Shown: one piece after another, positions 1-64,000 of the stretch
How the letters are laid out: the number at the start of each line of letters is the position of its first letter
Position numbering within the stretch: position 1 is the stretch's first letter
The notes under the pieces: generated by a model
Databases searched by the model: none
Told to the model about the DNA's origin: nothing
Seen by the model: only the letters and a program-made list of their open reading frames with translations
Program-made: the position numbers and the translations under genes
Sequence record: PP216084
Length of the DNA: 64,000 nucleotides
Reading direction: 5' to 3' (one strand)
Source of the DNA: Escherichia phage vB_EcoS_HZ_ZJUN2

Positions 1-692
1 TGCTACGTATTTCTAGTGGAGTAGTTATTGGAACTCCTAATGGCGACGTAGATATTGGTACTGGGATGCAGGGTAAACAAACAGTATTTGTTTATAAGTT
101 AGCAACATCTCTACCCGCTAAACCACTAGAACAAGATTACCCACCTCCTGGTTGGTCTAAAACCCCACCTAACCGCACAGATATGACTCAAAATATTTAT
201 GCGACTACAGGTACACTTGACCCAGTAACTAATAAGCTACTTACGGGTACTAGCTGGTCTGACGTAGTTCAATGGAGTGGTACTGAAGGTACTATAGGTG
301 CAGATGGGCAAAGAGGTCCTGGCATGTATTCTTTAGGTATTCCAGGTCTTGGAGGCTGGGATGATGGACAAGCTAACGCCTTCTTCCAGAATAACTTTGG
401 TAGTCCACCAGTTAGATATGATGTATTGACTGAGTTTAATAGTAATGCTCCGCAATCTGCATTTACTCGTCAATGGAATGGTTCCAGTTGGATTAACCCT
501 GCAATGGTTCTTCATGGCAACATGATTGTTAATGGAACTGTGACTGCTGATAAGATTGTGGCAGGAAATGCCTTCTTATCACAAATCGGTGTTAATATAA
601 TCTATGATAGAAATGCCGCGTTATCAGGGAACCCTGAAGCATACTACAAGATGAAGATAGACCTAAATAGTGGGTATATCCATATAAGGTAA
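1..692 (+). CDS. tail structural protein, C-terminal part (5' end lies outside the window)
   Basis: Reading frame of the ATG at 66 stays open back to nt 3, so the gene starts upstream; Gly/Thr/Asn-rich fibre-like sequence; directly precedes the fibre genes. Confidence 0.5.
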
Positions 693-697
693 TTATA

Positions 698-1120
698 ATG
701 AGTACAGAAAACCGAGTTATTGATATTATTATTGATGAAAAAGTACCTTATGGTCTTATCATGCAATTTATGGATGTTGATGATAGTGTATATCCCCCAA
801 CAGAAGTTCCTGTTAACTTAACCGGATATTCACTCCGAGGAACTATTAAGTCTAGCTTAGACGAGAACGCCGAAGTTCTAGCTAACTTTAAAACTCGTGT
901 TATTGATGCTGCTCAAGGTGCTGCTGCAATTAGTCTTTCCGTTGCAGACGTTACTAATATTGGTGAAAAAGCATCTAAAGAACGTGATAAGTATAACCCA
1001 AGACAACGTTTTGCTGGTTATTATGATATCCTAATGACTCGTGATGTAATTGGCTCTGAAGTCAGTTCTTTCCGTATTATGGAAGGTAAAGTATACATCA
1101 GCGATGGAGTAACTCAATAA
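698..1120 (+). CDS. hypothetical protein; possible tail collar/fibre-associated protein (inferred from size and position only)
   Basis: 140-aa ORF with ATG and upstream AAGG; its stop overlaps the start of the next gene (TAATG). Confidence 0.45.
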
Positions 1121-4100
1121 TGGCACTTAAAACTAAAATTATTGTACAGCAGATCCTGAACATAGATGACACTACAACTACTGCTAGTAAGTATCCTAAA
1201 TATACAGTAGTTTTAGGTAATTCTACTAGTTCTATTACTGCTGGTGAATTAACTGCTGCTGTAGAGGCCGCTGCAGGATCCGCTGCTGCTGCTAAAAATT
1301 CTGAAATAGCAGCTAAAGACTCTGAAAATAAAGCTAAAGATTCAGAAATTCAGGCAGGTATTCATGCTGATGCTTCTGAGGCTTCAGCAACCCAGTCTGC
1401 TGCTTCTGCTGCTGAATCTGAAAAACAAGCTAACTTATCTCAAAGTAGTGCTGAAAACTCTGCTGCTTCTGCCTTAGAATCTAAAAATTTTAGAGACGCT
1501 GCCGCACTTGCTGCTCAAAATGCAGAGCAGAGTAAGATTTTAGCAGATCAAGCTCAAAGAGCGGCAGAAGCTGCCCAGACAGCGGCTGAAACAGCTAGGA
1601 CTGGCGCTGAAACAGCAAAAGCTGGAGCAGATGCTGCTGCTACAACTGCTGGAGAACACGCTGCTGCTGCGAAACAATCAGAATTAAATGCTAAAACTTC
1701 TGAGACTAATGCTGCTAGCTCTGCTACAGAAGCGGGTGACAAAGCTATTGATGCTACTACTGAAGCAGATCGTGCTAAAGCTGAAGCAGATCGTGCAACT
1801 CAGATTGTTGATAGTAAACTTGATAAGGTAGATATTTCTGGCTTCATCAAAGTTTATAAGACTAAAGCAGAAGCCGATGCTGATGTTGGAAGTCGTGTAC
1901 TAGGGGAGAAGATCCTAGTATGGAACCAAACTGATTCAAAGTACGGATGGTATAAAGTAGCTGGAACTGCTGAAGCTCCTGTTTTAGAGCTAGTAGAGAC
2001 AGAGCAAAAGCTAGTTTCTATTAACAACGTTCGTGCAGATGACGCAGGTAACGTACAGATTACTCTTCCTGGTGGTAACCCCTCTCTATGGCTGGGTGAA
2101 GTTACTTGGTTCCCTTATGATAAGGATTCAGGTGTTGGCTACCCTGGTGTTCTTCCTGCTGATGGTCGTGAAGTTCTTCGAGTAGACTATCCAGATACTT
2201 GGGAAGCTATTGAGGCTGGCTTAATCCCTTCTGTTACCGAAGAACAATGGCAAGCAGGTGCAACTCTCTACTTCTCCACTGGTAATGGTACTACTACTTT
2301 CCGTCTACCTGATATGATGCAGGGGCAGGCTTTCCGTGCACCTACTAAGGGGGAAGAAGATGGTGGTGCTATCAAGGAACAAATCCCTTATATCACTACT
2401 GTGAATGGAATTAGTCCTGCTGACGATACTGGAGCTATTAAGCTCCCTTACGTGGCGATGGTTAATGGAACTATTATACCAGATGAGAATGGAAACCTAG
2501 CACTAGGTAACGTTGTTACTAAGAATGTTTGGAATGGCACTAATGGAGAAGTTCTGCTTCGCGGTGCTTTTGGTTTAGGTGGTGTTGGTATTACATTAAA
2601 TGAACCAGATCTAGTATCCTTCTTTAAAGCTATGAGGGCCTTTGGTTCTGGGTATTATCGCAACGATACTGGAGTTGAAGGCTTGCCCGCGTATTCTGCA
2701 GGTTTCTACTCTAGAACAGCAGATACTAACTCATTTATCTGTTCTGGGTATGGTAGTGCCGTAGTATTTGCAGCTGCAATCAATGATGCTATTTTAGATA
2801 GTGAAAACCCTATTGTTCATACTAATATTCTTTATGGTACTGTTAATAAGCCGGATCTAAATGGTGATACTAATGGAGTTCTTAGTGTTGGTAAAGGTGG
2901 TACTGGAGCTACCACAGTTAGTGCTGCTAAGAAAGCTTTAGAAGTTGGTGGAGTTTTCTGTAATGATAGCCCAGCTGATGCTGCTTTCAACTCTCTCCAG
3001 AGCCCTGCTGGTATTCATGAGTTTAGACTAACTAATGAGGGGTTATGGGGTGTATGGAAGAAGGAGGAAGAAACGGTAGCTGCGTTGCCTATAGGCTCTG
3101 GAGGTACGGGAGCTACTGATAAAGTTGCTGCACGTGATAACTTTGGATTGGGGTATCATAATACTCCTAGATTTACTGGGGTAGATCTATCTAACCCCGA
3201 AAGTATACCCTATAGTGGTATCCTTAACCTAAACAGGCTAAAGGAATCTGATCAAAATGTTATTACTCAGGGTAGAATCTATCATGAGATGCAATCAGGC
3301 TTGGCTAAAATTACCCTTCATATTAACAATACTTTAAATAGTGCAAACCGTTATATACAGTTTGTAGAAAATGGTGATTTAACTGGGCTACAGAATGTAC
3401 ATGCAGTTAACTACCTTGCAAGTGGTTATGTTACAGCCCAGGGATGGATCAAAGGCGGGGAAAAAATCTATATACAGCAAACAGGTGGTGGCAACAGGGA
3501 AATTAGTATGGCTGTACCTACTCCTAATAATGACCCTGGTGCTGGTTCTTGGGTTAACTTACTACAGGGTAACTGGTATAACGGTTACTGGCAAGTAGGT
3601 GGTATCCGTGGTAGTGGACAAGATTTAACCTGTCTTCGCATTGGTGTTAATAACGCTGGTACTGATTGGAAGGAATTCAATTTCTACAACACCTATGGTG
3701 GCCATATAACTGCTCCAAAAGGTTTTCGTGGTCAGTGTACTCAAGGATATTGGGGCTTAGAGTGGGATTACATGGGCGCTCCATTTCATGCAGAGTCTGT
3801 AACAAATAATGATGGTGGTTGGTCTCCTATAGTATCGGGAGGTTCTTTATCCGCTGGTGGATATCATTTAAGAATAGGCCTTGGCTGTATCTCTAATGGT
3901 AACACTGCATGGCCTGACGCTGCTCTTAAGTTAAATGGGGATGGCCAGTTCCACCGTTCATTCAACTTTAGAACAAACGGTAGCGTGTATACTTGGGGTA
4001 ATGATCCTTGGGGAGGTAACTATGACTTTGCTATGAACCCTTCTTCAGATAGAGATATCAAAAGAGATATTAATTATGATGATGGGTTAGCCTCCTATGA

Positions 4101-4470
4101 GAATATAAAGCAATTTAAACCTACCACATTTATCTATAAACTAGATAAGTATAATCGTGTACGCCGTGGTGTTATTGCTCAAGATCTTTATAAAATTGAC
4201 CCTGAGTACGTAAAACTGGTTCCTGGTTCCCCTATCATAGAAACTCCAGAACATCATTGCTGTGACGAAAAAACTGAGAACGTAGAAAGTAAGATCATTG
4301 ACTATGAGGATGATACTTTAGCTCTGGATATTAACCCAATTGCTATTGATACAGCTTTAGCAGTTCGTTACTTATCTCTAAAGTTCGAAGAGTCCCAGGA
4401 AGAACTGAAGTCCGTTAAGGCAGAACTGGCAGAGTTAAAAGCTCTAGTAGCCACTCTGGTAAATAAGTAA
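1120..4470 (+). CDS. ltfA: L-shaped tail fibre protein (LtfA-like) with C-terminal intramolecular chaperone domain
   Basis: 1116 aa; Ala/Glu/Ser-rich repetitive N-terminal shaft; beta-rich Gly/Asn-rich body; C-terminal ~100 aa (…DDTLALDINPIAIDTALAVRYLSLKFEESQEELKS…) typical of self-cleaving fibre chaperone domains. Confidence 0.75.
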   Translation: MALKTKIIVQQILNIDDTTTTASKYPKYTVVLGNSTSSITAGELTAAVEAAAGSAAAAKNSEIAAKDSENKAKDSEIQAGIHADASEASATQSAASAAESEKQANLSQSSAENSAASALESKNFRDAAALAAQNAEQSKILADQAQRAAEAAQTAAETARTGAETAKAGADAAATTAGEHAAAAKQSELNAKTSETNAASSATEAGDKAIDATTEADRAKAEADRATQIVDSKLDKVDISGFIKVYKTKAEADADVGSRVLGEKILVWNQTDSKYGWYKVAGTAEAPVLELVETEQKLVSINNVRADDAGNVQITLPGGNPSLWLGEVTWFPYDKDSGVGYPGVLPADGREVLRVDYPDTWEAIEAGLIPSVTEEQWQAGATLYFSTGNGTTTFRLPDMMQGQAFRAPTKGEEDGGAIKEQIPYITTVNGISPADDTGAIKLPYVAMVNGTIIPDENGNLALGNVVTKNVWNGTNGEVLLRGAFGLGGVGITLNEPDLVSFFKAMRAFGSGYYRNDTGVEGLPAYSAGFYSRTADTNSFICSGYGSAVVFAAAINDAILDSENPIVHTNILYGTVNKPDLNGDTNGVLSVGKGGTGATTVSAAKKALEVGGVFCNDSPADAAFNSLQSPAGIHEFRLTNEGLWGVWKKEEETVAALPIGSGGTGATDKVAARDNFGLGYHNTPRFTGVDLSNPESIPYSGILNLNRLKESDQNVITQGRIYHEMQSGLAKITLHINNTLNSANRYIQFVENGDLTGLQNVHAVNYLASGYVTAQGWIKGGEKIYIQQTGGGNREISMAVPTPNNDPGAGSWVNLLQGNWYNGYWQVGGIRGSGQDLTCLRIGVNNAGTDWKEFNFYNTYGGHITAPKGFRGQCTQGYWGLEWDYMGAPFHAESVTNNDGGWSPIVSGGSLSAGGYHLRIGLGCISNGNTAWPDAALKLNGDGQFHRSFNFRTNGSVYTWGNDPWGGNYDFAMNPSSDRDIKRDINYDDGLASYENIKQFKPTTFIYKLDKYNRVRRGVIAQDLYKIDPEYVKLVPGSPIIETPEHHCCDEKTENVESKIIDYEDDTLALDINPIAIDTALAVRYLSLKFEESQEELKSVKAELAELKALVATLVNK

Positions 4471-4474
4471 GAGT

Positions 4475-4500
4475 ATAGGGGAGTAATTCTCCCCTATTTA
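4475..4500 (+). terminator. hairpin between the two fibre genes (weak intrinsic terminator or attenuator)
   Basis: 9-bp stem ATAGGGGAG/CTCCCCTAT with 5-nt loop, followed by a short T-containing tract. Confidence 0.45.
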
Positions 4501-4513
4501 CTAAGGAAATACT

Positions 4514-6757
4514 ATGTCACGTAATTTAATGCCTAAATCTGGCGCAATGGCGCCTTACGTAGTAGTTAACAGAGACGCTGCAGTTGCAGGAGTATTCTCT
4601 GTTGATGGAGAGGCTGGTGCTGTTGTACTAACCTCCAAGTATCTTCAAATATCTAACTATACTATAGATAAAGAAGAATTAAATACTCGTTTAACTGGTA
4701 TTGATAGTTCCATTCAGAACAATGTAGAGGCTATTGGCAATATTAATACTGCAATTGGTAGTATTAATAGTACTCTCAATACTAAAGCTGCTAAAGGTGC
4801 TAATAATGATATTACAGAATTAAATGCGCTTACTAAGGCTATTACTATAGCTCAGGGTGGGACAGGTGCTAGCACTGCGGAAAATGCTAGAGTTAACTTA
4901 GAGCTTAATAGGTTTAAGCAGTTCCCCGGTGAAACTCTAGTATATAGTCCTTCTGCGACAAACTATCTTACTGTTGGTGAAGGTACTACATGGGGAGTTT
5001 ATAGCACAGCTTCTGGTACATTTATACCTTTACCTATTCAATCTGGTGGGACAGGTGCTAGTACTCCTGCGGAGGCCTTAACTAAGCTGCTAGATGGTAA
5101 ACCTCTAGCATTAGCCGCCGATGGTCAAGCACCTTATGATGCTGTTACTGTTCGTCAGCTAGCTAATATCTCAGGAGGAGGTGGTGCTAGCATGAGTGGA
5201 GTTATGAATAATCGTATCGGTGCTGTTGAATGGTTCAATGGTAACCGTACTAAACTGCCAGCCGGCTATATACCAGCAGATGGTCAGTTAGTTAGCCGTA
5301 CTGATGCTAAAACAGCAGATCTATGGTCTGCGGTATCTAGTGGTCTATTTTACTCTGTTTCCGACGCTTTATGGATTAATAGTGGGGATCCTGTTAGACC
5401 CTGCGCTTGGAGAGCTTCCTACTCTACTGGTGATGGTTCTACTACTTTCCGAGTTCCAGATCTTAACGGTACTCAGTTAAATAGTATTAAGCATTTATTT
5501 TTATCTGGTAGTTCAGGTGCTACTAATGAACCTTCGGCTAATCAGGTGTGGAATCAGGTTGCCCCTAATATTACTGGTAATTTCTACACTCATGGTAGTA
5601 ACGCAGATGCTGCAGATGCCATGGGGGCTTTTTATTTAAATGCTCAAGATACAGGTAGTTCATTTAATATAGGAGGTACAGATAAGGGAGACCACTTAGG
5701 ATTTTCGGCCTCTAGAAGTAGCAAGACATACGGTCGTGGTGTGGCTTACCAACCAGACCCTGGTGGTACCAGCCCTATTGGTGATCTATACCCTAACCAT
5801 GCAGCCGGTATTTGGATTATCCGTGCTAACGGTTCTTTTAACGCTGCTAGTACAGACTTTTCTTCTATTAATGCTGATGCCTCGGCTCCTGCAGTTAGTA
5901 CAACTGTATTAGGTGGTAAACTAACCTCTCAATACAGAGTGGGTGCAACAGATGCGTATAGGATGCGTATGTATGCTCAAGGTGCCTATGCGCGAAACTT
6001 AGTGGGTGTTATAGCTGTAGAAAACCAATTAGCAAGTGAGATAGATGTGGCCCACTTTAATTTCGGGTTAGATGGTGCAATTAGGTTGGGAAAAGCTATA
6101 GGAGGTTCTTCAACTTCTTTAGCTTATGGGTACACTCCTTTTAGAGCACAAGATTGGTGGAATACTTCCCCCTATGGAGCTTTTGTCCCTATTGTTGGTG
6201 GAGGTACAGGAGGGCCTGGAGGCGCTTGGAGAAGCTATACGGCTCTAGGTACACTTACTATGGGTAGTGATATTAACACTCACCCAAATGCAATGCTTAC
6301 ACAATGCTGGGATTACAATCTTAGTACTGGGGAATCCCCTAGTGGTAACACTGTTAGAAATACTATCTTTAATGGTACTAGTTATGATATTACTTTTGGT
6401 GATAATGCAGGTACTGTTAACTATATATTTAGTAAGTCTCCAATTTCAGATCGTAATAAGAAAAAGGATATTGAATCCTTAAGCACTTCCATTGCTCTGG
6501 AGAATATTAAGCAGATGGAGTATATCTCATTTAAGTACATATATGATAAAGGGAATCAGGTACGTAGAGGTTTTATCGCGCAACAACTAGAGGAGATTGA
6601 TAGTCAATATGTAAGAAAATACGAATCTTCCGACGGTTCTACTTCTCTGGCCCTAGATGAGAATGTGCTTCTATTAGATGCTTTGGCGGCAATTCAAAAT
6701 CTAAGTAATCAGATAGAGGAGCTAAAACTTCAGATAGCTGAGTTAAAGGCTAAGTAA
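4514..6757 (+). CDS. ltfB: second tail fibre protein (LtfB-like) with C-terminal intramolecular chaperone domain
   Basis: 747 aa; AAGGAAA RBS; Gly/Thr/Ser-rich; C-terminus (…STSLALDENVLLLDALAAIQNLSNQIEELKLQ…) is paralogous to the LtfA C-terminus. Confidence 0.7.
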   Translation: MSRNLMPKSGAMAPYVVVNRDAAVAGVFSVDGEAGAVVLTSKYLQISNYTIDKEELNTRLTGIDSSIQNNVEAIGNINTAIGSINSTLNTKAAKGANNDITELNALTKAITIAQGGTGASTAENARVNLELNRFKQFPGETLVYSPSATNYLTVGEGTTWGVYSTASGTFIPLPIQSGGTGASTPAEALTKLLDGKPLALAADGQAPYDAVTVRQLANISGGGGASMSGVMNNRIGAVEWFNGNRTKLPAGYIPADGQLVSRTDAKTADLWSAVSSGLFYSVSDALWINSGDPVRPCAWRASYSTGDGSTTFRVPDLNGTQLNSIKHLFLSGSSGATNEPSANQVWNQVAPNITGNFYTHGSNADAADAMGAFYLNAQDTGSSFNIGGTDKGDHLGFSASRSSKTYGRGVAYQPDPGGTSPIGDLYPNHAAGIWIIRANGSFNAASTDFSSINADASAPAVSTTVLGGKLTSQYRVGATDAYRMRMYAQGAYARNLVGVIAVENQLASEIDVAHFNFGLDGAIRLGKAIGGSSTSLAYGYTPFRAQDWWNTSPYGAFVPIVGGGTGGPGGAWRSYTALGTLTMGSDINTHPNAMLTQCWDYNLSTGESPSGNTVRNTIFNGTSYDITFGDNAGTVNYIFSKSPISDRNKKKDIESLSTSIALENIKQMEYISFKYIYDKGNQVRRGFIAQQLEEIDSQYVRKYESSDGSTSLALDENVLLLDALAAIQNLSNQIEELKLQIAELKAK

Positions 6758-6794
6758 AAGAAAACCCCAGTGGATTGTCCACTGGGGTTTTTTA
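6758..6794. terminator. bidirectional intrinsic terminator between the late (+) and early (-) blocks
   Basis: 11-bp stem AACCCCAGTGG/CCACTGGGGTT, A-run on the 5' side and T-run on the 3' side. Confidence 0.8.
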
Positions 6795-7067
6795 TTAATC
6801 TTTACTTCCTTTGATAATACCTAAGTTATACACGGCTAACATGGCTTTGAGAGTTGGATCTTGAGACTCATTACATAGGTTCAAGAATCCTTCTTCATCC
6901 CAATGTTCCACATTACCAAACATATCGACTTTAAGTACAATTTTGTTAAGATCAGGCTGAGCAACAGCCACATGATAGAAATTAGTAGGTTCAACTAAGT
7001 CTAAGCCTACCCCATTAGGGTCAACAAAATTATTTACTTCCTGAACTTCCAAATCCACCTTCTCCAC
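6795..7067 (-). CDS. hypothetical protein
   Basis: 90-aa ORF downstream of dUTPase; its 5' end overlaps the dut 3' end, so the true start is uncertain. Confidence 0.35.
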   Translation of the reverse strand: MEKVDLEVQEVNNFVDPNGVGLDLVEPTNFYHVAVAQPDLNKIVLKVDMFGNVEHWDEEGFLNLCNESQDPTLKAMLAVYNLGIIKGSKD

Positions 7068-7476
7068 GATCAGTCTCCTCTAGTTCGTCAACGATTTCAA
7101 AATTATGAGTTGAGTAGTGTGGCACTACTACTAGCTGACAAAGTCTTTCAAAATTCTCCAGAGTTTGAATTTCAGAACCATAGTTATAAAGGTTCATCTT
7201 AATAGTTCCACGATAGTCTGAGTCGATCACTCCTGCGGTATTTGCAATCATCAAATGACGTTTACCTAAAGAACTACGAGGAACTACCAAACCGAACCAA
7301 CCTCGCGGAATTTCCACCGCGACACCGGTGTCAATCATCAAGGATTTGCCTGGTGCAATAGCACGTAAATCTGCAGCAGGATTAGTACCAAAGAATGCTC
7401 GCAGGTCCATACCTGCGGCATCTTTGGAACCAATCTTAGGCATACAATCTGGATGAGTTAATTTAATTTTAATCAT
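7030..7476 (-). CDS. dut: dUTP diphosphatase (dUTPase)
   Basis: 148 aa; trimeric dUTPase motifs AGMDLRA, RSSLG and C-terminal RGEGGFGSSG. Confidence 0.8.
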   Translation of the reverse strand: MIKIKLTHPDCMPKIGSKDAAGMDLRAFFGTNPAADLRAIAPGKSLMIDTGVAVEIPRGWFGLVVPRSSLGKRHLMIANTAGVIDSDYRGTIKMNLYNYGSEIQTLENFERLCQLVVVPHYSTHNFEIVDELEETDRGEGGFGSSGSK

Positions 7477-8348
7477 TGTTCTGCAATCTCCAAAATATCT
7501 TTTGTAAACTTATCTAATACATCTTGACCTACAGCAGCAATAGCATCCACACAGTAGGTAGGTAAATCAACCAGAATTAGGTTTCGATAAAGCAATTCTT
7601 CCGAAGCATTTAAATTCTGTATATATTTCTGTTTTCCAGGCAATGGAAGCTGATCAATAATATCCAGAACGTTACCAAATTCACGAATAATATTATACCC
7701 GCGTTTTGCCCCAATACCTTCAACACCTCGGATATTATCCCCTAAATCACCCATAATTGCTTTCAAAGAGATAAACTGCTCTACATCGTCAACACTATGA
7801 TGCTCATACATATCACGAAGATGATATTCACGGCGTGTTGTGAAAGAGAAGCGAGAAACTTTATCTGTTAATAAAGTATCCCAGTCACCGTCTGTAGAAA
7901 TCAACCAAATGTGGTCATATAGATGCCCGATTAGCTTAACAATATAGGCTGCCATGTCATCTGCCTCTACACCACGAATAGTGAATGTTGGGAATGTAGT
8001 TTCACATAGTTCGAAAGCATCTTTCAAATACTCGAAGAACTGCTCATCTAACGCTTTCTCCTCTTCCGTACGCTGAGAGTATTTCTCATCTCGATTCCCT
8101 TTATACTCGGGGAGATGCTCCAGGCGGAATGCAGACTTCCCTTTATCTCCTAAAACTATTGTAGTTCTAGCAGAATAAGATTTTGCAAGAGACTGAATAG
8201 TGGAAACATAACTTGAGGCAAATGGTTTTTTACTATTGTTATGCTTGAAGCGAAAGCCTAAGTTAGTTCCATCGACAATCATTAGATTACGACGGGAAGC
8301 CATTTCAGCTTCCTCTTCTTCAATAAATTTTCCCCAGGATTTACTCAT
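7473..8348 (-). CDS. flap endonuclease / 5'-3' exonuclease (T5 D15-like)
   Basis: 291 aa; N-terminal MIVDGTNLGFRF motif of the 5' nuclease family; position next to dut as in T5. Confidence 0.85.
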   Translation of the reverse strand: MSKSWGKFIEEEEAEMASRRNLMIVDGTNLGFRFKHNNSKKPFASSYVSTIQSLAKSYSARTTIVLGDKGKSAFRLEHLPEYKGNRDEKYSQRTEEEKALDEQFFEYLKDAFELCETTFPTFTIRGVEADDMAAYIVKLIGHLYDHIWLISTDGDWDTLLTDKVSRFSFTTRREYHLRDMYEHHSVDDVEQFISLKAIMGDLGDNIRGVEGIGAKRGYNIIREFGNVLDIIDQLPLPGKQKYIQNLNASEELLYRNLILVDLPTYCVDAIAAVGQDVLDKFTKDILEIAEQ

Positions 8349-8830
8349 TATTTAATTAAGTCCTCAACAGATGCATGATGTAGCCACGGCTCAAATAAAC
8401 CAATTACGATTTCCATGTCTTTCTTATTTAACACCATATGGGTACGACTCATTAAGTTGTCAACCATCGGGTCTGAGCTATCCAAAGCTATTAACCACTG
8501 TCCTCTGTCTTTTTTGAATATTAATGCAGGTTTGGAGTTCATCTGCTCACCTTCACGTGAGCACTGCTGCCACCATTTCTCTAGGGTGGATTCGCCAACA
8601 TTAAATAAATTACTTGATATATTATCATCTTTATACCACTTAACTTCGAAGCAGTATTTACTAATGTGTCCGCTTTGTGGTGGAAGGTAGATGTCACCTT
8701 TCAGTCCGTGGCTCTGGCCAAAAGCACCAGAGCCAGGAACACGTTCCCACTCAAGACCTGTACGTTCACGTAAAATATCTCTTACCTGATATTCACCACG
8801 TTTACCCTTCTCTCTACTATCTACAGCCAT
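8348..8830 (-). CDS. putative PD-(D/E)xK nuclease (Holliday-junction-resolvase-like; D14-like by position)
   Basis: 160 aa; GKRGE…GDIYL…FEVKW pattern consistent with a D…E-x-K nuclease core. Confidence 0.5.
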   Translation of the reverse strand: MAVDSREKGKRGEYQVRDILRERTGLEWERVPGSGAFGQSHGLKGDIYLPPQSGHISKYCFEVKWYKDDNISSNLFNVGESTLEKWWQQCSREGEQMNSKPALIFKKDRGQWLIALDSSDPMVDNLMSRTHMVLNKKDMEIVIGLFEPWLHHASVEDLIK

Positions 8831-9339
8831 TATTCCTCTGGGAAATTTAATACTGCGAAATCACCGAAGTATTCTTTTGCTTTAATATCATATGCTTTGG
8901 CGGCCTCCTCTAGAGTATTAAAAGATCCTAAGTTCTCTCTAATACCAGTATTAGGGTTCTTAATTCTAGCCCTGGGTTTACCATCTCTACCGTTGGGGAA
9001 ATCTAAACCTTTATACTTAGTAGTCTTAGATCTAGAAGCTCTATTTTGGGCTTGCTGGGACTTAGAAGCATTACGTAAGTTATCTGGAGTATCATTTTGT
9101 CTATTTCTATCTTTATGATCCACTGAGTCTGCCCAGGTACCGTTTGTCATAAAGTAAATTAAATCGTATACTCTATATTCCGTCCCCTTAATACTTGTTC
9201 TATAATATCCATCTTTCGATAGGGATCCAACTCGAGACCCTCTTTTAGCTGATCCTACCGATTTTCTATAGAATAGAGTACCATCCCTAATTTCATACCT
9301 ATCCTGTAGGAACTCTATAGTTATATCTTGCTTTTTCAT
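8830..9339 (-). CDS. HNH homing endonuclease with AP2-like DNA-binding domain
   Basis: VDHKDRNRQNDTPDNLR HNH motif; C-terminal AP2-like segment (…LGSFNTLEEAAKAYD…FAVLNF). Confidence 0.75.
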   Translation of the reverse strand: MKKQDITIEFLQDRYEIRDGTLFYRKSVGSAKRGSRVGSLSKDGYYRTSIKGTEYRVYDLIYFMTNGTWADSVDHKDRNRQNDTPDNLRNASKSQQAQNRASRSKTTKYKGLDFPNGRDGKPRARIKNPNTGIRENLGSFNTLEEAAKAYDIKAKEYFGDFAVLNFPEE

Positions 9340-11174
9340 TCTAAGTAGGAGAATCCTTCTGCATCTTTTTTGACAGTAATCTTATGAGCCAGTGGGTGAG
9401 AATGCCCATGAGAAACAATGATAGAATTTAGACTTTCTTCCTCATTTAATAGTTCAACAAGGGTGTCAAGTCCTTTAGTATCAATAAAGCTAATTACTTC
9501 ATCGAGGAATAGAAGATTAATATTAACTTTACTAATAGATGTTAGTAGCATTCGAATAGCTAACAGTGTTGCTAGGTTGATTCTACTTTGCTGACCAGTA
9601 GAGCAGTTCTCCATACTGGTACGATTTCCATCATTGAAGATTACTACTTGTAATTTTGTTTCATCAAGTTCAAATCCAAGTGCGAACTTACCCCCAGTCA
9701 TAATGGAAAGGTATTTATTAATTAGTTCTTCAAATACTTTCACACTATGCTCTAGCTTATATCCTACCAGATTTTTCAATGCGGCGATTAGAATATCGAG
9801 ATCAGCAACAGCCTCTGATACCTCATCCAGTTTGGAAGTAATCTCAGACATTTCTGCCTCAGCTTTCTCAATCTGTTCTAGTTTCGCCCTATATTTTGCA
9901 TTGGCTAACTCGACATTTGCATTATGCTCTTTGGCAATTGCAACCTTAGAACGGCCATCAGCGATTTCCTGTTCTAATTGTCGGATTTGCACCTGTAGGT
10001 TTTGCACATTGAGTTCTTCAAAAGAAGCATCACTCATTGAATTTTTGAACTCGTCTCTAGCTACCACTGCTTTATCCAAAGCATCCTTTGCTCTAGTATA
10101 CGCAACGTACTCAAGTTGTTCTTTCTTCAACTGTTCTAACTTAGCTTCAAGAGATTGCTTCTCTTTGAACAGAGGATCATATTCTGTTCTAGCCATATTC
10201 ATTGCTTTTTGAGCAGCAGTTGTATCCAGATGAGTACCACAAGTAGGACATTCAGTATTTGCAGCCTCTTGCTTGAACTTCTGATAACGTTTCTTAACTT
10301 CGCTCGCACGTGAGGTCACAATCGTTAGGTCACGCGTAACACTCGAGATCTCTTCATTTTGGTCGGTGGGCGCAGGCAAATTTTTGAAAGGCTCGAAAGA
10401 TTGTTCGGCAACTTGTACAGCTTTGTCCAAATTACGCAATTTAGTAATATTAGCCTCTTGAGACTTGGCTAATGCCGCCTTAATTTTCGATTCAGTAAGT
10501 TCTTGTGCTAATGGCTCTTCATCAAACTCCGGTACTTCTACAGGTTCCTGCAAAGTTCCCAGATTATTCTTTCCATTAAGGATTTTCGTAATTACAGCCA
10601 TTTGGCCCTGCAAATTATTTAAGGTATTTGCTATTTCTTTACGGTCAGCCTTAATAGTTTCTGACATTTCTTTATACTGTTCTTGATTGAACAAGTTAAC
10701 AAGAAAAGCCTTACGTGTTGCATCTGTTGCTTTTAGAAAGTCTAGATTGGAACCCACTGATTGATAAATCAGTTTGGTGAATGTTTGGAAGTCACCACCC
10801 ATAATCTCTTCAATCATCTTGTATGTTTGAGTTGCCGTGTGGCCACTAATATCTTCTCCATTCTTAATAAGAGTTACTTTAGCAGTTGATTTAACTACTT
10901 TATGCAATTCATACTCATCTTCATCTTTTGAGAAGTAAGCGTGCATATCATACTCTTTTTTCGGAGAAGACCAGGAGAACAGAGCGTCCTTCTTAATACC
11001 GCGTGAGTTCTTATTATAAAATAGTTCTTCAATAACAGTGGCGATGGTGGATTTTCCTAATCCATTGCCACCAATTAGCTGAGTAACTGGATTCTTATCG
11101 AAATGAATTACGATGTCCTTACCGTAAGACATAACGTTACTAAATTTTAGTGTCTTAATTGTAATCTTTGACAT
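9336..11174 (-). CDS. SbcC/Rad50-like recombination ATPase (D13-like)
   Basis: Walker A GGNGLGKST, long central coiled coil with CPTCG zinc hook, C-terminal LLFLDEVISFID; start placed at the MSKITIK ATG (11174); the longer track ORF overlaps the upstream gene by about 100 nt. Confidence 0.8.
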   Translation of the reverse strand: MSKITIKTLKFSNVMSYGKDIVIHFDKNPVTQLIGGNGLGKSTIATVIEELFYNKNSRGIKKDALFSWSSPKKEYDMHAYFSKDEDEYELHKVVKSTAKVTLIKNGEDISGHTATQTYKMIEEIMGGDFQTFTKLIYQSVGSNLDFLKATDATRKAFLVNLFNQEQYKEMSETIKADRKEIANTLNNLQGQMAVITKILNGKNNLGTLQEPVEVPEFDEEPLAQELTESKIKAALAKSQEANITKLRNLDKAVQVAEQSFEPFKNLPAPTDQNEEISSVTRDLTIVTSRASEVKKRYQKFKQEAANTECPTCGTHLDTTAAQKAMNMARTEYDPLFKEKQSLEAKLEQLKKEQLEYVAYTRAKDALDKAVVARDEFKNSMSDASFEELNVQNLQVQIRQLEQEIADGRSKVAIAKEHNANVELANAKYRAKLEQIEKAEAEMSEITSKLDEVSEAVADLDILIAALKNLVGYKLEHSVKVFEELINKYLSIMTGGKFALGFELDETKLQVVIFNDGNRTSMENCSTGQQSRINLATLLAIRMLLTSISKVNINLLFLDEVISFIDTKGLDTLVELLNEEESLNSIIVSHGHSHPLAHKITVKKDAEGFSYLE

Positions 11175-12132
11175 ATTTCGCAGCTCTAGCCAAGATTCTA
11201 TCAATGTCGCCTTGAGATAGCTTCTCGACTTCACGGAAGTAAAGTTCAAGTTCACCTAACATATCAAGATCAACAAGATTTAACTTAGCGTCTTTAGTAA
11301 CTCGATGGTTAATCTTCTTATCTAATAAATCAGAGTCTTTGATAGACTTTAGTTGAACAACGTCGCCAGTAACTTCATAGACTACACGATCATAATCACT
11401 AGGTTCCATCTCTTCACCAGCTCCGATTGTTTTACGAATCAGTTGTGGTAAATCCCCTAGTTCAATCCATTCTACTTTTAATGTGTCGGTATCAACGATA
11501 AAGCAACCATTTGTACCTTTTGTGCGTTCTCTATGGAACGTTGTAGTTAATGGAGAACCTGGGTAGAGAAGTCTAGTAGATCCGATAGTCTGGCTATTAG
11601 TATAAGAATGTAAATCGCCAGCAATTACAGTATCATAACAGTTGTACTTAGTTAGATCAATTTCTGGTTTTACATGTGGAGGGATTTCACCACGAACATG
11701 CGTGAAACATAGTTTTGATTCAGCAGGTTTCCATTTGGATTTATGGATCTCATCATACGGAACAATATCAAATTCAGGGGAACGATATGGTTTGGTAATT
11801 ACTTCCCACTTACCACTCGTTACCTTATTAATAACCCCCGCGTAATGATACAGACACGAAATGGTTTTAGTTATTAATTCATGATTACCTGTAAATACCA
11901 TTCCTATATGATCTAGTCTAGACATAAATTTTTCTAGAAGTTCTACTTCTTCCGACGACGGGTCGGAATGATCAAATAAATCACCGCCAATAATATGCAA
12001 ATCACAGTTATGATTATGGAATATATCATTTAACCGTTCTCCTAGCATCAGGAAGCGACGCTTCTGCCATTCTTTGGGTATCTTATCTTGGCCCAGCTTA
12101 ATATGATGATCAGCACTAAATAATATTCTCAT
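11155..12132 (-). CDS. SbcD/Mre11-like nuclease (D12-like)
   Basis: Calcineurin-like phosphoesterase motifs ADHH, GGDLFD, GNHE. Confidence 0.8.
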   Translation of the reverse strand: MRILFSADHHIKLGQDKIPKEWQKRRFLMLGERLNDIFHNHNCDLHIIGGDLFDHSDPSSEEVELLEKFMSRLDHIGMVFTGNHELITKTISCLYHYAGVINKVTSGKWEVITKPYRSPEFDIVPYDEIHKSKWKPAESKLCFTHVRGEIPPHVKPEIDLTKYNCYDTVIAGDLHSYTNSQTIGSTRLLYPGSPLTTTFHRERTKGTNGCFIVDTDTLKVEWIELGDLPQLIRKTIGAGEEMEPSDYDRVVYEVTGDVVQLKSIKDSDLLDKKINHRVTKDAKLNLVDLDMLGELELYFREVEKLSQGDIDRILARAAKYVKDYN

Positions 12133-12135
12133 AAG

Positions 12136-12162
12136 TTAAAAAGAAAGGGGCCGAAGCCCCTC
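12136..12162 (-). terminator. intrinsic terminator
   Basis: Stem AGGGGC/GCCCCT with CGAA loop, T-run on the minus strand. Confidence 0.6.
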
Positions 12163-12168
12163 TATTCA

Positions 12169-12942
12169 TTAGTCATCCAGATCGCTTGCAGCTTCTTGGT
12201 CAATACCTTTCTGGGAACCAGCATTGCTGTTACCAGATTTGGCATCATCATCTTTATTCTCACGACCTTCCATGAAGGCTTGAATTGCTTCTTTCTGCTC
12301 TTCATAGGTAGGAACCGGATAGGTTTGTTCCAGAGAAGGAACTTTCTCGAACTTAATGATGTCGCCATCTTCGTCACACATAGCTTCACCAATCAGATCT
12401 ACATCCGCAGCATATTGCTTAGATTCTGCACTGTTAGGATCTTGCAGCTTAATCTGGAACTGCATAGCAGCAATCTGCTGTACATCATACTCAGTATCGA
12501 AACCTTTGCCTTTTTTCTCGATAGAAATATCAATATCAAACGGAGTTGCCAGGTTCAACTGCTTCATGATAGACTGGATGCCTTTCAGAATAGTAGCCTT
12601 GACTTCCATTACTTTCAGTTTGTTATCAGAACGGTCAATAACAAAGGCGATATAGTTTTTCTTCGGTTTCAGCGGAACACGATTACCATCTTTATCCAGC
12701 TCTTTCTCGAAGAAGCCCATCTCATGAACCGGATCAGCTTTACCACGAACAAAGCTCTCTTTGTCACGGTTAAAACGGAGACATTCGAAAGGAGCTACGT
12801 TACCCTCTTTATTAGTCAGCCAATAGACATAACGTGGAAGAACACCAGAAACGATACGAACACGAGTGATGCCGTTGTTGAACTTCAGGAATTCGATTTT
12901 ATCGTTAGAACCGCCAGTAGTTTCGCCCCAAGACTTAGCCAT
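12169..12942 (-). CDS. hypothetical replication/recombination-region protein (D11-like by position), acidic C-terminal tail
   Basis: 257-aa ORF; acidic tail …EAASDLDD; no decisive motif recognised. Confidence 0.5.
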   Translation of the reverse strand: MAKSWGETTGGSNDKIEFLKFNNGITRVRIVSGVLPRYVYWLTNKEGNVAPFECLRFNRDKESFVRGKADPVHEMGFFEKELDKDGNRVPLKPKKNYIAFVIDRSDNKLKVMEVKATILKGIQSIMKQLNLATPFDIDISIEKKGKGFDTEYDVQQIAAMQFQIKLQDPNSAESKQYAADVDLIGEAMCDEDGDIIKFEKVPSLEQTYPVPTYEEQKEAIQAFMEGRENKDDDAKSGNSNAGSQKGIDQEAASDLDD

Positions 12943-13219
12943 ATTTTATTTCCTCTTTAAAGATTAATTTCGATTTGTTAATTGCGATTAGTGGGTTAGT
13001 GTCGATTACTAAACGTGGTATCCATACTGGAACATATTGCATGTCCAAGCTAGGATCGTTTGTAAACTTGTATTCGGCATAATTTCGTAGACTTAAAATT
13101 CCTAGATATTCTGCCAGTTGTCTATTAGACAATTTATTTGGATTATCAACTATTGTTGATTCATTCAAAATGAATGAGGAACCGACCAATAATTGGTGAG
13201 CATCAGGCTCTGTAAGCAT
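12935..13219 (-). CDS. hypothetical protein
   Basis: 94-aa ORF downstream of two tandem promoters. Confidence 0.45.
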   Translation of the reverse strand: MLTEPDAHQLLVGSSFILNESTIVDNPNKLSNRQLAEYLGILSLRNYAEYKFTNDPSLDMQYVPVWIPRLVIDTNPLIAINKSKLIFKEEIKYG

Positions 13220-13326
13220 TCTTTTGAATAGCTTAATAATTAGGTCGGAATTTCCTCTAGCTAGTAAGTATAGCTTTTCATAATCGAAGAATTTAATTTT
13301 TGTTTTCTCCTCGAATTTATGTATAT

Positions 13327-13356
13327 ATTATACTAGATTTCGAGAGAATTTAGCAA
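13327..13356 (-). promoter_or_regulatory. T5-type sigma70 promoter (minus strand), copy 2 of a tandem pair
   Basis: Reverse complement reads TTGCTA - 18 bp - TATAAT followed by ATATACATAAATT. Confidence 0.6.
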
Positions 13357-13427
13357 CTAAAATTTTTATTTTTCTGCTTCGGACTTTCTTATCAATCCGA
13401 AACTTTCTCTCTCAAATTTATGTATAT

Positions 13428-13456
13428 ATTATACATCATTTATGAGCTGTTGCCAA
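13428..13456 (-). promoter_or_regulatory. T5-type sigma70 promoter (minus strand), copy 1 of a tandem pair
   Basis: Reverse complement reads TTGGCA - 17 bp - TATAAT followed by ATATACATAAATTTGAGAGAG; overlaps the stop region of the helicase gene. Confidence 0.6.
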
Positions 13457-14792
13457 ATGCAATTTTAGCTAATTGAACTGCTTTCTCCGGAGTCATAGTA
13501 ATAGTTTTCCACCCGTTGTTACGATATACTGCCATACGTCCAGAAGCCTGTCTTAGTCCAGTGCCACCTTTCATAATTAGATCTACAACAATAGGGTCTA
13601 GTTTACCCTCGACAATACGTTGAACACGTCCTGCAAGCTGTTCAATGAGAGATTCATTATTAATGAGACTTCCCATTATTAAACAAGATAACTCATTAAG
13701 AGAAATACCTTCAGAGAAGATACTTTGAGCTGCTGCAAGTACACAAGGTCCACCTTTTGCTATATCTTCCTGAATTTTTAATCGGTCATCTAAGTGGGTT
13801 GCCCCTATAATTTCATATGTTGTAACACCACGCTGTGCAAGAGCTTCTAGTACTGTTTGGATTAACTCTGTTCTGTCACTTACAATGAGTACTTTATGCC
13901 CCATATTCACATATAAATGTGCTAGATTTATAATAGTCTCTCGATATTCAGGATGGTTGTACACATCATTAGCACGTAATGCCCAGGGTACGTTTTGGTT
14001 TCCTGATAACTCAACAGGTACGGAGTACCTATGGATTGTAGGTGCAACAGTATTATTAACCGGTGGGCTAAAGATCTTATATCCAAAGAAATCTTTGAAC
14101 ATAACTTGTAGACCATCTTTACGTTTTAATGTTCCAGATAGTCCAATCTTATAGCGAGCACATGATATTTCTAGGAAGTTAGTGAAAGTTGTGGCCACAC
14201 AATGGTGAACTTCATCAACTATAACAGTACCGAATACTTTAGACAGATTATTCGCATGTTTATTCACTGTTTGAATATTACTGACCACAATTGGTGGATC
14301 AATATTGTATTTCCCAGAACCTATGATACCCGGTTCAAACCCAAACCATTTACGAACTTCTGCCGCCCACATTTCACGAATAGATGTGTTGGTACAAATT
14401 ACCAAAGTTTTCTGGCCAAATTTATACGCAAGTGCAAGGGCTAGGATAGTTTTACCAAATCCAGGCTTACCATTAATAATACAGGTATCATCGCATTCTT
14501 CGTATATTGGAAGCTGATCTTCTTCACGCAGCTTGAACTTAGGTTTTGGTATATCTACCGGAGCTAATGTGCGTTTATCAACTAATTCATATTTTACTCC
14601 TTTAACATCTAGTAAATCCAGACGCGTGATAGGAATCCACTTAATCTCTTTAGCAACAACACCACTATTCTTATACATAATAGGGTATTTACTAGTCATT
14701 GTCTCTATGTGATAAGTGGTTTGCTTACTACAATAATCCCAAAGTTCATCATCGGGCTTGAAATATGCTTTATTAGATATAACAACCTTCAT
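13440..14792 (-). CDS. SF2 (DExH-box) DNA helicase (D10-like)
   Basis: Walker A GKPGFGKT, DExH box VIVDEVHH. Confidence 0.8.
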   Translation of the reverse strand: MKVVISNKAYFKPDDELWDYCSKQTTYHIETMTSKYPIMYKNSGVVAKEIKWIPITRLDLLDVKGVKYELVDKRTLAPVDIPKPKFKLREEDQLPIYEECDDTCIINGKPGFGKTILALALAYKFGQKTLVICTNTSIREMWAAEVRKWFGFEPGIIGSGKYNIDPPIVVSNIQTVNKHANNLSKVFGTVIVDEVHHCVATTFTNFLEISCARYKIGLSGTLKRKDGLQVMFKDFFGYKIFSPPVNNTVAPTIHRYSVPVELSGNQNVPWALRANDVYNHPEYRETIINLAHLYVNMGHKVLIVSDRTELIQTVLEALAQRGVTTYEIIGATHLDDRLKIQEDIAKGGPCVLAAAQSIFSEGISLNELSCLIMGSLINNESLIEQLAGRVQRIVEGKLDPIVVDLIMKGGTGLRQASGRMAVYRNNGWKTITMTPEKAVQLAKIAFGNSS

Positions 14793-15286
14793 AATTTTAT
14801 TCTAAGTCTAGGAATTTCAGGCTCCTCTTGATGGACTTGATAAATAACAGGGCTATTATTTACCAGAATATAGCTTATATAAGCTGGAACATAGGATAAT
14901 ACAAATGGATATGGAACTTTAGCTACATAGCATTGGTATTTTCCGTTATAAATTCTAGCTGAATGCAAAACTTTAGAGGTGACAACATCATAGAACGTAG
15001 TTTTCTTCCAGTTAATAAGATTTCCATCAGAATCTATAAATTGGCTACGCTTTGACCCAACTAATTGAGACAACATTGATATTCTACCCCTAATAGGATA
15101 GAGCTTGTATGGTAATTCTTTCCGTTTCTCAAATAGAATAAGTCTACGTTGAGAAAAAGTGCCAGGCAACTTCCTGTTATCTAGCACATATTTATTATAC
15201 CTTGTTGTAATTACGGAATAATCACCTTCTTGCTCAATTGATACAAACGCCCGTAAAGCATATACGGGCAATTTGAAATCAAGCAC
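14789..15286 (-). CDS. hypothetical protein
   Basis: 165-aa ORF, translationally coupled between polymerase and helicase. Confidence 0.5.
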   Translation of the reverse strand: MLDFKLPVYALRAFVSIEQEGDYSVITTRYNKYVLDNRKLPGTFSQRRLILFEKRKELPYKLYPIRGRISMLSQLVGSKRSQFIDSDGNLINWKKTTFYDVVTSKVLHSARIYNGKYQCYVAKVPYPFVLSYVPAYISYILVNNSPVIYQVHQEEPEIPRLRIKL

Positions 15287-17846
15287 CGAGAATCCTTCTC
15301 ACGTTATCCAAATCTTTACATACAGCAATAAACTTATCATCCTTGTATTTGCTATGATCTGGATGCTCTTTATCCATTGCAGCTAGTTTCTTATACTCGA
15401 ACTCTGCATCAAGTAATACACCCTTGACATAACGAGTATATTCATCATCATCAATACAAGCGATTGATGGATGCTGCTTCTTCATCTTACCACAAGAGTA
15501 GTCACGAGAACCTCCAGCTTCAGAATCAGAATCAATACCAATCGGACAACCAGGAATACTGATACCACGATCTTTCTGAATATTACGAATCAGGATTTCA
15601 TTGTATTGATCGATCAAATCCTCACGAACAATAGCAACTACGGAGTCATGAACCAGCATAACAATCTTCATCTCTTGTTCTAGACCAAGAGAAATGATCT
15701 CATTATCTGCATCTACAGCACCTAAAAGGAGACTATCAGAAGAAGCAGACTGAATGATTGCGTTAAATCCAGAACGGATTTCTTCACCCTGAACACCACG
15801 GTCTTCGGAGTGGATATTATGCAGACGACGTTTACGACCAAAGTGACTATAGATAAATCCATGATTCTTGATCTGATCGTGGCACTTATCAATCCAACGC
15901 TTAAGCTGTGGGAACTGACCGAAGTAAGTTTCAATGTACTCTTTAGCATCTGCAACAGTACATTCTACAAACGGTTCGCCTGTCTTAGCAGCTTGTTCCA
16001 AAAGAGCCTCATTAACAGAATGAGCTACTTTAGCCGGGCCAGAACCATACAAAATACCAAAGGTGATTGCTTTAGCTGCTTGACGCAGGGCTGGGAATAA
16101 CTTTTTAACATCACGAGGTTCGCATTGGAGCTTAAATACCATGTGTGCGATGTTAGAGTGGAAGTCAGGGTATTTATCTGGTTCATTTCTCATGTTGATA
16201 AATACTTGTTGCATATTTCTATCACCAGATAGAACAGCAGCATAATAAACTTCCGCAGTTGTTAAGTCCCATGCAATTACACGATACCCAGGAGGAGCTA
16301 CTACACAACCCTTGATAATAGATTCATCACGAGGTAACTGTTGCAGGTTCAGTTTACCAGAAGAACTCAGGCGACCAGAAGTAGTCATATGCTCATGGAA
16401 GCCAGTACGAATGCAACCATCAGCATCAATGCTCAGAAGAATCTTCTCAACGTAAGTAGAGATCAGCTTAGTCAGCTTACGAATCTCTAGTAGGGTCTTA
16501 GCAATTGGATGTTGCGTAGACAATTCGTTCAGAGCTTCTGCATCTGTAGAGTCTGCTCCAGTATCAGTCAATTTACCTGTTGGAGTTAAGCCAACATAAT
16601 CAAACAGAAGAACACGGAGTTGTTTAACAGAGTTTGGGTTAAACGCTTCGTTCTGATCTTTCTCTAGCTGAACGACTTCTGGATAAGTATACAGCTTTTC
16701 ACGAGCTTTATTCAGATTATGAGTTAACTGGTACTGTGCTTCTTTCAAGCGATCAATAGAAATTGGTACACCACGATCCTCAACACGCTGGAGAAATACA
16801 CAACCAGGCATTAGAACATCGTAATATAGACTGCAAAGTTTTTCATTCTTCTCAATTTTTGGTAAGAAGAAATTGTGCAAACGTAGGGTGGCATCAGTAT
16901 CTTTCGCAGCGTAAGGCCACATAATATCAAACGGAATTAAATCATAGGTGAAATCTTCTTTCTTGATTTTATGTGCTTTGCAGTAATCCTCCTTGAACTT
17001 ATCTAGTTCAAAGTCATAGTCACCCATATCGGTATACTTCATTGCTAGAGATTTCAAGCCATGAGTACCACGACGCTCATCTAGAGCATAATGCTGCAAC
17101 ATTGTATCATGGAGCCTGCGTTCTTTATGTGCTTTATCAAAAGCAAGTCCCAGATGGTACTTATAAAAGTGCATATCAAACTTCAAGTTGTGAAAAACAA
17201 TAGTGTGGTTTTCACTATCCAGAATTTTCTGGAGATAATATACTGCAACCTCTGTGAGACAATCAGAATCGATATACACACCCTGATACTCTTGGTGAGA
17301 CATAGAAACACCAAGCAGATAACCATCTCGACAGTATAGTGCTGAGGTTTCGGAGTCGAATGCGACAGGTCCGATAACCATATTATACACCATCTTGATA
17401 TATTCTTCCGCCTCGTCAGGGTCAGTAATAGGACGGTAATCACCAGCTTTTGCAATCTTCTCACGACCATTGATAATATCGTGGATATTTTCTACTGTTG
17501 CATCGAAAACTGGTTTCATTTCAGGCTTAAAGTGTAACTGGGCTGGGCTGATACTCGCAATCCAGTTAGCATATCCATTATACTCTACACGTTTACCAGT
17601 ATAGTCACCAATGCCTTTCTTACCTGCGAAATACAGGAAAGGTTCAGCACCTACTAGTATAACAAAATCGTAATCATTCGGATCAAATGGGTTTTCTGGT
17701 GTTCCAATAGTAATGTGCTTTTTAAGCAAACGACCGGATAACCTCTCGTTACACATATGGAATACATCAACTTCCTCGCCGTATAGCTGGAAATGTTTAT
17801 CGTAACGAGTGTTATTTAGAGCTTTATCAACTACTGCGATTTTCAA
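15279..17846 (-). CDS. family A DNA polymerase with 3'-5' proofreading exonuclease
   Basis: 855 aa; exonuclease motif VAFDSETSALY; polymerase motif B KAITFGILYGSG; motif C LVHDSVV. Confidence 0.9.
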   Translation of the reverse strand: MKIAVVDKALNNTRYDKHFQLYGEEVDVFHMCNERLSGRLLKKHITIGTPENPFDPNDYDFVILVGAEPFLYFAGKKGIGDYTGKRVEYNGYANWIASISPAQLHFKPEMKPVFDATVENIHDIINGREKIAKAGDYRPITDPDEAEEYIKMVYNMVIGPVAFDSETSALYCRDGYLLGVSMSHQEYQGVYIDSDCLTEVAVYYLQKILDSENHTIVFHNLKFDMHFYKYHLGLAFDKAHKERRLHDTMLQHYALDERRGTHGLKSLAMKYTDMGDYDFELDKFKEDYCKAHKIKKEDFTYDLIPFDIMWPYAAKDTDATLRLHNFFLPKIEKNEKLCSLYYDVLMPGCVFLQRVEDRGVPISIDRLKEAQYQLTHNLNKAREKLYTYPEVVQLEKDQNEAFNPNSVKQLRVLLFDYVGLTPTGKLTDTGADSTDAEALNELSTQHPIAKTLLEIRKLTKLISTYVEKILLSIDADGCIRTGFHEHMTTSGRLSSSGKLNLQQLPRDESIIKGCVVAPPGYRVIAWDLTTAEVYYAAVLSGDRNMQQVFINMRNEPDKYPDFHSNIAHMVFKLQCEPRDVKKLFPALRQAAKAITFGILYGSGPAKVAHSVNEALLEQAAKTGEPFVECTVADAKEYIETYFGQFPQLKRWIDKCHDQIKNHGFIYSHFGRKRRLHNIHSEDRGVQGEEIRSGFNAIIQSASSDSLLLGAVDADNEIISLGLEQEMKIVMLVHDSVVAIVREDLIDQYNEILIRNIQKDRGISIPGCPIGIDSDSEAGGSRDYSCGKMKKQHPSIACIDDDEYTRYVKGVLLDAEFEYKKLAAMDKEHPDHSKYKDDKFIAVCKDLDNVRRILGA

Positions 17847-17907
17847 ATTTAATCTCCTCTTGGTAAGTAAGTATAACTTCAGTGTTTCTTCTCTAACTTA
17901 CCAATAT

Positions 17908-17937
17908 ATTATACCAAATCTTTAAGCGATTCAGCAA
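17908..17937 (-). promoter_or_regulatory. sigma70-like promoter upstream of the polymerase gene (minus strand)
   Basis: Reverse complement TTGCTG - 18 bp - TATAAT. Confidence 0.45.
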
Positions 17938-18799
17938 CTAAAATTTCAATACGTTTTGCTAACATATCAATTTCATCTTTGTTTAAATCACCAGGATCTT
18001 TGCCTTCGGGCAGAAGAAAGTTAGCAACTACAGGTGTTAAACGCGTTTTTGTACGAATTAGCTTGGCCAACGCTTGTGCAGCTTTATTACCCGAAGCATC
18101 ATTATCTAGTAAGATAACAACAACTTTTACACCAGCAATAATATAAGGACTGAACTTATCTGCAATGTTATCTGAAGTGAACTGATGTGTACCAAAGCAG
18201 CAAGAAGCATAGTCTATACCGTTATCCTCTAGGTTCAGCATATCAAAGATACCTTCAACTAGAATAAGAACTGGAGTATTATATCGTACAGGGAAAATCG
18301 GTGGTGAAACTTGTTTTGGTTTTACTAAGTATTTAGGAGGGGCAGAACTGTTTATAGAACGACCCAAAAATAGGATATTGCGTCCAACAGCATCTGTGAT
18401 TGGGAATACAATTCTGCCTTCCCAGTCTGCTTGATGTTGGAAAGCAAAATATTTCTTCAAGGTCTTAGAACTTATACCTCGGAAATCACCTTCGAAAAGG
18501 TAAGCAGATTCAGGAATTGCAAGATTCGTTGATCCATTCCTAATCTCTGAAATCTTTTTACGTACCTGTGATAGTCTTGGAGACTGTCGGTACTGAGTCT
18601 CATTAAAATAATGGTAAATGCTCGGTATACCTTTACCGAAGCCACAACTCAAGCAGTGCATAATACCTGTTTCAGGATCAATACGCAAACTTGGGTGTTT
18701 ATCGTCATGATCTGGATTGAGACAACATATAAGAATATCACCACCTGTATCTTTATACTCAATGCCTTTCAGATCAAGTAGTTCTGTTATTCTACTCAT
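17909..18799 (-). CDS. DnaG-like DNA primase (zinc-binding domain + Toprim)
   Basis: CCLNPDHDDKHPS…HCLSCG zinc motif; Toprim LVEGIFDMLNLEDNG and LLDNDASGNKAA. Confidence 0.75.
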   Translation of the reverse strand: MSRITELLDLKGIEYKDTGGDILICCLNPDHDDKHPSLRIDPETGIMHCLSCGFGKGIPSIYHYFNETQYRQSPRLSQVRKKISEIRNGSTNLAIPESAYLFEGDFRGISSKTLKKYFAFQHQADWEGRIVFPITDAVGRNILFLGRSINSSAPPKYLVKPKQVSPPIFPVRYNTPVLILVEGIFDMLNLEDNGIDYASCCFGTHQFTSDNIADKFSPYIIAGVKVVVILLDNDASGNKAAQALAKLIRTKTRLTPVVANFLLPEGKDPGDLNKDEIDMLAKRIEILVAESLKDLV

Positions 18800-19329
18800 G
18801 AGTTTAGCTCCTCTAGTGCAGGATAATTAGATATATCAAAAATCTCTATAACAGCACGTTCTCCATGTAGATTAGTTCTCAGTATATTTGCTGAGTTTAC
18901 AGCTAATTCTAACTCTTCATACTTAAATCTGCCACCATTTTTAAGGTTGCCATTAGAGTCTCTTACCTGTACCCTCCATTTTTGTTTTTCAATATCCCAA
19001 GCAACTCCTAAGTACCCAGATTTACTACATGCTGTTTTATTTCTACTATTTTCCTGGGCTGTAGCATCTCTTAGATTACACCACCTATTATCAAAGGGTA
19101 TTCTGTTTACATGGTCTACTTTTTCAGGCAGTGTATTCTCCATAAATAGAAAAGCCATACGATGAGCTTTGTAATCCTTTCCATCTATGCCAATAATTAT
19201 ATAGTCATTAGAGTCTTTTCTAGTTACTATACTCCCAGCTTTCTGATTGCCTCTAGATACTTTTCTAGTAAACTCCCCAGTTTCTGGGGAGTAATCAAAT
19301 AACTCTTTTAGCCTTTCCTGTGTTATCAT
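18796..19329 (-). CDS. HNH homing endonuclease with AP2-like domain
   Basis: VDHVNRIPFDNRWCNLR HNH motif; GYLGVAW…GRF…ELA AP2-like segment. Confidence 0.7.
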   Translation of the reverse strand: MITQERLKELFDYSPETGEFTRKVSRGNQKAGSIVTRKDSNDYIIIGIDGKDYKAHRMAFLFMENTLPEKVDHVNRIPFDNRWCNLRDATAQENSRNKTACSKSGYLGVAWDIEKQKWRVQVRDSNGNLKNGGRFKYEELELAVNSANILRTNLHGERAVIEIFDISNYPALEELNS

Positions 19330-20849
19330 ATATCGCTGGCCTGTTCACCTGTTGAATTTTCAGCTTTGTCTTTCTTAGCACGTTTAGGTTGAGCCGGCTT
19401 ATCCTTCTCAATAGGGATAACGAACTCAGCTTCCATTTGAGATATATCTTCCATTGCTAGGTTGGTAGTGTTATCCATTCGCAGAGTTTCCCAGTTCATT
19501 TTAGGCATAAACTTCACGCTATCAGAAGAACGAGTCTTAACGAAGTCAAACATAATAGCACCTTGACCATTATCAGCTTTTGCAGCATTAAGATTAGCAG
19601 CCATGTCTGCGGAATCAAGAATCCCCTTTGACATACGTGTTCTACCATCTTGATCGATCTGGTAAGGAGCTACACCAGCCACGTTATGTTTCTGGCAGAT
19701 AGATTTGAAAGACGAGCTAACAACCATCTGTTCTTTCCAGTCATACATATCAATGGTTTTAGAGTCTGGAAGTCGGGTTTGGTTAATATAGTCCAGTAAG
19801 GCTACTGTAACTTTATCTCCATATCTAGCAACTAATTTATTTAGTTCTACGTCAACTGTTGTAATAGACAGCTCAGGGTCATAAACAATAATCATAGGAG
19901 TATGTAGTTCATACCCTTCTATTAGCTTACTCTCCATATCGTAGAAATCACTCATCTTAGCCATTGTGTATTGTTTAACGAAGTTATCAAAAAGCTCTTC
20001 ACCACCATTAAACATTCTAGCTCTAGTTCTGGCTAATCTCAACAGAGCTGCACCTTCTAGAGTATTATTACGCATTGCTAGTGCTGATACACCTGCTAAC
20101 ATGGCTAGATTACGTCTAAATACTTCATGTTCTTTCATCTCAATTGAGAAGTATGGAGCAATATCTCCATTCAAATATTGCTGAACCTGTATGTTTGAAC
20201 AGATAATGGATTTACCAGTACCACGCCAACCACCAAGCAGTAACGTTTCTGTGCGAGCTAAACCAATTTGAGCGTCGAACTCATTACAAATACCAAGAGC
20301 GATTAAGTTCAGTTTGGTATCTTCTTCTCTCTGGAAAATACGCATGTTATCTGCGTTGAATACTTTTCCAGTATTCGTTACTTTCTCTTCTAATTTTAAG
20401 TGAAGGGAGGCAACTCGGTTGAGAATTTCTCCCTGATCCAGCATTGTTAAATCTTGAAGCACGTCTGTTTCTAGAAGCTTCAGGAATAGATCCTGCGTAT
20501 ATTCGGCTTCTAGGACTTCAAGTGCCTGTTCCATGCTCACTTCTGGAATTTGAGTGTTAGCTAAGACGACTAGAGCTTGAGAAAGGCGGGCGTTCCTATT
20601 AGCTTCAAGCATAAGTGCGTCAATGGACGGCATTGTGTTATATTTTTTATAATAATTCTGGACGGCTTGGTAAATTGAGGAGAAAGCGTCATTAAAATGA
20701 TCTTTATGCAGTTTTGAGAATGTTTCCAATGCTATTTGCTTCTGTTCTGAAGCAAGAAGCATCTTCAACACTACAGCTTGCACGTTAAACAAGGTCATTC
20801 TCCTTTGCACGCTTTCGTGCCTTCTAAATGCAAAAAGGGGAAGGAGCAT
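19326..20849 (-). CDS. RecA-fold replicative helicase (DnaB-like)
   Basis: 507 aa; Walker A LLGGWRGTGKS. Confidence 0.65.
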   Translation of the reverse strand: MLLPLFAFRRHESVQRRMTLFNVQAVVLKMLLASEQKQIALETFSKLHKDHFNDAFSSIYQAVQNYYKKYNTMPSIDALMLEANRNARLSQALVVLANTQIPEVSMEQALEVLEAEYTQDLFLKLLETDVLQDLTMLDQGEILNRVASLHLKLEEKVTNTGKVFNADNMRIFQREEDTKLNLIALGICNEFDAQIGLARTETLLLGGWRGTGKSIICSNIQVQQYLNGDIAPYFSIEMKEHEVFRRNLAMLAGVSALAMRNNTLEGAALLRLARTRARMFNGGEELFDNFVKQYTMAKMSDFYDMESKLIEGYELHTPMIIVYDPELSITTVDVELNKLVARYGDKVTVALLDYINQTRLPDSKTIDMYDWKEQMVVSSSFKSICQKHNVAGVAPYQIDQDGRTRMSKGILDSADMAANLNAAKADNGQGAIMFDFVKTRSSDSVKFMPKMNWETLRMDNTTNLAMEDISQMEAEFVIPIEKDKPAQPKRAKKDKAENSTGEQASDI

Positions 20850-20863
20850 AGCCCCCTCCCCTT
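20831..20863 (-). terminator. putative intrinsic terminator
   Basis: 7-bp stem AAGGGGA/TCCCCTT with 15-nt loop and a T-run on the minus strand. Confidence 0.4.
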
Positions 20864-20880
20864 AGGTTTAATTTACCAGA

Positions 20881-21648
20881 TTATTCAGCAGCCGCAGCTT
20901 TTGCATCCAGTTTAGCACGCTTAGCGGCACCATCATAGTCCTTAGCAACCAGACCACGACGAGACAGCATAGATTTAACACCACGCTCAGACTTACCAGT
21001 TTTCTCAGCGATCTCAGCAACAGTCATGTTAACCAGATCCAGACCTTCTAACAGATCTTCACGAGTTTTAGCACTTGAAGTTTCCTGTACCGGCATAGCA
21101 GCGATACGACCTTCACGAAGCAGGCTCAGAGCTTTACCACGGATCTGCTTAATATTGCGACCGAAGTGAGCAGCGATAGCTTCAATAGTAGCACCAGCAA
21201 CAACCTGATTAACAAAATCAGTTTCTTCATCCGGAGTGAAGGAACGAACAGCGGCAGCTTTTTCGGTTGGTTTAACAGAAGCGGTCATTTCCAGACTCAG
21301 GATCTTACCCTGTACCTGTTTAGCACCGAACTGACCACCAGCTACAGCAGCAGCGATTTCAGCATAGGTATACTGACCAGCATGAGCGTTCAGGAAATCA
21401 ACCAGCTCAGCTTCCTGCTCAGGAGTCCACGGGGATTTCTGTACTTCGTTAGCTTTCTGTACTTCAAAACCTTCTTTACGCAGTTTAGAGCCAACAGAGC
21501 GAGCAGTAACATCTTTGCCAGTTTCAGCAGCTAGTTCAGCAGCAATAGCAGCTACTTGTTCTTGAGAGATTACAGCAACACCCAGAGCAGTGGCTTTTGC
21601 TTTCAGAGACTCGGTTACACCTTCTACGTTCCAGTTCAGTTTAGACAT
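20881..21648 (-). CDS. DNA-binding protein with three helix-turn-helix-like repeats (D5-like by position)
   Basis: 255 aa, Ala-rich; three repeats of an …EIA…G…KQ.RGK.LS… module. Confidence 0.5.
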   Translation of the reverse strand: MSKLNWNVEGVTESLKAKATALGVAVISQEQVAAIAAELAAETGKDVTARSVGSKLRKEGFEVQKANEVQKSPWTPEQEAELVDFLNAHAGQYTYAEIAAAVAGGQFGAKQVQGKILSLEMTASVKPTEKAAAVRSFTPDEETDFVNQVVAGATIEAIAAHFGRNIKQIRGKALSLLREGRIAAMPVQETSSAKTREDLLEGLDLVNMTVAEIAEKTGKSERGVKSMLSRRGLVAKDYDGAAKRAKLDAKAAAAE

Positions 21649-22423
21649 TATTATTTTTCTCCAATAGTTCTTTAATCGACAGGATTTCTATCCCATTCGT
21701 TTCGGCTTTCTTATAAGATGAGGAAGAACGTTTTGATTCATCCTCACAGATTAGGTATTTGACGTCTTTGGTAACGGATTTCTTAACCGTATACCCTAGA
21801 CCTTCTAAATAGTTTGTTGCATCCGTTCTATTTGCAAAATCTTGCAAAGATCCGGTAATACATACCGCGATTCCATTTGGCTTGGCAACTAATTCATCCG
21901 TAGTGATAATATTAGCTTTAGTGCCCTTAATACCAGTTGAGAATTTCCACGGTAGTTCGATAACATCCTTGCCTTGTGGGGAATTTAGCCAGGCTTTGTA
22001 ATTTTCTCCAGCCTTGCCGTCAGCCTTCACATCATGGAAGCTAGTGCAATTTTGGGATAATTTCTTTGCTGCAACCTCTCCAATTAGAGGGATTCCTAAA
22101 GAACCGAGAACTGAACCAAAGTCAATGTCTCCGCGAACTTTAGTATTTAATTCGCTAATTAACTTAGCGGCAACCTTGCTACCCACGGCTCTAACCAAAT
22201 CTTCTTCGGTTAGGTAAAATAGTTCTGAAATCTTCGTCAGCTCCAGCTTCTCAATAGTTTTTGGGCCAAAGCCCTTTAACTTCATTTTTGAACAGAAGTT
22301 CTCAATTAACTTGCTTGATTGCGCTGGACAGTTGGACTTATTACGACAGAATAATTGTCCGTTGACAAGATCTAGCTTAGAACCACAAGAGGGACATTGT
22401 GTTGGAATTTCGATTTTCATCAA
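21641..22423 (-). CDS. ligB: NAD-dependent DNA ligase, C-terminal subunit (zinc finger/HhH/BRCT part)
   Basis: N-terminal Cys4 pattern CPSCGSKL…CRNKSNC; follows the adenylation-domain ORF. Confidence 0.7.
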   Translation of the reverse strand: MMKIEIPTQCPSCGSKLDLVNGQLFCRNKSNCPAQSSKLIENFCSKMKLKGFGPKTIEKLELTKISELFYLTEEDLVRAVGSKVAAKLISELNTKVRGDIDFGSVLGSLGIPLIGEVAAKKLSQNCTSFHDVKADGKAGENYKAWLNSPQGKDVIELPWKFSTGIKGTKANIITTDELVAKPNGIAVCITGSLQDFANRTDATNYLEGLGYTVKKSVTKDVKYLICEDESKRSSSSYKKAETNGIEILSIKELLEKNNNV

Positions 22424-22450
22424 ATTTCTTCCTTATCAATTTATATAAAT

Positions 22451-22479
22451 ATTATAGCAAGTATTTAAGCATTTAGCAA
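22451..22479 (-). promoter_or_regulatory. T5-type promoter inside the ligase intergenic region (minus strand)
   Basis: Reverse complement TTGCTA - 17 bp - TATAAT followed by ATTTATATAAATT. Confidence 0.6.
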
Positions 22480-22543
22480 CTACAATTTTAATTAACTTTG
22501 CTTACCCTCGCCATAACTTTCTATCCCTCAACTGAATGATAAT

Positions 22544-22572
22544 AGTATATACCTAAGCGGCGAAAATGTCAA
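22544..22572 (-). promoter_or_regulatory. second sigma70 promoter inside the ligase intergenic region (minus strand)
   Basis: Reverse complement TTGACA - 17 bp - TATACT. Confidence 0.5.
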
Positions 22573-22622
22573 TAACCACTTTATAATTCCGATATGGTAG
22601 ATGGGTAGCAAAGGGTTATGTA

Positions 22623-23597
22623 TTAATCGTATACTCGCTCTACTATGCACGGGATTACACCACCAGCACGAATCACTCGAATCTGGCAACCGATCTCTAG
22701 ATCGAGAGAGTTAATATAATCAACGTTATTAAGAGTTGCTTTAACAATTGTAGCATCATCAATAATTACCGGTTCGAAATAACCAACTGGAGTTACTTTA
22801 CCAGAAGCCCCTACCTGCCATTCAACTTTAGTAAGAGTTGTAATCTCGCCTTCTTCATCCTCTTTAATGGCGAAGGCTCCACGAGGGAATTTATTAGTCC
22901 AGCCTTCACGGAAGAATTTGTTGTTGTCATTAATACGAACAACTTTACCGTCCGTCGGAATCCATTTAAAGAAGGAACGCACATTAACAACTGTTAAGAA
23001 GTTCTCATTCTCTAGCCAAAGCATATCTTTTAAGTATGCTTCTGTAATACCTACAGATTCAGCAGAACATTGGATACCATAAGCAACAAAGATTAAACCG
23101 CCTTCTCCAATGCGTTGTACGAAAGCATCACTATCTTTGAGGTTAATAGCACCAGAGGCAAAGTTACGTTTATTTTCTACTTCTTTTGTAATTAGAACTT
23201 CACCAGTGATTTGAGTAGGTACTTTTTGGGAAATCTTTTTAGGAATATTCAGCAATCTTACGTTGCTTGTGACATCATTCCCCAGAATACCATTACCACG
23301 AGTTAATGCTTGAACAAATTCACCGTTAATATATAATAGAGAAATTGCACAACCATCTAACTTATCAGTTTCTACCTGACCTAAAGGATTAAATGGTGGT
23401 TTATCCCCACGATTATAATAAACTTTCTGTAAAGAATACATACGGTACAGATGTGGAATATCTCCCTTAGGCCCGATCTCTTCTTCTAGTGGGAAGCGTT
23501 TTACCAGGCAATCATACTCCTCATCAGAGATTAAAGACATGCCTTGATAATATGCTTCTTGACAACGCTTAATAAAGCCTCTTACATTATTCATCAT
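22623..23597 (-). CDS. ligA: NAD-dependent DNA ligase, N-terminal adenylation subunit
   Basis: 324 aa; adenylation lysine motif KLDG (…ETDKLDGCAISLLY…). Confidence 0.8.
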   Translation of the reverse strand: MMNNVRGFIKRCQEAYYQGMSLISDEEYDCLVKRFPLEEEIGPKGDIPHLYRMYSLQKVYYNRGDKPPFNPLGQVETDKLDGCAISLLYINGEFVQALTRGNGILGNDVTSNVRLLNIPKKISQKVPTQITGEVLITKEVENKRNFASGAINLKDSDAFVQRIGEGGLIFVAYGIQCSAESVGITEAYLKDMLWLENENFLTVVNVRSFFKWIPTDGKVVRINDNNKFFREGWTNKFPRGAFAIKEDEEGEITTLTKVEWQVGASGKVTPVGYFEPVIIDDATIVKATLNNVDYINSLDLEIGCQIRVIRAGGVIPCIVERVYD

Positions 23598-23787
23598 CGG
23601 CGATTTCCATCTTGAGTTCTTTATTATATTGTGTAACCATGTCCATCAAATCAGCAGATTCTTTCAGAAACGCATCTTTGTACACCTTTTGATTTACTGT
23701 GCCTATGCTATCTTGATAATTAATACGTGCTGTGGAAAGTAGATTAAGTTTTGCTTGAATCTTGGGAAGTGTTACTGTCATTGCCAT
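23587..23787 (-). CDS. hypothetical protein
   Basis: 66-aa ORF. Confidence 0.4.
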   Translation of the reverse strand: MAMTVTLPKIQAKLNLLSTARINYQDSIGTVNQKVYKDAFLKESADLMDMVTQYNKELKMEIADDE

Positions 23788-24060
23788 TCACCGTACCTCA
23801 TATGCTTTAGGCTGTCTAGTGGATCCGTGCCATGTATAATTTTTGCAAAGATGCAAATATGTAGTTTTTACTAGCCTATCCGATAATGGAGAGTATATTT
23901 CAGCTATTAATACTTCTTTTTCGTAATAAAGTGAAATCAGTTTATACCCAGTTCTAGTTTTAGTATACTTTTCCCCATTAATCTTTTCCTCCCACATGAG
24001 TATGAGAGGCTGTCCGATATATGGAAAAGGTTTAAGTGTACTTATATTTATCTTTTTCAC
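23788..24060 (-). CDS. hypothetical protein
   Basis: 90-aa ORF downstream of the promoter at 24091-24119. Confidence 0.45.
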   Translation of the reverse strand: MKKINISTLKPFPYIGQPLILMWEEKINGEKYTKTRTGYKLISLYYEKEVLIAEIYSPLSDRLVKTTYLHLCKNYTWHGSTRQPKAYEVR

Positions 24061-24090
24061 TTTGCAACCCTCTCATTAATTTATATAAAT

Positions 24091-24119
24091 ATTATATAAC
24101 AAAACTGAGTTGAAAGCAA
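24091..24119 (-). promoter_or_regulatory. T5-type promoter (minus strand)
   Basis: Reverse complement TTGCTT - 17 bp - TATAAT followed by ATTTATATAAATTAATGAGAG. Confidence 0.6.
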
Positions 24120-24125
24120 ATACAT

Positions 24126-24437
24126 TTATTCTTTTTCCGCCAGGCGTTTAGCTTCTTTTTCTACTTCTAATAAAACCTCACTATTAGATAATATTTTAGT
24201 AAATGCCTTAAATAAATGAGATGTTGTTTCTAGAGTGTATGGCATACTGAATCCACTTTTTGTTGGAAACCATTCACCTTCTATATCTTGGAGCCAGTAC
24301 CTAATTCCTAAGTATAGATTCCCCCTAAACTCAGATACAGTTAGCCTAACCTGTTGGCCATCTTCTCTCTCCCAGATAACTATGGACTGATCATCTACAT
24401 GTCCAACATAATCCTGATTTACATTATCTCCTGACAT
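24126..24437 (-). CDS. hypothetical protein
   Basis: 103-aa ORF. Confidence 0.45.
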   Translation of the reverse strand: MSGDNVNQDYVGHVDDQSIVIWEREDGQQVRLTVSEFRGNLYLGIRYWLQDIEGEWFPTKSGFSMPYTLETTSHLFKAFTKILSNSEVLLEVEKEAKRLAEKE

Positions 24438-25084
24438 TTTATTGCTCCCTGACTTAGGAGATATTCCTCTGCCTCCTCTGGTTGAATACTGAAAAACTCA
24501 GTAGAACCGTCAAATATTGACTCTGTAAATATCTGCATACTAGAAAAGAATTGATGGGCTTTATTTTCTAGGGTATATGCAGAGCCTTCATAAGAGTATA
24601 CCCCATATATACTCAGATCCACCAAATTAGAATCTTTTTTAATCTCTTGAAGTCTTCTATCTGGGTTTTTAGATGTTCCTATTTTTGTTCCTAGCTGCGG
24701 GCTATAAAATAGATACAAATAGCTTGTAGCCGCACAGATAGGGCAAGATCTTCTAGCATTTTTAATCTTATCCACGCTGCTAACCCATCTATGTCCTTCT
24801 ACACACTCGAACTCTGCTTGACTACGGGAATTAATATAGGGAGATATAAGTTTTATACCCCTACTGGCTAGCTGTTGGTTTATTTGCTCTACAGTAAGCT
24901 TAGCTTTATTACTACAATGTGGGCAACCACTACCCTTTCTTATATTATTTAGGTAAGCTTTCCATTGGTGGCCCTTTAAGCATTTAAACATGGCTGGTGT
25001 TCTTATGTTAACCCATTCACTTACTATACTAAAGCCTCGTGACTCTAATTCTTTATTTATTTGTTTTGCTGTTAACTTTTTCAC
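24419..25084 (-). CDS. homing-endonuclease-like protein: two zinc-ribbon repeats plus GIY-YIG-superfamily (T5orf172-type) domain
   Basis: Repeats C..GH.W…G.GCP.C; YLYLFYSPQLGTKIGTSKNPDRRLQEI nuclease-like motif; paralogue of 35561-36424. Confidence 0.6.
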   Translation of the reverse strand: MKKLTAKQINKELESRGFSIVSEWVNIRTPAMFKCLKGHQWKAYLNNIRKGSGCPHCSNKAKLTVEQINQQLASRGIKLISPYINSRSQAEFECVEGHRWVSSVDKIKNARRSCPICAATSYLYLFYSPQLGTKIGTSKNPDRRLQEIKKDSNLVDLSIYGVYSYEGSAYTLENKAHQFFSSMQIFTESIFDGSTEFFSIQPEEAEEYLLSQGAIKCQEIM

Positions 25085-25102
25085 TATACTTTATATACAA
25101 CA

Positions 25103-25130
25103 AAGGAGAGCCGAAGCTCTCCTTTTCTTT
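25103..25130. terminator. hairpin terminator (usable on either strand)
   Basis: 9-bp stem AAGGAGAGC/GCTCTCCTT with CGAA loop, T-rich both sides. Confidence 0.6.
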
Positions 25131-25131
25131 A

Positions 25132-25422
25132 CTATTTTTTACCTACTGGCGTAGCTCTATCAAGTTCACTAGACAATGAAGTGATACGTTTTACCTTATT
25201 TACCGGGATGAATCGGAAGCTATCATTAGTACGGCTAAATACTAGAATCTCGTCGTCTTTTGGTTGGCGAATACGCTCCTGGGCGAATCGTTTACTGAGA
25301 TACTTATCAGAAAAGTCCATAGTACCTTGAAGATACGTAGTACCTTTTTGACGTAATTTCTCATAATGAAGGTAGAACTCGTTATGAGCTTCACATGCGG
25401 AGATGATTTCTTGTTTATTCAT
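25132..25422 (-). CDS. hypothetical protein
   Basis: 96-aa ORF. Confidence 0.45.
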   Translation of the reverse strand: MNKQEIISACEAHNEFYLHYEKLRQKGTTYLQGTMDFSDKYLSKRFAQERIRQPKDDEILVFSRTNDSFRFIPVNKVKRITSLSSELDRATPVGKK

Positions 25423-25437
25423 GCAAAAATCCCCTTA

Positions 25438-25848
25438 TTACTTAGTGATAGCTCGGATTGCTTCTGCCAGATGAGCAGCCGCTTTACCGGTCAGTTTGTC
25501 GATAATTGCATCATCCAGAAAATCTGGTGCTAGGCCAGCATCAGAGAATGCTGAACGCAGGTCGGCATGAGCTTGGGCTTTGGAAGTACGAGAACCGCCA
25601 GAAGCTTTTTCTCCAGTAGATGCGCTAGATTTAGAAGCAGAGCCAGCAGCTTTCTTGATATACAAACCTGCTTTAGTCAGCTTCATACGAAAACCGTTCG
25701 GAGTTACACCATTTTCCTGGGCAATTTCGCTAACAATTTCCATGCTAACACCCGGACGTTCATCCTCTGGGAATTGCTCCATACGAGCAACGTATTCGGA
25801 AGACATTTTTTCGAACAGTTCATCAGTCCACTGAGTTGGAGTAGTCAT
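25438..25848 (-). CDS. hypothetical protein (Ser/Ala-rich linker)
   Basis: 136-aa ORF with promoter at 25906-25934. Confidence 0.5.
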   Translation of the reverse strand: MTTPTQWTDELFEKMSSEYVARMEQFPEDERPGVSMEIVSEIAQENGVTPNGFRMKLTKAGLYIKKAAGSASKSSASTGEKASGGSRTSKAQAHADLRSAFSDAGLAPDFLDDAIIDKLTGKAAAHLAEAIRAITK

Positions 25849-25905
25849 ATTTTATATTTCCTTAATTAAGAATTAAACAGAATAGTTCTTTCAAACTATG
25901 AGAAT

Positions 25906-25934
25906 ATTATATCAAGAATTATAGGATTAAGCAA
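25906..25934 (-). promoter_or_regulatory. T5-type promoter (minus strand)
   Basis: Reverse complement TTGCTT - 17 bp - TATAAT. Confidence 0.6.
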
Positions 25935-25951
25935 CTGAAATTTTTCTGTAG

Positions 25952-26227
25952 TTACTCCACCAGGCCAACAGCGAGCATATCATCAATGCTGGCAATCTCC
26001 CAATCGTCGGCAATAGCTTCGCATACTGTTAACGTAACAACCTCACTATAGGGATAATTACCAGCTACCCAGGTATGCTGGGTAACTACATCCAAATCAG
26101 TATCCAAAGTTAATAATACTAAACCGTTATTATCGTTATTCCAACTTTTACGATATAAGGTTTTTGTTTCACCATCTTTCAGTAAATCTGTTAGTTTACT
26201 CACGGCGTTTTCCTTTTTCTTTATCAA
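25952..26227 (-). CDS. hypothetical protein
   Basis: 91-aa ORF; its 5' end overlaps the upstream gene. Confidence 0.4.
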   Translation of the reverse strand: MIKKKENAVSKLTDLLKDGETKTLYRKSWNNDNNGLVLLTLDTDLDVVTQHTWVAGNYPYSEVVTLTVCEAIADDWEIASIDDMLAVGLVE

Positions 26228-26900
26228 GTTTCAGGGCAGCCTTAACAGCTTCGTTAATCAACGTAATAATTTCTTCACGAGTCCATTTATATCCCAGAGA
26301 CTTTACGTCAACCCCTAACTTTTCCAGATGTTTAACAGAAGCCAGCTCGTAATTCATATAATGGACGTTCTGTTGTTTGCCCTCTGATAGAAGCCATACA
26401 CGGTAGCAACCAACAGGATTATCCATTGCTTTTTTGATTTCACCGATACACTGGTATCCAGGAACCCAAACAAGCTCACCAACTGCAAATTCTTCTGCTA
26501 CAGCATCATCAGGAATAATTGGAGGATTCAATGGATCTACAATATCGTTCAAACGAAGTAGAGCACCGTATCGTTCCAGAACAGATTTAACCATTGCTAC
26601 AGAGCGATAATTACGATCGGCAATTTCTTCAAAAGAATCACCAGACAAATACTGCTCAATAACGTTAGCTAACTCAATGCCTTCAATGAGAGTGCCGCGT
26701 TTCTTTTTCTTCATTTCGGCAACTTGAATCTGGCGGTCTTGCCATTCTTCAATCATCCTTTCCATAGTTGGGTTGGACGATACGCCGAGCATTTCACATG
26801 CTGCTTTCTTAGTACCACCGTTCTCCAGATGCTCTATAACCTTTTTAAAGACTTCATCTGGGATTTCATGGATATGTTTCTTTCTACGAGAAACAGCCAT
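26196..26900 (-). CDS. hypothetical protein with N-terminal helix-turn-helix-like segment
   Basis: 234 aa; first gene behind the N25-like promoter. Confidence 0.5.
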   Translation of the reverse strand: MAVSRRKKHIHEIPDEVFKKVIEHLENGGTKKAACEMLGVSSNPTMERMIEEWQDRQIQVAEMKKKKRGTLIEGIELANVIEQYLSGDSFEEIADRNYRSVAMVKSVLERYGALLRLNDIVDPLNPPIIPDDAVAEEFAVGELVWVPGYQCIGEIKKAMDNPVGCYRVWLLSEGKQQNVHYMNYELASVKHLEKLGVDVKSLGYKWTREEIITLINEAVKAALKLDKEKGKRRE

Positions 26901-26931
26901 ATTTAAACTCCTCTCTCAAATTTATGAATCT

Positions 26932-26960
26932 ATTATACAGAAATTTTTTGCACTATGCAA
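26932..26960 (-). promoter_or_regulatory. strong early promoter closely resembling the classical T5 N25 promoter
   Basis: Reverse complement AAAAATTTATTTGCAT - 17 bp - TATAAT then AGATTCATAAATTTGAGAGAGGAG, near-identical to the published N25 -10/downstream region as I recall it. Confidence 0.7.
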
Positions 26961-26968
26961 ATAAATTT

Positions 26969-27211
26969 TTACGATTCCTTGAGCAAAGAAGCAAGTTCAG
27001 CATAGACTTTATCTAACTCAAAGCCGATGCGAAGAGACACGTTTGTTTTCCGTTGTTTAAGTAACCACTCGGATATGTTAGGGATGCCAGCTAGTCTAGC
27101 AGGAACCACCCTACATAGCTTTTCCGAAGTATCATAAACAGGAACTTTACGTTCTTTTACTGGAAACTTCCTTGTTTCCCATTTTTTATTATTCACTGTC
27201 ATTTCTAGCAC
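26969..27211 (-). CDS. hypothetical protein
   Basis: 80-aa ORF. Confidence 0.4.
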   Translation of the reverse strand: MLEMTVNNKKWETRKFPVKERKVPVYDTSEKLCRVVPARLAGIPNISEWLLKQRKTNVSLRIGFELDKVYAELASLLKES

Positions 27212-29975
27212 CTAGCTCTGACATTGCTTCTTCTGCCATAGCCTTCTCTTCCTCTGTCATGAATTTGAAAGGAATTGGCATACACTCGATTTTACAATAG
27301 GTTCTGTACCAGTCTACGATATTCTCCGTGTTCATATCTTTACCAATACCCATCATACCAAGATACATTCTAGCATATTTTGGGTTAGCACTCTGGCCTG
27401 TTTTAAGGAAGAAATCCTTTTTCTTACCTTTTAGAGCTTCTATGAATGGTTTAATGGTTACATTTGAACACTTCTTAATGTCTTCCCAGAACATCTCGTG
27501 CATCTTATGAAAGAATGCAGCTCGATCATTTGGTTTATCTTTGATATATTGTTCAACATGCTCAACTGTTACATCTTTAATAGACTCAAGATGATAATAG
27601 CGAACAATAAGTAGTTTAGCTTCATACGCATCAGCATGACGTGGAGCACAATAATCCGGAGTTGAATGTAGAATAGCTTTGATTCGCTCTTCCGTATACT
27701 CTTTTCCTGCACCTTCGATAGTTCCCCAGCTTTCACTGAAAATATCAATAGTTGCACCCTGATCAAGCAAGTAATAGCGTAGAGTACTAGTATAGTTTCT
27801 AGATTCCAGCTCCCTGCGACGTGCATATAGTTGCTGTGCTAACTCCAGCCAACCCTCATCAATGTTATATTGCTCAGAACCTGCGGAGAATCCACTCGTA
27901 GATTTATCAATAAAATAATAAATGTTCTGAGCGCCACGGTCGCGCCTGATTGCTTGGAAACGCATGTTTGGCGCTTGGTTTGAGGTTCTAGTGATAACGA
28001 ATACGTTATCAAAATAGTTGAAGTCAACACCACTAGTTACGGATGGACTACATAATAAGCAATCAATTTGTTGGTCAATTAGCTCATTAGTTGTGTAATC
28101 CAGGATACGTCGAATATCTACATCAGACGTAGAGTTTGAATGGATTTCCTTAACTAACGCACCCGTATTACGACGCAATGCCATGCCCTTCTCATTCAGT
28201 TCATCAGGGCCACAATCAGATACCAGAATAGATTTCTCCCCCATCTCTAGAGAAGTCTGAAGTGCAACCCAAATACTGGATTCGTCAGGGAATTCATAAG
28301 CATGAGCTTTTGATAGCATCTTACGGTGATGATTATAAAATGCTACTGGTTTATCAAAATCAATTAGAGAACCATATGCTTCAATAGTTTCGGCACTAAT
28401 ATCACCATCTGATAGAATCACAGTTTTAGCTGTCATGAGGATGTCACGTAGAACTTGAATACATTCGCGACGTTGTTTAACAACTGGGGCGAATAATAGA
28501 TCATTCATTACAGCGTCACATTCATCAATAAAGATGGTGTCTATTTGACCAATAAAACTTTTGAACTTATGCAAAGAGTGAATAGTTGTGGACATACGAT
28601 CAATAGCCCCACGTTTAAAGTTGAGCATATCTACAGACTTATCATATTGTCCTGCGCTAAATTTCTTAGCGTTTGAAGATACCAGCGCTCTAGTATTTGT
28701 AACTGCTAAAAAGTTGCCAGGAAGAACACCTGCGTCCAGCCATTTAGTTACTGCCGTAGTTTTACCAGTACCAAGACTTGCCTTAACAAAGGTTATGTGG
28801 CCTTTTGGAGGCACAATGTTAATCTTCAGGTATGGAACTTCTGGTGGAGAATCCACTTCTAATTTCTTGAGTGGAACACCCTTCAGATTTAATGGAATCT
28901 CACGTTTAGAATTATTAACAAACGCTTTGAGAGCCTGCTTACGACCGTTATTAAAGTAATCTTGAATATTACGACTGTTATCTTTAGTTGCAATATATTC
29001 AGATAAAGCGGGTTTAATCTCACGTTCTAGCCATGCGAAATCAACACCATCCTCTAATGCTCTATGGTATAGTTTAGGGATAATACGCAAGTACACCCCA
29101 TCCTCAGCTTCTTCCAATTCGCTGATAGTTTCTTCTACTTTATCAGACGCGATCTTTTTGCCTTTAATTTGGTCAAGTAAGGAATAGAATTCCTCTTTGA
29201 ACTCCCCTCTAGTTGTTTCATAGTCAACCAGATTATTAGGCAAATTTACCTTCGAACCTTTAACATACACCAGACGTGGCTTACTCTCCGCTTTAAACGG
29301 ATCAACAATACCATCACTAAATAAAGGATCGGCAAAATAATGGAGCTGGACAGATGAATAATAAGCTAAGTCGGCAATGTCAAAACCGAATTTTTGCTTA
29401 CTACTATCATTGATAGACGTAAATAAGAACTTTAACTGACCTTGAGTTACCTTGACGTTAGATTCTAGCATTAAGTGCATTCGGATACCTGGTTTTAGGC
29501 CAGCCGAAGACGATGCATGAGCAATAAATCCTGCATCAAGAGGAAACATGTCCTCACTAATACTATTCAACATCTTAATAATGTGGCGGGCCATACCTAC
29601 AAGATTAAACTTGTCGTATCCACCGGTATCTAGGATACCATCCACGTCCATAGCAATAATATTGCTATGGTTGGATACATTAAAGTTACCTTTCTTACGC
29701 CGCACGTTATTTTTAGGTGCAAGACATCGACCTCGTACCGCAACGATATGAGGGTCTGACGTTAAACGTCTCATAAGAGGTAACATTTCGGCAAGGCTTT
29801 GCGGGTCATGCTCTTCTATTACATCAAATTTGAATGGCATAGAGGCTGGTTTACCTTCTGGATGCTCTTTCGAGAATCGCTTGGCAAAGGTATAATCTTC
29901 CGCTTTGATTTCTCGCCAAATACCTGTTGCTAAATCGCGAGAAAATCCGGCGTGACCTTGAAGAATAGAAAACAC
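27189..29975 (-). CDS. large P-loop NTPase, putative replication-initiation/origin-binding helicase
   Basis: 928 aa; Walker A SLGTGKTTAV, Walker B TIFIDECDAV. Confidence 0.6.
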   Translation of the reverse strand: MFSILQGHAGFSRDLATGIWREIKAEDYTFAKRFSKEHPEGKPASMPFKFDVIEEHDPQSLAEMLPLMRRLTSDPHIVAVRGRCLAPKNNVRRKKGNFNVSNHSNIIAMDVDGILDTGGYDKFNLVGMARHIIKMLNSISEDMFPLDAGFIAHASSSAGLKPGIRMHLMLESNVKVTQGQLKFLFTSINDSSKQKFGFDIADLAYYSSVQLHYFADPLFSDGIVDPFKAESKPRLVYVKGSKVNLPNNLVDYETTRGEFKEEFYSLLDQIKGKKIASDKVEETISELEEAEDGVYLRIIPKLYHRALEDGVDFAWLEREIKPALSEYIATKDNSRNIQDYFNNGRKQALKAFVNNSKREIPLNLKGVPLKKLEVDSPPEVPYLKINIVPPKGHITFVKASLGTGKTTAVTKWLDAGVLPGNFLAVTNTRALVSSNAKKFSAGQYDKSVDMLNFKRGAIDRMSTTIHSLHKFKSFIGQIDTIFIDECDAVMNDLLFAPVVKQRRECIQVLRDILMTAKTVILSDGDISAETIEAYGSLIDFDKPVAFYNHHRKMLSKAHAYEFPDESSIWVALQTSLEMGEKSILVSDCGPDELNEKGMALRRNTGALVKEIHSNSTSDVDIRRILDYTTNELIDQQIDCLLCSPSVTSGVDFNYFDNVFVITRTSNQAPNMRFQAIRRDRGAQNIYYFIDKSTSGFSAGSEQYNIDEGWLELAQQLYARRRELESRNYTSTLRYYLLDQGATIDIFSESWGTIEGAGKEYTEERIKAILHSTPDYCAPRHADAYEAKLLIVRYYHLESIKDVTVEHVEQYIKDKPNDRAAFFHKMHEMFWEDIKKCSNVTIKPFIEALKGKKKDFFLKTGQSANPKYARMYLGMMGIGKDMNTENIVDWYRTYCKIECMPIPFKFMTEEEKAMAEEAMSELGARNDSE

Positions 29976-30473
29976 AACAATACTCCTGTGTTGGTTAATC
30001 GAAAATCTTTTCTTTAGGACTATTCAGAAAGAATAGAACAACTATTACTACTATTTACGTAAACATCAATTATCATCAAGCAATATGAATAAGTTATCAT
30101 ATCTCAGTGCTGTGCTCTCTTCGCTCATATACAGAATAGAACCTAGGTCATTGGCCGCTAAGCCGATTCTATTTGTCCTCACTATCCTATTGGTAGGTGA
30201 CTACTGTACGTGCCGCCATTCGCTGCTCTTTTCGTTCGCACCCCCATATAAAGCTCTGCCTATATAACGAGCTAAATATGCACGGTTTGGATTTACCTTT
30301 CCGAATTCAGGGTACACAGATCACTTAATTGAAGATTAACTAATGCAATATAAACACTAGTAATAGTTAAAACAACCCTTAATGGGGCAGCCTAACTGTT
30401 CCGTATCGCGGATTGTAAACAAGAAAAATTAGCAAAATCAATTTTTACTAATGTCTCTCAATTCAATATAAAT

Positions 30474-30502
30474 ATTATATCAAGATTTTGGGCATCATGC
30501 AA
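30474..30502 (-). promoter_or_regulatory. T5-type promoter (minus strand), about 490 nt upstream of the NTPase gene
   Basis: Reverse complement TTGCAT - 17 bp - TATAAT followed by ATTTATATTGAATTGAGAG. Confidence 0.55.
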
Positions 30503-30593
30503 GTAAATTTTTCCCAAAGGTGCTATCAGTGTCTTTGAGCATAGAGAAAACCGAGCCAAAATGACTCGGTAATCAGAGTTCAGCTAATAAAAA

Positions 30594-30986
30594 TCATTTG
30601 TCATTTAGGCCTGGAACATAGATCCCAACACGGTTTAATTGTTCTTTAGCTTCTTTGAGAATATCTGGAGTGTATTCCCAAATATCATCTTCCACCTGTA
30701 AAAGATGGGGCGAACAACCGTCATCCGGCACACGACATATGGCCAAACCACGTGGATGGAATATAGAGAAGTTTAGGGCAACAATCAAGCCCATAGCAGA
30801 CAATTCATTCCAATCCAATTCCCATTCCCCGGCGTATCCAGACAGGAAAACACCAACACAGGGATCATCTGTTTGCTGCTCAGGAAAAGTGAAGGAGGCT
30901 TGTCTTACCCCCAACCAACGTTGTAGCAGCTTTTCCGCACGCTTCACCAAACTAGGGTCAATCTGACGCCAAAATACTTGTTCCAT
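30594..30986 (-). CDS. hypothetical protein, paralogue A of a tandem pair
   Basis: 130 aa; shares PC(V/I)G…W.EL..MGL..ALN…PGL pattern with 30996-31424. Confidence 0.5.
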   Translation of the reverse strand: MEQVFWRQIDPSLVKRAEKLLQRWLGVRQASFTFPEQQTDDPCVGVFLSGYAGEWELDWNELSAMGLIVALNFSIFHPRGLAICRVPDDGCSPHLLQVEDDIWEYTPDILKEAKEQLNRVGIYVPGLNDK

Positions 30987-30995
30987 TCTGCCTCC

Positions 30996-31424
30996 TTAAG
31001 CAGTTAAACCTGGGATCATATACCCGAAACGTCGAAGTTTCTGAATCCCCTCATTTACTTCTTCCGGTGAGTAAGACCAACCATAACGTTCATTAACTTG
31101 AAAACCAGGAGATTCACTAGTTTTATAGTTAACAACGAGGCGATGCTTAGCAGGCATAAACAGCTTATAGTTTAACGCAAAAACTAAGCCCATTTCATCT
31201 AACTCTTTCCAGCCGACAATCTCTTCAAGACCATCCTCTACCTGAACAATTAAACCAATACAGGGAGCCTCATCAATATCATCTTTAAAGGCAAAGGAGA
31301 TTTCGTTATTCTCACACCATATTTTCAAAGAGTTAATAGCCTCATTATACAGGCTAGCCGGGAGAGTACGCCAAAAGTTAACCAAAATTGGGTTAGCTTC
31401 TTTAGAGAATACATTATTGAACAT
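30996..31424 (-). CDS. hypothetical protein, paralogue B of a tandem pair
   Basis: 142 aa; see paralogue A. Confidence 0.5.
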   Translation of the reverse strand: MFNNVFSKEANPILVNFWRTLPASLYNEAINSLKIWCENNEISFAFKDDIDEAPCIGLIVQVEDGLEEIVGWKELDEMGLVFALNYKLFMPAKHRLVVNYKTSESPGFQVNERYGWSYSPEEVNEGIQKLRRFGYMIPGLTA

Positions 31425-31426
31425 AT

Positions 31427-31933
31427 TTACACCTTAAATTGCTGTAAGGATTTACACATTTCAAGATCTGGGCTAAATTCTAGCATATAGCTAACAGCTT
31501 TTAAATCTTGAAGATTTATCCCAGTCCTACCGTTGACTATAACCGTTGGATACTGATACATCATAGCACCCGCATCATCAAGCACACACCAATGTTTGAG
31601 CTTATGCTTTTCAACGAAGCGAAGAACAGAATTACCCCTAGATAATCCACCCCCAGTAAAATCCGTTGTACCAAGAAAACGATCGATAAGACCTAATCCG
31701 GTCATAATCCGAACGTTCTCCATCTCATTTCTAACAGAGAACCAAGATGATACTCCAACAATCATTATCGGAGAAAGACGAATAAAGTCCTGAAAAGCCT
31801 TGAGAAGCGGTTTGAAAACCCAGTCACTTCCAAAGAAAATCTTTTCATCATCAGGTGCATGATGGTGGGAGATGCTCGAATTGAGCACTCCATCAATGTC
31901 CAGAAAAATAATTGGAGTATTACTTATTTCCAT
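31427..31933 (-). CDS. HAD-superfamily hydrolase-like protein (possible nucleotidase/phosphatase)
   Basis: N-terminal FLDIDGVLN (HAD motif I, DxDG). Confidence 0.5.
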   Translation of the reverse strand: MEISNTPIIFLDIDGVLNSSISHHHAPDDEKIFFGSDWVFKPLLKAFQDFIRLSPIMIVGVSSWFSVRNEMENVRIMTGLGLIDRFLGTTDFTGGGLSRGNSVLRFVEKHKLKHWCVLDDAGAMMYQYPTVIVNGRTGINLQDLKAVSYMLEFSPDLEMCKSLQQFKV

Positions 31934-32102
31934 TTTTGTTCCTTTCTAAGAACGTATCATACTCAACCGTATCAACATATATAACACCATAGTCATCGGA
32001 TTTATAGTCCATTTCCCACAGCTCACAGCGATAGCACCAACTACCATCCGCCCATACAAATATATCATCGGGATGTGTATAAACAGATTTAACTATGGAC
32101 AT
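31920..32102 (-). CDS. small hypothetical protein (WCYR-motif family, copy 1)
   Basis: 60 aa; DDIFVWADGSWCYRCEL. Confidence 0.4.
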   Translation of the reverse strand: MSIVKSVYTHPDDIFVWADGSWCYRCELWEMDYKSDDYGVIYVDTVEYDTFLERNKNGNK

Positions 32103-32278
32103 ATCTGTTTCTCCTCATCTCCAGAGGATAACCATATATTATCCGTAGTATAGATAATTTTATATGTGTTGCCTAATCTTTCTTTTACATTAGGAAATCT
32201 ATAGGCAAACCTATAACACCAAGTGCCAGACTCAGTTATAAAAATATCCCATTCATTATTTCTTGCTTCTCGACACAT
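32093..32278 (-). CDS. small hypothetical protein (WCYR-motif family, copy 2)
   Basis: 61 aa; WDIFITESGTWCYRFAY. Confidence 0.4.
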   Translation of the reverse strand: MCREARNNEWDIFITESGTWCYRFAYRFPNVKERLGNTYKIIYTTDNIWLSSGDEEKQICP

Positions 32279-33074
32279 AAGGTCTACCCTCTAAATGAGC
32301 TTCTACACGAGCAATAAAATCAGGGTCACTGAAAGCATCCACCGCACCTTTACTCCAGTAAGGGACACCACGTTCTTCTAGCTGGTACATCTCACTACGA
32401 GTCATACCTTGATAGCCCGGTTCCGCCGCTAGGGCACTATCGTAGTAGTTAACAACCATAAGTTTCGCAGCAGTCAAATTAAGAACAGGAAATAATTCCC
32501 AGTAGAAGTTAATTACTTGGTTAGAGCAACCAACCACAATGATCATATCTTGACTGGTAATACCATCAAAAACATTATACATTTCTGTGTATGCAGGAGC
32601 ATGCTCCCCAAAGAATATTACATTAGGTTTAACCCATTTATAATCATCTGGATCAATAGACTTGTACCCTACATCAATAATCCGTTTATTGCTACTATTA
32701 TAGCTATCAGCTACAACAACCTCTTTTAAATATCCATGAATGTGTAGAATATCACTATGTGGAACGCCAGCACGCTCAATAAGGTCATCAACGTTGGTAG
32801 TCAAGTTTACTACTTGACCTGGATATTGTTTATACCATTCACCAATACGCAAATGCGCAAGATTGGGTTCAACAGTTTTTAGCTCTTCACGACGCTTGTT
32901 GTAAAACATATGGGTTTTATGATAAAAATTACCACGAAAGGCGTGAATATTACATACTTCTTCTAGATCATAATCATCCCACAGTGCTTTACCACTAGCA
33001 GTATCAGTACGAAAAGCTCGTACACCACTTTCAACACTCAAACCTGCACCGCTAATAACAATTAATCTACGCAC
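32256..33074 (-). CDS. Sir2-like (sirtuin-fold) NAD-binding protein
   Basis: GAGLSVESGVRAFR, TTNVDDL and HIHG motifs match the sirtuin NAD-binding/catalytic signature; no zinc-ribbon cysteines. Confidence 0.6.
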   Translation of the reverse strand: MRRLIVISGAGLSVESGVRAFRTDTASGKALWDDYDLEEVCNIHAFRGNFYHKTHMFYNKRREELKTVEPNLAHLRIGEWYKQYPGQVVNLTTNVDDLIERAGVPHSDILHIHGYLKEVVVADSYNSSNKRIIDVGYKSIDPDDYKWVKPNVIFFGEHAPAYTEMYNVFDGITSQDMIIVVGCSNQVINFYWELFPVLNLTAAKLMVVNYYDSALAAEPGYQGMTRSEMYQLEERGVPYWSKGAVDAFSDPDFIARVEAHLEGRPYVSRSKK

Positions 33075-33268
33075 TATACGATTCCTCGCTTAAGTCCTTC
33101 GATAATATCTCGGAGTAAAATTGCTTCCTCCTGGCGTACCTTTTCTTGCTTAATAAGCATATCCAATCCAGCAATACAACTAGTTACACCAGCATTATAA
33201 CCAGAGTTCCATTGCTCAATGAGCATGTTTTCTATATTACTTTTTAGATTCGGCTTCGAGAATGCCAT
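33074..33268 (-). CDS. hypothetical protein
   Basis: 64-aa ORF. Confidence 0.4.
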   Translation of the reverse strand: MAFSKPNLKSNIENMLIEQWNSGYNAGVTSCIAGLDMLIKQEKVRQEEAILLRDIIEGLKRGIV

Positions 33269-33440
33269 AAAGTTTCTCCTCTAGTTCCATAACACGATTT
33301 TCATAAGAGGCACGCAACTTTTCAATTGCCAGCGCACGCACTGTAACCTCATTAGAATTAATAGCTAATTGGGCCAGGTCTTCTGTTTCCATACGTCCGT
33401 TGTAAATTAAGCGATATTTAAGATGTTTTACGTTTTTCAT
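33237..33440 (-). CDS. hypothetical protein
   Basis: 67-aa ORF. Confidence 0.4.
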   Translation of the reverse strand: MKNVKHLKYRLIYNGRMETEDLAQLAINSNEVTVRALAIEKLRASYENRVMELEEKLYGILEAESKK

Positions 33441-33649
33441 TCTTGTTCCTCAAACATTTCAATTTCTGCATTAGCAATAGAAAGGGCGGGCTCAGATAAG
33501 CACAATCCCGCCCTAGGATCAATCTTCACTTCGTCCATCCAAGTATTTACTAAACATAATTTAGTTATGTCCTCACGGAGAATGGAACCATATGCCCCAG
33601 AATCCATAATAAAATAGATACGTTCTTTATCTACCTTGTGAACTCTCAT
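33437..33649 (-). CDS. hypothetical protein
   Basis: 70-aa ORF behind the promoter at 33678-33706. Confidence 0.45.
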   Translation of the reverse strand: MRVHKVDKERIYFIMDSGAYGSILREDITKLCLVNTWMDEVKIDPRAGLCLSEPALSIANAEIEMFEEQE

Positions 33650-33677
33650 ATCTTTCTCCCATCAAATTTATAAATCT

Positions 33678-33706
33678 ATTATATATAAATTTTTGGCTGA
33701 AAGCAA
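33678..33706 (-). promoter_or_regulatory. T5-type promoter (minus strand)
   Basis: Reverse complement TTGCTT - 17 bp - TATAAT followed by AGATTTATAAATTTGATGGGAG. Confidence 0.6.
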
Positions 33707-33747
33707 ATAAAATAAAAGCCAGGTCGACTAGCAACCCGGCTTTTATT

Positions 33748-35574
33748 TTATTTAAGATTTAAGTGCTTTACTCTACCAAGTACTTCTTTTTGTTTCCCAG
33801 AATTGAATGGTCTACTGCCAGGAGACCCAAGATACCCACAAACCCTACGTGTAACTTCTATATCTTCAGATCCACAACTAGGGCATACAAAACCACGTTC
33901 AGAGGCAATAGACTCACCCATATATCCACAGTTAAAGCACTCATCAATAGGTATGTTAACACCAATATAGTGGCTGCATTCCAATCCCTTATCTACTACA
34001 TATTCAAGAGCTTTAGGGAATTTTTTCATCTGCGGCAACTCTACAAAAGAAATATTACCACCATTAGCTATTTTAGTAAAATGAGCCTCGTACTCAAATT
34101 TAATATCTGGGGCTACTTTTTCCCTTACGTCTAAATGATGACTATTAGTAAGATACCCTTTATCAGTTAGCCAGGAGTATTCTGGGAATCTATGTTCTAG
34201 TAACTTATTAAAGCGATTACATAGAGACTCACTAGGAGTAGCATACAGACTAAACCCAAGATTAGTCTCATTAGCCTTAATTTCACAACGATTTTTTAAG
34301 TGAGTAAGAACTTCTTCCGTAAATTCAATACAATCCCTATGAGTTTGTGGTAATCCAAACATTATTTGGCACATCTCATATACCCCAATATATCCGAGAG
34401 ATACAGAAGATCTACCCTCAAAAATAGGCCAGACGTATTCCTCCGCACCCAAACGTACACCAAAACCTCCGTGCATATATAGAATAGGGGCTTGTTTAGC
34501 TTTTACTTTCTTCAGCCTACCCAAGAAAAAATCATGTGCTTCAAAAGCCTCATCTACATACTTATCCAGAATATCCCAGAAATCTTCAAAAACTCCATCC
34601 GCTTCTGCAGCAACCATAGGTAGATTAATAGATACTACACCAAGATTATTACGTCCTGCAACTTCGCCAGAAGGGATAGCGGATAAAAAACTACGACAAC
34701 CCATAGGGGCTTTAAAATCGCCAGTAACAGCTACAACCTTCTCATAGCTTAAATAATCTGGATACATACGTGTAGCGGAACATTCAAGTGCTAGCTGTTT
34801 TATATCATAGTTAGGATCCCCTGGATTTTTGTTTAATCCTTCTTTAACTGAGAATACTAATTTGGGGAAGATAGGGGTTGACTCAGCAGCTCCCAAACCT
34901 TTAATACGATTTTGAAGAATGGCTTTTTGAATCATTCTTTCCTCCCACTCTTGTCCCAGACCAAAGCCCAGAGTAACAAAGGGAGTCTGCCCATTAGAGT
35001 TAAATAACGAATTGGTTTCATACTCTAGAGCCTGGAATGCATCATAACATTCTTTTTCAGTAAGTTCAGTAGCATATACAGCAGCTTTTCTTTCATCCTT
35101 AAGCCAACGTAGGCCACGCCCCAGATGTTTATTGTAGGACTTCCTAACATACGGAGCTAGAACTTCATCAATACGATCAATGGAAGTACCACCATACTGA
35201 GCACCTGATACTTGAGCAATAATCTGAGCAGTAATCGCACATGCAGTAGTTATGGATTTAGGAGTTTCAATATTCGCATTACCAATTTTAGTGCCATTTT
35301 TCAACATACCGCCTAGGTCTACTAAACAACAGTTAGTGTACCCCTGCGCCCTATAATCCATATCATGGATATGTATTTTACCTAGATTATGGGCGTCTAA
35401 TAAATGTTTAGGTAATTCTTGTGATACTAAATACTTGTTGATTTCTCCAGCTAGTAAGTCCCTCTGCGTATGAAACATCTCGCTAGGTTTATTAGCATTA
35501 TTATGCTGCAAGTCTTTGTCAGCAGTTAGAGTAAGTAAACCTTTGCAATTTTCAATTAGTTCATTTTCTGTCAT
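33748..35574 (-). CDS. nrdD: anaerobic ribonucleoside-triphosphate reductase (class III)
   Basis: 608 aa; C-terminal zinc ribbon C..C…CPSCG and glycyl-radical motif RVCGYLG. Confidence 0.85.
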   Translation of the reverse strand: MTENELIENCKGLLTLTADKDLQHNNANKPSEMFHTQRDLLAGEINKYLVSQELPKHLLDAHNLGKIHIHDMDYRAQGYTNCCLVDLGGMLKNGTKIGNANIETPKSITTACAITAQIIAQVSGAQYGGTSIDRIDEVLAPYVRKSYNKHLGRGLRWLKDERKAAVYATELTEKECYDAFQALEYETNSLFNSNGQTPFVTLGFGLGQEWEERMIQKAILQNRIKGLGAAESTPIFPKLVFSVKEGLNKNPGDPNYDIKQLALECSATRMYPDYLSYEKVVAVTGDFKAPMGCRSFLSAIPSGEVAGRNNLGVVSINLPMVAAEADGVFEDFWDILDKYVDEAFEAHDFFLGRLKKVKAKQAPILYMHGGFGVRLGAEEYVWPIFEGRSSVSLGYIGVYEMCQIMFGLPQTHRDCIEFTEEVLTHLKNRCEIKANETNLGFSLYATPSESLCNRFNKLLEHRFPEYSWLTDKGYLTNSHHLDVREKVAPDIKFEYEAHFTKIANGGNISFVELPQMKKFPKALEYVVDKGLECSHYIGVNIPIDECFNCGYMGESIASERGFVCPSCGSEDIEVTRRVCGYLGSPGSRPFNSGKQKEVLGRVKHLNLK

Positions 35575-36424
35575 TGATTATTTCCTCGATAAATTTTATA
35601 GCTACTTCTGGCTCAATATTGAAGAATTCCGTAGCACCATCAAAATCTTTGTATTGGCAATTCTGTTCTTTAAAGTAATTATGGGCTAATTTTTCGATTT
35701 GAACTGCATCACTATATTCTCCAATTTCAAATACTTTAATTACTTCCAGATCAGTAAGGTGACTACTAGATTTAATATGTAAAAGTCTACGCTCTGGATT
35801 GTTAGACCTACCTATTTTAACACCATGTGAAGGGCTATGCATAATATATACCTTAGTATTTTCTAAATCCCTATATTTACAGTAAGGACAACCATTTCCT
35901 CCTAACACGGATCCTGGAGTAGCTTCCCACTGGTGCCCTGCACCACAGAGAAAGGTGGTCTTAGTATTTGCATTACTATATTCACCTACTATTCTAATAT
36001 TCCTAGCAGTAAGACGATCGTTTATATTATTAATACTAAGTTTTTGTTTACTAATAGCACAAGATGGGCAGCCACTACCTCTATTGATTATACTATTAAG
36101 TGTAGTAGACCACTCATGACCACAAACACACCTAAATTTAGTATTTATATCGGCACTATTTTTATAGCCCTCCAACAATGTAATACCACGGCCCTGTAAT
36201 ACAGTATTAATTTTATCAATATCTAGTTTACGGCTATTAATAGAACAAGTAGGACAATTGGTCTTTCCATTCCTAATAGCATCAAATTTAGATGTCCATT
36301 GATGACCATATTCACACTGATACGTATGCCTATACCTAGAATTTTGATAAGGCTTATCCACCATAGTAAAACCACGTTCGGCTAGGCATTTATCCACTTC
36401 TTCTTGAGTTAATTTTTTCGGCAT
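35561..36424 (-). CDS. homing-endonuclease-like protein: three zinc-ribbon repeats plus GIY-YIG-superfamily (T5orf172-type) domain
   Basis: Start set at the MPKK ATG (36424) with GGAGAAGAGG RBS; three C..GH.W…G.GCP.C repeats; VYIMHSPSHGVKIGRSNNPERRLLHI. Confidence 0.6.
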   Translation of the reverse strand: MPKKLTQEEVDKCLAERGFTMVDKPYQNSRYRHTYQCEYGHQWTSKFDAIRNGKTNCPTCSINSRKLDIDKINTVLQGRGITLLEGYKNSADINTKFRCVCGHEWSTTLNSIINRGSGCPSCAISKQKLSINNINDRLTARNIRIVGEYSNANTKTTFLCGAGHQWEATPGSVLGGNGCPYCKYRDLENTKVYIMHSPSHGVKIGRSNNPERRLLHIKSSSHLTDLEVIKVFEIGEYSDAVQIEKLAHNYFKEQNCQYKDFDGATEFFNIEPEVAIKFIEEIINDRK

Positions 36425-36452
36425 TCCTCTTCTCCACAGAATTTTTACACCT

Positions 36453-36481
36453 ATTATACTAAACATTATCCACTATGTCAA
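36453..36481 (-). promoter_or_regulatory. consensus sigma70 promoter (minus strand)
   Basis: Reverse complement TTGACA - 17 bp - TATAAT. Confidence 0.65.
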
Positions 36482-36618
36482 TTAAAATTTTCTTTCGTCA
36501 TCTAATACTGTAATATTTCGCGTATAAATAAATGATTATCTAGTATCATACTTCTACCTTTATAAGCAAGCAAATTTTTTATTTAAATGCAATATCATAG
36601 GCTTATTTAAAATTGTAG

Positions 36619-36647
36619 TTGCTTTTTACTGCATATACTGGTATAAT
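36619..36647 (+). promoter_or_regulatory. T5-type promoter for the phoH-nrdA operon
   Basis: TTGCTT - 17 bp - TATAAT followed by ATATTTGTAAGTTGATAAAC. Confidence 0.65.
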
Positions 36648-36714
36648 ATATTTGTAAGTTGATAAACAAGATCTCTTTGTTGATCCTCTGTTAGAAGCGA
36701 AGTACACTATAGGA

Positions 36715-37476
36715 GTGTTATTTATGGGAAAAGCACGTCAAAAAAGAGAGAACCGCAATGGTTCAAGAAAGCGTGGCAACAAATATGAGAATAACGTAAT
36801 TCAGGCTGATTTTTCTAATGATTACGCTAACCCAGTTGCTAAATCCCTAGTAGGTAAAAACCGCGAGCAAAAATCATATATCAATATGATCAAGAACAAC
36901 ACAGTGACTGTGGGTATCGGTGAGCCAGGTACAGGTAAAACCTTTATCCCGTCTGTTCTTGCAGCTCAGGAACTCGTAGACATTCACTCAGATATTGAGC
37001 AAGTGATCCTCGTACGTCCTAATGAACCTCTAGGTAAGTCTCTTGGTATGCTTCCTGGTGATCTAGCAGAAAAGCTAGAGCCTTGGTTGGAGCCAATAGC
37101 TGATGGTATGAAATGGGCCATCGGTGATCATGCCTATAAGGGATACGTCGAACGTCAGAAAATTAAATTTTTGGCTATAGAACATGCTCGTGGCAGAACT
37201 TTCAACAACTCCTATGTAATTGTCGATGAAGCTCAGAATATTTCCGTTGAGGCAATGGTTTGTCTCCTAACTCGTGTAGGACAAGACTGCCGCTTAATTA
37301 TCTGCGGGGATATAGCTCAGAAAGACATTAAAGGTGACTCAGGTCTAGCACTTCTTATGGAAGTTTATGAGAAATATGAAAATGCTCCATTCTCAATGAT
37401 TGAATTGATTGATAACGTTCGTTCTGTTGAGTCTAAAGCATTCTATGATATTTTTAAAGACATGGGGAAGGTGTAA
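36715..37476 (+). CDS. phoH: PhoH-like ATPase
   Basis: Walker A GEPGTGKTF, Walker B VIVDEAQN. Confidence 0.8.
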   Translation: MLFMGKARQKRENRNGSRKRGNKYENNVIQADFSNDYANPVAKSLVGKNREQKSYINMIKNNTVTVGIGEPGTGKTFIPSVLAAQELVDIHSDIEQVILVRPNEPLGKSLGMLPGDLAEKLEPWLEPIADGMKWAIGDHAYKGYVERQKIKFLAIEHARGRTFNNSYVIVDEAQNISVEAMVCLLTRVGQDCRLIICGDIAQKDIKGDSGLALLMEVYEKYENAPFSMIELIDNVRSVESKAFYDIFKDMGKV

Positions 37477-37477
37477 T

Positions 37478-37675
37478 ATGGGAGACGTTGTACATCTACA
37501 CCGAAAAACTAAAATACATCGTACTTCACTGAGTGCTGCTAATATGATTACACGTAAGGAAGGGGAAGAAAGTCCTAAGACTACCCTAGCGTGGAAAATT
37601 GTAACCTCAAATCCAAATCGGCCCTTCAGCTATAATGAACTAAGTACCTCGATAGATATTCTGCTGAGAACTTAA
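37478..37675 (+). CDS. hypothetical small protein
   Basis: ATG at 37478 immediately after the phoH stop, GGGGAAGG RBS. Confidence 0.35.
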   Translation: MGDVVHLHRKTKIHRTSLSAANMITRKEGEESPKTTLAWKIVTSNPNRPFSYNELSTSIDILLRT

Positions 37676-37819
37676 GTGGCCAAAAACTAGACTGACAACA
37701 CAGAAGGCCTGGGTATGAAAATACTCGGGCCTTTTCTATCAGAAAATTTTATTTGCCAAATGACCGAGAATAAAGTAAACTATTTCCTAAATCCTGATAA
37801 CTATAAAAAGGAAAACCAA

Positions 37820-40150
37820 ATGAGCCATCGCATTGAAAAAGTAATTAAACGTGACGGTACTGTAGAAGACTTTGCTCCTGAAAAACTCAATGGTTGGGCA
37901 GAGTATGGTTGTAAAACAGTTGATGTAAGTTGGTCAGCCATTACTATGGCTGCCCAAAAAACTCTGCCTAAAGGGGTTGTAGATTCCGACACTCTGATGG
38001 ATGCTTTAATTAAGGCCGCTGAAAGTCTTATCAAAGATAATCCAGCATACGACGTGCCAGCAAAGGAATTACGTCTTGCACAGATGCGTAAACGCCTTTA
38101 TGATTCCTTTGAACCACCTTCTCTACGCTTCTTCCATGATCATATGGTTAGTGTAGGTGCATGGGAAGACATGAGTGCATGGATTACCGATGAGCAGTTT
38201 GAGGCTTTGAATCAGGTTATTGACCATGATCGTGACCGTCTTTTCACTAGTGGAGGACTGAAACAATTCTTTGATAAGTATTCTCGCCGTAATATAGCAA
38301 CTGGCGAAATTTACGAAACCCCGCAGTTTGCCTACATGGGTATGGCAATGGCGATGTTATCTCAACCTAACTGGACAATTCTAGATGCAATCGACCTCTA
38401 CAATGCAATGTCACTCCACAAAATCAACGTTCCTACGCCGCCATTGGTTGGCTTGCGCTCTAGTGATCGTGGATTTGCTAGTTGTTGCCTCGTTGATTCC
38501 ACTGACACATTGGATTCAATCGACACAGCCGAGCACATCGTTTTTAAAATGGTCGCAGCCAGAGCGGGAATCGGGTATCATCTTGAAAGCCGATCAATTG
38601 CTGATCCGGTGCGAAATGGGGCATTCCCGCATTCCGGAAAACTGCCATATTATCGACACATTGACCGCTCAGTAAAGGCCAACACTCAGCAAACTCGTGG
38701 TGGTTCTGCTACAGTGTCTTATCCATACTTTGATCCTGAAATCATCCAGTTGATGCAGGTTAAGCAACAACGTGCTACAGACGAGAATAAAATCGATAAG
38801 ATGGATTATTCTCTGAGCTTTAACAATCTTTTGTTAAAACGTTATCTTAAAAATGAAGATATTACGCTAATGTCATATTTCTATGCTCCAGAAGTTCATG
38901 AAGCGTTTTATAGTGATGACGAGGCTAAATTTGAAGAAATCTATGTGGCAGCGGAGAAACGTGTGGCATCTCTTACAAAGATCGACCACGAAGGAAAAAC
39001 AGTTCCAGCAGCTCCTAAAGTCTCTGCAAAAGAAATCCTAGATACTTGGCTGCGTATCCGAATGGAAACAGGACGTATGTATGCCCACCACATTGGGGAA
39101 TCTAATCGTCACGGTAACTTCCTTGATCCGATCCGTATGACAAACCTTTGTGTTGAAATTACCCAGCCTACACACCCGTTCCATCACATTACAGAGCTGT
39201 ATAAGACAAAAGAGCAGCTTGACCAAATGAAGCCGGAGGATATTGGGGAAGTATCTCTATGTAACTTAGGTGGTGTTGTACTAGGACGCATGGAATCTCT
39301 GGCTGAGTGGGAAAAGACTTGCTATATTCTTCTGAAATTCGTTGATACCATCATTGAAATTCAGGATTATCCGTTCCCAACTATGGAATATACGGCTAAG
39401 AAACGTCGTAATGTTGGTATTGGCCTGATGAACGCAGCAGGTGCAATGGCGGCAGAAGGTCTGGCTTATGAAGGTATTGAAGCCCGTAACTGGATTCACC
39501 GTGAGGCTGAAAAACTGTCTTACTTCCTGCATAAAGCCTCTGTACGCCTAGCTAAAGAACAGGGTGCATGTGAGTGGTTTGATCGTACTAAACCATCTAA
39601 AGGAATTCTGGTAATCGACACGTACAAGAAAACTGTTGATGAACTGGTATCCGTAGGTCTAGAAATGGATTGGGAGTCTCTGCGCGCAGATATTCTGAAA
39701 TATGGTATGCGTAACTCTGTTCTGACTGCTCAGATGCCAGGAGAAAGTTCTTCTGTTCTGTTAGGTGTTACTAACTCTATTGAACCGCCTCGTAAGATTG
39801 TATCTATCAAGGGTAGTGCAGTAAATAAAGTAATTGCAATTGCTCCGGGTGCAACCGATTGGGAAACGTTAATGAGCTATAAACTAGCTTATGATGTAGA
39901 TCGTATCGAGTGGATCAAGTGGGTAGCAACTATGCAGAAATTCTTCAGTCAGTCTATCAGTACGAATATGTACTATGACTACACCAAGTTTGAGAATGAA
40001 ATCATTCCTGGCCCAGTAGTAGTTCGTGATTTCATGACTGCTGTTAAGTATGGGTGGAAAACTTGGTATTATGCTAACTTCAATACCGCAAATGGTGGAG
40101 GTGCTGGAGAAGAAGCAGCCGGTTGTGCATCCGGTGGTTGTACTATTTAA
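37820..40150 (+). CDS. nrdA: ribonucleoside-diphosphate reductase large subunit (class Ia)
   Basis: ATP-cone N-terminus; active-site TNLCVEI; C-terminal CASGGC; start placed at the MSHRIEK ATG (37820) behind AAAAGGAAAA. Confidence 0.85.
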   Translation: MSHRIEKVIKRDGTVEDFAPEKLNGWAEYGCKTVDVSWSAITMAAQKTLPKGVVDSDTLMDALIKAAESLIKDNPAYDVPAKELRLAQMRKRLYDSFEPPSLRFFHDHMVSVGAWEDMSAWITDEQFEALNQVIDHDRDRLFTSGGLKQFFDKYSRRNIATGEIYETPQFAYMGMAMAMLSQPNWTILDAIDLYNAMSLHKINVPTPPLVGLRSSDRGFASCCLVDSTDTLDSIDTAEHIVFKMVAARAGIGYHLESRSIADPVRNGAFPHSGKLPYYRHIDRSVKANTQQTRGGSATVSYPYFDPEIIQLMQVKQQRATDENKIDKMDYSLSFNNLLLKRYLKNEDITLMSYFYAPEVHEAFYSDDEAKFEEIYVAAEKRVASLTKIDHEGKTVPAAPKVSAKEILDTWLRIRMETGRMYAHHIGESNRHGNFLDPIRMTNLCVEITQPTHPFHHITELYKTKEQLDQMKPEDIGEVSLCNLGGVVLGRMESLAEWEKTCYILLKFVDTIIEIQDYPFPTMEYTAKKRRNVGIGLMNAAGAMAAEGLAYEGIEARNWIHREAEKLSYFLHKASVRLAKEQGACEWFDRTKPSKGILVIDTYKKTVDELVSVGLEMDWESLRADILKYGMRNSVLTAQMPGESSSVLLGVTNSIEPPRKIVSIKGSAVNKVIAIAPGATDWETLMSYKLAYDVDRIEWIKWVATMQKFFSQSISTNMYYDYTKFENEIIPGPVVVRDFMTAVKYGWKTWYYANFNTANGGGAGEEAAGCASGGCTI

Positions 40151-40158
40151 TAAAAACA

Positions 40159-40185
40159 AGGAGATCTTCGGGTCTCCTTTTTCTT
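40159..40185 (+). terminator. intrinsic terminator after nrdA
   Basis: Stem AGGAGA/TCTCCT, 8-nt loop, T5 run. Confidence 0.7.
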
Positions 40186-40196
40186 TGAAATTTTAC

Positions 40197-40225
40197 TTGC
40201 TAATCGCTACCAGATTTGCTATAAT
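40197..40225 (+). promoter_or_regulatory. T5-type promoter for the HNH gene inserted between nrdA and nrdB
   Basis: TTGCTA - 17 bp - TATAAT. Confidence 0.65.
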
Positions 40226-40249
40226 ATCTCTATATTAAGGAGATATACT

Positions 40250-40768
40250 GTGAAACCTAAACTAACAAAAGAATTTCTAGAGAAATATCTAGAACTTAGA
40301 GAAGATACTCTCTATTGGAAGCCAAGAGAGACTAATAAAGGTGGATTTAACACTAGATTTGCGGGAAAACCTGTAGGGGCCGTCAATGGAAATGGCTACC
40401 TATGCTTCCGACTTAATGTGGAAGGTTATAGATGGGAATTAAGAAATCATGTAGTAATCTACTGTCTCTATTATGGGTATTACCCAACTAAGACAGTAGA
40501 CCACAAAGATACAAATAAACTTAATAACCATCCTTTAAATCTACGAGAATCAACCGATGCTGGTAATGCTCAAAATAGGGGAGCCGGTAAGAATAATACC
40601 CATGGACATAAAAACCTAGAGCCTCTTAGTTCAGGAAACTGGAGGGTTAGGATAACACACAACGGTACTGTTTACAGATCTTCCGCAATGCCTCTAGAAA
40701 AAGCTCTAGAACATAGAGATATTAAACTTAAAGAATTTCATGGCGAATATGCTAACAATGGAGAATAA
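40250..40768 (+). CDS. HNH homing endonuclease with AP2-like domain
   Basis: GTG start; VDHKDTNKLNNHPLNLR HNH motif; C-terminal AP2-like WRVRI…ALEHRD segment. Confidence 0.7.
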   Translation: MKPKLTKEFLEKYLELREDTLYWKPRETNKGGFNTRFAGKPVGAVNGNGYLCFRLNVEGYRWELRNHVVIYCLYYGYYPTKTVDHKDTNKLNNHPLNLRESTDAGNAQNRGAGKNNTHGHKNLEPLSSGNWRVRITHNGTVYRSSAMPLEKALEHRDIKLKEFHGEYANNGE

Positions 40769-40771
40769 TTA

Positions 40772-41917
40772 ATGACTACTTTACTAAACCTGAACTGGGA
40801 TCCTGCTACTAAAGATTTATTTTTAGGTGATTCTCTAGGAATCGCGGACTATGTTCGTGTAGCTCATCCAGAACTAGAACGACTAGCTCTATTAGCTCGT
40901 TCTCAGTTTTGGACTGAGACTGAGATCAGTCTAGAAAGTGACAAAAAGCAATGGCCTAATCTTCCAAGAGAAATACAAGAAATTACTCTGCTGAACTTAG
41001 CTTGGCAGACTCAGTGTGATTCCTTTATCAGTCGTGCTCCTGAAGCAGCTATTATGCCGCTTGTAAGTCGTCCAGAATTGGAAGGTATGCTCAAACAGTG
41101 GAGCTACTTCGAAGATCTGCATAGTCGTGCTTATAGCAATATTATTCGTAATGTGCTAACTGATCCAGCAGAATTTATTGATTCTGTAACCAAAAACCAA
41201 GAAGCATTCGCACGCATCGCTGATTCTGTTGAACTATTCGATGAACTGTACCAGTTAGGTCAGTATTTCATCGCAGTACGCGATCATCGTGGCGACAATA
41301 CATATCCAGAAACTGAGTTCCCTGAAGTTAAACGTGAAACTCAGGCTAAACTATTAGACGCTTACTTTGCGATCTATGGTCTGGAAGCAATGCAGTTTTA
41401 CGCATCCTTTGCATGTACCTTTGCATTAGCAGAGAACGATATTCTGCAAGGTATTGCTAAAAACCTACAATTAATCGCTAAAGATGAAGCTCTACACACT
41501 CAGATGTCTAAAGCAATCATCCAGATTATGTTCCAGCAGTTTGACAAAGACCTGGTAGATGAAGCATTGGCTAAAGCACCAGCACAGCTTCTGAAAACTC
41601 TGAAAACTGAAATTGAATGGGGTCACTTCATTTTCAAAGGTCGTAGTCTGATTGGCTTGAATGCAGAACTTCTAGAAGAATATCTGTACTTTGTGGGGCG
41701 TAATGCATTTATGCACATCGGTGTAGAATGGCCTAGTCATTTACCAGTAATCACTAAGAACCCCATTCCGTGGATCATGAACTGGTTGGATACTACTTCT
41801 CTACAGCCTGCTCCGCAAGAAATCCAGATTGGTGCAGCCTACCGTGTAGGTCAGGTCACAGAAACGTCTACTGATACTCTGAAAGATCTGGGCAATGAAT
41901 TTGGAGATTTCCTATGA
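40772..41917 (+). CDS. nrdB: ribonucleoside-diphosphate reductase small subunit (class Ia)
   Basis: 381 aa; ferritin-like di-iron fold with EALH motif; adjacent to nrdA. Confidence 0.85.
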   Translation: MTTLLNLNWDPATKDLFLGDSLGIADYVRVAHPELERLALLARSQFWTETEISLESDKKQWPNLPREIQEITLLNLAWQTQCDSFISRAPEAAIMPLVSRPELEGMLKQWSYFEDLHSRAYSNIIRNVLTDPAEFIDSVTKNQEAFARIADSVELFDELYQLGQYFIAVRDHRGDNTYPETEFPEVKRETQAKLLDAYFAIYGLEAMQFYASFACTFALAENDILQGIAKNLQLIAKDEALHTQMSKAIIQIMFQQFDKDLVDEALAKAPAQLLKTLKTEIEWGHFIFKGRSLIGLNAELLEEYLYFVGRNAFMHIGVEWPSHLPVITKNPIPWIMNWLDTTSLQPAPQEIQIGAAYRVGQVTETSTDTLKDLGNEFGDFL

Positions 41918-42444
41918 TTACAGCAATGTATGCAGTTGGGCCGAATGGAGAGTTCGGCCTCCGAGGTAAACTTCCCTGGGGTTCCTTCAAAGAAGAGTTA
42001 GATGCTTTCTATTCTCAACTGGACGTGTTGAATCCAGATAACATCATCATTGGTGCGGGTACTTATTTAGCACTTCCAGAAGTTGTTAGGCAACGTATGA
42101 TTGGAGAGGCTGATCTATTTATTCGTGCTGACCGACCTCTGGCTGATAGCATCAAAGAAACTTACACTGCCATATCAAGGATAGGTGATACACTACCTAC
42201 TTTCCTAAAAGATCAGCAAACAGTAGTTCTAGGCGGAGCTAATCTTCTCCTAGAAATGTATCAGCATGGGCATATAGAAAGTGCTTTTGTATCTACAATC
42301 TTTAGTGAGCAGAAGCTAGAGGCAGATACATACCTAGATAGTATGATACTGGATTATAACTATGAATCCACTCGATTAGTCTATGCAGTTGGCGCAAACA
42401 GTGATAACAGCCTGCGATTTGTACAGGAATTGGTTACTTATTAA
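41914..42444 (+). CDS. frd: dihydrofolate reductase
   Basis: N-terminal MITAMYAVGPNGEFGLRGKLPW DHFR signature; immediately precedes thymidylate synthase. Confidence 0.8.
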   Translation: MITAMYAVGPNGEFGLRGKLPWGSFKEELDAFYSQLDVLNPDNIIIGAGTYLALPEVVRQRMIGEADLFIRADRPLADSIKETYTAISRIGDTLPTFLKDQQTVVLGGANLLLEMYQHGHIESAFVSTIFSEQKLEADTYLDSMILDYNYESTRLVYAVGANSDNSLRFVQELVTY

Positions 42445-43283
42445 TGCAACAATATTTAAAAATTTTGACAGATGTAATTTTACTAGGTGAACCCCGTAAT
42501 GACCGTACAGGAACAGGCACAGTTTCAATTTTTAATTCCTATGCTAAGTTCGATCTACGTGAGGGATTCCCTGCCGTAACCACTAAACGTCTAGCTTGGA
42601 AATCGGTAGTTGGAGAACTCTTATGGTTCTTGTCTGGTTCCACAAATCTCCATGATCTACGTGTATTCACATTTGGGCGTGACGAAGGACAGTGGACTAT
42701 CTGGACCCCAAATTATGAAGACCAAGCTATAAGCATGGGTTATGACAATGGTAATCTAGGACCAGTATATGGTAAACAGTGGCGCAACTTTGGCGGACGA
42801 GATCAGATTCTAGAGCTTATTGAAGGACTCAAGAATAATCCTCATGGCCGCAGACATCTAGTTTCTGCATGGAACGTAGCTGAACTTGATAAAATGGCAT
42901 TACCACCCTGTCACTACGGCTTCCAGTGTTATGTAAGTAACGATGGATACCTAGATCTTAAATGGACACAACGCTCTGTGGATTGTTTCCTCGGTTTACC
43001 TTTCAATATTGCTAGTTATGCTTTATTAACGCATATATTAGCAAAACTGACAGGATTAAAACCTCGTTATCTTATCTTTAGTGGCGGTGATACTCATATC
43101 TATAATGACCACATGGAGCAGGTAGAAGAACAGGTAAAACGCAAGCCACGCCCTCTGCCAACTCTAGTAATGCCAGAGTTTGTAGATCTTTACGATTTAT
43201 TAGAAAATAATACGGCAGCTTGGTCCTTCCAGCTTGAAGGATATGATCCGCATCCGGCTCTTAAAGCTAAAATGTCCTCTTAA
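42444..43283 (+). CDS. thyA: thymidylate synthase
   Basis: 279 aa; active-site PPCHYGFQCYV; uninterrupted (no intron). Confidence 0.85.
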   Translation: MQQYLKILTDVILLGEPRNDRTGTGTVSIFNSYAKFDLREGFPAVTTKRLAWKSVVGELLWFLSGSTNLHDLRVFTFGRDEGQWTIWTPNYEDQAISMGYDNGNLGPVYGKQWRNFGGRDQILELIEGLKNNPHGRRHLVSAWNVAELDKMALPPCHYGFQCYVSNDGYLDLKWTQRSVDCFLGLPFNIASYALLTHILAKLTGLKPRYLIFSGGDTHIYNDHMEQVEEQVKRKPRPLPTLVMPEFVDLYDLLENNTAAWSFQLEGYDPHPALKAKMSS

Positions 43284-43287
43284 CTTA

Positions 43288-43315
43288 AATAGCCCTTCGG
43301 GGCTATTATATTTAA
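43288..43315 (+). terminator. intrinsic terminator after thyA
   Basis: Stem AATAGCCC/GGGCTATT with TTCG loop, T-rich tail. Confidence 0.65.
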
Positions 43316-43322
43316 ATTTCAT

Positions 43323-43351
43323 TTGCTTACTGAGTGAAATTTAGATATAAT
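43323..43351 (+). promoter_or_regulatory. T5-type promoter
   Basis: TTGCTT - 17 bp - TATAAT followed by ATATTTTATAAATCGGAGA. Confidence 0.65.
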
Positions 43352-43375
43352 ATATTTTATAAATCGGAGACAACT

Positions 43376-43630
43376 ATGGGACTCTTTAAAAAGAAAGTTT
43401 ATTTAACACAAAGTCAAGAACGTAGGTTCTTAGCTCTGTCTCAGTATTATCACTTACCTTTCGATCATTTCGTAGAACGGGCGTTAGAACAATTCCTAGA
43501 AAAGGAATTAAAGGCAATTAGACCTGAACCGCCAAGAGTACCAAATGATGCACAGAGAGGTCATCCATGTATTCCTCCTATGCCGCCAATTCCTCCAGCG
43601 ACTAGGGTAATTATAGAAGGCGAAAACTAA
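43376..43630 (+). CDS. hypothetical protein (Pro-rich C-terminus)
   Basis: ATG at 43376 with GGAGA RBS. Confidence 0.45.
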   Translation: MGLFKKKVYLTQSQERRFLALSQYYHLPFDHFVERALEQFLEKELKAIRPEPPRVPNDAQRGHPCIPPMPPIPPATRVIIEGEN

Positions 43631-43899
43631 TGTCTATTCTTTTATCTGCTTTAGAAGCAAAACAAAATACTATTGCTGTTATTAGACAGGAAGTAATTAA
43701 TCTAGAGTCACTTATTGCCGCAGAGATTGATAAAGCAATCAAAGAAAAAGAATTTAACTGCCATATTCAGGGATTAACTGAATATTCAGAAAACGCCAGA
43801 AACAGCGTTATGCAACGACTCACTAAACTAGGCTATGTCGTAGAAGCTAAGTATGAGCAGCGTGAAGGCTATTGGGTAACTATTGATTGGAGCAAATAA
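43630..43899 (+). CDS. hypothetical protein
   Basis: 89-aa ORF, stop overlaps the rnh start. Confidence 0.45.
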   Translation: MSILLSALEAKQNTIAVIRQEVINLESLIAAEIDKAIKEKEFNCHIQGLTEYSENARNSVMQRLTKLGYVVEAKYEQREGYWVTIDWSK

Positions 43900-44375
43900 T
43901 GTCGGTTTTCCACATTTACACAGATGGTGCTTGTAAGTCTAATCCAGGTCCCGGTGCTTGGGGTTTTATTGTCTATGATGATAACGACGATCGTTTAGGT
44001 TCTAAATCTGGTTATAATCCTAAAACTACAAATAATGAGATGGAACTCACGGCTATTGTAGAGGCTCTACGTTGGTCAGTTAAAAAAGATAATAGACCAA
44101 TTGTTATCTATACTGATTCTGCTTATTGCAAAAATGGTATGGAAAGCTGGATGTTCTCTTGGCAAAGGAAAGGCTGGAAGAAAGCAGATGGTGAAGTTCC
44201 TCTTAATTTAGAACTTTGGCAGGAAGCATTTAAATTAACACAGCAGTATATCAACTTCCACAATACTAATCCTACCTTTATTAAGGTAAAAGGGCACTCA
44301 GGAATTAGTGGTAATGAAGCTGTAGATGCATTATGTAACACAGTTATTACTGAGCAAGAACTTGCCGAGATGTGA
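43899..44375 (+). CDS. rnh: ribonuclease H (RNase HI-like)
   Basis: YTDGACKSNPGPGAWG, NNEMELTAI, IYTDSAY, KGHSGISGNEAVDALC; start placed at the ATG overlapping the upstream stop. Confidence 0.8.
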   Translation: MSVFHIYTDGACKSNPGPGAWGFIVYDDNDDRLGSKSGYNPKTTNNEMELTAIVEALRWSVKKDNRPIVIYTDSAYCKNGMESWMFSWQRKGWKKADGEVPLNLELWQEAFKLTQQYINFHNTNPTFIKVKGHSGISGNEAVDALCNTVITEQELAEM

Positions 44376-44396
44376 TAAATAAATTAAAAAATTTTC

Positions 44397-44425
44397 TTGC
44401 TTAAAGCCCTCTAATTTAGTATAAT
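44397..44425 (+). promoter_or_regulatory. T5-type promoter bracketed by a 9-bp inverted repeat
   Basis: TTGCTT - 17 bp - TATAAT; AAAGCCCTC (44403-44411) and GAGGGCTTT (44444-44452) flank the -10 and RBS. Confidence 0.6.
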
Positions 44426-44452
44426 ATTCGTATTGAAAGTGAGGAGGGCTTT

Positions 44453-44731
44453 ATGCGGATTTATAACTCAAATTCACTAGGATTTAAACCATTGAGAAAA
44501 CGTGCACAATCACCTCGTCAAATAAGAAAGGCTAATATTGGTGAACCAGAAACACGTCTTCCACCCCCTCCAGAACAACGTTTAGTTTATCTGGATGAAG
44601 AATTAGCTGAACGCGAAAGAAAAGCTCAAGAAGAGATTGAGCGTAAGAAAATGTGTACTGCTCCAGCGTATAATAAAGGAGCGTATCAATATGTTTCCGA
44701 TGCAGAACAAGCCAAGATGGTTGGTAGATAA
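44453..44731 (+). CDS. hypothetical protein
   Basis: 92-aa ORF with GAGGAGGG RBS. Confidence 0.5.
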   Translation: MRIYNSNSLGFKPLRKRAQSPRQIRKANIGEPETRLPPPPEQRLVYLDEELAERERKAQEEIERKKMCTAPAYNKGAYQYVSDAEQAKMVGR

Positions 44732-44747
44732 TTTTTAAAAAATTCAG

Positions 44748-44776
44748 TTGCTAAACGCTTCAAATTCTCGTATAAT
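44748..44776 (+). promoter_or_regulatory. T5-type promoter
   Basis: TTGCTA - 17 bp - TATAAT followed by ATACTTCATAAATTGATAAAC. Confidence 0.65.
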
Positions 44777-44814
44777 ATACTTCATAAATTGATAAACAAA
44801 AAGGAAAACAAATA

Positions 44815-45330
44815 ATGGCTAAGCAAAAAAACGCAAAAACTCAAGCAGCTACTACAGTTAAAACTTTCCCGCAGACTGAGGCTAACCGCAAAGCTCGTCT
44901 GGAACGCCACCTGCGCAAGCATCCTACTGATGCTCAAGCTGCACAGGCACTGAATCGTCCGGCTCCGATTCGTCAAAAGCCGAAGGCTAAGAATGCTACT
45001 CGTTCTGTAACCCGCCTTGTGACCTATGTACAGGGTTATGGCCACAAATCTGTTCCAGTAACACTGAGTTTCAATGCTGGAGCTGAATTGTTCTCTCGTA
45101 ATGGCATGGCCATGAAAGATTATGAGAAAGCAGTTAACCAGAAACGCAAGCCAACGGCAGATCTGCTTCGTGACACTCGTGGACAGTTTGGCTCTGTTAA
45201 GCCAAATATCTTTGGCGTAGAGTATAGTAAAGATAGTGTTCGTGCTCTGTGTTACGGTGTAGGCATTAAGTTCACTGGTGATTCTGCTCGTAAATCTGCT
45301 AAACCAGCTCGTAAACGTAAAGCGAAGTAA
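44815..45330 (+). CDS. highly basic hypothetical protein (possible nucleic-acid-binding protein)
   Basis: 171 aa, Lys/Arg-rich termini. Confidence 0.5.
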   Translation: MAKQKNAKTQAATTVKTFPQTEANRKARLERHLRKHPTDAQAAQALNRPAPIRQKPKAKNATRSVTRLVTYVQGYGHKSVPVTLSFNAGAELFSRNGMAMKDYEKAVNQKRKPTADLLRDTRGQFGSVKPNIFGVEYSKDSVRALCYGVGIKFTGDSARKSAKPARKRKAK

Positions 45331-45371
45331 TAGATAGGAGGGGCTTTCGCCCCTCATAGTTTGGAGAAACT

Positions 45372-45608
45372 ATGCGTAATTTTGTAGTAAAGAATGATTT
45401 TAACCGTGCTAGCACCCATAAGTCCGCTAGAGATTATACAAGACTTTCTAGTCATGAGGTAATGGACACCTGTTATGAAGAGCTGGAAGGTAGCTGGAAT
45501 GAATGGCCCAACTTCTCTATGGAAGAAAACTGGGATGTCAGTGAGGATATGCTTCCTGGTTTTAAAGACCCCAAGAAGTGGGAGTCTATTAAAGAGACAG
45601 CTCTTTAA
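45372..45608 (+). CDS. hypothetical acidic protein
   Basis: 78-aa ORF. Confidence 0.45.
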   Translation: MRNFVVKNDFNRASTHKSARDYTRLSSHEVMDTCYEELEGSWNEWPNFSMEENWDVSEDMLPGFKDPKKWESIKETAL

Positions 45609-45636
45609 TAGTTTTCTACACAATAAAGGATAAGTT

Positions 45637-46338
45637 ATGAAAGTAAAACCATTTGGTATGCTAGATATTGAATCTCTAGGAACTCCAGGAGATTGTGGTA
45701 CTACTCATATCGTAATGCCTTCTTTCGCTTTTGTGGCTATGCATGGGATTGATAAAGACCCTGACTTAGTATTTGCTACTTTGGATGTGCAGGATCAGCT
45801 TAATTCTGGTGCCAAAGTTACAGCATCTACTCTAGCATTCTGGATGGATCAAGCTAAAAATAGCCCGTCTGCTATTCACATTATGGAAGCTATGAAGGAA
45901 CGTAATCCAAAACTGATTGCCTTCCAAAATGGTAAACATCATTGCACTAATAAATTAGGCTCAAACTATGCTGCCTTCTCTATGGCTCAAAATATTATGG
46001 AGTTGGCTCTAGGCGAAAATGCTTTGTATTATGGCAATGGCCCAGAGTTTGATATGACTATCTACTCTGCAAACACGTTCCATGCTGGAACCAATGAAGA
46101 GGTAGTTCCGTGGAAATTCTGGAATTTAGGCAATGTTCGATCTCTTCGTAATCTCTGGATGCAAGCTGGTTATAGTTACAAAGATCTAGAGGCTGAAGGT
46201 ATTAGCTGGGCAAAAGCTAAAATGGAGAAGATGGACACCATTCGTTATGGGATCTATCCGGTTAAGCACGACCCAGCATTCGATGCCCTAGTTGAGGGCT
46301 ATTGTGTTGCAGCTATGATCGAAAAAATGAAAATTTGA
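45637..46338 (+). CDS. putative DEDDh-family 3'-5' exonuclease (DexA-like)
   Basis: 233 aa; N-terminal LDIESLG (Exo I D-x-E) and C-terminal HDPAFDA (Exo III H…D) patterns. Confidence 0.5.
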   Translation: MKVKPFGMLDIESLGTPGDCGTTHIVMPSFAFVAMHGIDKDPDLVFATLDVQDQLNSGAKVTASTLAFWMDQAKNSPSAIHIMEAMKERNPKLIAFQNGKHHCTNKLGSNYAAFSMAQNIMELALGENALYYGNGPEFDMTIYSANTFHAGTNEEVVPWKFWNLGNVRSLRNLWMQAGYSYKDLEAEGISWAKAKMEKMDTIRYGIYPVKHDPAFDALVEGYCVAAMIEKMKI

Positions 46339-46339
46339 T

Positions 46340-46368
46340 TTGCTTCCGGCTCCAAAATTCTGTATAAT
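46340..46368 (+). promoter_or_regulatory. T5-type promoter
   Basis: TTGCTT - 17 bp - TATAAT followed by ATATTCATAAATTTGAGAAAAC. Confidence 0.65.
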
Positions 46369-46409
46369 ATATTCATAAATTTGAGAAAACAATAAAAGGA
46401 AAAACAAAT

Positions 46410-46592
46410 ATGCCAGTATCTAAAAATGTTCGTAAAAATGGTAAGAAAGCTACTCGTAATCTGGGTATCCGTCGTATGGCTGAACGTCAATCAGGTGTCC
46501 AGAAAATCTTTGATCTGCTAAATCGTGCTAACCCTAAAATTGATAACAATAACGATACTGTTCTGCGCACTCTGCTGGCAATTGGTCTGTAA
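46410..46592 (+). CDS. small basic hypothetical protein
   Basis: 60-aa ORF with AAAGGAAAAAC RBS. Confidence 0.5.
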   Translation: MPVSKNVRKNGKKATRNLGIRRMAERQSGVQKIFDLLNRANPKIDNNNDTVLRTLLAIGL

Positions 46593-46645
46593 TAGACCAA
46601 CTTTAAACAAATTCAAATCTCAAACTTCATATAAGGAAGCAAATA

Positions 46646-47284
46646 ATGACTACTCGTATCTCTAAAACTCGCGCTCTGGCAACTATCAAATCTCTGGAAG
46701 CTAAAATCCGTAAAGCTACTGAACAGCAGCTTCTGATCGCTGTTGGCGAAGGTAAGGATAAAAACCAGGTTGTAGTTGGCGCTGCAATCGAAGTAGCTGA
46801 TCTGTCTACTCGTATTAAGGCAGATTTCCAATCTCTCCTGGATATGATGTCCCAGCGTGATCGTATCAAAGCCGCTCTGATTAAGAGCAATGCGGAAACA
46901 GTAGTTGAGATTGGTTCTCGTAAGATGACTGTTGCGGAAGCAATTGAAGCTAAGCGTTCTATGGAACTTAAAGCCCAACTGCTGGCTAATATGCGTAAGC
47001 AGTTCCATGCCGCTACGGTTAAGTTTAATACGCAGAAAGCACAGTTTGATGCTAAATATGAGCGTTTGCAGGATAGCATGGCTACCCGCGATAAGAAAAC
47101 TTCCGAAGATGAAGTTAAAATGCAGCTCAACCTGCTGGAACTCAAGAATACTCCATTCTTGATTGATCCGCTGGAACTGGAAAAGCTGATTAAGCAGCAT
47201 GACGAGGAATATCAGGACTTTGCAACAAATGTTGACTTTGTTCTGTCCGAGTCTAACGCCTCTACCTTCATTGAAGTAGAGTAA
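46646..47284 (+). CDS. hypothetical coiled-coil protein
   Basis: 212 aa; AGGAAGCAAAT RBS; the longer antisense ORFs over the same region were rejected. Confidence 0.55.
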   Translation: MTTRISKTRALATIKSLEAKIRKATEQQLLIAVGEGKDKNQVVVGAAIEVADLSTRIKADFQSLLDMMSQRDRIKAALIKSNAETVVEIGSRKMTVAEAIEAKRSMELKAQLLANMRKQFHAATVKFNTQKAQFDAKYERLQDSMATRDKKTSEDEVKMQLNLLELKNTPFLIDPLELEKLIKQHDEEYQDFATNVDFVLSESNASTFIEVE

Positions 47285-47667
47285 TAATTTAAAAGCTAGT
47301 AAATCGGTAGACGAAAGCCCAAGCATCTTACCTCGCAGCAGCGGTTGAAATACGAGGTTAAATAGGACCGCTGACCATACTATAAAGTATAATCTATTGG
47401 AGATTATGTTTATTACACCAGCCTTTTAAGCTGACACGTAAGAACAAAGCGTCGTTGATATTACCGACACAACTTCAAAGATCAACATTTAAGTATGAAA
47501 GCTGAAAAGTTTAAAGAACTCAAACTTCTAAACTTCTAAATCTAAAAGATGCAAAGTATTCGTTGATGATTCAAACCCTAGATCAAAGGTACATGGCTCA
47601 TAAGATATGGCCTGTGGCGCCTCTAGGCTGTTTATCGGTTTACTAGTTTCACAATTTAAAAATGTAT

Positions 47668-47696
47668 TTGCTAATCTACTAAATTATATGTATAAT
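47668..47696 (+). promoter_or_regulatory. T5-type promoter
   Basis: TTGCTA - 17 bp - TATAAT followed by ATATTTTTAAATTGATGAAAC. Confidence 0.65.
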
Positions 47697-47726
47697 ATAT
47701 TTTTAAATTGATGAAACGAGGCTATT

Positions 47727-48550
47727 ATGGGTAAATTACAAAAACAAATACTACCATATATAGATTATATTCGAGAAATTATAGAGTATAATCCTTATAC
47801 CGGTAAATTATTTTATAAGCCTAATAAATACAAGAATAAAACTTGGCACACCCTATATGCTGGGAGAGAGAGATATGTAGTAAGAACTCTGATGGGTATA
47901 TCAGAGTTAGTTTGCTCTTAGATAACAAACCCACAATTATTTATGGACACCGAATAGCGTGGTTGCTACATTATGGTGAAGAGCCGCCTCATATGATCGA
48001 CCATATAAATACCATACCGTGGGATAACAGAATTATTAATTTAAGAGAGACAAATTTTAAGTTAAATAGAATTAATACTAATAAAACCATAGGTGTAGAA
48101 CTCCTCCCAGAGGGTTTTGTATATAGCATTACATTAGATGGAAAGTTCTTCGTATCTCCTGGCTTCACCACTTTCGAACAAGCTAAAGGGGAAAGAGAAA
48201 AACTAGTAAATGGCTTATGTAACGCAGAAATTGGGAAGCAGACCAATATCCTAATAGACGATGTTAGAAATCTACCTGAAATGTCTATTATTTGTCGTAC
48301 AGTTGTATGTGCGCTAGAATTATCAGACGCGTTTAGTTTCACAGGCTCATACCTATTTATGGACTCAGATCTAGGAGATCCAGAGGTACAAGGAAAAGAT
48401 TTATTAGATCATATACTATTTTTAGGTCAAAGACCTTTAAAAGTGGTTTTAGTAACATCTAACCCCGTTGACGCAGAGTACATGAGAGGTACTCTTACAT
48501 CTTATGGATACAGAGAAAATCCCAATAGATTAGAATATGATCTATTTTAA
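47727..48550 (+). pseudogene. HNH homing endonuclease gene split by a -1 frameshift at a (GA)n tract
   Basis: N-terminal part in frame 0 (47727-47921) and HNH-containing part (…DGYIRVSLLL…YGHRIAWLLHYGEEPPHMIDHINTIPWDNRIINLRE) in the -1 frame (47843-48550); overlap contains GGGAGAGAGAGA (47862-47873). Confidence 0.55.
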
Positions 48551-48562
48551 GGAGTAAAAAGA

Positions 48563-49012
48563 ATGAAGGCAGCTTTGCTTTTAGTAGCTGCCCTTACCGT
48601 CAGCTTTAGTAGTCAGGCATCGCACGATGCAAAAGAAATAGATTGCATTGCTAAAAATATCTATTTCGAAAGTCGTGGTGAGGGCATAAAGGGAATGACG
48701 GCGATTGCACATGTTACTAAAAACCGTGTAAACTCCGGTAAATTCCCAGATTCCTACTGTAAAGTAGTATATCAGTCTAACCAGTTCTCTTGGGTATCCA
48801 AGAGACCAAAAGTTGATAAAACCGATGAGGCTTGGAAAACCGCCAAGAATTTAGCTAGAGTGATATACTACGTTGATTTACCACAAGATCCTACACATGG
48901 GGCTTTATACTTCCATAGCGGTAAAGATAAACCTTACTGGACAAAGAAATTTAAGAAAACAACTAAGATTAAGGGGCATACATTCTATAAACCTGTTGTC
49001 ACTAAAACTTAA
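48563..49012 (+). CDS. secreted SleB-like cell-wall hydrolase (Hydrolase_2-type)
   Basis: Signal peptide MKAALLLVAALTVSFSSQA; NIYFESRGEGIKGMTAIAHVTKNR…YQSNQFSW. Confidence 0.6.
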   Translation: MKAALLLVAALTVSFSSQASHDAKEIDCIAKNIYFESRGEGIKGMTAIAHVTKNRVNSGKFPDSYCKVVYQSNQFSWVSKRPKVDKTDEAWKTAKNLARVIYYVDLPQDPTHGALYFHSGKDKPYWTKKFKKTTKIKGHTFYKPVVTKT

Positions 49013-49020
49013 AAATTTAC

Positions 49021-49049
49021 TTGCTTAAATACTTAAATTTCCGTATAAT
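49021..49049 (+). promoter_or_regulatory. T5-type promoter
   Basis: TTGCTT - 17 bp - TATAAT followed by ACTTCCATAAATTAATGAGAGG. Confidence 0.65.
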
Positions 49050-49080
49050 ACTTCCATAAATTAATGAGAGGAAGCGAAAT

Positions 49081-49251
49081 ATGAAATCAGTTGTAATTAT
49101 TGGTGTTAACACTCGCGGTATTCGTACTACGAAAACTGTTAAAACTTCTAACGTTGCTGAAATCACTATGAACCCTAAAAAGTTTGATTTCGCCAAAGTC
49201 TCAGCAGTTATGACAGAACAATCTTTTAACCAAGCATTAGGAATGAAGTAA
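49081..49251 (+). CDS. small hypothetical protein
   Basis: 56-aa ORF (below the 60-aa track cut-off) with GAGAGGAAG RBS; stop overlaps the next start. Confidence 0.45.
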   Translation: MKSVVIIGVNTRGIRTTKTVKTSNVAEITMNPKKFDFAKVSAVMTEQSFNQALGMK

Positions 49252-49694
49252 TGGAAGAGAATATTTTAGATGTTTTGCGTAGAGCTTTGCAGGATTCTAA
49301 GTTTAATGGTTCTGATAAAGAAGTCGCTAAAAGCTATCAGACCATAATCGGGGATCTTCAGCGTATTGATAAAGATTTCATCACTTCTGAACAATTTGTG
49401 TCTTATCTCAAAGCTCAACTAAAAAGCATTAACCAGATGAAAGCTAAACTTCATGGTCAAGATCTCGATAGTTATAGCTTACAGTCTGCTCAGTATGAGT
49501 ATATTCTAAATAAATGGTTGCAGGAGTATCTGCCTCCTCAGTTATCTGATACTGAGATTCGTAAATACTTTGCAGAATTAGTTAAGCTAAACCCTGGAAT
49601 TACAAAGGGTATGCTGATGAAAGCGATTAAGGAAGAATTTCCTGGGCGTTATGATGGTGGTACTGCTGCTCAGATTGCTGGCGAATTTAATTAA
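49251..49694 (+). CDS. hypothetical protein, GatB/YqeY-domain-like
   Basis: 147 aa; C-terminal …FPGRYDGGTAAQIAGEF resembles YqeY-type domain ends (weak). Confidence 0.45.
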   Translation: MEENILDVLRRALQDSKFNGSDKEVAKSYQTIIGDLQRIDKDFITSEQFVSYLKAQLKSINQMKAKLHGQDLDSYSLQSAQYEYILNKWLQEYLPPQLSDTEIRKYFAELVKLNPGITKGMLMKAIKEEFPGRYDGGTAAQIAGEFN

Positions 49695-49702
49695 AAATTT
49701 AT

Positions 49703-49731
49703 TTGCTAAATGCCTTTAAATTCTGTATAAT
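49703..49731 (+). promoter_or_regulatory. T5-type promoter driving an ORF-free ~0.8-kb region
   Basis: TTGCTA - 17 bp - TATAAT followed by ATATTCATAAATTAGGGAAC. Confidence 0.65.
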
Positions 49732-49954
49732 ATATTCATAAATTAGGGAACAGCGAGCCGATTACGCTGAATGCAGAATCCCAACCGGAGCGCATTGAAT
49801 AGAGTCGGTGGGTTAGTTGTAAAACTAGTACACAGGGGGCGGCAATCCCGGTTAGTGGCTAGAACGTGTAAAATGAGGCGTCTGAAACCTCTCCCCTAAA
49901 CTCTTCTCTAATTTATAAATAGTGGGGTGTGGAAATCACTTATGTAGTAACACT

Positions 49955-50026
49955 GCCGATCTAGTATAAACGGTATTATCAAGCCGTAACTGGTGGAAGA
50001 TGTAGGTTCGAATCCTACGATCGGTA
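49955..50026 (+). other. tRNA-like element with aberrant anticodon arm (possible pseudo-tRNA)
   Basis: 7-bp acceptor pairing GCCGATC/GATCGGT and perfect T-arm GTAGG-TTCGAAT-CCTAC, but no 5-bp anticodon stem with U33 and no encoded CCA. Confidence 0.3.
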
Positions 50027-50527
50027 AGAACTGGATAACTGGTGCTTTTAACGTAAAAGCTTCCGAGGTTAGTTGCGCACTGCCTAAACCACGCGGTAGT
50101 TGGTTCCAGACTAACCAACCAGTCTGCTGAATAGTTTTATTACGATTTAACTATGTCCAGGCTAAAGAAGAACTTTAGAAGGTATTCTAGGTAGTGAAGT
50201 TTTTCCTCCATATCGGAGTAGTTTTTCAAGCTACCAACAAAGTGGGAAATGCTGACATGAGAGATGTCACTAATGGTGCACAATAGCACAGGTAATTCGC
50301 GATAACTCCTGTTGAGTAGCAGCAAAAGGCGGGAAGTCATGACCCCAAGCCTAACCGAGTCCTCAATATACCGCAGGACATAACCACTAAGTCACCCTGA
50401 CTTAAACTGGAAAATAATAGACGTTACTGTATTTTGTCTTGAAATACTTAATGAGTGAGACTTATGACTCTCCCGGTATCGTCTGTATTTTTAAGAGTTT
50501 TTACGAGAGTTCTTAAAAATACTTAAA

Positions 50528-50602
50528 CGGGGTGTAGTCTAAGGGAGAGGCAGGAGTCTTCTAAATTCCTTTATGCAGGTTCGAATCCTGTCACCTCGGC
50601 CA
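50528..50602 (+). tRNA. tRNA-Arg (anticodon TCT)
   Basis: Hand-folded cloverleaf: acceptor CGGGGTG/CACCTCG, anticodon loop CTTCTAA, T-loop TTCGAAT, encoded CCA. Confidence 0.65.
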
Positions 50603-50636
50603 ATTTTATTAACTGTAACTAAAACAAAGGAAATAT

Positions 50637-51584
50637 ATGTTTGCTACTAAAAACACTAAAGAACTGACTTATGAGCAAAAATTGATGCGTAATATCAAAC
50701 GTTGGGGTATTGGTGTTGCAGTTGGTTTGGTAGGTTTAGTTCTGGCCCTTAACTCCTATACTGTGGTTCAAGACGGTACTGTTAAAACCCAGACTTTCCT
50801 GGGTAAAGTTGACCCTAGCCCAGTATTACCAGGCTTTCATATTGTAAATCCTTTTGCTTCTTTCGATACTTTTAGTACTAAAGATATTGCTGTAAAATTA
50901 GATAAACTTCAGGTTCCTAGCCAGGATAAGTTTAAATCCACTGTTGACCTGACTGTTATGTTGCAGTTTGATGGTTCTAAGGCACCGATCAACCGTATTA
51001 ATGCAGGTACTCAGGATCAGGCGTTAGACAAATATGTAACTGAAAAATTACTGTCTACCATCCGTGAGTTTGGTAAGTCTGTACCTAAAGCACAAGATTT
51101 GTTTGATGCTAAAATTCAAGCACAATTACAAACTGCAATTCAACAGGAAGTTGAAGAGTATGCACGCCCTTATGGTTACACAGTTAAGCAAGTGTTCCTT
51201 CAGGATATCACATTACCACCGGTAATTATGGAACAGGTACAGAATACCAAAGTTCGTGAAGAACAAGTTAATGCTGCGAAAGCTGAATTGGCTCGTGTTG
51301 AACAAGAAGCACAGCAGAAGGTTAAACAAGCAGAAGCAGATCGTGAAGCTCGTAACAACCAAGCTATTGCAAACGAACGTGATGCAGATGCTAAACTGTA
51401 TGCAGCTAAGAAAGAAGCCGAAGCTAACGCCGCTCTGCAACGTACTATTACTCCTGAGATGATTCGCTGGAAACAACTAGAAGTTGAAATGACTCGTGCT
51501 CAGAAGTATCAAGGTGGTGTGCCGCAAACAGTAGTTGGCACTGGGTACGATGGCCGGATGATTATGGATATGCGTAACAAGTAA
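50637..51584 (+). CDS. SPFH/band-7 (prohibitin-like) membrane protein
   Basis: 315 aa; N-terminal TM helix WGIGVAVGLVGLVLAL; Ala/Glu/Gln-rich coiled coil. Confidence 0.6.
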   Translation: MFATKNTKELTYEQKLMRNIKRWGIGVAVGLVGLVLALNSYTVVQDGTVKTQTFLGKVDPSPVLPGFHIVNPFASFDTFSTKDIAVKLDKLQVPSQDKFKSTVDLTVMLQFDGSKAPINRINAGTQDQALDKYVTEKLLSTIREFGKSVPKAQDLFDAKIQAQLQTAIQQEVEEYARPYGYTVKQVFLQDITLPPVIMEQVQNTKVREEQVNAAKAELARVEQEAQQKVKQAEADREARNNQAIANERDADAKLYAAKKEAEANAALQRTITPEMIRWKQLEVEMTRAQKYQGGVPQTVVGTGYDGRMIMDMRNK

Positions 51585-51608
51585 TTCCCACACGTAATAT
51601 TCGAAGTA

Positions 51609-51648
51609 AGCCCTGTGTTCCCTGGAGAGCGCAGGGCTTTTCTGTTTT
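51609..51648 (+). terminator. intrinsic terminator
   Basis: Stem AAGCCCTG/CAGGGCTT followed by TTTTCTGTTTT. Confidence 0.7.
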
Positions 51649-51810
51649 AAGGTAGAGGATAAGTGTGTCTCTTTGGTCACTCAGCTATGACAAATACTTT
51701 ACACTATATCACATTGAAAATCAAGTGGGGATAACAATTTTGGGGTCTATCCACTTACCTGCTACCATTAAGCATCCTGTTATTTTCCTCTAAAAAGTTA
51801 AAAAATTCAA

Positions 51811-51839
51811 TTGCTTGAATGCTAAATTCTCTGTATAAT
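51811..51839 (+). promoter_or_regulatory. T5-type promoter
   Basis: TTGCTT - 17 bp - TATAAT followed by ATATTTATAAATTTGAGAGAGG. Confidence 0.65.
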
Positions 51840-51869
51840 ATATTTATAAATTTGAGAGAGGAATCTAGT

Positions 51870-52388
51870 ATGACTGTTGATGAACTAACAGAACATCTCT
51901 TATCTAGAGGGTTTGATACAGATAAGTATCATTGCTGGTTAAGCCAGGAAGGATGGCTAACAGTCCCGTTGTATGACTTCTCTGGGATGTTGAGAGGCTA
52001 TCAAACTTATAATCCTTCTGCTCCAAAAGGTCATGGTAAGTGTCCCTTTGAAGCTAAATATTTTACTTATTCTACTACCCAGTGTGTATGGGGATTAGAA
52101 ACTCTCAATGGAGATGAAAAAGTAGTATTGATTGCTGAATCTGTATTTAAGGCAGTTGCGTTACATAACGCTGGTTATCCAGCCCTGGCAATGTTGGGTT
52201 CTTCCCCCGGAAAAGCATTATTAAAGCAATTGAAATTATTACCTTTTAAATTGGTAGCTGTAGGAGATAATGATCCTGCGGGTGAAAAATTTGCTAGAAA
52301 ATTAAACGGCTTTGTTTCTCCTGTAGATGTAGATGAGATGTCTACCGAAAACTTGAAAAATTTTCTTGCTATGAAGCTAAATTTCTAA
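51870..52388 (+). CDS. small Toprim-domain protein
   Basis: Start at the ATG behind GAGAGAGGAATC; VVLIAESVFKAVAL…VAVGDNDPAGEK Toprim acidic motifs. Confidence 0.55.
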   Translation: MTVDELTEHLLSRGFDTDKYHCWLSQEGWLTVPLYDFSGMLRGYQTYNPSAPKGHGKCPFEAKYFTYSTTQCVWGLETLNGDEKVVLIAESVFKAVALHNAGYPALAMLGSSPGKALLKQLKLLPFKLVAVGDNDPAGEKFARKLNGFVSPVDVDEMSTENLKNFLAMKLNF

Positions 52389-52394
52389 TATAAT
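52366..52394 (+). promoter_or_regulatory. T5-type promoter overlapping the 3' end of the Toprim gene
   Basis: TTGCTA - 17 bp - TATAAT followed by ATATTTATAAATTCGGAAG. Confidence 0.6.
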
Positions 52395-52408
52395 ATATTT
52401 ATAAATTC

Positions 52409-52497
52409 GGAAGAATAGCATAACGGTATTGCAGCAGATTGCTAATCTGTCGGTTTGAAATATAGCCTTGTGGGTTCGATTCCCACTTCTTCCGCCA
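52409..52497 (+). tRNA. tRNA-Ser (anticodon GCT), long variable arm
   Basis: Acceptor GGAAGAA/TTCTTCC, anticodon loop TTGCTAA, 19-nt variable arm, T-loop TTCGATT, discriminator G, CCA. Confidence 0.7.
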
Positions 52498-52503
52498 AAT
52501 TCT

Positions 52504-52581
52504 GGTTCTCAAGCTCATATGGTATGAGCACCCAGCTCATAACTGGAAGGTACGTAGGTTCGAATCCTCGGGGAGCCACCA
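52504..52581 (+). tRNA. tRNA-Met-like (anticodon CAT)
   Basis: Acceptor GGTTCTC/GGGAGCC, D-stem GCTC/GAGC, anticodon loop CTCATAA, CCA; T-stem has only 3 clean pairs. Confidence 0.55.
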
Positions 52582-52604
52582 ACTTAATTAGAAAGTAGTA
52601 AACT

Positions 52605-53288
52605 ATGAGAACTGATATACTCGATAGAAAGGAAGAAATAACTCAGTGGATAGCTCAGGGAAAATCTAAAGCAGAGATAGCAAGAATGCTATCTTGTGCC
52701 TCGAATACTCTAGAAGCATATTTAGGAAAACTAGGGATAATAATTACTCCTACTAATAGGCAGCAGGATAATAAATATAAGTCTGCAACAGAGTATTTAT
52801 ATAATGGCAGTCCTATCTCTTCCTATAGACTAAAGAATAAAATTCTTAACGAGGGACTAAAACCACATAAATGTGAGGGTTGCGGACTAGAAAGCTGGTT
52901 AAATAAACCAATTCCCTTAGAACTCGAGCATAAAGATGGAGACCACTATAATAATGAGTGGGACAACTTAGCCCTCCTATGCCCAAATTGTCATGCACTA
53001 ACACCTACTCATGCAGGCAAAAATATTGGCAGGTATACAGAAAGGGTGGTAAATACATGTGCTATTTGTCATTGCGAAATTAGCCCAAAGGCAACGCACT
53101 GTAAATCATGTACCCCGAAAGAACTAACTATAAATCCAGATATTACTGCGGAGCAAATAGAGTATTGGGTATCTAAGTATTCCTGGGTTCGTGCCTCCAA
53201 AGAATTAGGATTATCTGACACGGGGTTAAGAAAAAGATATACGTCCTTAACAGGAAAAGATCCTAAAAGTATTAAGAAAAGTAGGTAG
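52605..53288 (+). CDS. HNH homing endonuclease with N-terminal HTH and shared C-terminal module
   Basis: CEGCG…ELEHKDGDHYNNEWDNLALLCPNCHA; C-terminal ELGLSDTGLRKRYTSL also present in 55476-56057. Confidence 0.7.
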   Translation: MRTDILDRKEEITQWIAQGKSKAEIARMLSCASNTLEAYLGKLGIIITPTNRQQDNKYKSATEYLYNGSPISSYRLKNKILNEGLKPHKCEGCGLESWLNKPIPLELEHKDGDHYNNEWDNLALLCPNCHALTPTHAGKNIGRYTERVVNTCAICHCEISPKATHCKSCTPKELTINPDITAEQIEYWVSKYSWVRASKELGLSDTGLRKRYTSLTGKDPKSIKKSR

Positions 53289-53317
53289 TATAATTAACAC
53301 CAAATTAAGGAAATAAG

Positions 53318-53488
53318 ATGTATAGACATCCACCTCCGCCAACACGTCGTTCTAGAGAAGTTATTCTCATGGAATTGACTAAAAACTTCAAGGCAACTCT
53401 TGAAGATAGAGATCTAGGCACGGATGAAGATATTGATTTTATTTGTAGACTATTAAAGATGAAACTGGAGAAACAACATGGCTAATCC
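53318..53488 (+). CDS. small hypothetical protein
   Basis: 56-aa ORF with AAGGAAATAAG RBS. Confidence 0.35.
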
Positions 53489-53684
53489 TGAAATTACCGC
53501 ACAACGTTTCATGCTTAAAGGCATGATTGCTGAGGCAGGTATAACTCAAGAGGTTGCAGATTTTCATAAGCAATTTCTTGACATTATAACTCTAGCTAAA
53601 GAGACTGGAGAAAAAGAACACGGTGCAGCAATTATGGCTATAACTCTTATTAGTCTAGACTTGGCAGAAGAATCTGGAGTTTAG
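53478..53684 (+). CDS. hypothetical protein
   Basis: 68-aa ORF. Confidence 0.45.
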   Translation: MANPEITAQRFMLKGMIAEAGITQEVADFHKQFLDIITLAKETGEKEHGAAIMAITLISLDLAEESGV

Positions 53685-53714
53685 CTCCTCCGAACAGAAT
53701 TTTTAAAAATGTAC

Positions 53715-53744
53715 TTGCCTTTTGCTTTAAATTTCTGGTATAAT
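53715..53744 (+). promoter_or_regulatory. T5-type promoter
   Basis: TTGCCT - 18 bp - TATAAT followed by AGTTATATAAATTGATGAAGG. Confidence 0.6.
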
Positions 53745-53774
53745 AGTTATATAAATTGATGAAGGAGTTAACGA

Positions 53775-54050
53775 ATGCAAAATCGTGTTATAGCAACTGG
53801 TATTGAAAGTGCAATCTGTAAATCCTGGGAAGGCTGGGAAGGTGAGATTGAATGGCTTTATTTCTACGATGTAGAACTTCTGCCGGAAATTAAAGCTAAA
53901 TGTGTTGAAGCTGGCATGGCTCCAGATGCAAAAGCTGATATTGATATTTCAATGTCTGAACTTAAAGGTCGTGTAATTACTGTTAGTGATGGGGGCGAAG
54001 AAGTTTTCGAACTTCCATTCTCCTTAACTGTCGCTCCTAAGTTCGACTAA
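53775..54050 (+). CDS. hypothetical protein
   Basis: 91-aa ORF with GAAGGAG RBS. Confidence 0.5.
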   Translation: MQNRVIATGIESAICKSWEGWEGEIEWLYFYDVELLPEIKAKCVEAGMAPDAKADIDISMSELKGRVITVSDGGEEVFELPFSLTVAPKFD

Positions 54051-54086
54051 CTAATACAGCACTGAGCAAGTTCTTTAAAATTTGAC

Positions 54087-54115
54087 TTGCTCAGTGCCTT
54101 AAAACTTGGTATAAT
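54087..54115 (+). promoter_or_regulatory. T5-type promoter whose -35 lies in the 3' arm of a 12-bp hairpin (54059-54097)
   Basis: TTGCTC - 17 bp - TATAAT; inverted repeat AGCACTGAGCAAG…CTTGCTCAGTGC. Confidence 0.55.
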
Positions 54116-54249
54116 AGTTATCTAATTTGGAAAGTTCTTTTTAAGGTAGTTCTTACTTTAGCAGAGTAAACTTTCGGCAGATGGCGGCAGCCACTTTACC
54201 GATATTCCATAGTCAGTGCCGCAAACACTGGCTACCTTAAAGAGAATTT

Positions 54250-54337
54250 GGGCGTTTATTCCGTAAGTGGTAGCGGAGGGGAATGTAAATCCCTGGTCAT
54301 TGCGACTCGAGTGGTTCGACTCCATTAACGCCCACCA
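54250..54337 (+). tRNA. tRNA-Tyr (anticodon GTA), long variable arm
   Basis: Acceptor GGGCGTT/AACGCCC, anticodon stem GGGGA/TCCCT, loop ATGTAAA, CCA. Confidence 0.65.
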
Positions 54338-54345
54338 AATTTAAT

Positions 54346-54420
54346 GCACCTATCGTCTAATGGTTAGGACATCAGGATTTCAATCTGAGAATCGGAGTTC
54401 AATTCTCCGTGGGTGTACCA
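54346..54420 (+). tRNA. tRNA-Glu (anticodon TTC)
   Basis: Acceptor GCACCTA/TGGGTGT, anticodon loop ATTTCAA, T-arm CGGAG-TTCAATT-CTCCG, CCA. Confidence 0.65.
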
Positions 54421-54428
54421 ATTTCTGC

Positions 54429-54505
54429 ATTCCTAGAGTGTTACTGGACAGCATGTCGGTCTCCAAAACCGTACGGTCTAGGTTCGAGTCCTAGTAGGTT
54501 TGCCA
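54429..54505 (+). tRNA. tRNA-Trp (anticodon CCA), two U-U mismatches in the acceptor stem
   Basis: Anticodon loop CTCCAAA, T-arm CTAGG-TTCGAGT-CCTAG, CCA; acceptor ATTCCTA/TAGGTTT pairs at 5 of 7 positions. Confidence 0.5.
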
Positions 54506-54511
54506 AAATTT

Positions 54512-54586
54512 GCACCTTTAGCTGAGATGGATTAGCGCTTGCCTGAAGAGCTTGAAAGGTTGGATCGTTACCAACGGGGTGCACCA
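54512..54586 (+). tRNA. tRNA-Phe (anticodon GAA)
   Basis: Acceptor GCACCTT/GGGGTGC, D-stem GCTG/TAGC, anticodon loop CTGAAGA, CCA; anticodon stem has two U-U pairs, T-loop ATCGTTA is atypical. Confidence 0.55.
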
Positions 54587-54603
54587 AATTGAAGGAGCTG
54601 CTG

Positions 54604-54876
54604 ATGCATCCTGAAAACTTCTTTATTTACTGCGCGGATAAGTCGCTGAAACGTAGAATTAACAAAGTCTATCATTATCGTGCTAGTCAACAGCCTTATG
54701 TATACGCTTTTGACGGTGATCACATTCCACTAGAACAATTATCTTGTGATTACATGATATTGAAGAACTTTGACGAGACGAAGATCTCAAGCGTTTATAA
54801 TCGACAGAATCCATTAACGTGGAAATATAAGAAGAAAAAGAAAGGCATCAAATTCTTAAAAAATATAGTTGCTTAG
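54604..54876 (+). CDS. hypothetical protein
   Basis: ATG at 54604 behind GAAGGAG, directly after tRNA-Phe. Confidence 0.45.
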   Translation: MHPENFFIYCADKSLKRRINKVYHYRASQQPYVYAFDGDHIPLEQLSCDYMILKNFDETKISSVYNRQNPLTWKYKKKKKGIKFLKNIVA

Positions 54877-54897
54877 TTTCCAAAAGTTCTGTATAAT
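54869..54897 (+). promoter_or_regulatory. T5-type promoter
   Basis: TTGCTT - 17 bp - TATAAT followed by AATTACATAAATTGAACTGGAG. Confidence 0.6.
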
Positions 54898-54945
54898 AAT
54901 TACATAAATTGAACTGGAGAAGCAACATGATAGAACAAGATAAAT

Positions 54946-55021
54946 CGACCGTTGGCTGAATGGCTTAGGCGAAGGATTGCAAATCCTTTTTATGTGAGTT
55001 CAAATCTCATGCGGTCGTCCA
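54946..55021 (+). tRNA. tRNA-Cys (anticodon GCA)
   Basis: Acceptor CGACCGT/GCGGTCG, anticodon stem AAGGA/TCCTT, loop TTGCAAA, T-arm GTGAG-TTCAAAT-CTCAT, CCA. Confidence 0.65.
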
Positions 55022-55023
55022 AT

Positions 55024-55170
55024 TTGCTGAAAGAATTGTTAAATCAATTCAGGCACGCGTAGGAACACTGTCTCCGTAATTGAAAGATGAGGCACGGTTT
55101 GGAGAGGTATGCCGCTACACGCTACGGTGCTAACTCCGTCTAGGTGAAAATCCTAGTCAGCAATGTAAAT
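55024..55170 (+). other. ~147-nt tRNA-like/structured RNA candidate closed by an acceptor-like helix
   Basis: 5' TTGCTGA pairs perfectly with 3' TCAGCAA; internal hairpins GAATTG…CAATTC and CTAGG-TGAAAAT-CCTAG; no ORF. Confidence 0.3.
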
Positions 55171-55173
55171 TTA

Positions 55174-55259
55174 GGGTCGTTGGCTGAACGGTTTAAGCGC
55201 CGGACTGTTAATCCGTATCCGCAAGGATAAAGTAGGTTCAACTCCTACACGGCCCGCCA
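55174..55259 (+). tRNA. tRNA-Asn (anticodon GTT) with an unusually long variable arm
   Basis: Acceptor GGGTCGT/ACGGCCC, anticodon arm CGGA-CTGTTAA-TCCG, 15-nt variable stem-loop ATCC-GCAA-GGAT, T-arm GTAGG-TTCAACT-CCTAC, discriminator G, CCA. Confidence 0.6.
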
Positions 55260-55286
55260 AATTCACTAACAACTGAGGAAATAGAT

Positions 55287-55472
55287 ATGACAACTCGTGC
55301 AATTGCTCGACTAGAAGCTGATCGTGATAATATGATTAATAATATTAAGGTTCGTGGTAATATTATTAAGGCTCTGAAAGCTGAACTTCTTGAGGAACTT
55401 CAAGGTCAAGTAGAGCGTCGTGAAGCTCTAAAAGAGGTTGAGGAAGCTATCGAAAAACTCAAGGCTGAATAA
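55287..55472 (+). CDS. hypothetical coiled-coil protein
   Basis: 61-aa ORF with GAGGAAATAG RBS. Confidence 0.5.
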   Translation: MTTRAIARLEADRDNMINNIKVRGNIIKALKAELLEELQGQVERREALKEVEEAIEKLKAE

Positions 55473-55475
55473 ATT

Positions 55476-56057
55476 ATGCACGGAATATCCTTACCCATTC
55501 CAGGGTTTGAGGAGTACTTAGTAAGTTTGGATGGGTTAGTATTTAGTATCAAATCAAACAAAATACTAACCCCAATAACCAGTAATTACGGATACTTATC
55601 TATACGTCTCCATAAAAATGGTCAACAGAGAAATACCGGTGTACATAGGATTTTAGCATGTGCATTTAAGAAATTACCAAGTCTAGACTCTGAACTAGAA
55701 GTTGACCATATTAACACAGACATTACTTATTGGGGTCTTAATAACTTACAAGTGCTCACAAAAGAGCAGCATCTAGAAAAGACTTTAAAAGATAAAGGAT
55801 TTAGTAAACTAAACCATGATAATTGTTGTAAGGATTGTGGTAAAGCTATTTCTTTAAAAGCTGAAAAATGTCAGGAGTGCTCTTCACATAAACCAAAAGA
55901 TATCTCTATAACTAAAGAAATAATCGAGGTTACAGTAAGAGAGCTAGGCTGGTCAGGTGCAGGGAGAAAGTTAAGTTATTCAGATAATGGGTTGCGTAAA
56001 AGATACACTTCTTTAGGAGGCAATCCTAAAGAACTTAAAAAGTTAAAGGTACTATAG
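55476..56057 (+). CDS. HNH homing endonuclease
   Basis: …YGYLSIRL…HRILACAF…EVDHINTDITYWGLNNLQVLTKEQH; C-terminal ELGWSGAGRKLSYSDNGLRKRYTSL module. Confidence 0.7.
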   Translation: MHGISLPIPGFEEYLVSLDGLVFSIKSNKILTPITSNYGYLSIRLHKNGQQRNTGVHRILACAFKKLPSLDSELEVDHINTDITYWGLNNLQVLTKEQHLEKTLKDKGFSKLNHDNCCKDCGKAISLKAEKCQECSSHKPKDISITKEIIEVTVRELGWSGAGRKLSYSDNGLRKRYTSLGGNPKELKKLKVL

Positions 56058-56122
56058 TCTAACGGTTAGGATACTCCCCTGTCACGGGAGAGGTAGGGTT
56101 TCGATTACCCTTAGTACCGCCA
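56048..56122 (+). tRNA. tRNA-Asp (anticodon GTC)
   Basis: Acceptor GGTACTA/TAGTACC, anticodon stem CTCCC/GGGAG, loop CTGTCAC, T-arm AGGGT-TTCGATT-ACCCT, CCA; 5' end overlaps the last codons of the HNH gene. Confidence 0.7.
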
Positions 56123-56139
56123 AATAAGGTAGGTTAGCT

Positions 56140-56298
56140 ATGGAACGTAGGGAGTTTACTCCAGAAGAGATAGAGCAGATAAAAGAATCTGCTATGAAAA
56201 ATGCTAGAATATCTCTGTCACTGGAAGGTATCATTATTAGTGATGTAAACTTTGAAAAAATCAAAGCCATAGCTGATGAACTGGAAAAAGTAATTTAA
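56140..56298 (+). CDS. small hypothetical protein
   Basis: 52-aa ORF with AAGGTAGG RBS, between tRNA-Asp and tRNA-Lys. Confidence 0.4.
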   Translation: MERREFTPEEIEQIKESAMKNARISLSLEGIIISDVNFEKIKAIADELEKVI

Positions 56299-56299
56299 T

Positions 56300-56375
56300 A
56301 CATCCATAGCTCAATGGTTAGAGCTACCGCCTCTTAAGCGGAGGGTTCTAGGTTCAAGTCCTAGTGGGTGTACCA
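56300..56375 (+). tRNA. tRNA-Lys (anticodon CTT)
   Basis: Acceptor ACATCCA/TGGGTGT, D-stem GCTC/GAGC, anticodon loop CTCTTAA, T-arm CTAGG-TTCAAGT-CCTAG, CCA. Confidence 0.6.
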
Positions 56376-56401
56376 AATTAAACTAGCACGAGAAATATGC
56401 T

Positions 56402-56749
56402 ATGATTAATGCTAAAGAAGAATTGTTACTTGCCCTAAAGAATACTAATTCTGAAGTTAAGTGTATTAAGATAGAATTCGGTTATTATGGGGATAAAGAA
56501 GTTTGGGTATTACCCGTAGGTTATACAGAAAAAGATATTGAAGATTTTCTAAATAATCTAGACTTTAAATATGATTCTGGTTATGGTGGGCAATTGCTTT
56601 ATGGTAACGTGTGGTTTACTGATGGAACTTGGTTAGAACGCGGTGAATACGACGGTTCTGAATGGTGGGAATATAAGGCTACGCCAGCAATCCCAGAAGA
56701 ATGCCGAACAATTAATGGTGAAGTAGATCATACATTACTACTAAATTAA
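56402..56749 (+). CDS. hypothetical protein
   Basis: 115-aa ORF between tRNA-Lys and tRNA-Pro. Confidence 0.5.
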   Translation: MINAKEELLLALKNTNSEVKCIKIEFGYYGDKEVWVLPVGYTEKDIEDFLNNLDFKYDSGYGGQLLYGNVWFTDGTWLERGEYDGSEWWEYKATPAIPEECRTINGEVDHTLLLN

Positions 56750-56759
56750 TAAAAATTAA

Positions 56760-56836
56760 CAGTGCGTAGCTCAGCTTGGTAGAGCGTCTGCTTTGGGAGC
56801 AGAATGTCGCAGGTTCGAGTCCTGCCGCACTGACCA
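56760..56836 (+). tRNA. tRNA-Pro (anticodon TGG)
   Basis: Acceptor CAGTGCG/CGCACTG, D-stem GCTC/GAGC, anticodon stem TCTGC/GCAGA, loop TTTGGGA, CCA. Confidence 0.7.
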
Positions 56837-56936
56837 AACAATTGCGGGTGGGAGGCATAGAGTTCTTCTTAGTCTCATAAGCTAAGTAAGTCCAGGGCAG
56901 TACTGGAACCCGCTACCAATTTCAAGAAAAACTCAT

Positions 56937-56965
56937 TTGCTTAATGCTTAATTTCTTGTTATAAT
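56937..56965 (+). promoter_or_regulatory. T5-type promoter driving an ORF-free ~0.3-kb leader and the Ala/Leu tRNAs
   Basis: TTGCTT - 17 bp - TATAAT followed by ATTTATATAAATTGATGCG. Confidence 0.65.
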
Positions 56966-56971
56966 ATTTAT

Positions 56972-57297
56972 ATAAATTGATGCGAAAATAGCTGCCTAGA
57001 TACCAGGTGTATGACGTCTACACTAGCAGAGCTACCGAAAAAGAGATCCTCAGGATAAACGTCGTAGCAAAATTAGTCTGGTATCCATCAATTTAGTTCA
57101 CTAAGGTATTAGCTCGACCTAGGACTGGCTGCCAAAAAGCACGATCCCTACGACTTGGGAGAAGTTCTAGATTAGTCCACTAGATTCAGCGGCAACTGAA
57201 TAGTGTATTGGGTTTGCGAGATGACGCGGTTCCTTCCGCTCGAAGCGAAGGTGCTGTAGTTACGCCGAGCTAATAGCCTTAGTAAACTAAAGAATTT
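56972..57297 (+). ncRNA. candidate non-coding RNA / structured precursor leader
   Basis: ~325 nt between promoter and tRNA-Ala with no plus-strand ORF longer than 15 codons; local hairpins such as CCTTCCGC-TCGAA-GCGAAGG. Confidence 0.3.
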
Positions 57298-57371
57298 GGG
57301 GATATAGTTTAATGGTAGAACATCTGCTTTGCACGCAGAAGACGAGGGTTCAACTCCCTCTTTCTCCACCA
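57298..57371 (+). tRNA. tRNA-Ala (anticodon TGC) with G3-U70
   Basis: Acceptor GGGGATA/TTTCTCC with the G3-U70 wobble typical of alanine tRNAs; anticodon stem TCTGC/GCAGA, loop TTTGCAC, CCA. Confidence 0.65.
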
Positions 57372-57376
57372 AATTC

Positions 57377-57461
57377 GGGGCTATGCTGGAACTGGTAGAC
57401 AATACGGCCTTAGATTCCGTAGCTTAAATGCGTGGGAGTTCGAGTCTCCCTAGCCCCACCA
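57377..57461 (+). tRNA. tRNA-Leu (anticodon TAG), long variable arm
   Basis: Acceptor GGGGCTA/TAGCCCC, D-loop AACTGGTAGA, anticodon loop CTTAGAT, 13-nt variable arm, discriminator A, CCA. Confidence 0.65.
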
Positions 57462-57585
57462 AATTTGATGGTCAGAGTAAATTAAACCTACTATCTCGGT
57501 TGAGCTGTTTTAATGGGTTCGAATCCCAGCGAGGCGTAACTGCCTGGTGTGATAGAGGCATCATTCCACTAATATTGGAAAACTA

Positions 57586-57816
57586 ATGAAACGAGAATTA
57601 AAAAAATCTTATATAATTAAGATAAATAAGCTAAGAAGTAGGGCAAAAGGATGGCCACTTCGGATATTAATTGCGGATAACCATATTAGATACCATGCGG
57701 AACAACGTCATTATAAACAGTGGGAGTCATACTGCCGCTCAAAAGCAGGTCGTTTAGATGGATCTTATGAGTTTCTATTTGGTAAGAAGCCTACTAGAGT
57801 AGCTTTAGGTAATTAA
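57586..57816 (+). CDS. hypothetical basic protein
   Basis: 76-aa ORF. Confidence 0.45.
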   Translation: MKRELKKSYIIKINKLRSRAKGWPLRILIADNHIRYHAEQRHYKQWESYCRSKAGRLDGSYEFLFGKKPTRVALGN

Positions 57817-57821
57817 TACTT

Positions 57822-57912
57822 GGAAGAGCAAATCGAATTGGCGACGAAAACCGCTTGGAAAGTGGCTGACTGGTAAAACGGCTTGAGAGTTCAAATCTCT
57901 CCTCTTCCGCCA
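57822..57912 (+). tRNA. tRNA-Ser (anticodon GGA, tentative), long variable arm
   Basis: Perfect acceptor GGAAGAG/CTCTTCC, T-arm GAGAG-TTCAAAT-CTCTC, discriminator G, CCA; anticodon loop TTGGAAA closed by 4 pairs. Confidence 0.55.
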
Positions 57913-57919
57913 AACAAAT

Positions 57920-58009
57920 AGAAGGTAGGGCGTAGTGGTACGCAACTAGTCTTGAAAACTAGCCCGCTGTAGTGATACGGTGATGGTTCGACTCCATTAC
58001 CTTCTGCCA
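57920..58009 (+). tRNA. tRNA-Ser (anticodon TGA), long variable arm
   Basis: Acceptor AGAAGGT/ACCTTCT, anticodon stem CTAGT/ACTAG, loop CTTGAAA, discriminator G, CCA. Confidence 0.65.
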
Positions 58010-58025
58010 ACTTATAAGGTAATAT

Positions 58026-58208
58026 ATGTCTTTAACGAAAACTGTGAAGGTTACACTAACTGATGGCACAGAGTTTAGTGCACAAGTAACCTTACTAGAA
58101 GACGGTTATTGGGAAGTATATCTTCCACACGTTAATTCTACTGGTAGAGGATGGACTCAACAACAGGCTATTGTTGATGCTTTAAATGAGGCTTCTGCTG
58201 GTTTATAA
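58026..58208 (+). CDS. hypothetical protein
   Basis: 60-aa ORF. Confidence 0.45.
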   Translation: MSLTKTVKVTLTDGTEFSAQVTLLEDGYWEVYLPHVNSTGRGWTQQQAIVDALNEASAGL

Positions 58209-58215
58209 AAATTCT

Positions 58216-58346
58216 TGGAATATGCCGGAATTGGTAGACGGGACTGCCGAATAGGTTTACTAGGAACATCCACTCCTAGAAATATACCTTAAAAGCGGTT
58301 GAGTTAAATGGTCTAACTCATGAAGGTTCAAGTCCTTCTATTCCTT
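58216..58346 (+). other. ~130-nt tRNA-like element (class-II-like with large insertion, no encoded CCA)
   Basis: 5' TGGAATA pairs at 6 of 7 positions with 3' TATTCCT; D-loop-like ATTGGTAGAC; variable-arm-like hairpin TGAGTT…AACTCA; canonical T-arm GAAGG-TTCAAGT-CCTTC. Confidence 0.3.
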
Positions 58347-58575
58347 GATACATCAATGGCTCAAAGTGTAACGGTGCTATTTGATGCTCTTGGCAAGACT
58401 TCCCCGACATGCGTTCGGGAGTAAGCTGCTAAGACTAGAATAGAAGAGTTTCTGAGAGCCGCCACAATTGAAAATTCGTACTCGTCTTGAGCTGCGTGCA
58501 ATAGGAGATAACTTGATTAGTATTCTAGAACATGCTAATTGAGGAAGGTTTCGCTAACCCTGCGAGTTTTCAATT

Positions 58576-58652
58576 GTGGCTATATCATAATTGGTTAATG
58601 ATCCTGATTGTGAATCAGGCCTATGTGGATTCGAATTCCACTAGCCACCCCA
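58576..58652 (+). tRNA. tRNA-His (anticodon GTG)
   Basis: Acceptor GTGGCTA/TAGCCAC, D-stem TCAT/ATGA, anticodon stem CCTGA/TCAGG, loop TTGTGAA, discriminator C, CCA. Confidence 0.65.
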
Positions 58653-58677
58653 AATTAACTTAAATAGGAAATAAAAT

Positions 58678-58872
58678 ATGGCTGATTTCTGCAAACAATG
58701 CTCCATTGATATGTGGGGTAAAGATACTGGTGACTTAGCTGGTCTGATTACAGAAGCCGAAGTCAAAGAAGGTTATGGTGCAGTTGTGGTTTGCGAAGGA
58801 TGCGGAGTCATTCGAGTAGATCATGAAGGCAAACGTTTGGAAGAATCTGAGCCAACAACAATTTTTCCGTAG
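58678..58872 (+). CDS. hypothetical protein
   Basis: 64-aa ORF with AGGAAATAAA RBS. Confidence 0.5.
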   Translation: MADFCKQCSIDMWGKDTGDLAGLITEAEVKEGYGAVVVCEGCGVIRVDHEGKRLEESEPTTIFP

Positions 58873-58885
58873 AGTAAAGAATTAT

Positions 58886-58961
58886 TGGGATGTAGATCAA
58901 TTGGCAGATCGTCGGCCTCTGACTCCGAAGGTTCCACGTTCGATCCGTGGCATCCCAGCCA
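58886..58961 (+). tRNA. tRNA-Gln (anticodon CTG)
   Basis: Acceptor TGGGATG/CATCCCA with U1-A72, D-stem GATC/GATC, anticodon loop CTCTGAC, CCA. Confidence 0.6.
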
Positions 58962-58967
58962 AATTAT

Positions 58968-59043
58968 TGGAGAGTAGTGTAACGGTTAGCACAACGGCCT
59001 TTGACTCCGTTAATGGTAGGTTCGATTCCTCCTTCTCCAGCCA
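58968..59043 (+). tRNA. tRNA-Gln (anticodon TTG)
   Basis: Acceptor TGGAGAG/TTCTCCA with U1-A72, anticodon loop CTTTGAC, CCA. Confidence 0.6.
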
Positions 59044-59050
59044 AATTAAT

Positions 59051-59125
59051 GCGTGATTAGTTCAGTGGCTAGAATAACTGGCTTCCAACCAGTAGACACG
59101 AGTTCGACTCTCGTATCCCGCACCA
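59051..59125 (+). tRNA. tRNA-Gly (anticodon TCC)
   Basis: Anticodon stem ACTGG/CCAGT, loop CTTCCAA, T-arm ACGAG-TTCGACT-CTCGT, CCA; one U-C mismatch in the acceptor stem. Confidence 0.6.
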
Positions 59126-59139
59126 AATAAGGAATCTCT

Positions 59140-59361
59140 ATGCACGTTTTTGAGTTTCGTAATAAAAGTACCAATAAACGAGTTATTGTTATTGGGGAAA
59201 CATATCGAGCATATGAACAAACTGACGGCTCTGTTATCTTGAATGATGAGAAAGGGGGTTTTAGCTTTTATCCAGAAGAAACATATGAAGAGTTTCGTAC
59301 CAAGTTTCTTTTACCAGACTGGCTAGCAGTAGCCGAGCAACGAGAATCCGAAGATGGCTGA
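59140..59361 (+). CDS. hypothetical protein
   Basis: 73-aa ORF with AAGGAATC RBS. Confidence 0.5.
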   Translation: MHVFEFRNKSTNKRVIVIGETYRAYEQTDGSVILNDEKGGFSFYPEETYEEFRTKFLLPDWLAVAEQRESEDG

Positions 59362-59419
59362 TAACCTAAAATTAAGGGTTGACAAACAAAAGAAATCCCA
59401 TTGAAATAATGGGATTATC

Positions 59420-59494
59420 GCTCCTAAAGCATTGTTGGCGATGCAGTTGCCTTGTAAGCATCTGAGCTGGGTTCGATTCCTAGTGGGAGCACCA
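59420..59494 (+). tRNA. tRNA-Thr (anticodon TGT)
   Basis: Acceptor GCTCCTA/TGGGAGC, D-stem GCAT/ATGC, anticodon loop CTTGTAA, T-arm CTGGG-TTCGATT-CCTAG, CCA. Confidence 0.6.
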
Positions 59495-59509
59495 AATTTA
59501 AAAATTCAT

Positions 59510-59538
59510 TTGCTTTCTCTCTTATTTATTGTTATAAT
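59510..59538 (+). promoter_or_regulatory. T5-type promoter
   Basis: TTGCTT - 17 bp - TATAAT followed by ATTTACATAAATTAATGAGAGGG. Confidence 0.65.
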
Positions 59539-59568
59539 ATTTACATAAATTAATGAGAGGGAAACCAA

Positions 59569-59859
59569 ATGAAACGTTATCTTTCTGTTATGTTCCAAAC
59601 CGGCGGCCAAAGATACACCTATGAATTTCCACCTTCCTGGAAAATCAGGGAAGGTGATCAAGTAGTTGTGTTAACACCGCGTGAAGAATATAAAGTAGTG
59701 ACGGTTAAACAAGTATTTCCAAAAGATCATGAACCAGCTATAGGCATCCGATATAAGATGATTCATGGCGTGGTTCGTCAAGTACCACGAACTGAGGTAG
59801 AAGTAGATAATACTGGAGAAACTAAATTCCATTATACTTCTCACTTAGACAGTGTGTGA
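59569..59859 (+). CDS. hypothetical protein
   Basis: 96-aa ORF with GAGGGAAACC RBS. Confidence 0.5.
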   Translation: MKRYLSVMFQTGGQRYTYEFPPSWKIREGDQVVVLTPREEYKVVTVKQVFPKDHEPAIGIRYKMIHGVVRQVPRTEVEVDNTGETKFHYTSHLDSV

Positions 59860-59874
59860 TGTAAATATTTTAAT

Positions 59875-59951
59875 GCTTCGGTAGCTTAGCGATCTAAAGC
59901 ACTCGGCTGATAACCGAGAGATCGGGGGTTTAAATCCCTCCCGAAGTACCA
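59875..59951 (+). tRNA. tRNA-Ile (anticodon GAT)
   Basis: Acceptor GCTTCGG/CCGAAGT, D-stem GCTT/AAGC, anticodon stem CTCGG/CCGAG, loop CTGATAA, CCA. Confidence 0.65.
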
Positions 59952-60047
59952 AATCTAGGAATTAAGACTATGCGTCCAGGAAAGTTTAAAAAAGCTAGTT
60001 GGTCCAAAGAGTACAAAGAATACTTACTTAGCCTAGTAAAACGTAAT

Positions 60048-60123
60048 AGTTAGTTGGCAGAGTGGTTATGCACCTCCTTCATACGGAGCGACTACAGTGG
60101 TTCAAATCCACTACTAACTACCA
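60048..60123 (+). tRNA. tRNA-Met-like (anticodon CAT), second copy
   Basis: Perfect acceptor AGTTAGT/ACTAACT, anticodon loop TTCATAC, T-arm AGTGG-TTCAAAT-CCACT, CCA. Confidence 0.6.
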
Positions 60124-60136
60124 AACAGGAGATCTA

Positions 60137-60505
60137 ATGAAAGCGTATCAAAATCTTAAATCTGGCGTAATTAATATTGTTCATAATAACCAGATTATTC
60201 AACTGTACTCTAAAGATGGTGAACTTAAACAAAAAGTTCTAGTTGAAGATCTAGAGAGTATCACACCTCATTTTGACCCCGAATCCTTTCGTGAAGTCAA
60301 AGTGGAAGTCGCCCCTCAAATTGAAGGTGGTCAACACCTAAATGTCAATGTGTTAAGTCGTGATCAGCTTTTGGATGCGCAGAAACATCCTGAAAAATAC
60401 CCTCAATTAACTATCCGTGTTTCAGGGTATGCTGTGCGTTTTAACGCACTGACGCGTGAACAGCAGAACGACGTTATTAGTCGTACATTTACTCAGGTGA
60501 TGTAA
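60137..60505 (+). CDS. GrcA/YfiD-like autonomous glycyl-radical cofactor protein
   Basis: ATG at 60137 behind CAGGAG; C-terminus …[10 protein letters not shown]…[40 protein letters not shown] carries the glycyl-radical signature [10 protein letters not shown] found at the C-terminus of pyruvate formate-lyase and GrcA. Confidence 0.7.
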
Positions 60506-60586
60506 TGGGGCTTGGATACGGCTTCTACGAACTACGTAGGGTAGTCGAGCAAACTCCATTTATCTCCCAAGTTTTAGGAGAAATGT

Positions 60587-60901
60587 GTGGATCGAGCATT
60601 AAGACGTCACCATCGGCAACGTGTGAAAAACAATCGCAAGAAATATTGGACAGTCTTCCCACATGAAGAAAGCCCTAAACGGTTAGGTATTATCACTACT
60701 ACTCCTTGCATCTGTTCTTGTTGGATGTGCGGGAATCCTCGCAAACACTTTAAGAATAGTAAAGCAGGGATGAAAACCTCGGAGATTAGGAAAATGGAAG
60801 CAATGATTACGGATATTTCAAATGATGAATTTGATGGCTTTGTAGGATTCGGAGAAGGAATTAGCTCAGACTGTTTCGAAGATGAACGCCCCGATCTGTG
60901 A
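60587..60901 (+). CDS. hypothetical protein (Cys-containing)
   Basis: 104-aa ORF, GTG start, followed by a terminator. Confidence 0.4.
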   Translation: MDRALRRHHRQRVKNNRKKYWTVFPHEESPKRLGIITTTPCICSCWMCGNPRKHFKNSKAGMKTSEIRKMEAMITDISNDEFDGFVGFGEGISSDCFEDERPDL

Positions 60902-60910
60902 TTAATAACA

Positions 60911-60946
60911 AACCCCAGCTATTGAATAAGTAGTCTGGGGTTTTTC
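60911..60946 (+). terminator. intrinsic terminator
   Basis: Stem AACCCCAG/CTGGGGTT followed by TTTTT. Confidence 0.75.
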
Positions 60947-60975
60947 TGTATATAGGTAAATAATTTATGTATAAT
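60947..60975 (+). promoter_or_regulatory. extended -10 (TGn) promoter candidate
   Basis: TGTATAAT with weak -35. Confidence 0.4.
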
Positions 60976-61022
60976 AAAATTCACCCACATTAGGTTAATT
61001 TAAAAGACTTAATGGAGGTAAT

Positions 61023-61370
61023 ATGAGCCGTACTTATCGTAAACAATCTGGTGATCAGTGGTGGAAGTCTAAAGCTAATTACACCCAGGGATATGCTTTC
61101 CTCAAAGCAAGTGGCTACTACATTCGTGTTACTTATGCTAAATCCTGGGATGAGGTAGAACAGGAAATGGAAGAAGCAACCATTCGTAATGAGAAAAAGG
61201 ATGGTTATAGCTGGAATTCTGTTAGTAAGAATGTTAAGTGGCATTCTAATAAAATGGTTCGTCAAGGAAATCGTCAGGAACTCCACCGCGTGATGAAAGA
61301 CCCAGAAAATTACGACTATAATCGCGATCATGACATGCGTAAGCGTGGATTATGGTGGTGCTACGACTAA
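61023..61370 (+). CDS. hypothetical protein
   Basis: 115-aa ORF with GGAGGTAA RBS. Confidence 0.5.
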   Translation: MSRTYRKQSGDQWWKSKANYTQGYAFLKASGYYIRVTYAKSWDEVEQEMEEATIRNEKKDGYSWNSVSKNVKWHSNKMVRQGNRQELHRVMKDPENYDYNRDHDMRKRGLWWCYD

Positions 61371-61387
61371 TTTCTGAAATAATTCAT

Positions 61388-61416
61388 TTGCTAAACCTCT
61401 CTTTTCTTGTTATAAT
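61388..61416 (+). promoter_or_regulatory. T5-type promoter
   Basis: TTGCTA - 17 bp - TATAAT followed by ATATTTATAAATTGATGAGAGAGG. Confidence 0.65.
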
Positions 61417-61446
61417 ATATTTATAAATTGATGAGAGAGGTTTGAA

Positions 61447-61728
61447 ATGAAAACTCGTCTAGACTGTGCTATTCACGTTGTCGAGCATAGTGTTGTTGGA
61501 ACCTATATGTCTTATCATGAGGCAGGTCGCTTAATTAAAGAACGTGTGGCAGATGTGTGTGGATTGAAGATTACTGCTGAGGAAGCTGATGATCTTTTAG
61601 GCCAAGCACTTGAGAAAACCGAAATATTCCTCTGTGATTCTTGTTCTTGGTGGTGTGAAGCTCACGAACATTCCTTCAATGATTATGATGTATGTCGTGA
61701 TTGTAGTGGGGAGGATGAAGATGAATAA
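61447..61728 (+). CDS. hypothetical Cys-rich protein with acidic tail
   Basis: 93 aa; CDSCSWWCEAHEH…CRDC; ends EDEDE. Confidence 0.5.
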   Translation: MKTRLDCAIHVVEHSVVGTYMSYHEAGRLIKERVADVCGLKITAEEADDLLGQALEKTEIFLCDSCSWWCEAHEHSFNDYDVCRDCSGEDEDE

Positions 61729-62020
61729 GTTTATTATTGCACTGATGATCTCCGCAGTTAGTTTCGGTTCTCTAGCATCTACCAAAGTTTTTATGAAAAA
61801 TGGCAATGTTAAAGTCCAACAGAACGGTATTATTACCGAGTATGGTAAAGTTCGTGATGTTAAGGAACGTAACGGCAGAGTAGAAATATATACTAATAAA
61901 AACTTCTCTACTCCGGCTGTTACTGTTAGCAAACGTGGTGAGATAACTACTCAACGTACTAATAGCTCTAGTTCTTTTACTTGTCGTTATGATTGCGACT
62001 TTGAAGGTGAAGATGAATAA
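61721..62020 (+). CDS. hypothetical secreted protein (signal peptide)
   Basis: Start at the MNKFIIALMISAVSFGSLA ATG; ends GEDE. Confidence 0.5.
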   Translation: MNKFIIALMISAVSFGSLASTKVFMKNGNVKVQQNGIITEYGKVRDVKERNGRVEIYTNKNFSTPAVTVSKRGEITTQRTNSSSSFTCRYDCDFEGEDE

Positions 62021-62408
62021 TTTAGATCCTAGAATTAAATTTGCAATTACAGAAATCCAAGATCAAATTGATGAGGATTTCACTGTTTGGTCAAGGTCTG
62101 GTAATGGAGAATATTGCCAGCTTTATAGTATGAAAATGGGTATCTCAATTGAGCTTAATATCAACTCTGAAGGTAGAGTAGAAGCCCAACCCATGTTCAG
62201 TGTTCCAGGCTTCTCTGGATTTGTTGCAGGTATAAAATTGTGTCTACCAAATAACCATCTTCATCGAGTTATTTGTCAGTTAGAGACTATTAAGCATTTC
62301 TTGCCAGAAGGTAACATTAATGACTACTACCATGAAGTTGTAGCAGCTCATATGATGAAAGAAAGTAAACGTCGGAGAGAAGAACGTGAAAAGACTAAAC
62401 ATCAATAG
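62013..62408 (+). CDS. hypothetical protein
   Basis: 131-aa ORF, start overlaps the upstream stop. Confidence 0.45.
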   Translation: MNNLDPRIKFAITEIQDQIDEDFTVWSRSGNGEYCQLYSMKMGISIELNINSEGRVEAQPMFSVPGFSGFVAGIKLCLPNNHLHRVICQLETIKHFLPEGNINDYYHEVVAAHMMKESKRRREEREKTKHQ

Positions 62409-62682
62409 CACAGTGCAGATTCCAGCAACTAAGGATGTTTTAACATTCCTACGGAGTGAAAACGCCCAGTTTTGGCATGATCATGTTGTAAAGAACGGTA
62501 GTACTCCAGATGTAGTTGCCTTTGCTAAAAAACGTATCGAAGAATATAAAGATCCAGAGATTAAAGATGGGATGATCACTATGCAATTGTGGGTAGCCAT
62601 GAATACGTTTGGACCTACTATGAGTCTAGGAGTTACTCCACTGTTTACTAATATTCTAATTAATGAAAAGGATCTGAAATGA
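62386..62682 (+). CDS. hypothetical protein
   Basis: 98-aa ORF, GTG start. Confidence 0.4.
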   Translation: MKRLNINSTVQIPATKDVLTFLRSENAQFWHDHVVKNGSTPDVVAFAKKRIEEYKDPEIKDGMITMQLWVAMNTFGPTMSLGVTPLFTNILINEKDLK

Positions 62683-62963
62683 TTATCTCTCCTTTTGCTC
62701 TTTGGTTCGTCATCGGGTCTGTGGTTGCTATTTACAGCTTGATTGATGATCTATATATTTCTAAGAATAAAGATGTAATATTATACGTTATACATAAAAC
62801 CCGACCATTAGACCTACCACCTCTTGATGATAAAACATTACTCAGGTGTGCTAGATCTGTGATACTTATTATGGATATTCTGCTAGGCCCAGCATCTGTA
62901 TTCTTCTTTTATAGAAAAACTCGTAATATGAAAAAATTTAAAGCTGAAATGCAGAATATCTAA
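62679..62963 (+). CDS. hypothetical membrane protein
   Basis: 94 aa; two predicted TM segments. Confidence 0.45.
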   Translation: MIISPFALWFVIGSVVAIYSLIDDLYISKNKDVILYVIHKTRPLDLPPLDDKTLLRCARSVILIMDILLGPASVFFFYRKTRNMKKFKAEMQNI

Positions 62964-63073
62964 AGAACTCGCGTAGGACCGAGTTGCGTCACCTGCAACT
63001 GTTACGGATAAGGGAGTCGTGCCCCTTAGTGTGGTAAGTGGTGAGGTGGCTGCTAGCCCTAACTGGAGATAAT

Positions 63074-63418
63074 ATGACTATATTACTAATTCTTGTTACA
63101 ACTTGGTTTTTAATCGGTGCTGTATATGCGATAGCTATTATTAGACATTTGGATGAACATTCTGCTGAATGGTTTGTTAAGTATCTACGTATTGATGATC
63201 AAGAACAGAAGTTTAAAGATGAAAAGCATAAAAAAGCAGTAAATAATATGACAGCCAAAGAATGCTTGTTCTACATGCGTATTGTAGGGTTCTTTGGACT
63301 ATTAGTTGCTGGCCCAATTGGTTCTACCATTGCTCCATATAAAGAAACAGTTGCTGACATCAAATTGTGGAGAAATGCAGGGGTACTACGCAAAGCTAGA
63401 GAAACTAATATTACATAA
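63074..63418 (+). CDS. hypothetical membrane protein
   Basis: Start at the MTILLILVTTWFLIGAVYAIAII ATG behind GGAGATAAT; second TM near the C-terminus. Confidence 0.5.
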   Translation: MTILLILVTTWFLIGAVYAIAIIRHLDEHSAEWFVKYLRIDDQEQKFKDEKHKKAVNNMTAKECLFYMRIVGFFGLLVAGPIGSTIAPYKETVADIKLWRNAGVLRKARETNIT

Positions 63419-63462
63419 GATTGATACTAAATCAACTTACTAGCAAAAGCAAATAATGACAA

Positions 63463-63497
63463 AGCCCAGCCTGCACTTTTGCGACTGGGCTATTTTT
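63463..63497 (+). terminator. intrinsic terminator
   Basis: Stem AGCCCAG/CTGGGCT followed by ATTTTTAT. Confidence 0.65.
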
Positions 63498-63512
63498 ATA
63501 ATAAAATTTTAG

Positions 63513-63541
63513 TTGCTTAGATGCCCAAACTTTTGTATAAT
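63513..63541 (+). promoter_or_regulatory. T5-type promoter
   Basis: TTGCTT - 17 bp - TATAAT followed by ATGTTTATAGATTGAGGCAAGAGG. Confidence 0.65.
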
Positions 63542-63572
63542 ATGTTTATAGATTGAGGCAAGAGGATTAAAT

Positions 63573-64000
63573 ATGAGGATTATTTCTAAGTTCGCCGATG
63601 TGTATGATTTGCAGAACAGTTTGTTCGACCCAGATCGCGTTTGGGAGCGTAAAACTGAAGAGTTGCTGGTTAAAGTAACCGATGATGCAGAAAAGAACAT
63701 TGTGCATACTCGCCAGGTATTTCGTGATGGCTCGCTATCTTTTCGTGGTGATTTCGAATATTTTGTAAACCCACTATTTGTTGCAGGTGAAGTTTACTGG
63801 TTGCACGAGCTGTACTGCTGGCATCCAGCATTTAGCTTCAAAACGTTTAATCTCGACACTATGTTCGATAAAATGGAAGAGATGGGATTGCATGCTCGCT
63901 CTTACTTAATGGATAAGAGTCGCGGAGATGTTCGTGAAACAATGCGTGATTTGCTCGCTGAAGCAAAACCTAAAGCAGAACGTATCTTATCCGAACTGCG
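63573..64000 (+). CDS. hypothetical protein (3' end lies outside the window)
   Basis: ATG at 63573 behind AGAGGATTAAAT; frame stays open to the window end. Confidence 0.5.
   Translation, partial: MRIISKFADVYDLQNSLFDPDRVWERKTEELLVKVTDDAEKNIVHTRQVFRDGSLSFRGDFEYFVNPLFVAGEVYWLHELYCWHPAFSFKTFNLDTMFDKMEEMGLHARSYLMDKSRGDVRETMRDLLAEAKPKAERILSEL

Follow-up and report, generated by a model that had tools for sequence, protein, structure and literature searches.

A family of 28 T5-type early promoters with a conserved downstream box in Escherichia phage vB_EcoS_HZ_ZJUN2

The 64,000-nucleotide stretch of Escherichia phage vB_EcoS_HZ_ZJUN2 that was analysed here (sequence record PP216084; "the window") carries 28 near-identical promoters of the sigma70 type, which by their orthology to promoters of phage T5 probably belong to the early temporal class. 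The box ATAAATT that they share downstream of the -10 element is the start site together with the first transcribed bases (+1 to +7 of the RNA), the start being taken from the literature on the T5 promoter N25. Very probably these are the early promoters of a T5-like phage, read by the unmodified sigma70 polymerase of the host, with the box serving as an initial transcribed sequence that aids promoter escape. Both the T5-type early promoters and the box are already known. Box and promoter consensus have been published and annotated before, so that our observation, though real, is an ordinary one and brings the literature nothing new. T5 early promoters are strong promoters of the host polymerase that have been studied since the 1980s, as thoroughly as almost any in bacteria; work on promoter escape uses N25 as a standard template, and N25 is also the basis of commercial T5 expression vectors. 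The practical value lies in the annotation, which places 28 transcription units of this phage with confidence.

The phage of the window is T5-like (Demerecviridae), with about 96% identity to Salmonella phage SP01. Exact matches to TTGCTW-N17-TATAAT numbered 20, against 0.05 expected from shuffled sequences, and matches to TATAAT-N6-ATAAATTKR numbered 10, against 0.01 expected. An iterated position weight matrix (PWM) returned 27 sites at 19-70 bits, shuffled sequence scoring below 0, and a site at 17913 with an 18-bp spacer (promoter 17890..17947) brings the total to 28. The motif family is confirmed, and the "about 30" T5-type early promoters put forward in a first-pass annotation of the sequence were a fair estimate, far beyond chance in the motif search. 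A generic sigma70 scan of the region 40-60 kb gave 35 promoter-like sites where 51.5 were expected, hence no enrichment; as TTGCTT is a poor match to TTGACA, it is the family's own pattern alone that carries information. An Rfam scan returned tRNAs only. The 28 promoters extend from 13.3 to 63.6 kb of the window, among genes for replication, nucleotide metabolism and tRNAs (the early region); the tail-gene region at 1-6.8 kb has none. Left of 36.5 kb all of them point along the minus strand and right of 36.6 kb along the plus strand, in every case in the direction of the genes.

The consensus reads AAAA(A/T)TT at -45 to -39, TTGCT(T/A), a 17-bp spacer, TATAATA, an A/T-rich, ATATT-like discriminator of 6 nt, and ATAAATT, with conservation unbroken from -45 to about +14 (Table 1). 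Most of the pattern described in the first-pass annotation is recovered. Its A/T-rich upstream element corresponds to the block at -45 to -39 (A at -45 to -42 in 25-26 of the 28 copies, T at -40 in 26), and TATAAT occurs in all 28 copies, as does an A at -6, while T occupies -3 in 25. The -35 hexamers TTGCTT (13 copies) and TTGCTA (8) describe 21 copies; they do not describe the seven with other TTGnnn hexamers, one of which, TTGCAT, belongs to the very copy that had been singled out. The 17-bp spacer likewise holds for 25 copies and fails for three, where it measures 18 bp. As to the downstream box, given as ATAAATT(G/T)(A/G), its conservation is real, but the full 9-mer is exact in only 10-11 of the 28 copies and ATAAATT, at offset 0 with a 6-nt discriminator between it and the -10 element, in 17; with at most one mismatch and within 1 nt of this register it is found in 22. 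The box was also called unusual for sigma70 promoters, and rightly so: its conservation is genuine, and it is absent from ordinary promoters of this type. The window copies hold 7.1 bits of information over +1 to +7, and G and C are almost absent across -6 to +8.

Table 1. Putative early promoters of the window, 28 in all, assigned to the early class by orthology (spans cover -45 to +12; +1 is predicted).
Span	Strand	+1	-35, spacer (bp), -10	Downstream sequence	T5 ortholog	Remarks
13309..13366	-	13320	TTGCTA-18-TATAAT	ATAAATTCG	P31B	tandem with promoter 13410..13466
13410..13466	-	13421	TTGGCA-17-TATAAT	ATAAATTTG	P31A	
17890..17947	-	17901	TTGCTG-18-TATAAT	GTAAGTTAG	70987	DNA polymerase gene; box degenerate
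22433..22489	-	22444	TTGCTA-17-TATAAT	ATAAATTGA	P-K28a	
24073..24129	-	24084	TTGCTT-17-TATAAT	ATAAATTAA	ligA promoter (65284)	T5 homology ends +14
25888..25944	-	25899	TTGCTT-17-TATAAT	ATAGTTTGA	P-N26	
26914..26970	-	26925	TTGCAT-17-TATAAT	ATAAATTTGAGAGAGGAG	P-N25	copy singled out; discriminator AGATTC; D2 ATG at +26
30456..30512	-	30467	TTGCAT-17-TATAAT	ATTGAATTG	58999	about 490 nt without ORF, then origin-binding-protein gene
33660..33716	-	33671	TTGCTT-17-TATAAT	ATAAATTTG	55708	T5 homology ends +9
36435..36491	-	36446	TTGACA-17-TATAAT	AAAAATTCT		called weakest member (29.9 bits); divergent pair, left arm
36609..36665	+	36654	TTGCTT-17-TATAAT	GTAAGTTGA	53638	divergent pair, right arm
40187..40243	+	40232	TTGCTA-17-TATAAT	ATATTAAGG	50061	box degenerate; homology ends +12
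43313..43369	+		TTGCTT-17-TATAAT	TATAAATCG	46937	box shifted 1 nt; homology ends +1
44387..44443	+	44432	TTGCTT-17-TATAAT	ATTGAAAGT	46337	box degenerate
44738..44794	+		TTGCTA-17-TATAAT	CATAAATTG	P-H207	box shifted 1 nt
46330..46386	+	46375	TTGCTT-17-TATAAT	ATAAATTTG	44393	
47658..47714	+	47703	TTGCTA-17-TATAAT	TTAAATTGA	43067	homology ends +26
49011..49067	+	49056	TTGCTT-17-TATAAT	ATAAATTAA	P-D/E33	
49693..49749	+	49738	TTGCTA-17-TATAAT	ATAAATTAG	P16-17	head of tRNA/stable-RNA region; homology ends +11
51801..51857	+	51846	TTGCTT-17-TATAAT	ATAAATTTG	P15a	
52356..52412	+	52401	TTGCTA-17-TATAAT	ATAAATTCG	P15b	tRNA-Ser from +9
53705..53762	+	53751	TTGCCT-18-TATAAT	ATAAATTGA	P15c	
54077..54133	+	54122	TTGCTC-17-TATAAT	CTAATTTGG	P14a	tRNA-Tyr/Glu/Trp genes
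54859..54915	+	54904	TTGCTT-17-TATAAT	ATAAATTGA	P14b	homology ends +40
56927..56983	+	56972	TTGCTT-17-TATAAT	ATAAATTGA	P13b	T5 homology only -54..+10
59500..59556	+	59545	TTGCTT-17-TATAAT	ATAAATTAA	P11	
61378..61434	+	61423	TTGCTA-17-TATAAT	ATAAATTGA	26722	
63503..63559	+	63548	TTGCTT-17-TATAAT	ATAGATTGA	24443	

Annotated T5 promoters (AY543070) are matched by 27 of the 28 sites, both in sequence and in position, and 17 of these carry classical names (nomenclature of the Bujard laboratory), which bears out the label "T5-type". The early promoters P-N25, P-N26, P-H207, P-K28a, P-D/E33, P11 to P16-17 and P31A/B all have orthologs in the window, with the same architecture element by element. The site at 36458 (promoter 36435..36491) takes the place that the nrdD promoter has in T5, yet BLAST detected no T5 match there. 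The copy for which near identity with N25 had been claimed is located on the minus strand, where 26932-26960 covers the -35 through the -10 element. Alignment makes it the ortholog of the T5 feature "promoter P-N 25" in GenBank, with 92% identity over 119 columns and no difference from -17 to +20; it has TTGCAT where T5 has TTGCTT, plus five changes in the spacer. The same gene, D2, follows downstream, its protein being 99% identical to T5 D2. The initial transcribed sequence of N25, which we take to be AUAAAUUUGAGAGAGGAGUU, matches the window from position 26925 downward. Primer extension in infected cells detected 11 of 19 T5 promoters (Klimuk 2020, PMC7472727), and a literature search for transcription-start-site sequencing in T5 yielded nothing relevant.

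It is the -10 element with which the box stays in register; its distance to the start codon varies, the first one lying anywhere from +19 to +71. This bears on the proposal that the box acts in the RNA, its 5'-AUAAAUU forming an unstructured leader that would aid ribosome loading or control mRNA stability. Most protein-coding copies do have short and stereotyped leaders, with a start codon at +19 to +26 and a purine-rich Shine-Dalgarno sequence at +9 to +17, and over 30 nt these leaders fold more weakly than random genomic segments (-1.05 versus -2.67 kcal/mol). Shuffled leaders, however, fold equally weakly (-1.10 kcal/mol), so the low structure follows from composition alone, and a selected RNA structure or unstructured leader was rejected. 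Moreover, the box is equally intact before tRNA and stable-RNA genes (promoters at 52389, 49726, 54110 and 56960); at the P15b ortholog the tRNA-Ser gene begins at +9, and a translation signal is therefore impossible there. Translation as the sole role of the box was rejected on these grounds of intactness and register, and any action of the box in the RNA appears very unlikely.

Comparison of the window with T5 gave no change at 150 -10 positions and 3 at 175 positions of +1 to +7, against 0.19-0.20 changes per site beyond +13, in a footprint that mixed true T5 orthologs with partial matches; the assignment of orthologs was clarified by searching the complete T5 genome with queries of 600 nt. 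For a wider comparison, sites were picked in T5 and four distant relatives by a PWM restricted to -50 to -7. In these phages +1 to +7 holds 3.3-7.5 bits, compared with 0.4-1.1 bits at +21 to +27, and the box is conserved family-wide, as far as the Vibrio phages. One could put such conservation down to a generally A/T-rich composition, by which the DNA is bent or melts more easily; the -43 and +1 regions of phage AKFV33 were indeed read as A/T-rich, curvature-conferring tracts (Niu et al. 2012, PMC3326045), and the near absence of G and C from -6 to +8 fits as well. Nevertheless, exact ATAAATT occurs in 45 of 127 promoters from six phages, where a random A/T 7-mer would match about once in 128, and A or T specifically is preferred at 77-88%, position by position. 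With a single 7-mer making up 35% of the 127 sites, ATAAATT is specific and not merely A/T-rich; plain A/T-richness was rejected and is highly improbable as the explanation. The box was also rejected as an independent repeat: ATAAATT alone occurs 37 times in the window, 20 times outside promoters, about as often as composition predicts, whereas 11 of the 13 occurrences of ATAAATT[GT][AG] are promoter-bound. The box thus is meaningful only in register with the -10 element.

The assignment of the start rests on N25. The -12/+2 oligonucleotide of this promoter (TATAATAGATTCAT) places +1 at the A of ATAAATT (Klimuk 2020, PMC7472727), and by analogy, given the 6-nt spacing, transcription from the window promoters would begin at the same A. 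Purified E. coli RNA polymerase transcribes N25 with its native transcribed region in vitro without the help of any phage factor, and the promoter is limited at the escape step (PMC12464699). According to Hsu & Han 2025 (PMC12464699), Kammerer 1986 found an approximately 10-fold loss of full-length RNA on replacement of positions +3 to +20, and a purine-rich initial transcribed sequence correlates with productive yield (PMC10911233, PMC5961368). The first-pass suggestion of a phage-specific initiation signal is not borne out, because control of escape by the N25 transcribed region, demonstrated by the Bujard and Hsu laboratories, needs the host polymerase only.

By this favoured explanation, the A-tract at -45 to -39 would act as a proximal, UP-element-like subsite contacted by alpha-CTD, in front of a -35 hexamer TTGCT(T/A) that may be deliberately non-consensus and an A/T-rich 17-bp spacer. 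A perfect -10 element extended by one base (TATAATA) is followed by the 6-nt A/T-rich discriminator, and the (T/C)-A-T context would fix the start at the A seven bases past the -10 element. The initial transcribed sequence then consists of the first 7-8 nt, made of A and U only, and the purine run GAGAGAGG, which doubles as Shine-Dalgarno sequence where a gene follows, and it would permit efficient escape of a very tightly bound polymerase. The escape function known from N25 probably extends to the other 27 copies, as their likeness to N25 suggests. Two points speak against escape being the whole account. So specific a 7-mer, restricted to the early class, is not obviously required for optimising escape; and the box is not simply the fastest-escaping sequence, because a T-G step near +6 slows escape in high-throughput data on initial transcribed sequences (PMC5961368) and TG stands at +7/+8 or +8/+9 in the majority of copies.

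A second role has been considered in which TAAATT (+2 to +7) is a -10-like hexamer of the non-template strand that sigma70 region 2 binds again after initiation, causing a sigma-holding pause at about +17/+18 or shaping abortive cycling, possibly as a phage/host checkpoint. The pattern of conservation agrees with this to some degree. T-A-n-n-n-T starts exactly at +2 in 66% of the 127 promoters, while none of the other registers between -6 and +20 exceeds 7%, and n-A-n-n-n-T occupies +2 to +7 in 76%. In deviating copies retention falls from +7T (0.82) through +3A (0.72), +2T (0.71) and +1/+4/+5 (0.65) to +6 (0.39), the same order as in the true -10 element (-7T, -11A, -12T ... -8), and in the Vibrio phages +3A (17/17 and 19/21) and +7T (16/17 and 20/21) are the most conserved positions. 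Sigma70-dependent pauses at +10-15 are predicted by a canonical -10 element together with a spacer of 6-7 nt and Y-R(+1)-Y, those at +16-20 by an additional -10-like region (Sun et al. 2021, PMC7876045); Y-R-Y is present in 74% of the 127 promoters. On the other hand, the differences in retention are modest, and the same could result from an A/T-rich initial transcribed sequence tuned for escape. The hexamer also lies 13 nt past the true -10 element (start to start, -12 to +2), not the 11-12 bp, one helical turn, expected of a pause element; in E. coli G1d the distance is typically 11 nt (PMC7876045). In the N25 escape literature examined, which is intensive, escape at +11 is reported and no sigma-dependent pause (PMC12464699), and a search for such a pause at N25 found only "-10-like" work with the artificial N25anti initial transcribed sequence. 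We therefore consider re-binding by sigma70 unlikely, and the resemblance of the box to a -10 hexamer a modest by-product of the analysis.

In T5 the box is found at all annotated early promoters, including that of the early-expressed lpp, and is lacking from the pre-early P-H22 and the late P-G25, P-J5 and 110375, a comparison that rests on 4-5 non-early promoters only. Discriminator and box (-6 to +7) could accordingly mark early promoters for shut-off at the early-to-late switch by phage factors such as gpT5.026, which binds RNA polymerase, or D5, a DNA-binding protein annotated in the T5 record as involved in the shut-off of early expression. With gpT5.026 the affinity of the polymerase for the -12/+2 non-template oligonucleotide of N25 drops 8-fold, that for -12/-6 does not, and without it early transcripts over-accumulate (PMC7472727). 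The same authors propose the ATATT discriminator, which they give as early-specific, as the determinant (Klimuk 2020, PMC7472727), and deep conservation from Escherichia to Vibrio hosts would agree with a box that evolved jointly with some conserved factor of these phages. Yet the in vitro effects of gpT5.026 are two-fold at most and the switch occurs without it (PMC7472727). Class discrimination is compatible with a function in escape, not exclusive of it, and a published proposal already covers the discriminator part; we give it a real but minority chance. That the box re-engages sigma70 region 2 and so creates, in every early unit of the Demerecviridae, a sigma-dependent checkpoint on which gpT5.026 or D5 acts to time the early-to-late switch is decidedly improbable. 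With its family-wide conservation and its restriction to the early class, the box gives a sharper form to the question of how T5 brings about the early-to-late switch.

The closest published counterpart is the T5-like phage AKFV33, with 32 promoters and a consensus that includes a "+1 region (TAAATT)" (Niu et al. 2012, PMC3326045). Its consensus is identical to ours (TTGCTw, 17-18 bp, TATAATA, AAAAATT near -43, TAAATT at the +1 region), its 32 promoters being counted per genome and our 28 in the 64-kb window; the AKFV33 paper took the +1 region as generic A/T-richness and did not cover register, class specificity or family-wide conservation. Upstream, the A-tract at -45 to -39 resembles the proximal subsite of the UP element to which alpha-CTD binds, and N25 has a canonical UP element plus a second UP-like tract in its spacer (Hsu & Han 2025, PMC12464699). 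Downstream, the box region is the same sequence as the "downstream sequence region" (DSR) of N25 (Kammerer et al. 1986; Hsu laboratory), which controls promoter escape as the late stage of initiation; in the DSR experiments +3 to +20 were swapped as one block, conserved box bases and purine run together. With the sigma70-dependent pause elements of lambda pR', lac and E. coli (G1p/G1d) the window promoters share a canonical -10 element, a 6-nt spacer, Y-R(+1)-Y and, among the first bases transcribed, a hexamer T-A-n-n-n-T of the -10 kind, a likeness that is resemblance only, the hexamer standing at 13 nt and not at 11-12 nt. The -10 hexamer of lambda pR' itself reads TAAATT, and T5 is not known to have a Q-like factor. 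A last parallel concerns gene order. At eight promoters the downstream gene module differs between the window and T5 (one genome pair), and homology breaks where the promoter ends on its 3' side, +1 to +14, a modest by-product on module exchange between relatives. T4-type phages reportedly carry promoter-bounded mobile cassettes (PeSL; Arbiol et al. 2010), and here, likewise, early promoters of a repeated type seem to sit where modules were exchanged; unlike the PeSL framing, the junctions in the one genome pair compared fall at the promoter's 3' boundary.

A search with the consensus TTGCTW-N17-TATAAT, proposed in the first-pass annotation as a check on its family of about 30 near-identical T5-type early promoters, gave 20 matches in the window against 0.05 expected, and TATAAT-N6-ATAAATTKR gave 10 against 0.01. 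Iteration of a position weight matrix seeded with the clear promoter copies identified 27 sites at 19 to 70 bits, shuffled sequence never exceeding -3.8 bits; the family has 28 members once a site with an 18-bp spacer before the polymerase gene is added. The promoter family is real, highly significant and correctly recognised in the first pass. A generic TTGACA/TATAAT scan of 40-60 kb showed no enrichment (35 hits, 51.5 expected), and the signal is therefore family-specific sequence. Up to 36.49 kb the 28 members are all minus-strand and from 36.61 kb all plus-strand, in every case co-oriented with the genes. Naming promoters by the window position 12 nt upstream of the predicted +1, a back-to-back divergent pair in 36435-36665 (36458, minus; 36642, plus) marks where transcription changes direction within the early region. 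Tandem early promoters in 13309-13466 (-), 101 nt apart, are the orthologs of T5 P31A and P31B.

A 20-kb slice of the window matched 554 phage records, the best being Salmonella phage SP01 (96% identity, 97% query coverage); next came many T5-like phages of Escherichia and Salmonella. The genes are the T5 early region set, among them DNA polymerase, primase, helicases, two-subunit NAD ligase, D2/D3/D5, NrdA/B/D and thymidylate synthase as well as 21-22 clustered tRNA genes, and the window runs in the opposite orientation to the T5 record (GenBank AY543070). ARAGORN and Rfam disagree on some tRNAs: tRNA-like genes at 52504-52578 (+; 38 bits) and 54512-54583 (+; 33 bits) are found by Rfam only, and tRNA-Tyr at 54250-54337 (+) is called by ARAGORN and absent from the Rfam list; the T5 record annotates several "tRNA-like stable RNAs" in the corresponding tRNA region. 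Terminator-like hairpins are enriched in 40000-59999 (25 versus 13.6 expected), some directly upstream of early promoters (e.g. 40158-40179 ahead of promoter 40220), which fits the terminator-promoter pairs annotated in T5. About 490 nt at 29976-30467 (-), which separate promoter 30479 (+1 at 30467) from the GTG of the 928-aa origin-binding-protein gene, contain no ORF of at least 50 aa on the transcribed strand and two more promoter-like sites (30417, 30352); the T5 counterpart (58999-59545) is likewise without annotation. The gap may serve as a long leader, encode a non-coding RNA or hold an origin region.

Throughout its early region the T5 record carries 75-bp "promoter" features (about -55 to +20), many classically named, with the same architecture and box as the window copies. 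Alignment to published T5 promoters, another check proposed, placed 27 of the 28 window promoters (600-nt queries) on such a feature: P31A/B, the pol promoter, P-K28a, P-N26, P-N25, P-H207, P-D/E33, P16-17, P15a/b/c, P14a/b, P13b, P11 and ten unnamed features. The copy at 26932-26960 (-), rightly singled out as nearly identical to N25, is N25: it shares 92% identity over 119 columns with "promoter P-N 25", annotated at 63043-63117 directly upstream of gene D2, is identical to it from -17 to +20, and precedes an ORF (26196-26900, -) that is 231/234 identical to T5 D2. It reads TTGCAT-N17-TATAAT, then AGATTC, then ATAAATTTGAGAGAGGAGTTTAAATATG; the TTGC start, 17-bp spacer and TATAAT are as described for the family, while the full -35 is not TTGCTT/TTGCTA, and TTGCAT for TTGCTT, with a few spacer bases, is what separates it from P-N 25. 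Sigma70-like promoters that carry no box are seen at 22549 (TTGACA-17-TATACT; window 22520-22560, -), the ortholog of T5 P-K28b; at 51701 (TTGATT-17-TAAAGT; 51680-51730, -), at the position of T5 P12 and directed against the flanking early genes; and at 37776 (TTGCCA-17-TAAACT; 37750-37790, +), with an A-tract and a weak -10.

With the -10 hexamer numbered -12..-7, conservation is unbroken from -45 to about +14 in the 28 copies. The A/T-rich upstream element and TATAAT are shared as claimed, the box with some degenerate copies; TTGCTT/TTGCTA applies to only 21 of 28 (TTGCTT 13, TTGCTA 8, other TTGnnn 7), and the 17-bp spacer to only 25, 18 bp being found in three. Every sequence criterion of the T5 early promoter class, as well as orthology, agrees, and start site, polymerase dependence and timing of the window promoters are predicted from this class membership.

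Elements of the 28 promoter copies, their changes between window and T5, and promoters at which homology to T5 breaks off
Element	Position	Composition	Changes, window versus T5
A-tract	-45..-42	A in 25-26/28 copies; T at -40/-39	13/250 (A-tract region)
-35 element	-35..-32	TTGC	5/150 (-35 element)
Spacer		A/T-rich; AAA at -21..-19, T at -17..-15	
-10 element	-12..-7	TATAAT 28/28	0/150
Discriminator		A at -6 28/28; T at -3 25/28; pyrimidine at -1 27/28	9/150
Box	+1..+7	of 28: A+1 22, T+2 25, A+3 24, A+4 23, A+5 23, T+6 23, T+7 26	3/175
Purine run	3' of box, out to about +17		
Region after box	+8..+12		7/125
Flanks			0.19-0.20 per site from +13 onward, 0.12-0.14 upstream of -46 (inflated because of non-homologous junctions)
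Promoters with homology break	24096(-), 33683(-), 40220(+), 43346(+), 47691(+), 49726(+), 54892(+), 56960(+)		

The downstream box is a conserved initial transcribed sequence (ITS). The N25 non-template oligonucleotide from -12 to +2 is TATAATAGATTCAT (Klimuk et al., PMC7472727); transcription thus begins with the A of ATAAATT, and the box covers RNA positions +1..+7. By itself the 7-mer is not special (37 copies in the window, 20 outside promoters); 11 of the 13 occurrences of the 9-mer ATAAATT[GT][AG] sit in promoters. Because the box keeps its register to the -10 (exact ATAAATT at offset 0 in 17 copies, a 1-base shift in two, the rest degenerate), while the first plausible start codon falls anywhere from +19 to +71 and a tRNA-Ser gene starts at +9 of promoter 52389, a translation signal is ruled out as the main cause of its conservation. 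The folding energy of the window leaders equals that of shuffled leaders, and thus no RNA structure is under selection.

Limiting the scan matrix to -50..-7, to avoid circularity for downstream conservation, we scanned T5, Klebsiella phage GZ8 (Sugarlandvirus), Proteus phage PM135 (Novosibvirus), Vibrio phage Thalassa (Ermolyevavirinae) and Vibrio phage D432, with 16-25 TATAAT-bearing sites per phage. Information at these sites was 3.3-7.5 bits for +1..+7, 3.4-4.3 for the discriminator and 0.4-1.1 for +21..+27; being high at +1..+7 in all scanned phages, it makes the box a trait of the whole Demerecviridae, with very different hosts. The full architecture, including A at -6 and the A-T-A-A-A-n-T start region, is kept across GZ8, PM135, Thalassa and D432, and so reaches Vibrio phages with a DNA polymerase only 49-57% identical to the window's, where +3A and +7T are conserved best among the transcribed positions. 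Exact ATAAATT occurs in 45 of 127 promoters pooled from six phages, window included, far above what plain A/T-richness gives.

Every annotated early promoter of T5, including the left-arm promoters, P31A/B, the pol promoter and that of early-expressed lpp, has the box or a close variant. The pre-early P-H22 (TAAAAT atcgat TTAGGCAG), the late P-G25 (attgtt ATTAAAGAGGAG) and P-J5 (gttagt AAACCTAATGG), and the promoter at 110375 are without it. The box is restricted to the T5 early class, on the small numbers of a handful of non-early promoters compared. The transcribed region of P-G25 (T5 24013-24087) is ATTAAAGAGGAGAAATTAACTATG, without ATAAATT; this is the ribosome-binding site of commercial T5-promoter expression vectors. 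What mainly distinguishes early from late T5 promoters is the discriminator, ATATT in the early class, as already noted by Klimuk et al. (PMC7472727).

In 8 of 27 promoters the window-T5 homology persists upstream but ends just after the start (at +1, +9, +10, +11, +12, +14, +26 and +40; six of eight at +1..+14), and at promoter 56960 it is confined to -54..+10. In this one genome pair the downstream gene module has been swapped and the promoter retained, and the junction falls at the 3' edge of the conserved box. Recombination within the repeated ~60-bp promoters is an obvious possibility; alternatively, only promoter-preserving exchanges survive.

E. coli RNA polymerase binds N25 extremely tightly, promoter escape is rate-limiting, abortive RNAs are 2-10 nt long and escape occurs at +11, all as found with purified host enzyme (PMC12464699). 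With the same purified enzyme, as summarized in that paper from Kammerer et al. 1986, an "anti" sequence in place of +3..+20 reduces full-length RNA about 10-fold, and the escape half-life rises from about 3 to about 45 min. Reviews and high-throughput work concur that output can vary more than 10-fold with the first ~20 transcribed bases, and that ITSs rich in purines promote productive synthesis (PMC10911233, PMC5961368). Since N25 works with purified host enzyme and the box needs no phage factor, the suggestion of a "phage-specific initiation signal" is unsupported. In the best-supported reading, the start would be set 7 nt past a perfect -10 element by the (T/C)-A-T context; the first 7-8 nt, A/U only, and the purine run would form an ITS from which a polymerase gripped through UP-like, -35 and perfect -10 contacts can depart efficiently; and the purine run would also act as Shine-Dalgarno where a gene comes next. 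We infer that the remaining 27 copies act like N25.

Escape alone leaves the box's specificity, early restriction, T-G step and -10-like profile unexplained, and the 7-mer seems more specific than an escape function would need. Most box copies have the T-G step at +7/+8 or +8/+9; in library experiments, escape is slowed by T-G steps near +6 (PMC5961368). The profile resembles a -10 hexamer, T-A-n-n-n-T starting at +2 in 66% of the 127 promoters (other registers at most 7%), and deviant copies keep +7T > +3A > +2T > +1/+4/+5 > +6, the same ranking as -7, -11, -12 ... -8. The box might then cause sigma-dependent proximal pausing at T5-type early promoters: in E. coli, sigma70-dependent pauses at +10-15 are predicted by a canonical -10, a 6-7-nt spacer and Y-R(+1)-Y (Y-R-Y is present in 74% of the 127), and those at +16-20 by an extra -10-like region (Sun et al. 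2021, PMC7876045). However, the hexamer lies 13 nt, not 11 nt, from the -10 element, the copies differ only modestly in retention between positions, and the literature found reports no such pause for N25; we consider pausing improbable. A further, partly published idea is that -6..+7 marks early promoters for phage factors: gpT5.026 cuts polymerase affinity for the -12/+2 strand 8-fold (Klimuk et al., PMC7472727), and the T5 record annotates D5 as involved in early shut-off.

The promoter family, its N25 copy and the box are all already annotated and published. The Bujard laboratory reportedly noted in 1985-86 that T5 early promoters are homologous in their transcribed region. For the T5-like phage AKFV33, the consensus given in 2012 comprises AAAAATT at -43, TTGCTw, TATAATA and "TAAATT" at +1 (PMC3326045), and the finding is therefore already known: the window family matches it in A-tract, TTGCT(T/A), TATAATA and +1 box.

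Follow-up and report, generated by a model that had tools for sequence, protein, structure and literature searches.

Among described systems, the operators of T4 genes 32 and 43, ribosomal-protein leaders and riboswitch leaders have in common a position between promoter and start codon, conserved helices and a ribosome-binding site held in a hairpin. ColE1 RNA II and the T4 R-loop origins oriF(uvsY) and oriG(34) involve promoter-driven, structured transcripts of several hundred nucleotides that lie beside replication functions. GOLLD, ROOL, HEARO, OLE and raiA stand for large RNAs with intricate, covarying folds that may be borne by phages, and the pRNA of phi29 is a structured phage RNA driven from an early promoter, with helices that covary between relatives despite low identity. 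The element described here, which lies upstream of the obp/D2 gene of T5-like phages, resembles these systems in those respects. Like obp, T4 genes 32 and 43 are replication genes preceded by a leader structure, but their operators are about ten times smaller than the T5 leader, which has a multi-junction core of ∼330 nt and invariant loops. GOLLD and ROOL are larger than the T5 leader, and in contrast to such RNAs the T5 element is fixed as the 5′ leader of one gene within one phage family. The phi29 pRNA is a free RNA of ∼120–174 nt encoded at the genome end and devoted to DNA packaging, whereas the T5 leader has another fold and is predicted to be read through into obp, and it is not known to multimerise.

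The window that we analysed is a stretch of 64,000 nucleotides from Escherichia phage vB_EcoS_HZ_ZJUN2 (record PP216084), a T5-like phage with 97–98% identity to T5, BF23 and SP01. A preliminary description of this DNA had reported an ORF-poor leader of ∼500 bp at 29976–30473, between a promoter and the gene of a 928-aa NTPase (here obp), and had proposed a structured 5′ UTR, a small RNA or a replication-origin-like region as its role. The ORF-poor leader upstream of obp is real, though its extent had been drawn slightly too small, the true gap reaching to 30593 and including a terminator. The locus is organised as follows.

29976–30593, between minus-strand genes: non-coding gap of 618 bp, with the DUF7415 gene on one side and obp/D2 on the other
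30550–30570, minus strand: intrinsic terminator belonging to the upstream DUF7415 operon, hairpin ACCGAGTCATTTTGGCTCGGT with a T-rich tail after it (terminator scan)
30474–30502, minus strand: near-consensus sigma-70 promoter, −35 TTGCAT (30502–30497), 17-nt spacer and −10 TATAAT (30479–30474)
29976–30467, minus strand: predicted whole untranslated leader of the obp/D2 mRNA, ∼490 nt, with no conserved ORF and no terminator before obp
27189–29975, minus strand: obp/D2 gene, 928 aa, SF2 helicase with a Herpes_ori_bp domain (Pfam PF02399, PHROG 3712, T5 annotations)

The biochemistry of D2 has been described previously (PMC3632103). The T5 and BF23 records annotate the feature at 30550–30570 as a rho-independent terminator, and the promoter that had been placed upstream of the leader, TTGCAT-17-TATAAT, corresponds to the ‘putative early promoter T5P32’ of two T5 GenBank records. 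A regex scan recovered this promoter at the corresponding position of 33 related loci, ∼490–800 nt upstream of obp, and a promoter upstream of obp is also kept in more distant relatives. A simple promoter scan missed this site and returned a weaker one (9/12) at 30441–30412. Transcription is predicted to start near 30467, and a terminator scan of the minus strand from the promoter to the obp start (29975) detected no intrinsic-terminator-like site, the same layout being present in relatives. Transcription of the leader and read-through into obp are predicted from these computed signals and the GenBank annotations, and the position of the leader, from promoter to start codon on the strand of obp with no terminator between, is the one that defines a 5′ leader in cis. 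More than 500 T5-like phage records have the gap at a conserved position, with no annotation in most of those listed. As had been stated, the sole ORF of at least 60 aa within 29976–30473 lies on the plus strand (30085–30267) and the minus, coding strand has none; the other ORFs on both strands measure 20–43 aa only. The GC-richer block was likewise found (GC 0.455 at 30100–30299 versus 0.315–0.355 in the flanks 29900–30199 and 30300–30599), and composition and skew at the leader showed no anomaly beyond the range of the neighbouring genes.

Folding of the transcript strand gave a minimum free energy (MFE) of −130.4 kcal/mol (z = −3.0 versus shuffled sequence), and the opposite strand gave −98.6 kcal/mol (z = −1.9). 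The leaders of related phages fall into six sequence types, from phages of Escherichia/Salmonella, Yersinia, Klebsiella and Pectobacterium, which have in common a 5′ hairpin, H2, a long-range closing helix, two three-way junctions and a UUAGCG hexaloop. In the window, the predicted parts of the RNA are as follows.

30421–30459, minus strand: H1, 5′-terminal stem-loop of 16 bp, H1a GAGAGA/UUUCUU and H1b AUUAGUAAAA/UUUUGCUAAU, present in the MFE fold
30373–30415, minus strand: H2, stem CAAUCC/GGGUUG with a near-invariant 21-nt loop at 30404–30384
30040–30368, minus strand: core of ∼330 nt closed by P2, a long-range helix of AACUAUUACUA (30368–30358) with UAGUAAUAGUU (30050–30040)
30107–30324, minus strand: P3 domain, P3a GUG/CAC (30324–30322 with 30109–30107) and P3b CUGUG/CACAG (30319–30315 with 30114–30110)
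30239–30314, minus strand: P4 three-way junction, stem UACCC/GGGUG (30314–30310 with 30243–30239), from manual comparison and constrained folds
30303–30283, minus strand: P4a hairpin with a GNRA-like loop, enclosed by the P4 stem
30279–30246, minus strand: P4b hairpin, enclosed by the P4 stem
30129–30209, minus strand: Pv three-way junction, Pv GUACAG/CUGUAU, from covariance-model alignment, pair counts, RNAalifold and within-type double changes
30200–30179, minus strand: Pw hairpin, part of the Pv junction
30173–30165 with 30143–30135, minus strand: Px, AAUAGAAUC/GGUUCUAUU, part of the Pv junction
30153–30164, minus strand: Px2, 3-bp stem GGC/GCC closing the hexaloop UUAGCG (30161–30156)
30083–30102, minus strand: Py hairpin AUAUGA/UCAUAU, with a junction CUGAGAU (30107–30101, GAUGA-like in other types) on its 5′ side
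30020–30036, minus strand: tail hairpin CUAUUC-UUUCU-GAAUAG directly 3′ of P2, seen in folds
29971–29992, minus strand: translation-initiation hairpin AACACAG/UUGUGUU, including part of the SD AGGAG (29987–29983) and the GUG start (29975–29973), from MFE folds

Support for this model comes from compensatory change. In a manual structural alignment of 33 distinct leaders of the six types, comprising 79 pairs, 60 pairs showed double changes and 99.6% of the pairings were canonical, a percentage that overstates the support because the alignment was fitted to the structure; column shuffles gave 83% canonical pairing with 24 doubly changed pairs, and slid partners 39–52%. G-U combinations occurred in 215 cells of this alignment versus five with A-C, which indicates that pairing is conserved on one strand, that of the transcript (minus). 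Substitutions within the T5 type comprised five double compensatory changes, two of the G-U type and two that broke a pair. A covariance model seeded with the T5, R201 and C types found, at the expected positions, the non-seed Klebsiella type (E ∼5e-7), My1 (E = 0.017) and DU_PP_V (E = 0.5). In the model-based alignment, which also leans toward the model, 93.4% of positions were paired versus 63% after shuffling and 36–43% with slid partners, and double changes affected 26 of the 30 pairs; none of 500 shuffles attained the observed values. RNAalifold recovered Pv, Pw, Px, Px2 and Py from the model alignment, and P2, P3, Px, Px2 and Py from a plain MAFFT alignment.

The helices are documented individually to a greater or lesser extent. 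P2, which is the inverted repeat I1, is paired in all cases and doubly changed in 10 of 14 pairs of the manual alignment. P3, recovered by RNAalifold without manual alignment, has all eight pairs maintained throughout, seven of them with double changes, as well as a within-type compensation of U-A to C-G; its two segments are split by a 2-nt bulge, AU (30321–30320), in five types and by a bulge of 2–3 nt in My1. Double changes occur in four of the five pairs of the P4 stem, the least certain helix because the T5 and R201 types admit an alternative register, and in all six pairs of Py in the covariance-model alignment. The Px2 stem covaries (GAC/GUC, AGC/GCU, UGC/GCG) around C-UUAGCG-G, which is invariant in the six types and is also found in Providencia and Proteus phages. 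Similarly, the H2 loop ACGGAACAGUUAGGCUGCCCC is nearly invariant in all six types while its stem covaries, reading CCGAGCAU/AUGCUUGG in the Klebsiella type. H1 has compensatory stems in the Pectobacterium and Klebsiella types, with double changes in 12 of 17 pairs, and inspection by eye of a Providencia leader revealed a 5′ hairpin at the place of H1. Compensatory versions of the tail hairpin could also be recognised by eye (Klebsiella CUAUC/GAUAG, Pectobacterium CUUUCC/GGAAAG, Providencia CCUG/CAGG), and in the start-codon hairpin CAC/GUG becomes CAU/AUG in the Klebsiella type. Kissing interactions of P4b with Py, and of the H2 loop with the Px loop, were considered and discarded, being plausible in some types and failing in My1 and others.

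These comparisons bear directly on the first role that had been proposed. A structured 5′ UTR is strongly supported by the conserved promoter, the lack of a terminator before obp and the helices that covary across six types; the comparison of ORFs gave no conserved protein, and the covarying fold is at odds with an unstructured region. As judged from the sequences compared, the leader is a new, large structured RNA leader supported by covariation, of which ∼430 nt are predicted to be structured. Searches of Rfam 15 (4227 models, among them group I and II introns, RNase P, tmRNA, 6S, T-box, riboswitches, GOLLD, ROOL, HEARO and OLE) over 29000–31500 at E ≤ 10 returned only three chance-level matches of 15–17 bits, one covering only the promoter/terminator end, another ∼25 nt next to the ribosome-binding site and the third outside the gap, and eight relatives from six genera gave none at E ≤ 1. 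The GOLLD, ROOL, HEARO, OLE and raiA models accordingly gave no score on the T5 leader in the window or the relatives at these thresholds, and the leader stands apart from known structured leaders and operators in that no Rfam family matched it. Resemblances by eye to a group I intron, a T-box, RNase P or CsrA sites were rejected, since none had an Rfam match and the motifs do not occur in all types. A literature search on T5 origin mapping, T5 transcriptomes and RNA at this locus found nothing specific, and the leader RNA appears not to have been described before. Overall, the data show an element on the minus strand with helices kept by compensatory change, with no conserved protein and no described RNA family.

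Conservation of the fold contrasts with the divergence of the sequence. The core measures 291–313 nt in all types, with pairwise identities of 0.60–0.70 versus a random expectation of 0.59, and P2 and the start codon lie 55–64 nt apart in five types. Within the T5 group, the leader is 99–100% identical versus 84–97% in the flanking coding DNA. The T5 and C types agree throughout the 99 nt upstream of the core (100% identity) and differ in the core itself as in a swapped cassette. A specific affinity of the C-type core to Pectobacterium cores was dismissed, as the identity matrix shows all cores to be about equally diverged. Exchange as a unit, together with the 18-nt inverted repeat that flanks the core and, in some phages, an optional nearby insert of 97 nt with an 8-bp direct repeat, might evoke mobile or decaying DNA of the MITE-like cassette kind; in the same way, the 60-aa plus-strand ORF and the several ORFs of 20–43 aa might evoke one or more small protein genes, in either case with no RNA function. 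We consider such explanations scarcely credible. No ORF is common to the types, and a relative with 93% identity already has the 60-aa ORF shortened to 38 aa, while the pattern is single-copy per genome and found only at the obp locus, and the leader is hyperconserved within types. At least five covarying internal helices and the invariant loops make mobile DNA bounded by inverted repeats an insufficient explanation, and a MITE or mobile cassette was rejected on copy number and internal covariation.

Our preferred interpretation, which we hold with considerable confidence, is that the region is the template of a maintained structured 5′ leader of ∼490 nt of the obp/D2 mRNA, most likely acting in cis. 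Host RNA polymerase would transcribe the leader on the minus strand from the conserved early promoter, and the RNA would fold into H1, H2, the P2-closed core of ∼330 nt (P3, P4, Pv, Px2 and Py), the tail hairpin and the SD/start-codon hairpin. The folded leader would then set the stability and/or the translation of the obp message in cis, perhaps under the influence of a protein or small-molecule partner able to recognise the invariant loops. Action in cis is the likeliest because P2 joins the 5′ end to the ribosome-binding region and there is no terminator before obp; we infer the role in obp expression from position only. With regard to a possible riboswitch, a hairpin is predicted at the ribosome-binding site and start codon, and RNAalifold proposed an alternative pairing of CAGGAG (SD) with UUCUUG of the H1 strand, which has no double compensatory or covariation support; no switching pairing backed by covariation was found.

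Some of the same observations could be read in another way. A stand-alone, trans-acting non-coding RNA, consisting of the P2-closed core alone or together with H1 and H2 and maybe cut from the leader, could act as a scaffold, in a ribozyme-like manner or as a decoy for host or defence factors, with a promoter merely common to it and obp. This we regard as possible though doubtful. The core behaves as an autonomous cassette that is replaced between phages with identical flanks, and its size, multi-junction fold and GNRA-like and invariant loops are typical of globular RNAs and not of simple operators. Moreover, a second promoter with a 12/12 match to the consensus lies 36 nt before obp in Proteus phage RP7, and a 10/12 promoter-like site is situated between the RNA and obp in DU_PP_V, so that obp may not depend on the leader, which would favour an independent function of the RNA. 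However, no terminator and no recognisable processing signal lies between the core and obp, the element invariably precedes obp directly, with conserved spacing, and is single-copy in the window, and pattern scans of viral and metagenome contigs matched T5-like phage DNA only. As for the small RNA that had been proposed, the element is large, with ∼430 nt of predicted structure, and is expected to continue into the obp message.

An origin of replication in the DNA itself, the remaining role that had been suggested, found no support. The gap has no DnaA boxes, iterons or tandem repeats, and no direct-repeat families beyond short chance matches, the GC skew turns at 36–38 kb and not at 30 kb, and pairing is conserved on one strand only. 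A double-stranded origin bound by the obp protein, either herpesvirus oriS/UL9-like or iteron-type, or some other DNA-level signal, is very improbable. The Herpes_ori_bp domain of the obp product, the A/T-rich flanks around a GC-richer centre and a plus-strand GTTCGCAC at 30234–30241, which resembles UL9 box I (CGTTCGCACTT), would agree with it, but besides the missing repeats and boxes it is base pairing and not sequence that has been conserved, and the prevalence of G-U over A-C (215 versus 5) makes sense for one strand only. The UL9 box candidate, CGTTCGCAC on the plus strand, was discarded as a single partial octamer at chance level (14 of 100 shuffles gave at least two matches) that the C, Klebsiella and Pectobacterium leader types lack despite a conserved obp.

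A transcript-primed origin would place the signal in the RNA instead. There, a structured RNA like ColE1 RNA II or those of T4 oriF and oriG would remain in a persistent RNA–DNA hybrid, which would prime T5 replication or load the D2 helicase beside the initiator gene. The T5 origin is not known to have been mapped at sequence level. Electron microscopy by Bourguignon et al. in 1976 reportedly placed a first origin near the centre of the T5 genome, which counts in favour of this mechanism, as do the vicinity of the putative initiator gene, the location at ∼48% of the genome in T5, My1 and PR1, and a strong early promoter followed by a long structured RNA of a size similar to RNA II. Nevertheless, we deem it improbable. 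Unlike RNA II and the T4 R-loop origins, the T5 leader has no antisense promoter of the RNA I type (no plus-strand promoter-like site at 29500–31000) and no G-run or C-run able to form the hybrid, and no skew turn is seen at 30 kb. Phages with 93% identity in obp have exchanged the core, which speaks against close matching of initiator and origin. In addition, the strand bias of recombitron editing of T5 reflects dominant unidirectional replication from one genome end, and favours a terminal origin (PMC10055335).

A further proposal, which we consider rather unlikely, sees in the P2-closed core a large, globular phage RNA of a new class, with its own function in starting T5 replication. The core could define the T5 origin as a pre-primer or helicase-loading RNA, or else be a ribozyme or scaffold RNA with invariant UUAGCG and H2 loops that would dock a phage or host factor; under this reading, the core swaps between near-identical phages would represent selection on the docking interaction. 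Returning to the leader of obp as the preferred interpretation, conservation of the fold points to a function exerted by the RNA directly ahead of the replication-initiator gene. Although T5 has long served as a classical model phage and T5-like phages find wide use in phage therapy and biocontrol, most of the records listed, out of more than 500 deposited genomes, leave this 490-nt element blank, and it has no family in Rfam. Should the leader control D2/obp, it would be the first regulatory input to be identified for the initiation of T5 replication, and an unusually large and complex one. If it is an RNA in its own right, it would be a tractable, genetically accessible addition to the few large structured phage RNAs of unknown function, and could make where and how T5 replication starts directly testable. 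Since the six types fold alike at near-random identity, the RNA lends itself well to structure determination.

Pattern scans of viral and metagenome contigs confined the leader to T5-like phage DNA at the obp locus. Among the viral contigs, the pattern marked 120 stretches, and all those with no second motif proved unrelated, most of them being copies of a single other sequence; the two-motif scan of metagenome contigs gave eight true T5-like matches and three by chance, with no new type or context. Counting against the preferred interpretation, homologues of obp occur with no such RNA in a distant AT-rich phage and in Vibrio phage D254. The leaders of Providencia, Proteus and Vibrio phages went undetected by covariance models R1–R3. 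The Vibrio leaders, which are long and ORF-poor, are candidate homologues at most. Covariance models matched the Px/Px2 hairpin alone, at E ∼1, in the Providencia phages PR1 and PSTCR5, and on inspection by eye PR1 seems to keep H1, P2, Px/Px2 and the tail hairpin.

The ~490-nt leader (30467-29976, minus strand) lies between two minus-strand genes, a 130-aa DUF7415 gene (30594-30986) and the 928-aa gene (27189-29975) known in T5 as the 'replication origin binding protein' (obp), which carries a Herpes_ori_bp domain (Pfam, PHROG). Biochemical work by Wong et al. identified the T5 protein as the bipolar SF2 helicase D2, with its Walker A motif at aa 399-406 (PMC3632103). A megablast search with 29900-30650 matched 523 phage records, with best identities of 97-98.5%, and all phage records among the matches listed were T5-like (T5, BF23, SP01, SPC35-like and others). 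Two T5 GenBank records mark a 'putative early promoter T5P32' and a rho-independent terminator within the gap and leave its remaining ~470 bp blank; the stretch is entirely unannotated in most of the related records listed. The preliminary description of an ORF-poor, GC-richer leader downstream of a promoter proved accurate, since the only ORF of at least 60 aa is on the plus strand (30085-30267), the minus strand holds just ORFs of 20-38 aa, GC content is 0.455 at 30100-30299 versus 0.32-0.36 on either side, and a TTGCAT-17-TATAAT promoter occurs at 30502-30474. Its extent, however, had to be amended: the real non-coding gap is larger (29976-30593), because the terminator of the upstream operon (30550-30570) also lies inside it.

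Concerning the neighbouring genes, two tandem paralogues are found just upstream of the leader (30594-30986, 130 aa; 30996-31424, 142 aa), both matching DUF7415/PHROG 2502, and one group of relatives (L013, L033 and L034) has a strongly diverged DUF7415 copy (73% nt) beside a T5-type leader. After obp, T5 carries the HNH homing endonuclease gene hegI, absent from the window and from BF23, a typical homing-endonuclease polymorphism; in the window obp is directly followed by an 80-aa ORF (PHROG 5291; site 26969-27211 and 27189).

Comparison of six leader sequence types (T5, C, phiR2-01, Klebsiella, Pectobacterium DU_PP_V and My1) yielded a single common architecture, in which two 5' hairpins (H1 and H2) precede a core closed by the long-range helix P2. 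The predicted elements are the following:

30459-30454 / 30426-30421, minus strand: H1a, GAGAGA/UUUCUU
30452-30443 / 30437-30428, minus strand: H1b, AUUAGUAAAA/UUUUGCUAAU
30415-30410 / 30378-30373, minus strand: H2, CAAUCC/GGGUUG, with a near-invariant loop
30368-30358 / 30050-30040, minus strand: P2, long-range closing helix
30324-30322 / 30109-30107, minus strand: P3a, GUG/CAC
30319-30315 / 30114-30110, minus strand: P3b, CUGUG/CACAG, separated from P3a by an AU bulge
30314-30310 / 30243-30239, minus strand: P4, UACCC/GGGUG, enclosing two hairpins
30209-30204 / 30134-30129, minus strand: Pv, GUACAG/CUGUAU, enclosing Pw and Px
30173-30165 / 30143-30135, minus strand: Px, AAUAGAAUC/GGUUCUAUU
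30164-30153, minus strand: Px2, GGC/GCC, closing the hexaloop UUAGCG
30102-30083, minus strand: Py, AUAUGA/UCAUAU
30036-30020, minus strand: tail hairpin, CUAUUC/GAAUAG
29992-29971, minus strand: start hairpin, containing part of the Shine-Dalgarno sequence and the GUG start

The helix sequences are wholly different between leader types. P3b reads CUGUG/CACAG in the T5 type, CUGCG/CGCAG in C, CCAUA/UAUGG in phiR2-01, CUACA/UGUAG in Pectobacterium and CUAGA/UCUAG in Klebsiella, and Px appears as AAUAGAAUC/GGUUCUAUU, CAAAUC/GAUUUG, AUUGAGG/CCUCAAT, GUGCGGG/CCUGCAC, AUACG/CGUAU or CCACAU/GUGUGG. The least secure helix is P4, owing to an alternative register in the T5 and phiR2-01 types. A manual structural alignment of 33 distinct leaders comprises 79 pairs, 99.6% canonical and with both sides changed in 60, as against 83% and 24 pairs in column shuffles and 39-52% when the 3' partner was slid by 1-3 columns. 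Since this alignment had been fitted to the structure, evidence was sought without such fitting. Within types, where alignment is unambiguous, the T5-type substitutions falling in defined helices comprised five double compensatory changes, two of G-U type and two disruptions (both U-A to C·A). With only the T5 type as its seed, a covariance model located the other types correctly and scored them weakly. After rebuilding on the T5, phiR2-01 and C types, the model matched non-seed leaders where they were expected (Klebsiella type, E = 4e-7 and 7e-7; My1, E = 0.017; DU_PP_V, E = 0.5). In the resulting model alignment 93.4% of the cells were paired, versus 63.1% after shuffling and 36-43% after sliding. 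Double changes were seen in 26 of its 30 pairs and the covariation score was 0.75 versus 0.23, the observed values being reached in none of 500 shuffles. Unaided, RNAalifold recovered Pv, Pw, Px, Px2 and Py from this alignment (25 of 28 pairs compensated), and, given eight complete leaders aligned simply with MAFFT, it recovered P2, both parts of P3 (P3a and P3b) along with the 2-nt bulge, and Px, Px2 and Py.

Helix cells of the manual alignment contain 215 G-U versus 5 A-C, and the folding energy of the minus-sense RNA is 32 kcal/mol lower than that of the plus-sense RNA (-130.4 kcal/mol, z = -3.0, vs -98.6, z = -1.9), which places the conserved structure on the strand transcribed from the promoter. 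The structured 5' UTR put forward as a candidate in the preliminary description is strongly supported by comparison with relatives, its helices covarying across the six types. Sequence comparison thereby establishes a predicted, promoter-proximal RNA structure of ~430 nt, supported by covariation, on the coding strand and continuous with the obp message. That a functional structured RNA is encoded on the minus strand seems to us very probable.

The loci compared for conservation of the leader comprised 33 fetched via the obp protein, to which a further eleven were added from GenBank and IMG/VR. Within the T5 group, 30030-30450 is 99-100% identical versus 84-97% for flanking coding DNA. In type C, the second large group (e.g. 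L014-L024), 30361-30480 is kept at 96-100% identity, and over 30060-30360 (~300 nt) identity drops to 21-59%. More distant phages (Yersinia phiR2-01; Klebsiella Sugarland and IME260; Pectobacterium DU_PP_V and My1) retain only the islands ACGGAACAGUUAGGCUGCCCC and GCUUAGCGGC and a few junction motifs. Core identity between the six types is 0.60-0.70, versus 0.59 for shuffled sequence under the same scoring, and core length stays at 291-313 nt in all six. Given that the T5 and C cores have diverged while the 99 nt upstream are 100% identical and the obp proteins 93% identical, the core behaves as a replaceable cassette of conserved shape.

A protein gene was rejected, as the sets of ORFs of at least 30 aa are wholly different across the six types; the 60-aa ORF is shortened to 38 aa in a relative with a 93%-identical leader. 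The origin-like region also suggested initially could not be sustained as a classical origin: the gap contains no iterons, tandem repeats or DnaA boxes, cumulative GC skew keeps falling without a turn at 30 kb, and the single plus-strand octamer CTTAGCGG (30234-30241), resembling a herpesvirus UL9 box, is no more frequent than chance predicts and does not occur in the other leader types. Two further exact plus-strand copies (20919-20928 and 22163-22170, one as GCTTAGCGGC) lie inside the minus-strand gene region, and three copies in the window versus ~1 expected is not significant (at least three in 10 of 100 shuffles). The sole skew turn of the 64-kb window, a minimum at ~36000-38000, coincides with the minus-to-plus gene switch. 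Priming in the manner of ColE1 RNA II would be in keeping with the surroundings of the leader and with its mid-genome site (about 48% in T5, My1 and PR1), but it finds no support in the sequence and conflicts with a recombitron study, where the strand bias of T5 editing points to replication that runs predominantly in one direction from one end of the genome, a result that contrasts with an old EM report of multiple internal T5 origins (PMC10055335).

The exchange of the core independently of obp fits a leader RNA functioning in its own right, rather than a purely cis role. This reading also draws on second sigma-70 promoter-like sites, a perfect 12/12 one 36 nt before obp in Proteus RP7 (L038:1435-1464) and a weaker 10/12 one between the RNA and obp in DU_PP_V (L027:2405-2433), so that obp expression in these phages may be leader-independent. 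We favour a cis-acting leader on account of the P2 geometry, the distance from P2 to the start (55-64 nt in five types), the start-codon hairpin, whose CAC/GUG becomes CAU/AUG in the Klebsiella type, and H1, which is shaped like a 5' stabiliser hairpin. By closing the core, P2 would set the 5' module (H1 and H2) beside the ribosome-binding region; the leader would then determine how stable the initiator-helicase mRNA is and/or how well it is translated, with the leader's invariant loops as docking sites for a putative partner. The combined reading, a structured RNA that is read through into obp and probably acts in cis, appears likely, and the cis-regulatory mechanism taken singly is a tentative proposal, with slightly less than an even chance. 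An RNAalifold alternative pairs UUCUUG (3' strand of H1a, 30426-30421) with the Shine-Dalgarno CAGGAG (29988-29983), for which no compensatory changes were found; this modelled anti-SD switch between the leader ends is only a lead.

Pattern scans detected the element solely in T5-like phage DNA and solely ahead of obp, and it is single-copy in the window. IMG/VR was scanned with the invariant H2-loop motif, and a two-motif pattern applied to metagenome contigs gave eight true and three chance matches. The leader is longer (about 615-770 nt) in Providencia PR1 and PSTCR5 and Proteus RP7, where the Px/Px2 hairpin with its UUAGCG loop is recognisable by eye, as are H1, P2 and the tail hairpin in PR1; the covariance model found the Px/Px2 hairpin alone in PR1 and PSTCR5 (E about 1). 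In Vibrio Demerecviridae, obp is preceded by a strong promoter and by an ORF-poor leader of ~600 nt (fold z = -2.4), with no detectable homology to the enterobacterial RNA; the first ~130 nt of this leader are conserved between genera (pVp-1, L039:700-1416; Bennett, L040:704-1338). The leader position is taken by an unrelated 239-aa ORF, belonging to no known family, in Vibrio phage D254 (L041:773-1492), and by just a short A/T-rich spacer in a distant AT-rich obp-bearing contig. Nothing resembling the element is present in Rfam, and no earlier description was found there, in GenBank annotations or in the literature searched. In kind it is a structured leader RNA, unusual in being so large and complex, in keeping a constant shape while its sequence has diverged to a near-random level, and in its cassette-like replacement, and it precedes the putative replication initiator of a classical model phage.

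Some leaders carry an optional ~97-nt insert between H1 and H2 (insertion point 30421-30415), absent from the window, with a TTTTTCTT direct repeat on either side and an 8-bp hairpin of its own. Seen at L037:1047-1143 and also in L017, L024 and L031, it occurs in 51 of ~527 GenBank T5-like records, in leaders of the T5, C and phiR2-01 types and always as a single copy. Elsewhere in the window, a plus-strand cluster of 21 tRNA genes (49954-60123), expected for a T5-like phage, includes one tRNA-Ser with the unusual anticodon ACT according to ARAGORN.

What the first reader, a model, noticed from the sequence alone, without database searches (positions are those of the whole stretch)
30594..33649. 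Accessory cluster: Sir2-like protein, HAD-like hydrolase and two pairs of tandem paralogues
Nine minus-strand ORFs downstream of nrdD include a sirtuin-fold protein with the NAD-binding signature but no zinc ribbon, a HAD-motif-I protein, a diverged tandem duplicate pair (130 and 142 aa) and a pair of 60-aa proteins sharing a D-IF…G-WCYR motif. NAD-consuming and NAD-modifying enzymes are central to several bacterial anti-phage systems, so a phage-borne Sir2-like enzyme with phosphatase and small paralogous partners is a plausible host-takeover or counter-defence module. No function can be assigned from sequence alone.
Basis: partly seen in the sequence, partly recalled or inferred. Interest (0 to 1): 0.65.

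Follow-up and report, generated by a model that had tools for sequence, protein, structure and literature searches.

The report
Phage T5 sirtuin–phosphatase early operon
This is the well-conserved early operon of T5-like phages that carries a zinc-less CobB-like sirtuin next to an RNA-repair-type HAD phosphatase; the gene pair has already been described and predicted by others to act in NAD-dependent RNA repair, but nobody has tested it.

Summary
Nine tightly packed minus-strand genes (30594-33649) form one unit, from a T5-type promoter just after the nrdD terminator to their own terminator. The window is a T5-like phage, and the cluster is the orthologue of T5 genes T5.100-T5.107.

- **Sirtuin:** a bona fide Sir2-family member closest to E. 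coli CobB. All NAD and catalytic motifs are intact, including the class-III YxxR, but there are no zinc cysteines.
- **HAD protein:** belongs to PF18143, the "Swiss-Army-Knife RNA-repair" HAD family. Its catalytic residues are invariant and the predicted fold is cap-less.
- **130/142-aa pair:** DUF7415 proteins with a confidently predicted fold that has no solved relative. The domain is fused or adjacent to nucleotide-metabolism enzymes elsewhere.
- **60-aa pair:** both belong to phrog_5116.

Sirtuin-HAD adjacency survives gene-order inversion in divergent relatives. Orthologous sirtuins in rV5-like phages sit beside RNA ligase, cREC and a kinase; in jumbo phages they sit beside Nudix and NAD-salvage genes.

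Iyer et al. 2022 (PMC9503650) already described this neighbourhood and predicted a KptA-like NAD-dependent RNA repair role. I found no experiment. A natural deletion in phage DT57C shows the sirtuin-HAD part is dispensable in that phage.

Verdict: real and already known as a computational prediction. Moderate interest.

The parts
33678..33706 (-). T5-type early sigma-70 promoter, TTGCTT-17 nt-TATAAT, immediately upstream of the first gene
   Evidence: Read directly from the sequence. It corresponds to the annotated 'putative early promoter T5P31' in the T5 records. The consensus scan missed it because TTGCTT matches TTGACA at only 3 of 6 positions.
33437..33649 (-). 70-aa protein (phrog_20147). 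Variable head of the operon.
   Evidence: PHROG E 1.2e-38. Homologues are 4MG_102 inside an RNA-ligase cluster (E 2e-7) and Eos119 (51% identity). T5 itself carries other genes at this position.
33237..33440 (-). 67-aa protein (phrog_5236), function unknown
   Evidence: PHROG E 2.8e-46. Weak similarity to My1_097.
33074..33268 (-). 64-aa protein (phrog_5827), function unknown
   Evidence: PHROG E 1.6e-28.
32256..33074 (-). Zinc-less CobB-like (class-III-type) sirtuin, orthologue of T5.102. GTG start.
   Evidence: PF02146 E 5.9e-25; phrog_2162 E 2.2e-121. The best solved relative is E. coli CobB (1S5P), E 1.3e-17. It falls below all NCBIfam CobB cutoffs and has no PADLOC hit.
32093..32278 (-). 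61-aa small protein with the WCYR motif (phrog_5116), orthologue of T5.103
   Evidence: A w61-type homologue follows the sirtuin in contig L018 (45% identity, E 5e-17).
31920..32102 (-). 60-aa paralogue of the previous gene (phrog_5116), orthologue of T5.104
   Evidence: It lies next to the sirtuin across Tequintavirus, Epseptimavirus and Klebsiella T5-like phages. It also occurs without a sirtuin in Kolesnikvirus phages.
31427..31933 (-). Cap-less HAD phosphatase of the 'Swiss-Army-Knife RNA repair' family (PF18143), orthologue of T5.105
30996..31424 (-). 142-aa DUF7415 protein, orthologue of T5.106
   Evidence: PF24187 E 2.6e-35. 32% identical to the next gene. Its orthologue in phage Eos is Eos115.
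30594..30986 (-). 130-aa DUF7415 protein, orthologue of T5.107
30550..30570 (-). Intrinsic terminator that closes the operon
   Evidence: A 9-bp stem with 5 G-C pairs followed by a T-run. A terminator is annotated at the same place in T5.

Best explanation
The region is the T5.100-T5.107 early operon of a T5-like phage: one strong early promoter, nine translationally coupled genes and one terminator.

Its functional core is a pair of enzymes that travel together. The first is a zinc-less CobB-like sirtuin. The second is a cap-less HAD phosphatase of the Swiss-Army-Knife RNA-repair family.

The mechanism I consider most likely is the one predicted by Iyer et al. 2022. The sirtuin uses NAD+ as an ADP-ribosyl donor to attack a phosphate on damaged RNA. 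That phosphate would be a 2'-phosphate derived from the 2',3'-cyclic ends left by host anticodon or toxin RNases. The reaction releases nicotinamide and an ADP-ribose phosphate, as KptA/Tpt1 does. The HAD then removes a terminal phosphomonoester, either from the RNA end or from the ADP-ribose-phosphate by-product.

Shown here: the enzymes' family membership, their intact active-site motifs, the operon structure and the conserved neighbourhoods. Inferred: the substrates and the biological role.

The DUF7415 pair is probably a separate function tied to nucleotide metabolism. The three leading small ORFs are interchangeable cargo.
For: - Sirtuin and HAD stay adjacent in distant relatives: My1, and contigs L018 and L020, where the order is inverted to HAD-x-sirtuin and DUF7415 is absent.
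- Orthologous sirtuins (56-61% identity) in Vequintavirinae sit in the order RNA ligase - cREC (PF20274) - 5'-kinase (AAA_33) - sirtuin, with a MazG-like gene or DNA ligase following.
- In jumbo phages the sirtuin is followed by a Nudix gene and lies near NMNAT and NAMPT genes.
- The HAD is PF18143. Its closest structural relatives are cap-less HADs that act on macromolecule-borne phosphates.
- The same HAD clade (about 40% identity) also sits directly upstream of a Prs-like plus NAPRTase pair with the architecture of NARP1. This fits a phosphatase that acts on ADP-ribose phosphates.
- The sirtuin has lost its zinc cysteines. It also replaces the peptide-binding VxP loop with VINF, while keeping an invariant YNxRR anion-binding motif.
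- The prediction is published: PMC9503650 section 3.7.3 and PMC7824862.
Against: - No experiment exists for any of these genes.
- BLAST finds no RNA ligase, polynucleotide kinase or cREC in the window or in 30-118 kb of the closest relative SP01. A self-contained repair pathway is therefore absent.
- By sequence the sirtuin looks like a lysine deacylase: CobB is the best match, and the FGE, catalytic His and YxxR motifs are intact.
- Eos-type and Klebsiella T5-like phages keep the sirtuin but lack the HAD.
- Phage DT57C is viable with a deletion that fuses the sirtuin N-terminus to the HAD C-terminus.
- Within one virus family, adjacency can reflect inherited synteny rather than function.
Confidence: 0.4

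Rival explanations
1. The sirtuin is a classical CobB-type protein lysine deacylase (deacetylase or desuccinylase). It would reprogram the host or phage acyl-proteome early in infection. The HAD and the other genes would be functionally unrelated neighbours.
For: - The best PDB and NCBIfam matches are CobB and SIRT5-type deacylases.
- GAGxS, the catalytic His, TTNVDD, FGE and the class-III YxxR motif are all present.
- An in-silico study of the KVP40-type homologue argued for deacetylase function despite the missing zinc site (PMC5107563).
Against: - Scores are far below every CobB equivalog cutoff, for example 90.9 bits against 320.
- The zinc module that shapes the peptide cleft has lost all its cysteines, and the VxP substrate loop is VINF.
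- In the three phage groups with informative annotation, the neighbours are nucleic-acid, nucleotide or NAD enzymes, never protein-modification genes.
Confidence: 0.3
2. The pair is an NAD+/ADP-ribose metabolite module that counters NAD-centred immunity. The HAD would dephosphorylate ADP-ribose-1''-phosphate or a related molecule, as the Macro-domain enzyme Adpp does in NARP1-AP. The sirtuin would process or generate a soluble ADP-ribose derivative rather than acting on RNA or protein.
For: - The same HAD clade lies directly upstream of a Prs-like plus NAPRTase (NARP1-type) pair in Serratia phage ChuuTotoro and in a metagenome contig.
- NARP1 operons are known to recruit an ADPR-1''P phosphatase (preprint 10.64898/2026.01.28.702374).
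- Jumbo-phage sirtuins lie beside NAMPT, NMNAT and Nudix genes.
- The phage depends on NAD+ through its NAD-dependent DNA ligase.
Against: - Neither the window nor SP01 30-118 kb encodes Adps, Namat, NAMPT or Nudix homologues.
- A sirtuin consumes NAD+ rather than restoring it.
- The association of the HAD with NARP1-type genes is seen in only a few genomes.
- That the ChuuTotoro genes are true Adps and Namat rests on their architecture only.
Confidence: 0.15
3. There is no module. The nine genes are independent accessory cargo kept together only by shared ancestry within Demerecviridae and by sharing one early promoter.
For: - The head genes differ between T5 and the window.
- HAD is absent in Eos-type phages.
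- DUF7415 is absent in L018 and L020.
- The small protein occurs alone in Kolesnikvirus.
- The DUF7415 core occurs beside nrdD/nrdG or rnlA in T4-like phages, away from any annotated sirtuin.
- The DT57C deletion is tolerated.
Against: - Sirtuin-HAD adjacency persists after an inversion of gene order at only 39-42% HAD identity.
- Unrelated phage families independently place this sirtuin clade next to phosphoesterases and RNA-end enzymes.
Confidence: 0.15

Closest known systems
Phage T5 genes T5.100-T5.107 (the 'putative Sir2-like protein' cluster between nrdD and the origin-binding protein)
   Same: About 93% DNA identity. Same position, strand, promoter and terminator, and the same order: sirtuin, small pair, HAD, DUF7415 pair.
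   Different: The first genes differ: 70, 67 and 64 aa here against T5.100 (126 aa) and T5.101 (77 aa). The closest record overall is Salmonella phage SP01 at 96%.
Phage sirtuin RNA-repair neighbourhood, type 3 (Escherichia phage SP15 type) of Iyer, Burroughs, Anantharaman & Aravind 2022 (PMC9503650)
   Same: [quoted passage not shown] SP15 carries the same HAD (H260).
   Different: Nothing essential differs; this window is another example. The paper does not discuss the DUF7415 pair or the small WCYR pair.
E. coli CobB and human SIRT5 (class III sirtuin lysine deacylases)
   Same: Rossmann fold, GAGxS, catalytic His, TQNxD-type motif, FGE and the YxxR anion-binding motif. About 35% identity over the core.
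   Different: No zinc-binding cysteines. The VxP substrate loop is replaced by VINF. Scores are far below the CobB family cutoffs. A clade-specific D(V/I)GY motif sits where the second cysteine pair would be.
KptA/Tpt1 RNA 2'-phosphotransferase
   Same: Proposed analogous chemistry: NAD+-dependent ADP-ribosyl transfer to an RNA phosphate with release of nicotinamide. In other phages the sirtuin clade is associated with RNA ligase, kinase and cyclic-phosphate enzymes.
   Different: Unrelated fold (ART superfamily against a Rossmann sirtuin). The activity is entirely untested for any sirtuin.
Adpp, the Macro-domain ADPR-1''-phosphate phosphatase of NARP1-AP (Osterman et al. 2026 preprint)
   Same: A phosphatase gene placed directly beside a Prs-like plus Nampt-like pair. 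Relatives of this HAD occupy that position in ChuuTotoro-like phages.
   Different: Different fold (HAD against Macro). The window phage has no Adps or Namat. The HAD substrate is unknown.
Cap-less HAD phosphatases (MDP-1, Scp1/Fcp1 and the T4 PNK-type HAD)

Membership tests
Sir2/sirtuin family (PF02146) | Profile match above the Pfam gathering score | tested here: met
   88.7 bits against a cutoff of 24, E 5.9e-25, covering 178 of 180 profile positions.
Sir2/sirtuin family (PF02146) | NAD-binding GAGxSxxSG, the TQNxD-type motif and the catalytic His in HxHG | tested here: met
   GAGLSVESG, TTNVDD and HIHG align with the CobB motifs. They are conserved in five phage homologues.
Sir2/sirtuin family (PF02146) | Four-cysteine zinc ribbon in the small domain | tested here: not met
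   The protein has only Cys41 and Cys183, and neither lies in the ribbon region. The same holds in My1, 4MG, CarlMeissner and KVP40.
CobB / class III deacylase (NCBIfam NF040867, NF001753 and related) | Score above the curated equivalog or subfamily cutoff | tested here: not met
   100.9 bits against 243, and 90.9 against 320.
CobB / class III deacylase | YxxR motif that binds the acyl carboxylate | tested here: met
   FYNKRR aligns with CobB FYNARR. YNxRR is invariant in all the phage homologues examined.
CobB / class III deacylase | NAD-dependent lysine deacylase activity | not testable with these tools
   Needs an enzyme assay.
Defence-type SIR2 NADases (ThsA, DSR, Sir2-HerA and others) | Match to defence-system SIR2 models | tested here: not met
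   No PADLOC family at E <= 0.1.
HAD superfamily, HAD_SAK_2 (PF18143) | Profile match above the gathering score | tested here: met
   72.1 bits against 27.5, E 7.7e-20, covering the whole profile.
HAD superfamily, HAD_SAK_2 (PF18143) | Motif I DxD, motif II S/T, motif IV DD | tested here: met
   D12, D14, S63, D119 and D120 are invariant, as is R99 in the GGGxxRG segment, in 16 sequences down to 38% identity.
HAD superfamily, HAD_SAK_2 (PF18143) | HAD Rossmannoid fold | tested here: met
HAD superfamily, HAD_SAK_2 (PF18143) | RNA 3'/2'-phosphatase activity | not testable with these tools
   The activity is only predicted for this family in the literature (PMC7824862).
Phage sirtuin-centred RNA-repair neighbourhood (Iyer et al. 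2022, type 3) | [quoted passage not shown] | tested here: met
   The genes lie 322 nt apart in one operon. The adjacency is conserved in My1, L018 and L020.
Phage sirtuin-centred RNA-repair neighbourhood (Iyer et al. 2022) | Presence of an RNA ligase or end-healing kinase to complete repair | tested here: not met
   tblastn with three RNA ligases, two kinases and a cREC against the window and SP01 30-118 kb gave nothing below E 0.4. None is annotated there. The first 30 kb of SP01 was not checked.
NARP1 / NARP1-AP NAD+ reconstitution | Adps (Prs-like) plus Namat (Nampt-like) genes | tested here: not met
   No tblastn match in the window or in SP01 30-118 kb.
DUF7415 (PF24187) | Profile match above the gathering score | tested here: met
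   120.8 and 109 bits against a cutoff of 27 for the 142-aa and 130-aa proteins.

The most novel reading that the evidence does not exclude
The T5-type sirtuin is the first sirtuin whose physiological substrate is a nucleic-acid or nucleotide phosphate rather than an acyl-lysine. It would be a KptA/Tpt1 analogue. Its partner HAD would be a non-Macro ADP-ribose-phosphate (or RNA 2'/3'-phosphate) phosphatase. Together they would let T5-like phages undo RNA damage or NAD-derived toxic metabolites produced by host immunity. The DUF7415 proteins would be a new-fold adaptor of the phage deoxynucleotide-synthesis machinery.
Probability: 0.25. Interest if true: 0.8.

Novelty: already known. Interest (0 to 1): 0.4.

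Why it matters
NAD+ is now recognised as a central battleground between bacteria and phages, through NAD-depleting defences and the NARP1, NARP2 and NARP3 counter-pathways. More than 1000 sequenced phages carry this zinc-less sirtuin clade, yet no activity has been measured for any member.

If the KptA-like prediction is right, it would extend sirtuin chemistry from protein deacylation to RNA repair. It would also explain part of how the model phage T5 copes with RNA-cleaving abortive-infection systems.

If instead the enzyme is a plain deacylase, it would be a compact tool for virus-driven rewiring of the host acyl-proteome. Either way, the gene pair is a well-defined and easily testable target in a classical model phage.

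Tried and rejected
- **Defence-type Sir2 NADase reading:** rejected, no PADLOC match.
- **Internal duplication in the DUF7415 proteins:** Pfam's 53-residue model matches each protein in two stretches. My profile-profile comparison of the N- and C-terminal halves gave probability below 2% and BLAST found nothing. The question is left open. Only the C-terminal ~55-residue core is widespread.
- **Deep homologues of the 60-aa pair:** only six close relatives were returned, so no structure was predicted.
- **Sequence search of the HAD against the PDB:** no hit even at E 10.
- **Rfam scan of 29500-34000:** only sub-threshold matches on the nrdD terminator hairpin.
- **NADAR/YbiA as a further NAD-linked gene:** annotated in SP01 but absent from the corresponding place in this window, so it is not claimed.
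- **Literature:** searches for T5.102-T5.107 and for DUF7415 found nothing. The Burroughs & Aravind 2016 RNA-repair paper is not held in the library.
- **phAPEC8 and KVP40 sirtuin neighbourhoods:** uninformative.
Full report
**What the window is**

The 4-kb stretch around the finding matches 530 phage records. The best is Salmonella phage SP01 (96% identity) and phage T5 itself is at about 93%; all are Demerecviridae.

In the T5 records the region is genes T5.100-T5.107. They lie between nrdD (T5.099) and the replication-origin-binding protein (T5.108). An early promoter is annotated in front and a rho-independent terminator behind.

**Check of the observation**

All match PHROG families with E-values from 6e-24 to 2e-121. 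All have a Shine-Dalgarno-like motif, and neighbours overlap by 1-32 nt or are 2-9 nt apart.

Operon boundaries:
- The nrdD terminator hairpin lies at 33751-33707.
- It is followed directly by TTGCTT-17-TATAAT at 33706-33678. This is the T5 early-promoter type, and resembles the classical PN25 promoter (my own knowledge).
- A second terminator at 30570-30550 closes the unit.

So the region is one early transcription unit.

**The sirtuin**

It scores 88.7 bits on PF02146. Its closest solved relative is E. coli CobB (1S5P, E 1.3e-17), followed by archaeal Sir2 and human SIRT5.

Conserved features:
- GAGLSVESG, TTNVDD, HIHG, FFGE and VGCS.
- The class-III motif YxxR (FYNKRR against CobB FYNARR).

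Differences from cellular sirtuins:
- It reaches none of the curated CobB cutoffs.
- It has only two cysteines, neither in the ribbon region.
- The VxP substrate loop reads VINF.
- It has no similarity to defence-system SIR2 models.

Homologues occur in more than 1000 phage records across Demerecviridae, Vequintavirinae, Phapecoctavirus, KVP40-like and jumbo phages. The zinc-less state is shared by those I aligned. It had been noted before for KVP40-type proteins (PMC5107563).

**The HAD**

It belongs to PF18143, "HAD domain in Swiss Army Knife RNA repair proteins". D12, D14, S63, D119, D120 and a GGGxxRG segment are invariant down to 38% identity.

RefSeq labels this gene "Sir2", which is an error. 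It appears to trace to phrog_18062. That family matches the HAD C-terminus (E 6e-58) and weakly matches a stretch of the sirtuin. This is the composition of the "defective" Sir2N::HADC fusion protein of phage DT57C.

**Are the genes linked?**

| Lineage | Gene order |
|---|---|
| My1 (distant Demerecviridae) | sirtuin, small ORF, HAD, 90 aa, one DUF7415 |
| Contigs L018 and L020 (divergent T5-like) | HAD, x, sirtuin, small ORF; order inverted, no DUF7415 |
| Eos-type and Klebsiella T5-like phages | sirtuin, small protein, DUF7415 pair; no HAD |
| Kolesnikvirus | small protein alone, after the DNA polymerase gene |
| DT57C | deletion removes most of the sirtuin, both small genes and most of the HAD; DUF7415 pair kept |

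In L018 and L020 the HAD is only 39-42% identical to the window's, yet the adjacency holds.

The sirtuin-HAD pair is therefore the best-supported functional unit. It is not obligatory, and the nine genes are not one indivisible module.

**Contexts of the sirtuin clade elsewhere**

- *Vequintavirinae* (CarlMeissner, 4MG, KPP-1). The orthologue (56-61% identity) sits after an RNA ligase, a cREC domain protein (PF20274) and a P-loop kinase (AAA_33). A calcineurin-like phosphoesterase and a MazG-like gene lie nearby.
- *Jumbo Erwinia and E. coli phages.* A Nudix hydrolase follows immediately. In the Erwinia phage, NMNAT and NAMPT genes lie a few genes upstream.

I derived these contexts independently and then found them described by Iyer, Burroughs, Anantharaman and Aravind (Viruses 2022, PMC9503650, section 3.7.3). 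They define a distinct clade of phage sirtuins with three neighbourhood types. The third is "typified by Escherichia phage SP15", a T5-like phage that carries this same HAD. [quoted passage not shown]

They propose that the sirtuin acts like KptA. It would use NAD+ to remove 2'-phosphates derived from 2',3'-cyclic ends. The associated phosphoesterases would either prepare the end or process the ADP-ribose cyclic phosphate by-product. The earlier jumbo-phage survey (PMC7824862) makes the same points about cREC and the stand-alone SAK HAD.

**Something added here**

The nearest non-T5 relatives of the HAD (about 40% identity) lie directly upstream of a Prs-like gene and a 595-aa NAPRTase-family gene. 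This is seen in Serratia phage ChuuTotoro and in a 152-kb metagenomic contig.

That two-gene architecture is the signature of NARP1, Adps plus Namat (preprint 10.1101/2024.02.11.579819). Some NARP1 operons are known to recruit a Macro-domain ADPR-1''-phosphate phosphatase, Adpp, to defeat RES-type NAD+ phosphorolysis (preprint 10.64898/2026.01.28.702374).

The position of the HAD suggests it may be a non-homologous counterpart acting on an ADP-ribose phosphate. That would also fit the by-product-processing branch of the KptA-like model. This is inference. I did not place the ChuuTotoro genes phylogenetically, and the window phage itself has no Adps, Namat, NAMPT or Nudix.

**Evidence against a complete repair pathway in this phage**

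- No RNA ligase, kinase or cREC is detectable in the window or in 30-118 kb of SP01.
- By motifs alone the sirtuin would pass for a deacylase.

For these reasons I put the KptA-like RNA-repair reading at 0.4, the plain deacylase at 0.3, a soluble NAD/ADPr-metabolite role at 0.15, and "no functional module" at 0.15.

**The DUF7415 pair**

The two proteins are 32% identical. Each has its own orthologue in phage Eos, so the duplication is old.

An exhaustive profile search found 154 representative proteins. The shared core is about 55 residues (DWNELS.xGLIxxINxxILHPxGLAxxRDPxTGxSP...WEY), corresponding to the C-terminal half of the T5-type proteins.

Associations of the core domain:
- Fused to dATP/dGTP pyrophosphohydrolase (twice), thymidylate kinase and a DUF3850/ASCH domain.
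- Lies between nrdG and nrdD in Klebsiella T4-like phages.
- Lies beside rnlA in Aeromonas phage Aeh1, in a region that also holds td and denA.

I read it as a phage-specific small domain associated with nucleotide-metabolism enzymes, perhaps an adaptor. Its function is unknown and it has no demonstrated tie to the sirtuin.

**Novelty and verdict**

The cluster has been annotated since the T5 genome records. The sirtuin-HAD neighbourhood and a mechanistic prediction were published in 2022. I found no paper with experimental data on any of these genes.

The finding is real and correctly described. Its counter-defence flavour is reasonable. It is already known as a computational prediction and remains open experimentally, so interest is moderate.

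Noticed in passing
window 31427-31933 (-); L004 (DT57C) 2854-3126: RefSeq and PHROG-based annotations label the HAD phosphatase gene 'Sir2 (NAD-dependent deacetylase)'. The label appears to come from phrog_18062. That family matches the HAD C-terminus strongly and a stretch of the sirtuin weakly, which is the composition of the 'defective' Sir2N::HADC deletion-fusion protein of phage DT57C.
   Followed up: partly
window 29976-30549 (-): About 570 nt without a convincing minus-strand ORF lies between the operon terminator and the GTG start of the origin-binding protein. A consensus promoter TTGCAT-17-TATAAT sits at 30502-30474, implying a leader of roughly 490 nt. There is no Rfam match. T5 has the same layout (promoter T5P32).
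   Followed up: partly
window 21641-22423 and 22623-23597 (-): A split NAD-dependent DNA ligase. The adenylation and OB domains are in one gene and the HhH/BRCT domains in the next, so replication of this phage depends on the NAD+ pool.
   Followed up: partly
window 35561-36466 (-): A 301-aa protein with treble-clef zinc-finger/CapR repeats plus a T5orf172/MUG113 (GIY-YIG-like) domain. It overlaps the start of nrdD by 14 nt and is probably a homing-endonuclease-type gene.
   Followed up: partly
window about 43887-44815 compared with L024 (SP01) 45345-45794: The closest relative SP01 has a gene annotated YbiA (the NADAR family, another ADP-ribose-linked domain) between the RNase H gene and the next gene. 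No ORF of that size is present at the corresponding place in this window.
   Followed up: partly
L017 6001-9217 (Serratia phage ChuuTotoro); L019 6001-9569: A HAD_SAK_2 phosphatase about 40% identical to the T5-type one lies just upstream of a Prs-like gene and a 595-aa NAPRTase-family gene (NARP1-type architecture). It abuts the Prs-like gene in L017; in L019 a 116-aa ORF intervenes. It may be a HAD analogue of the Macro-domain ADPR-1''P phosphatase Adpp.
   Followed up: partly
proteins P0096, P0097, P0081, P0152 (relatives of window 30594-30986): The ~55-residue DUF7415 core is fused to dATP/dGTP pyrophosphohydrolase, thymidylate kinase and a DUF3850/ASCH domain. In Klebsiella T4-like phages it is a stand-alone gene between nrdG and nrdD.
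   Followed up: partly
window 33437-33649 (-); L007 (4MG) 1428-1589: The first small ORF of the operon has a homologue (4MG_102, 40% identity) immediately upstream of the RNA ligase gene in the rV5-like phage 4MG. This is the same cluster that holds that phage's sirtuin.
   Followed up: no
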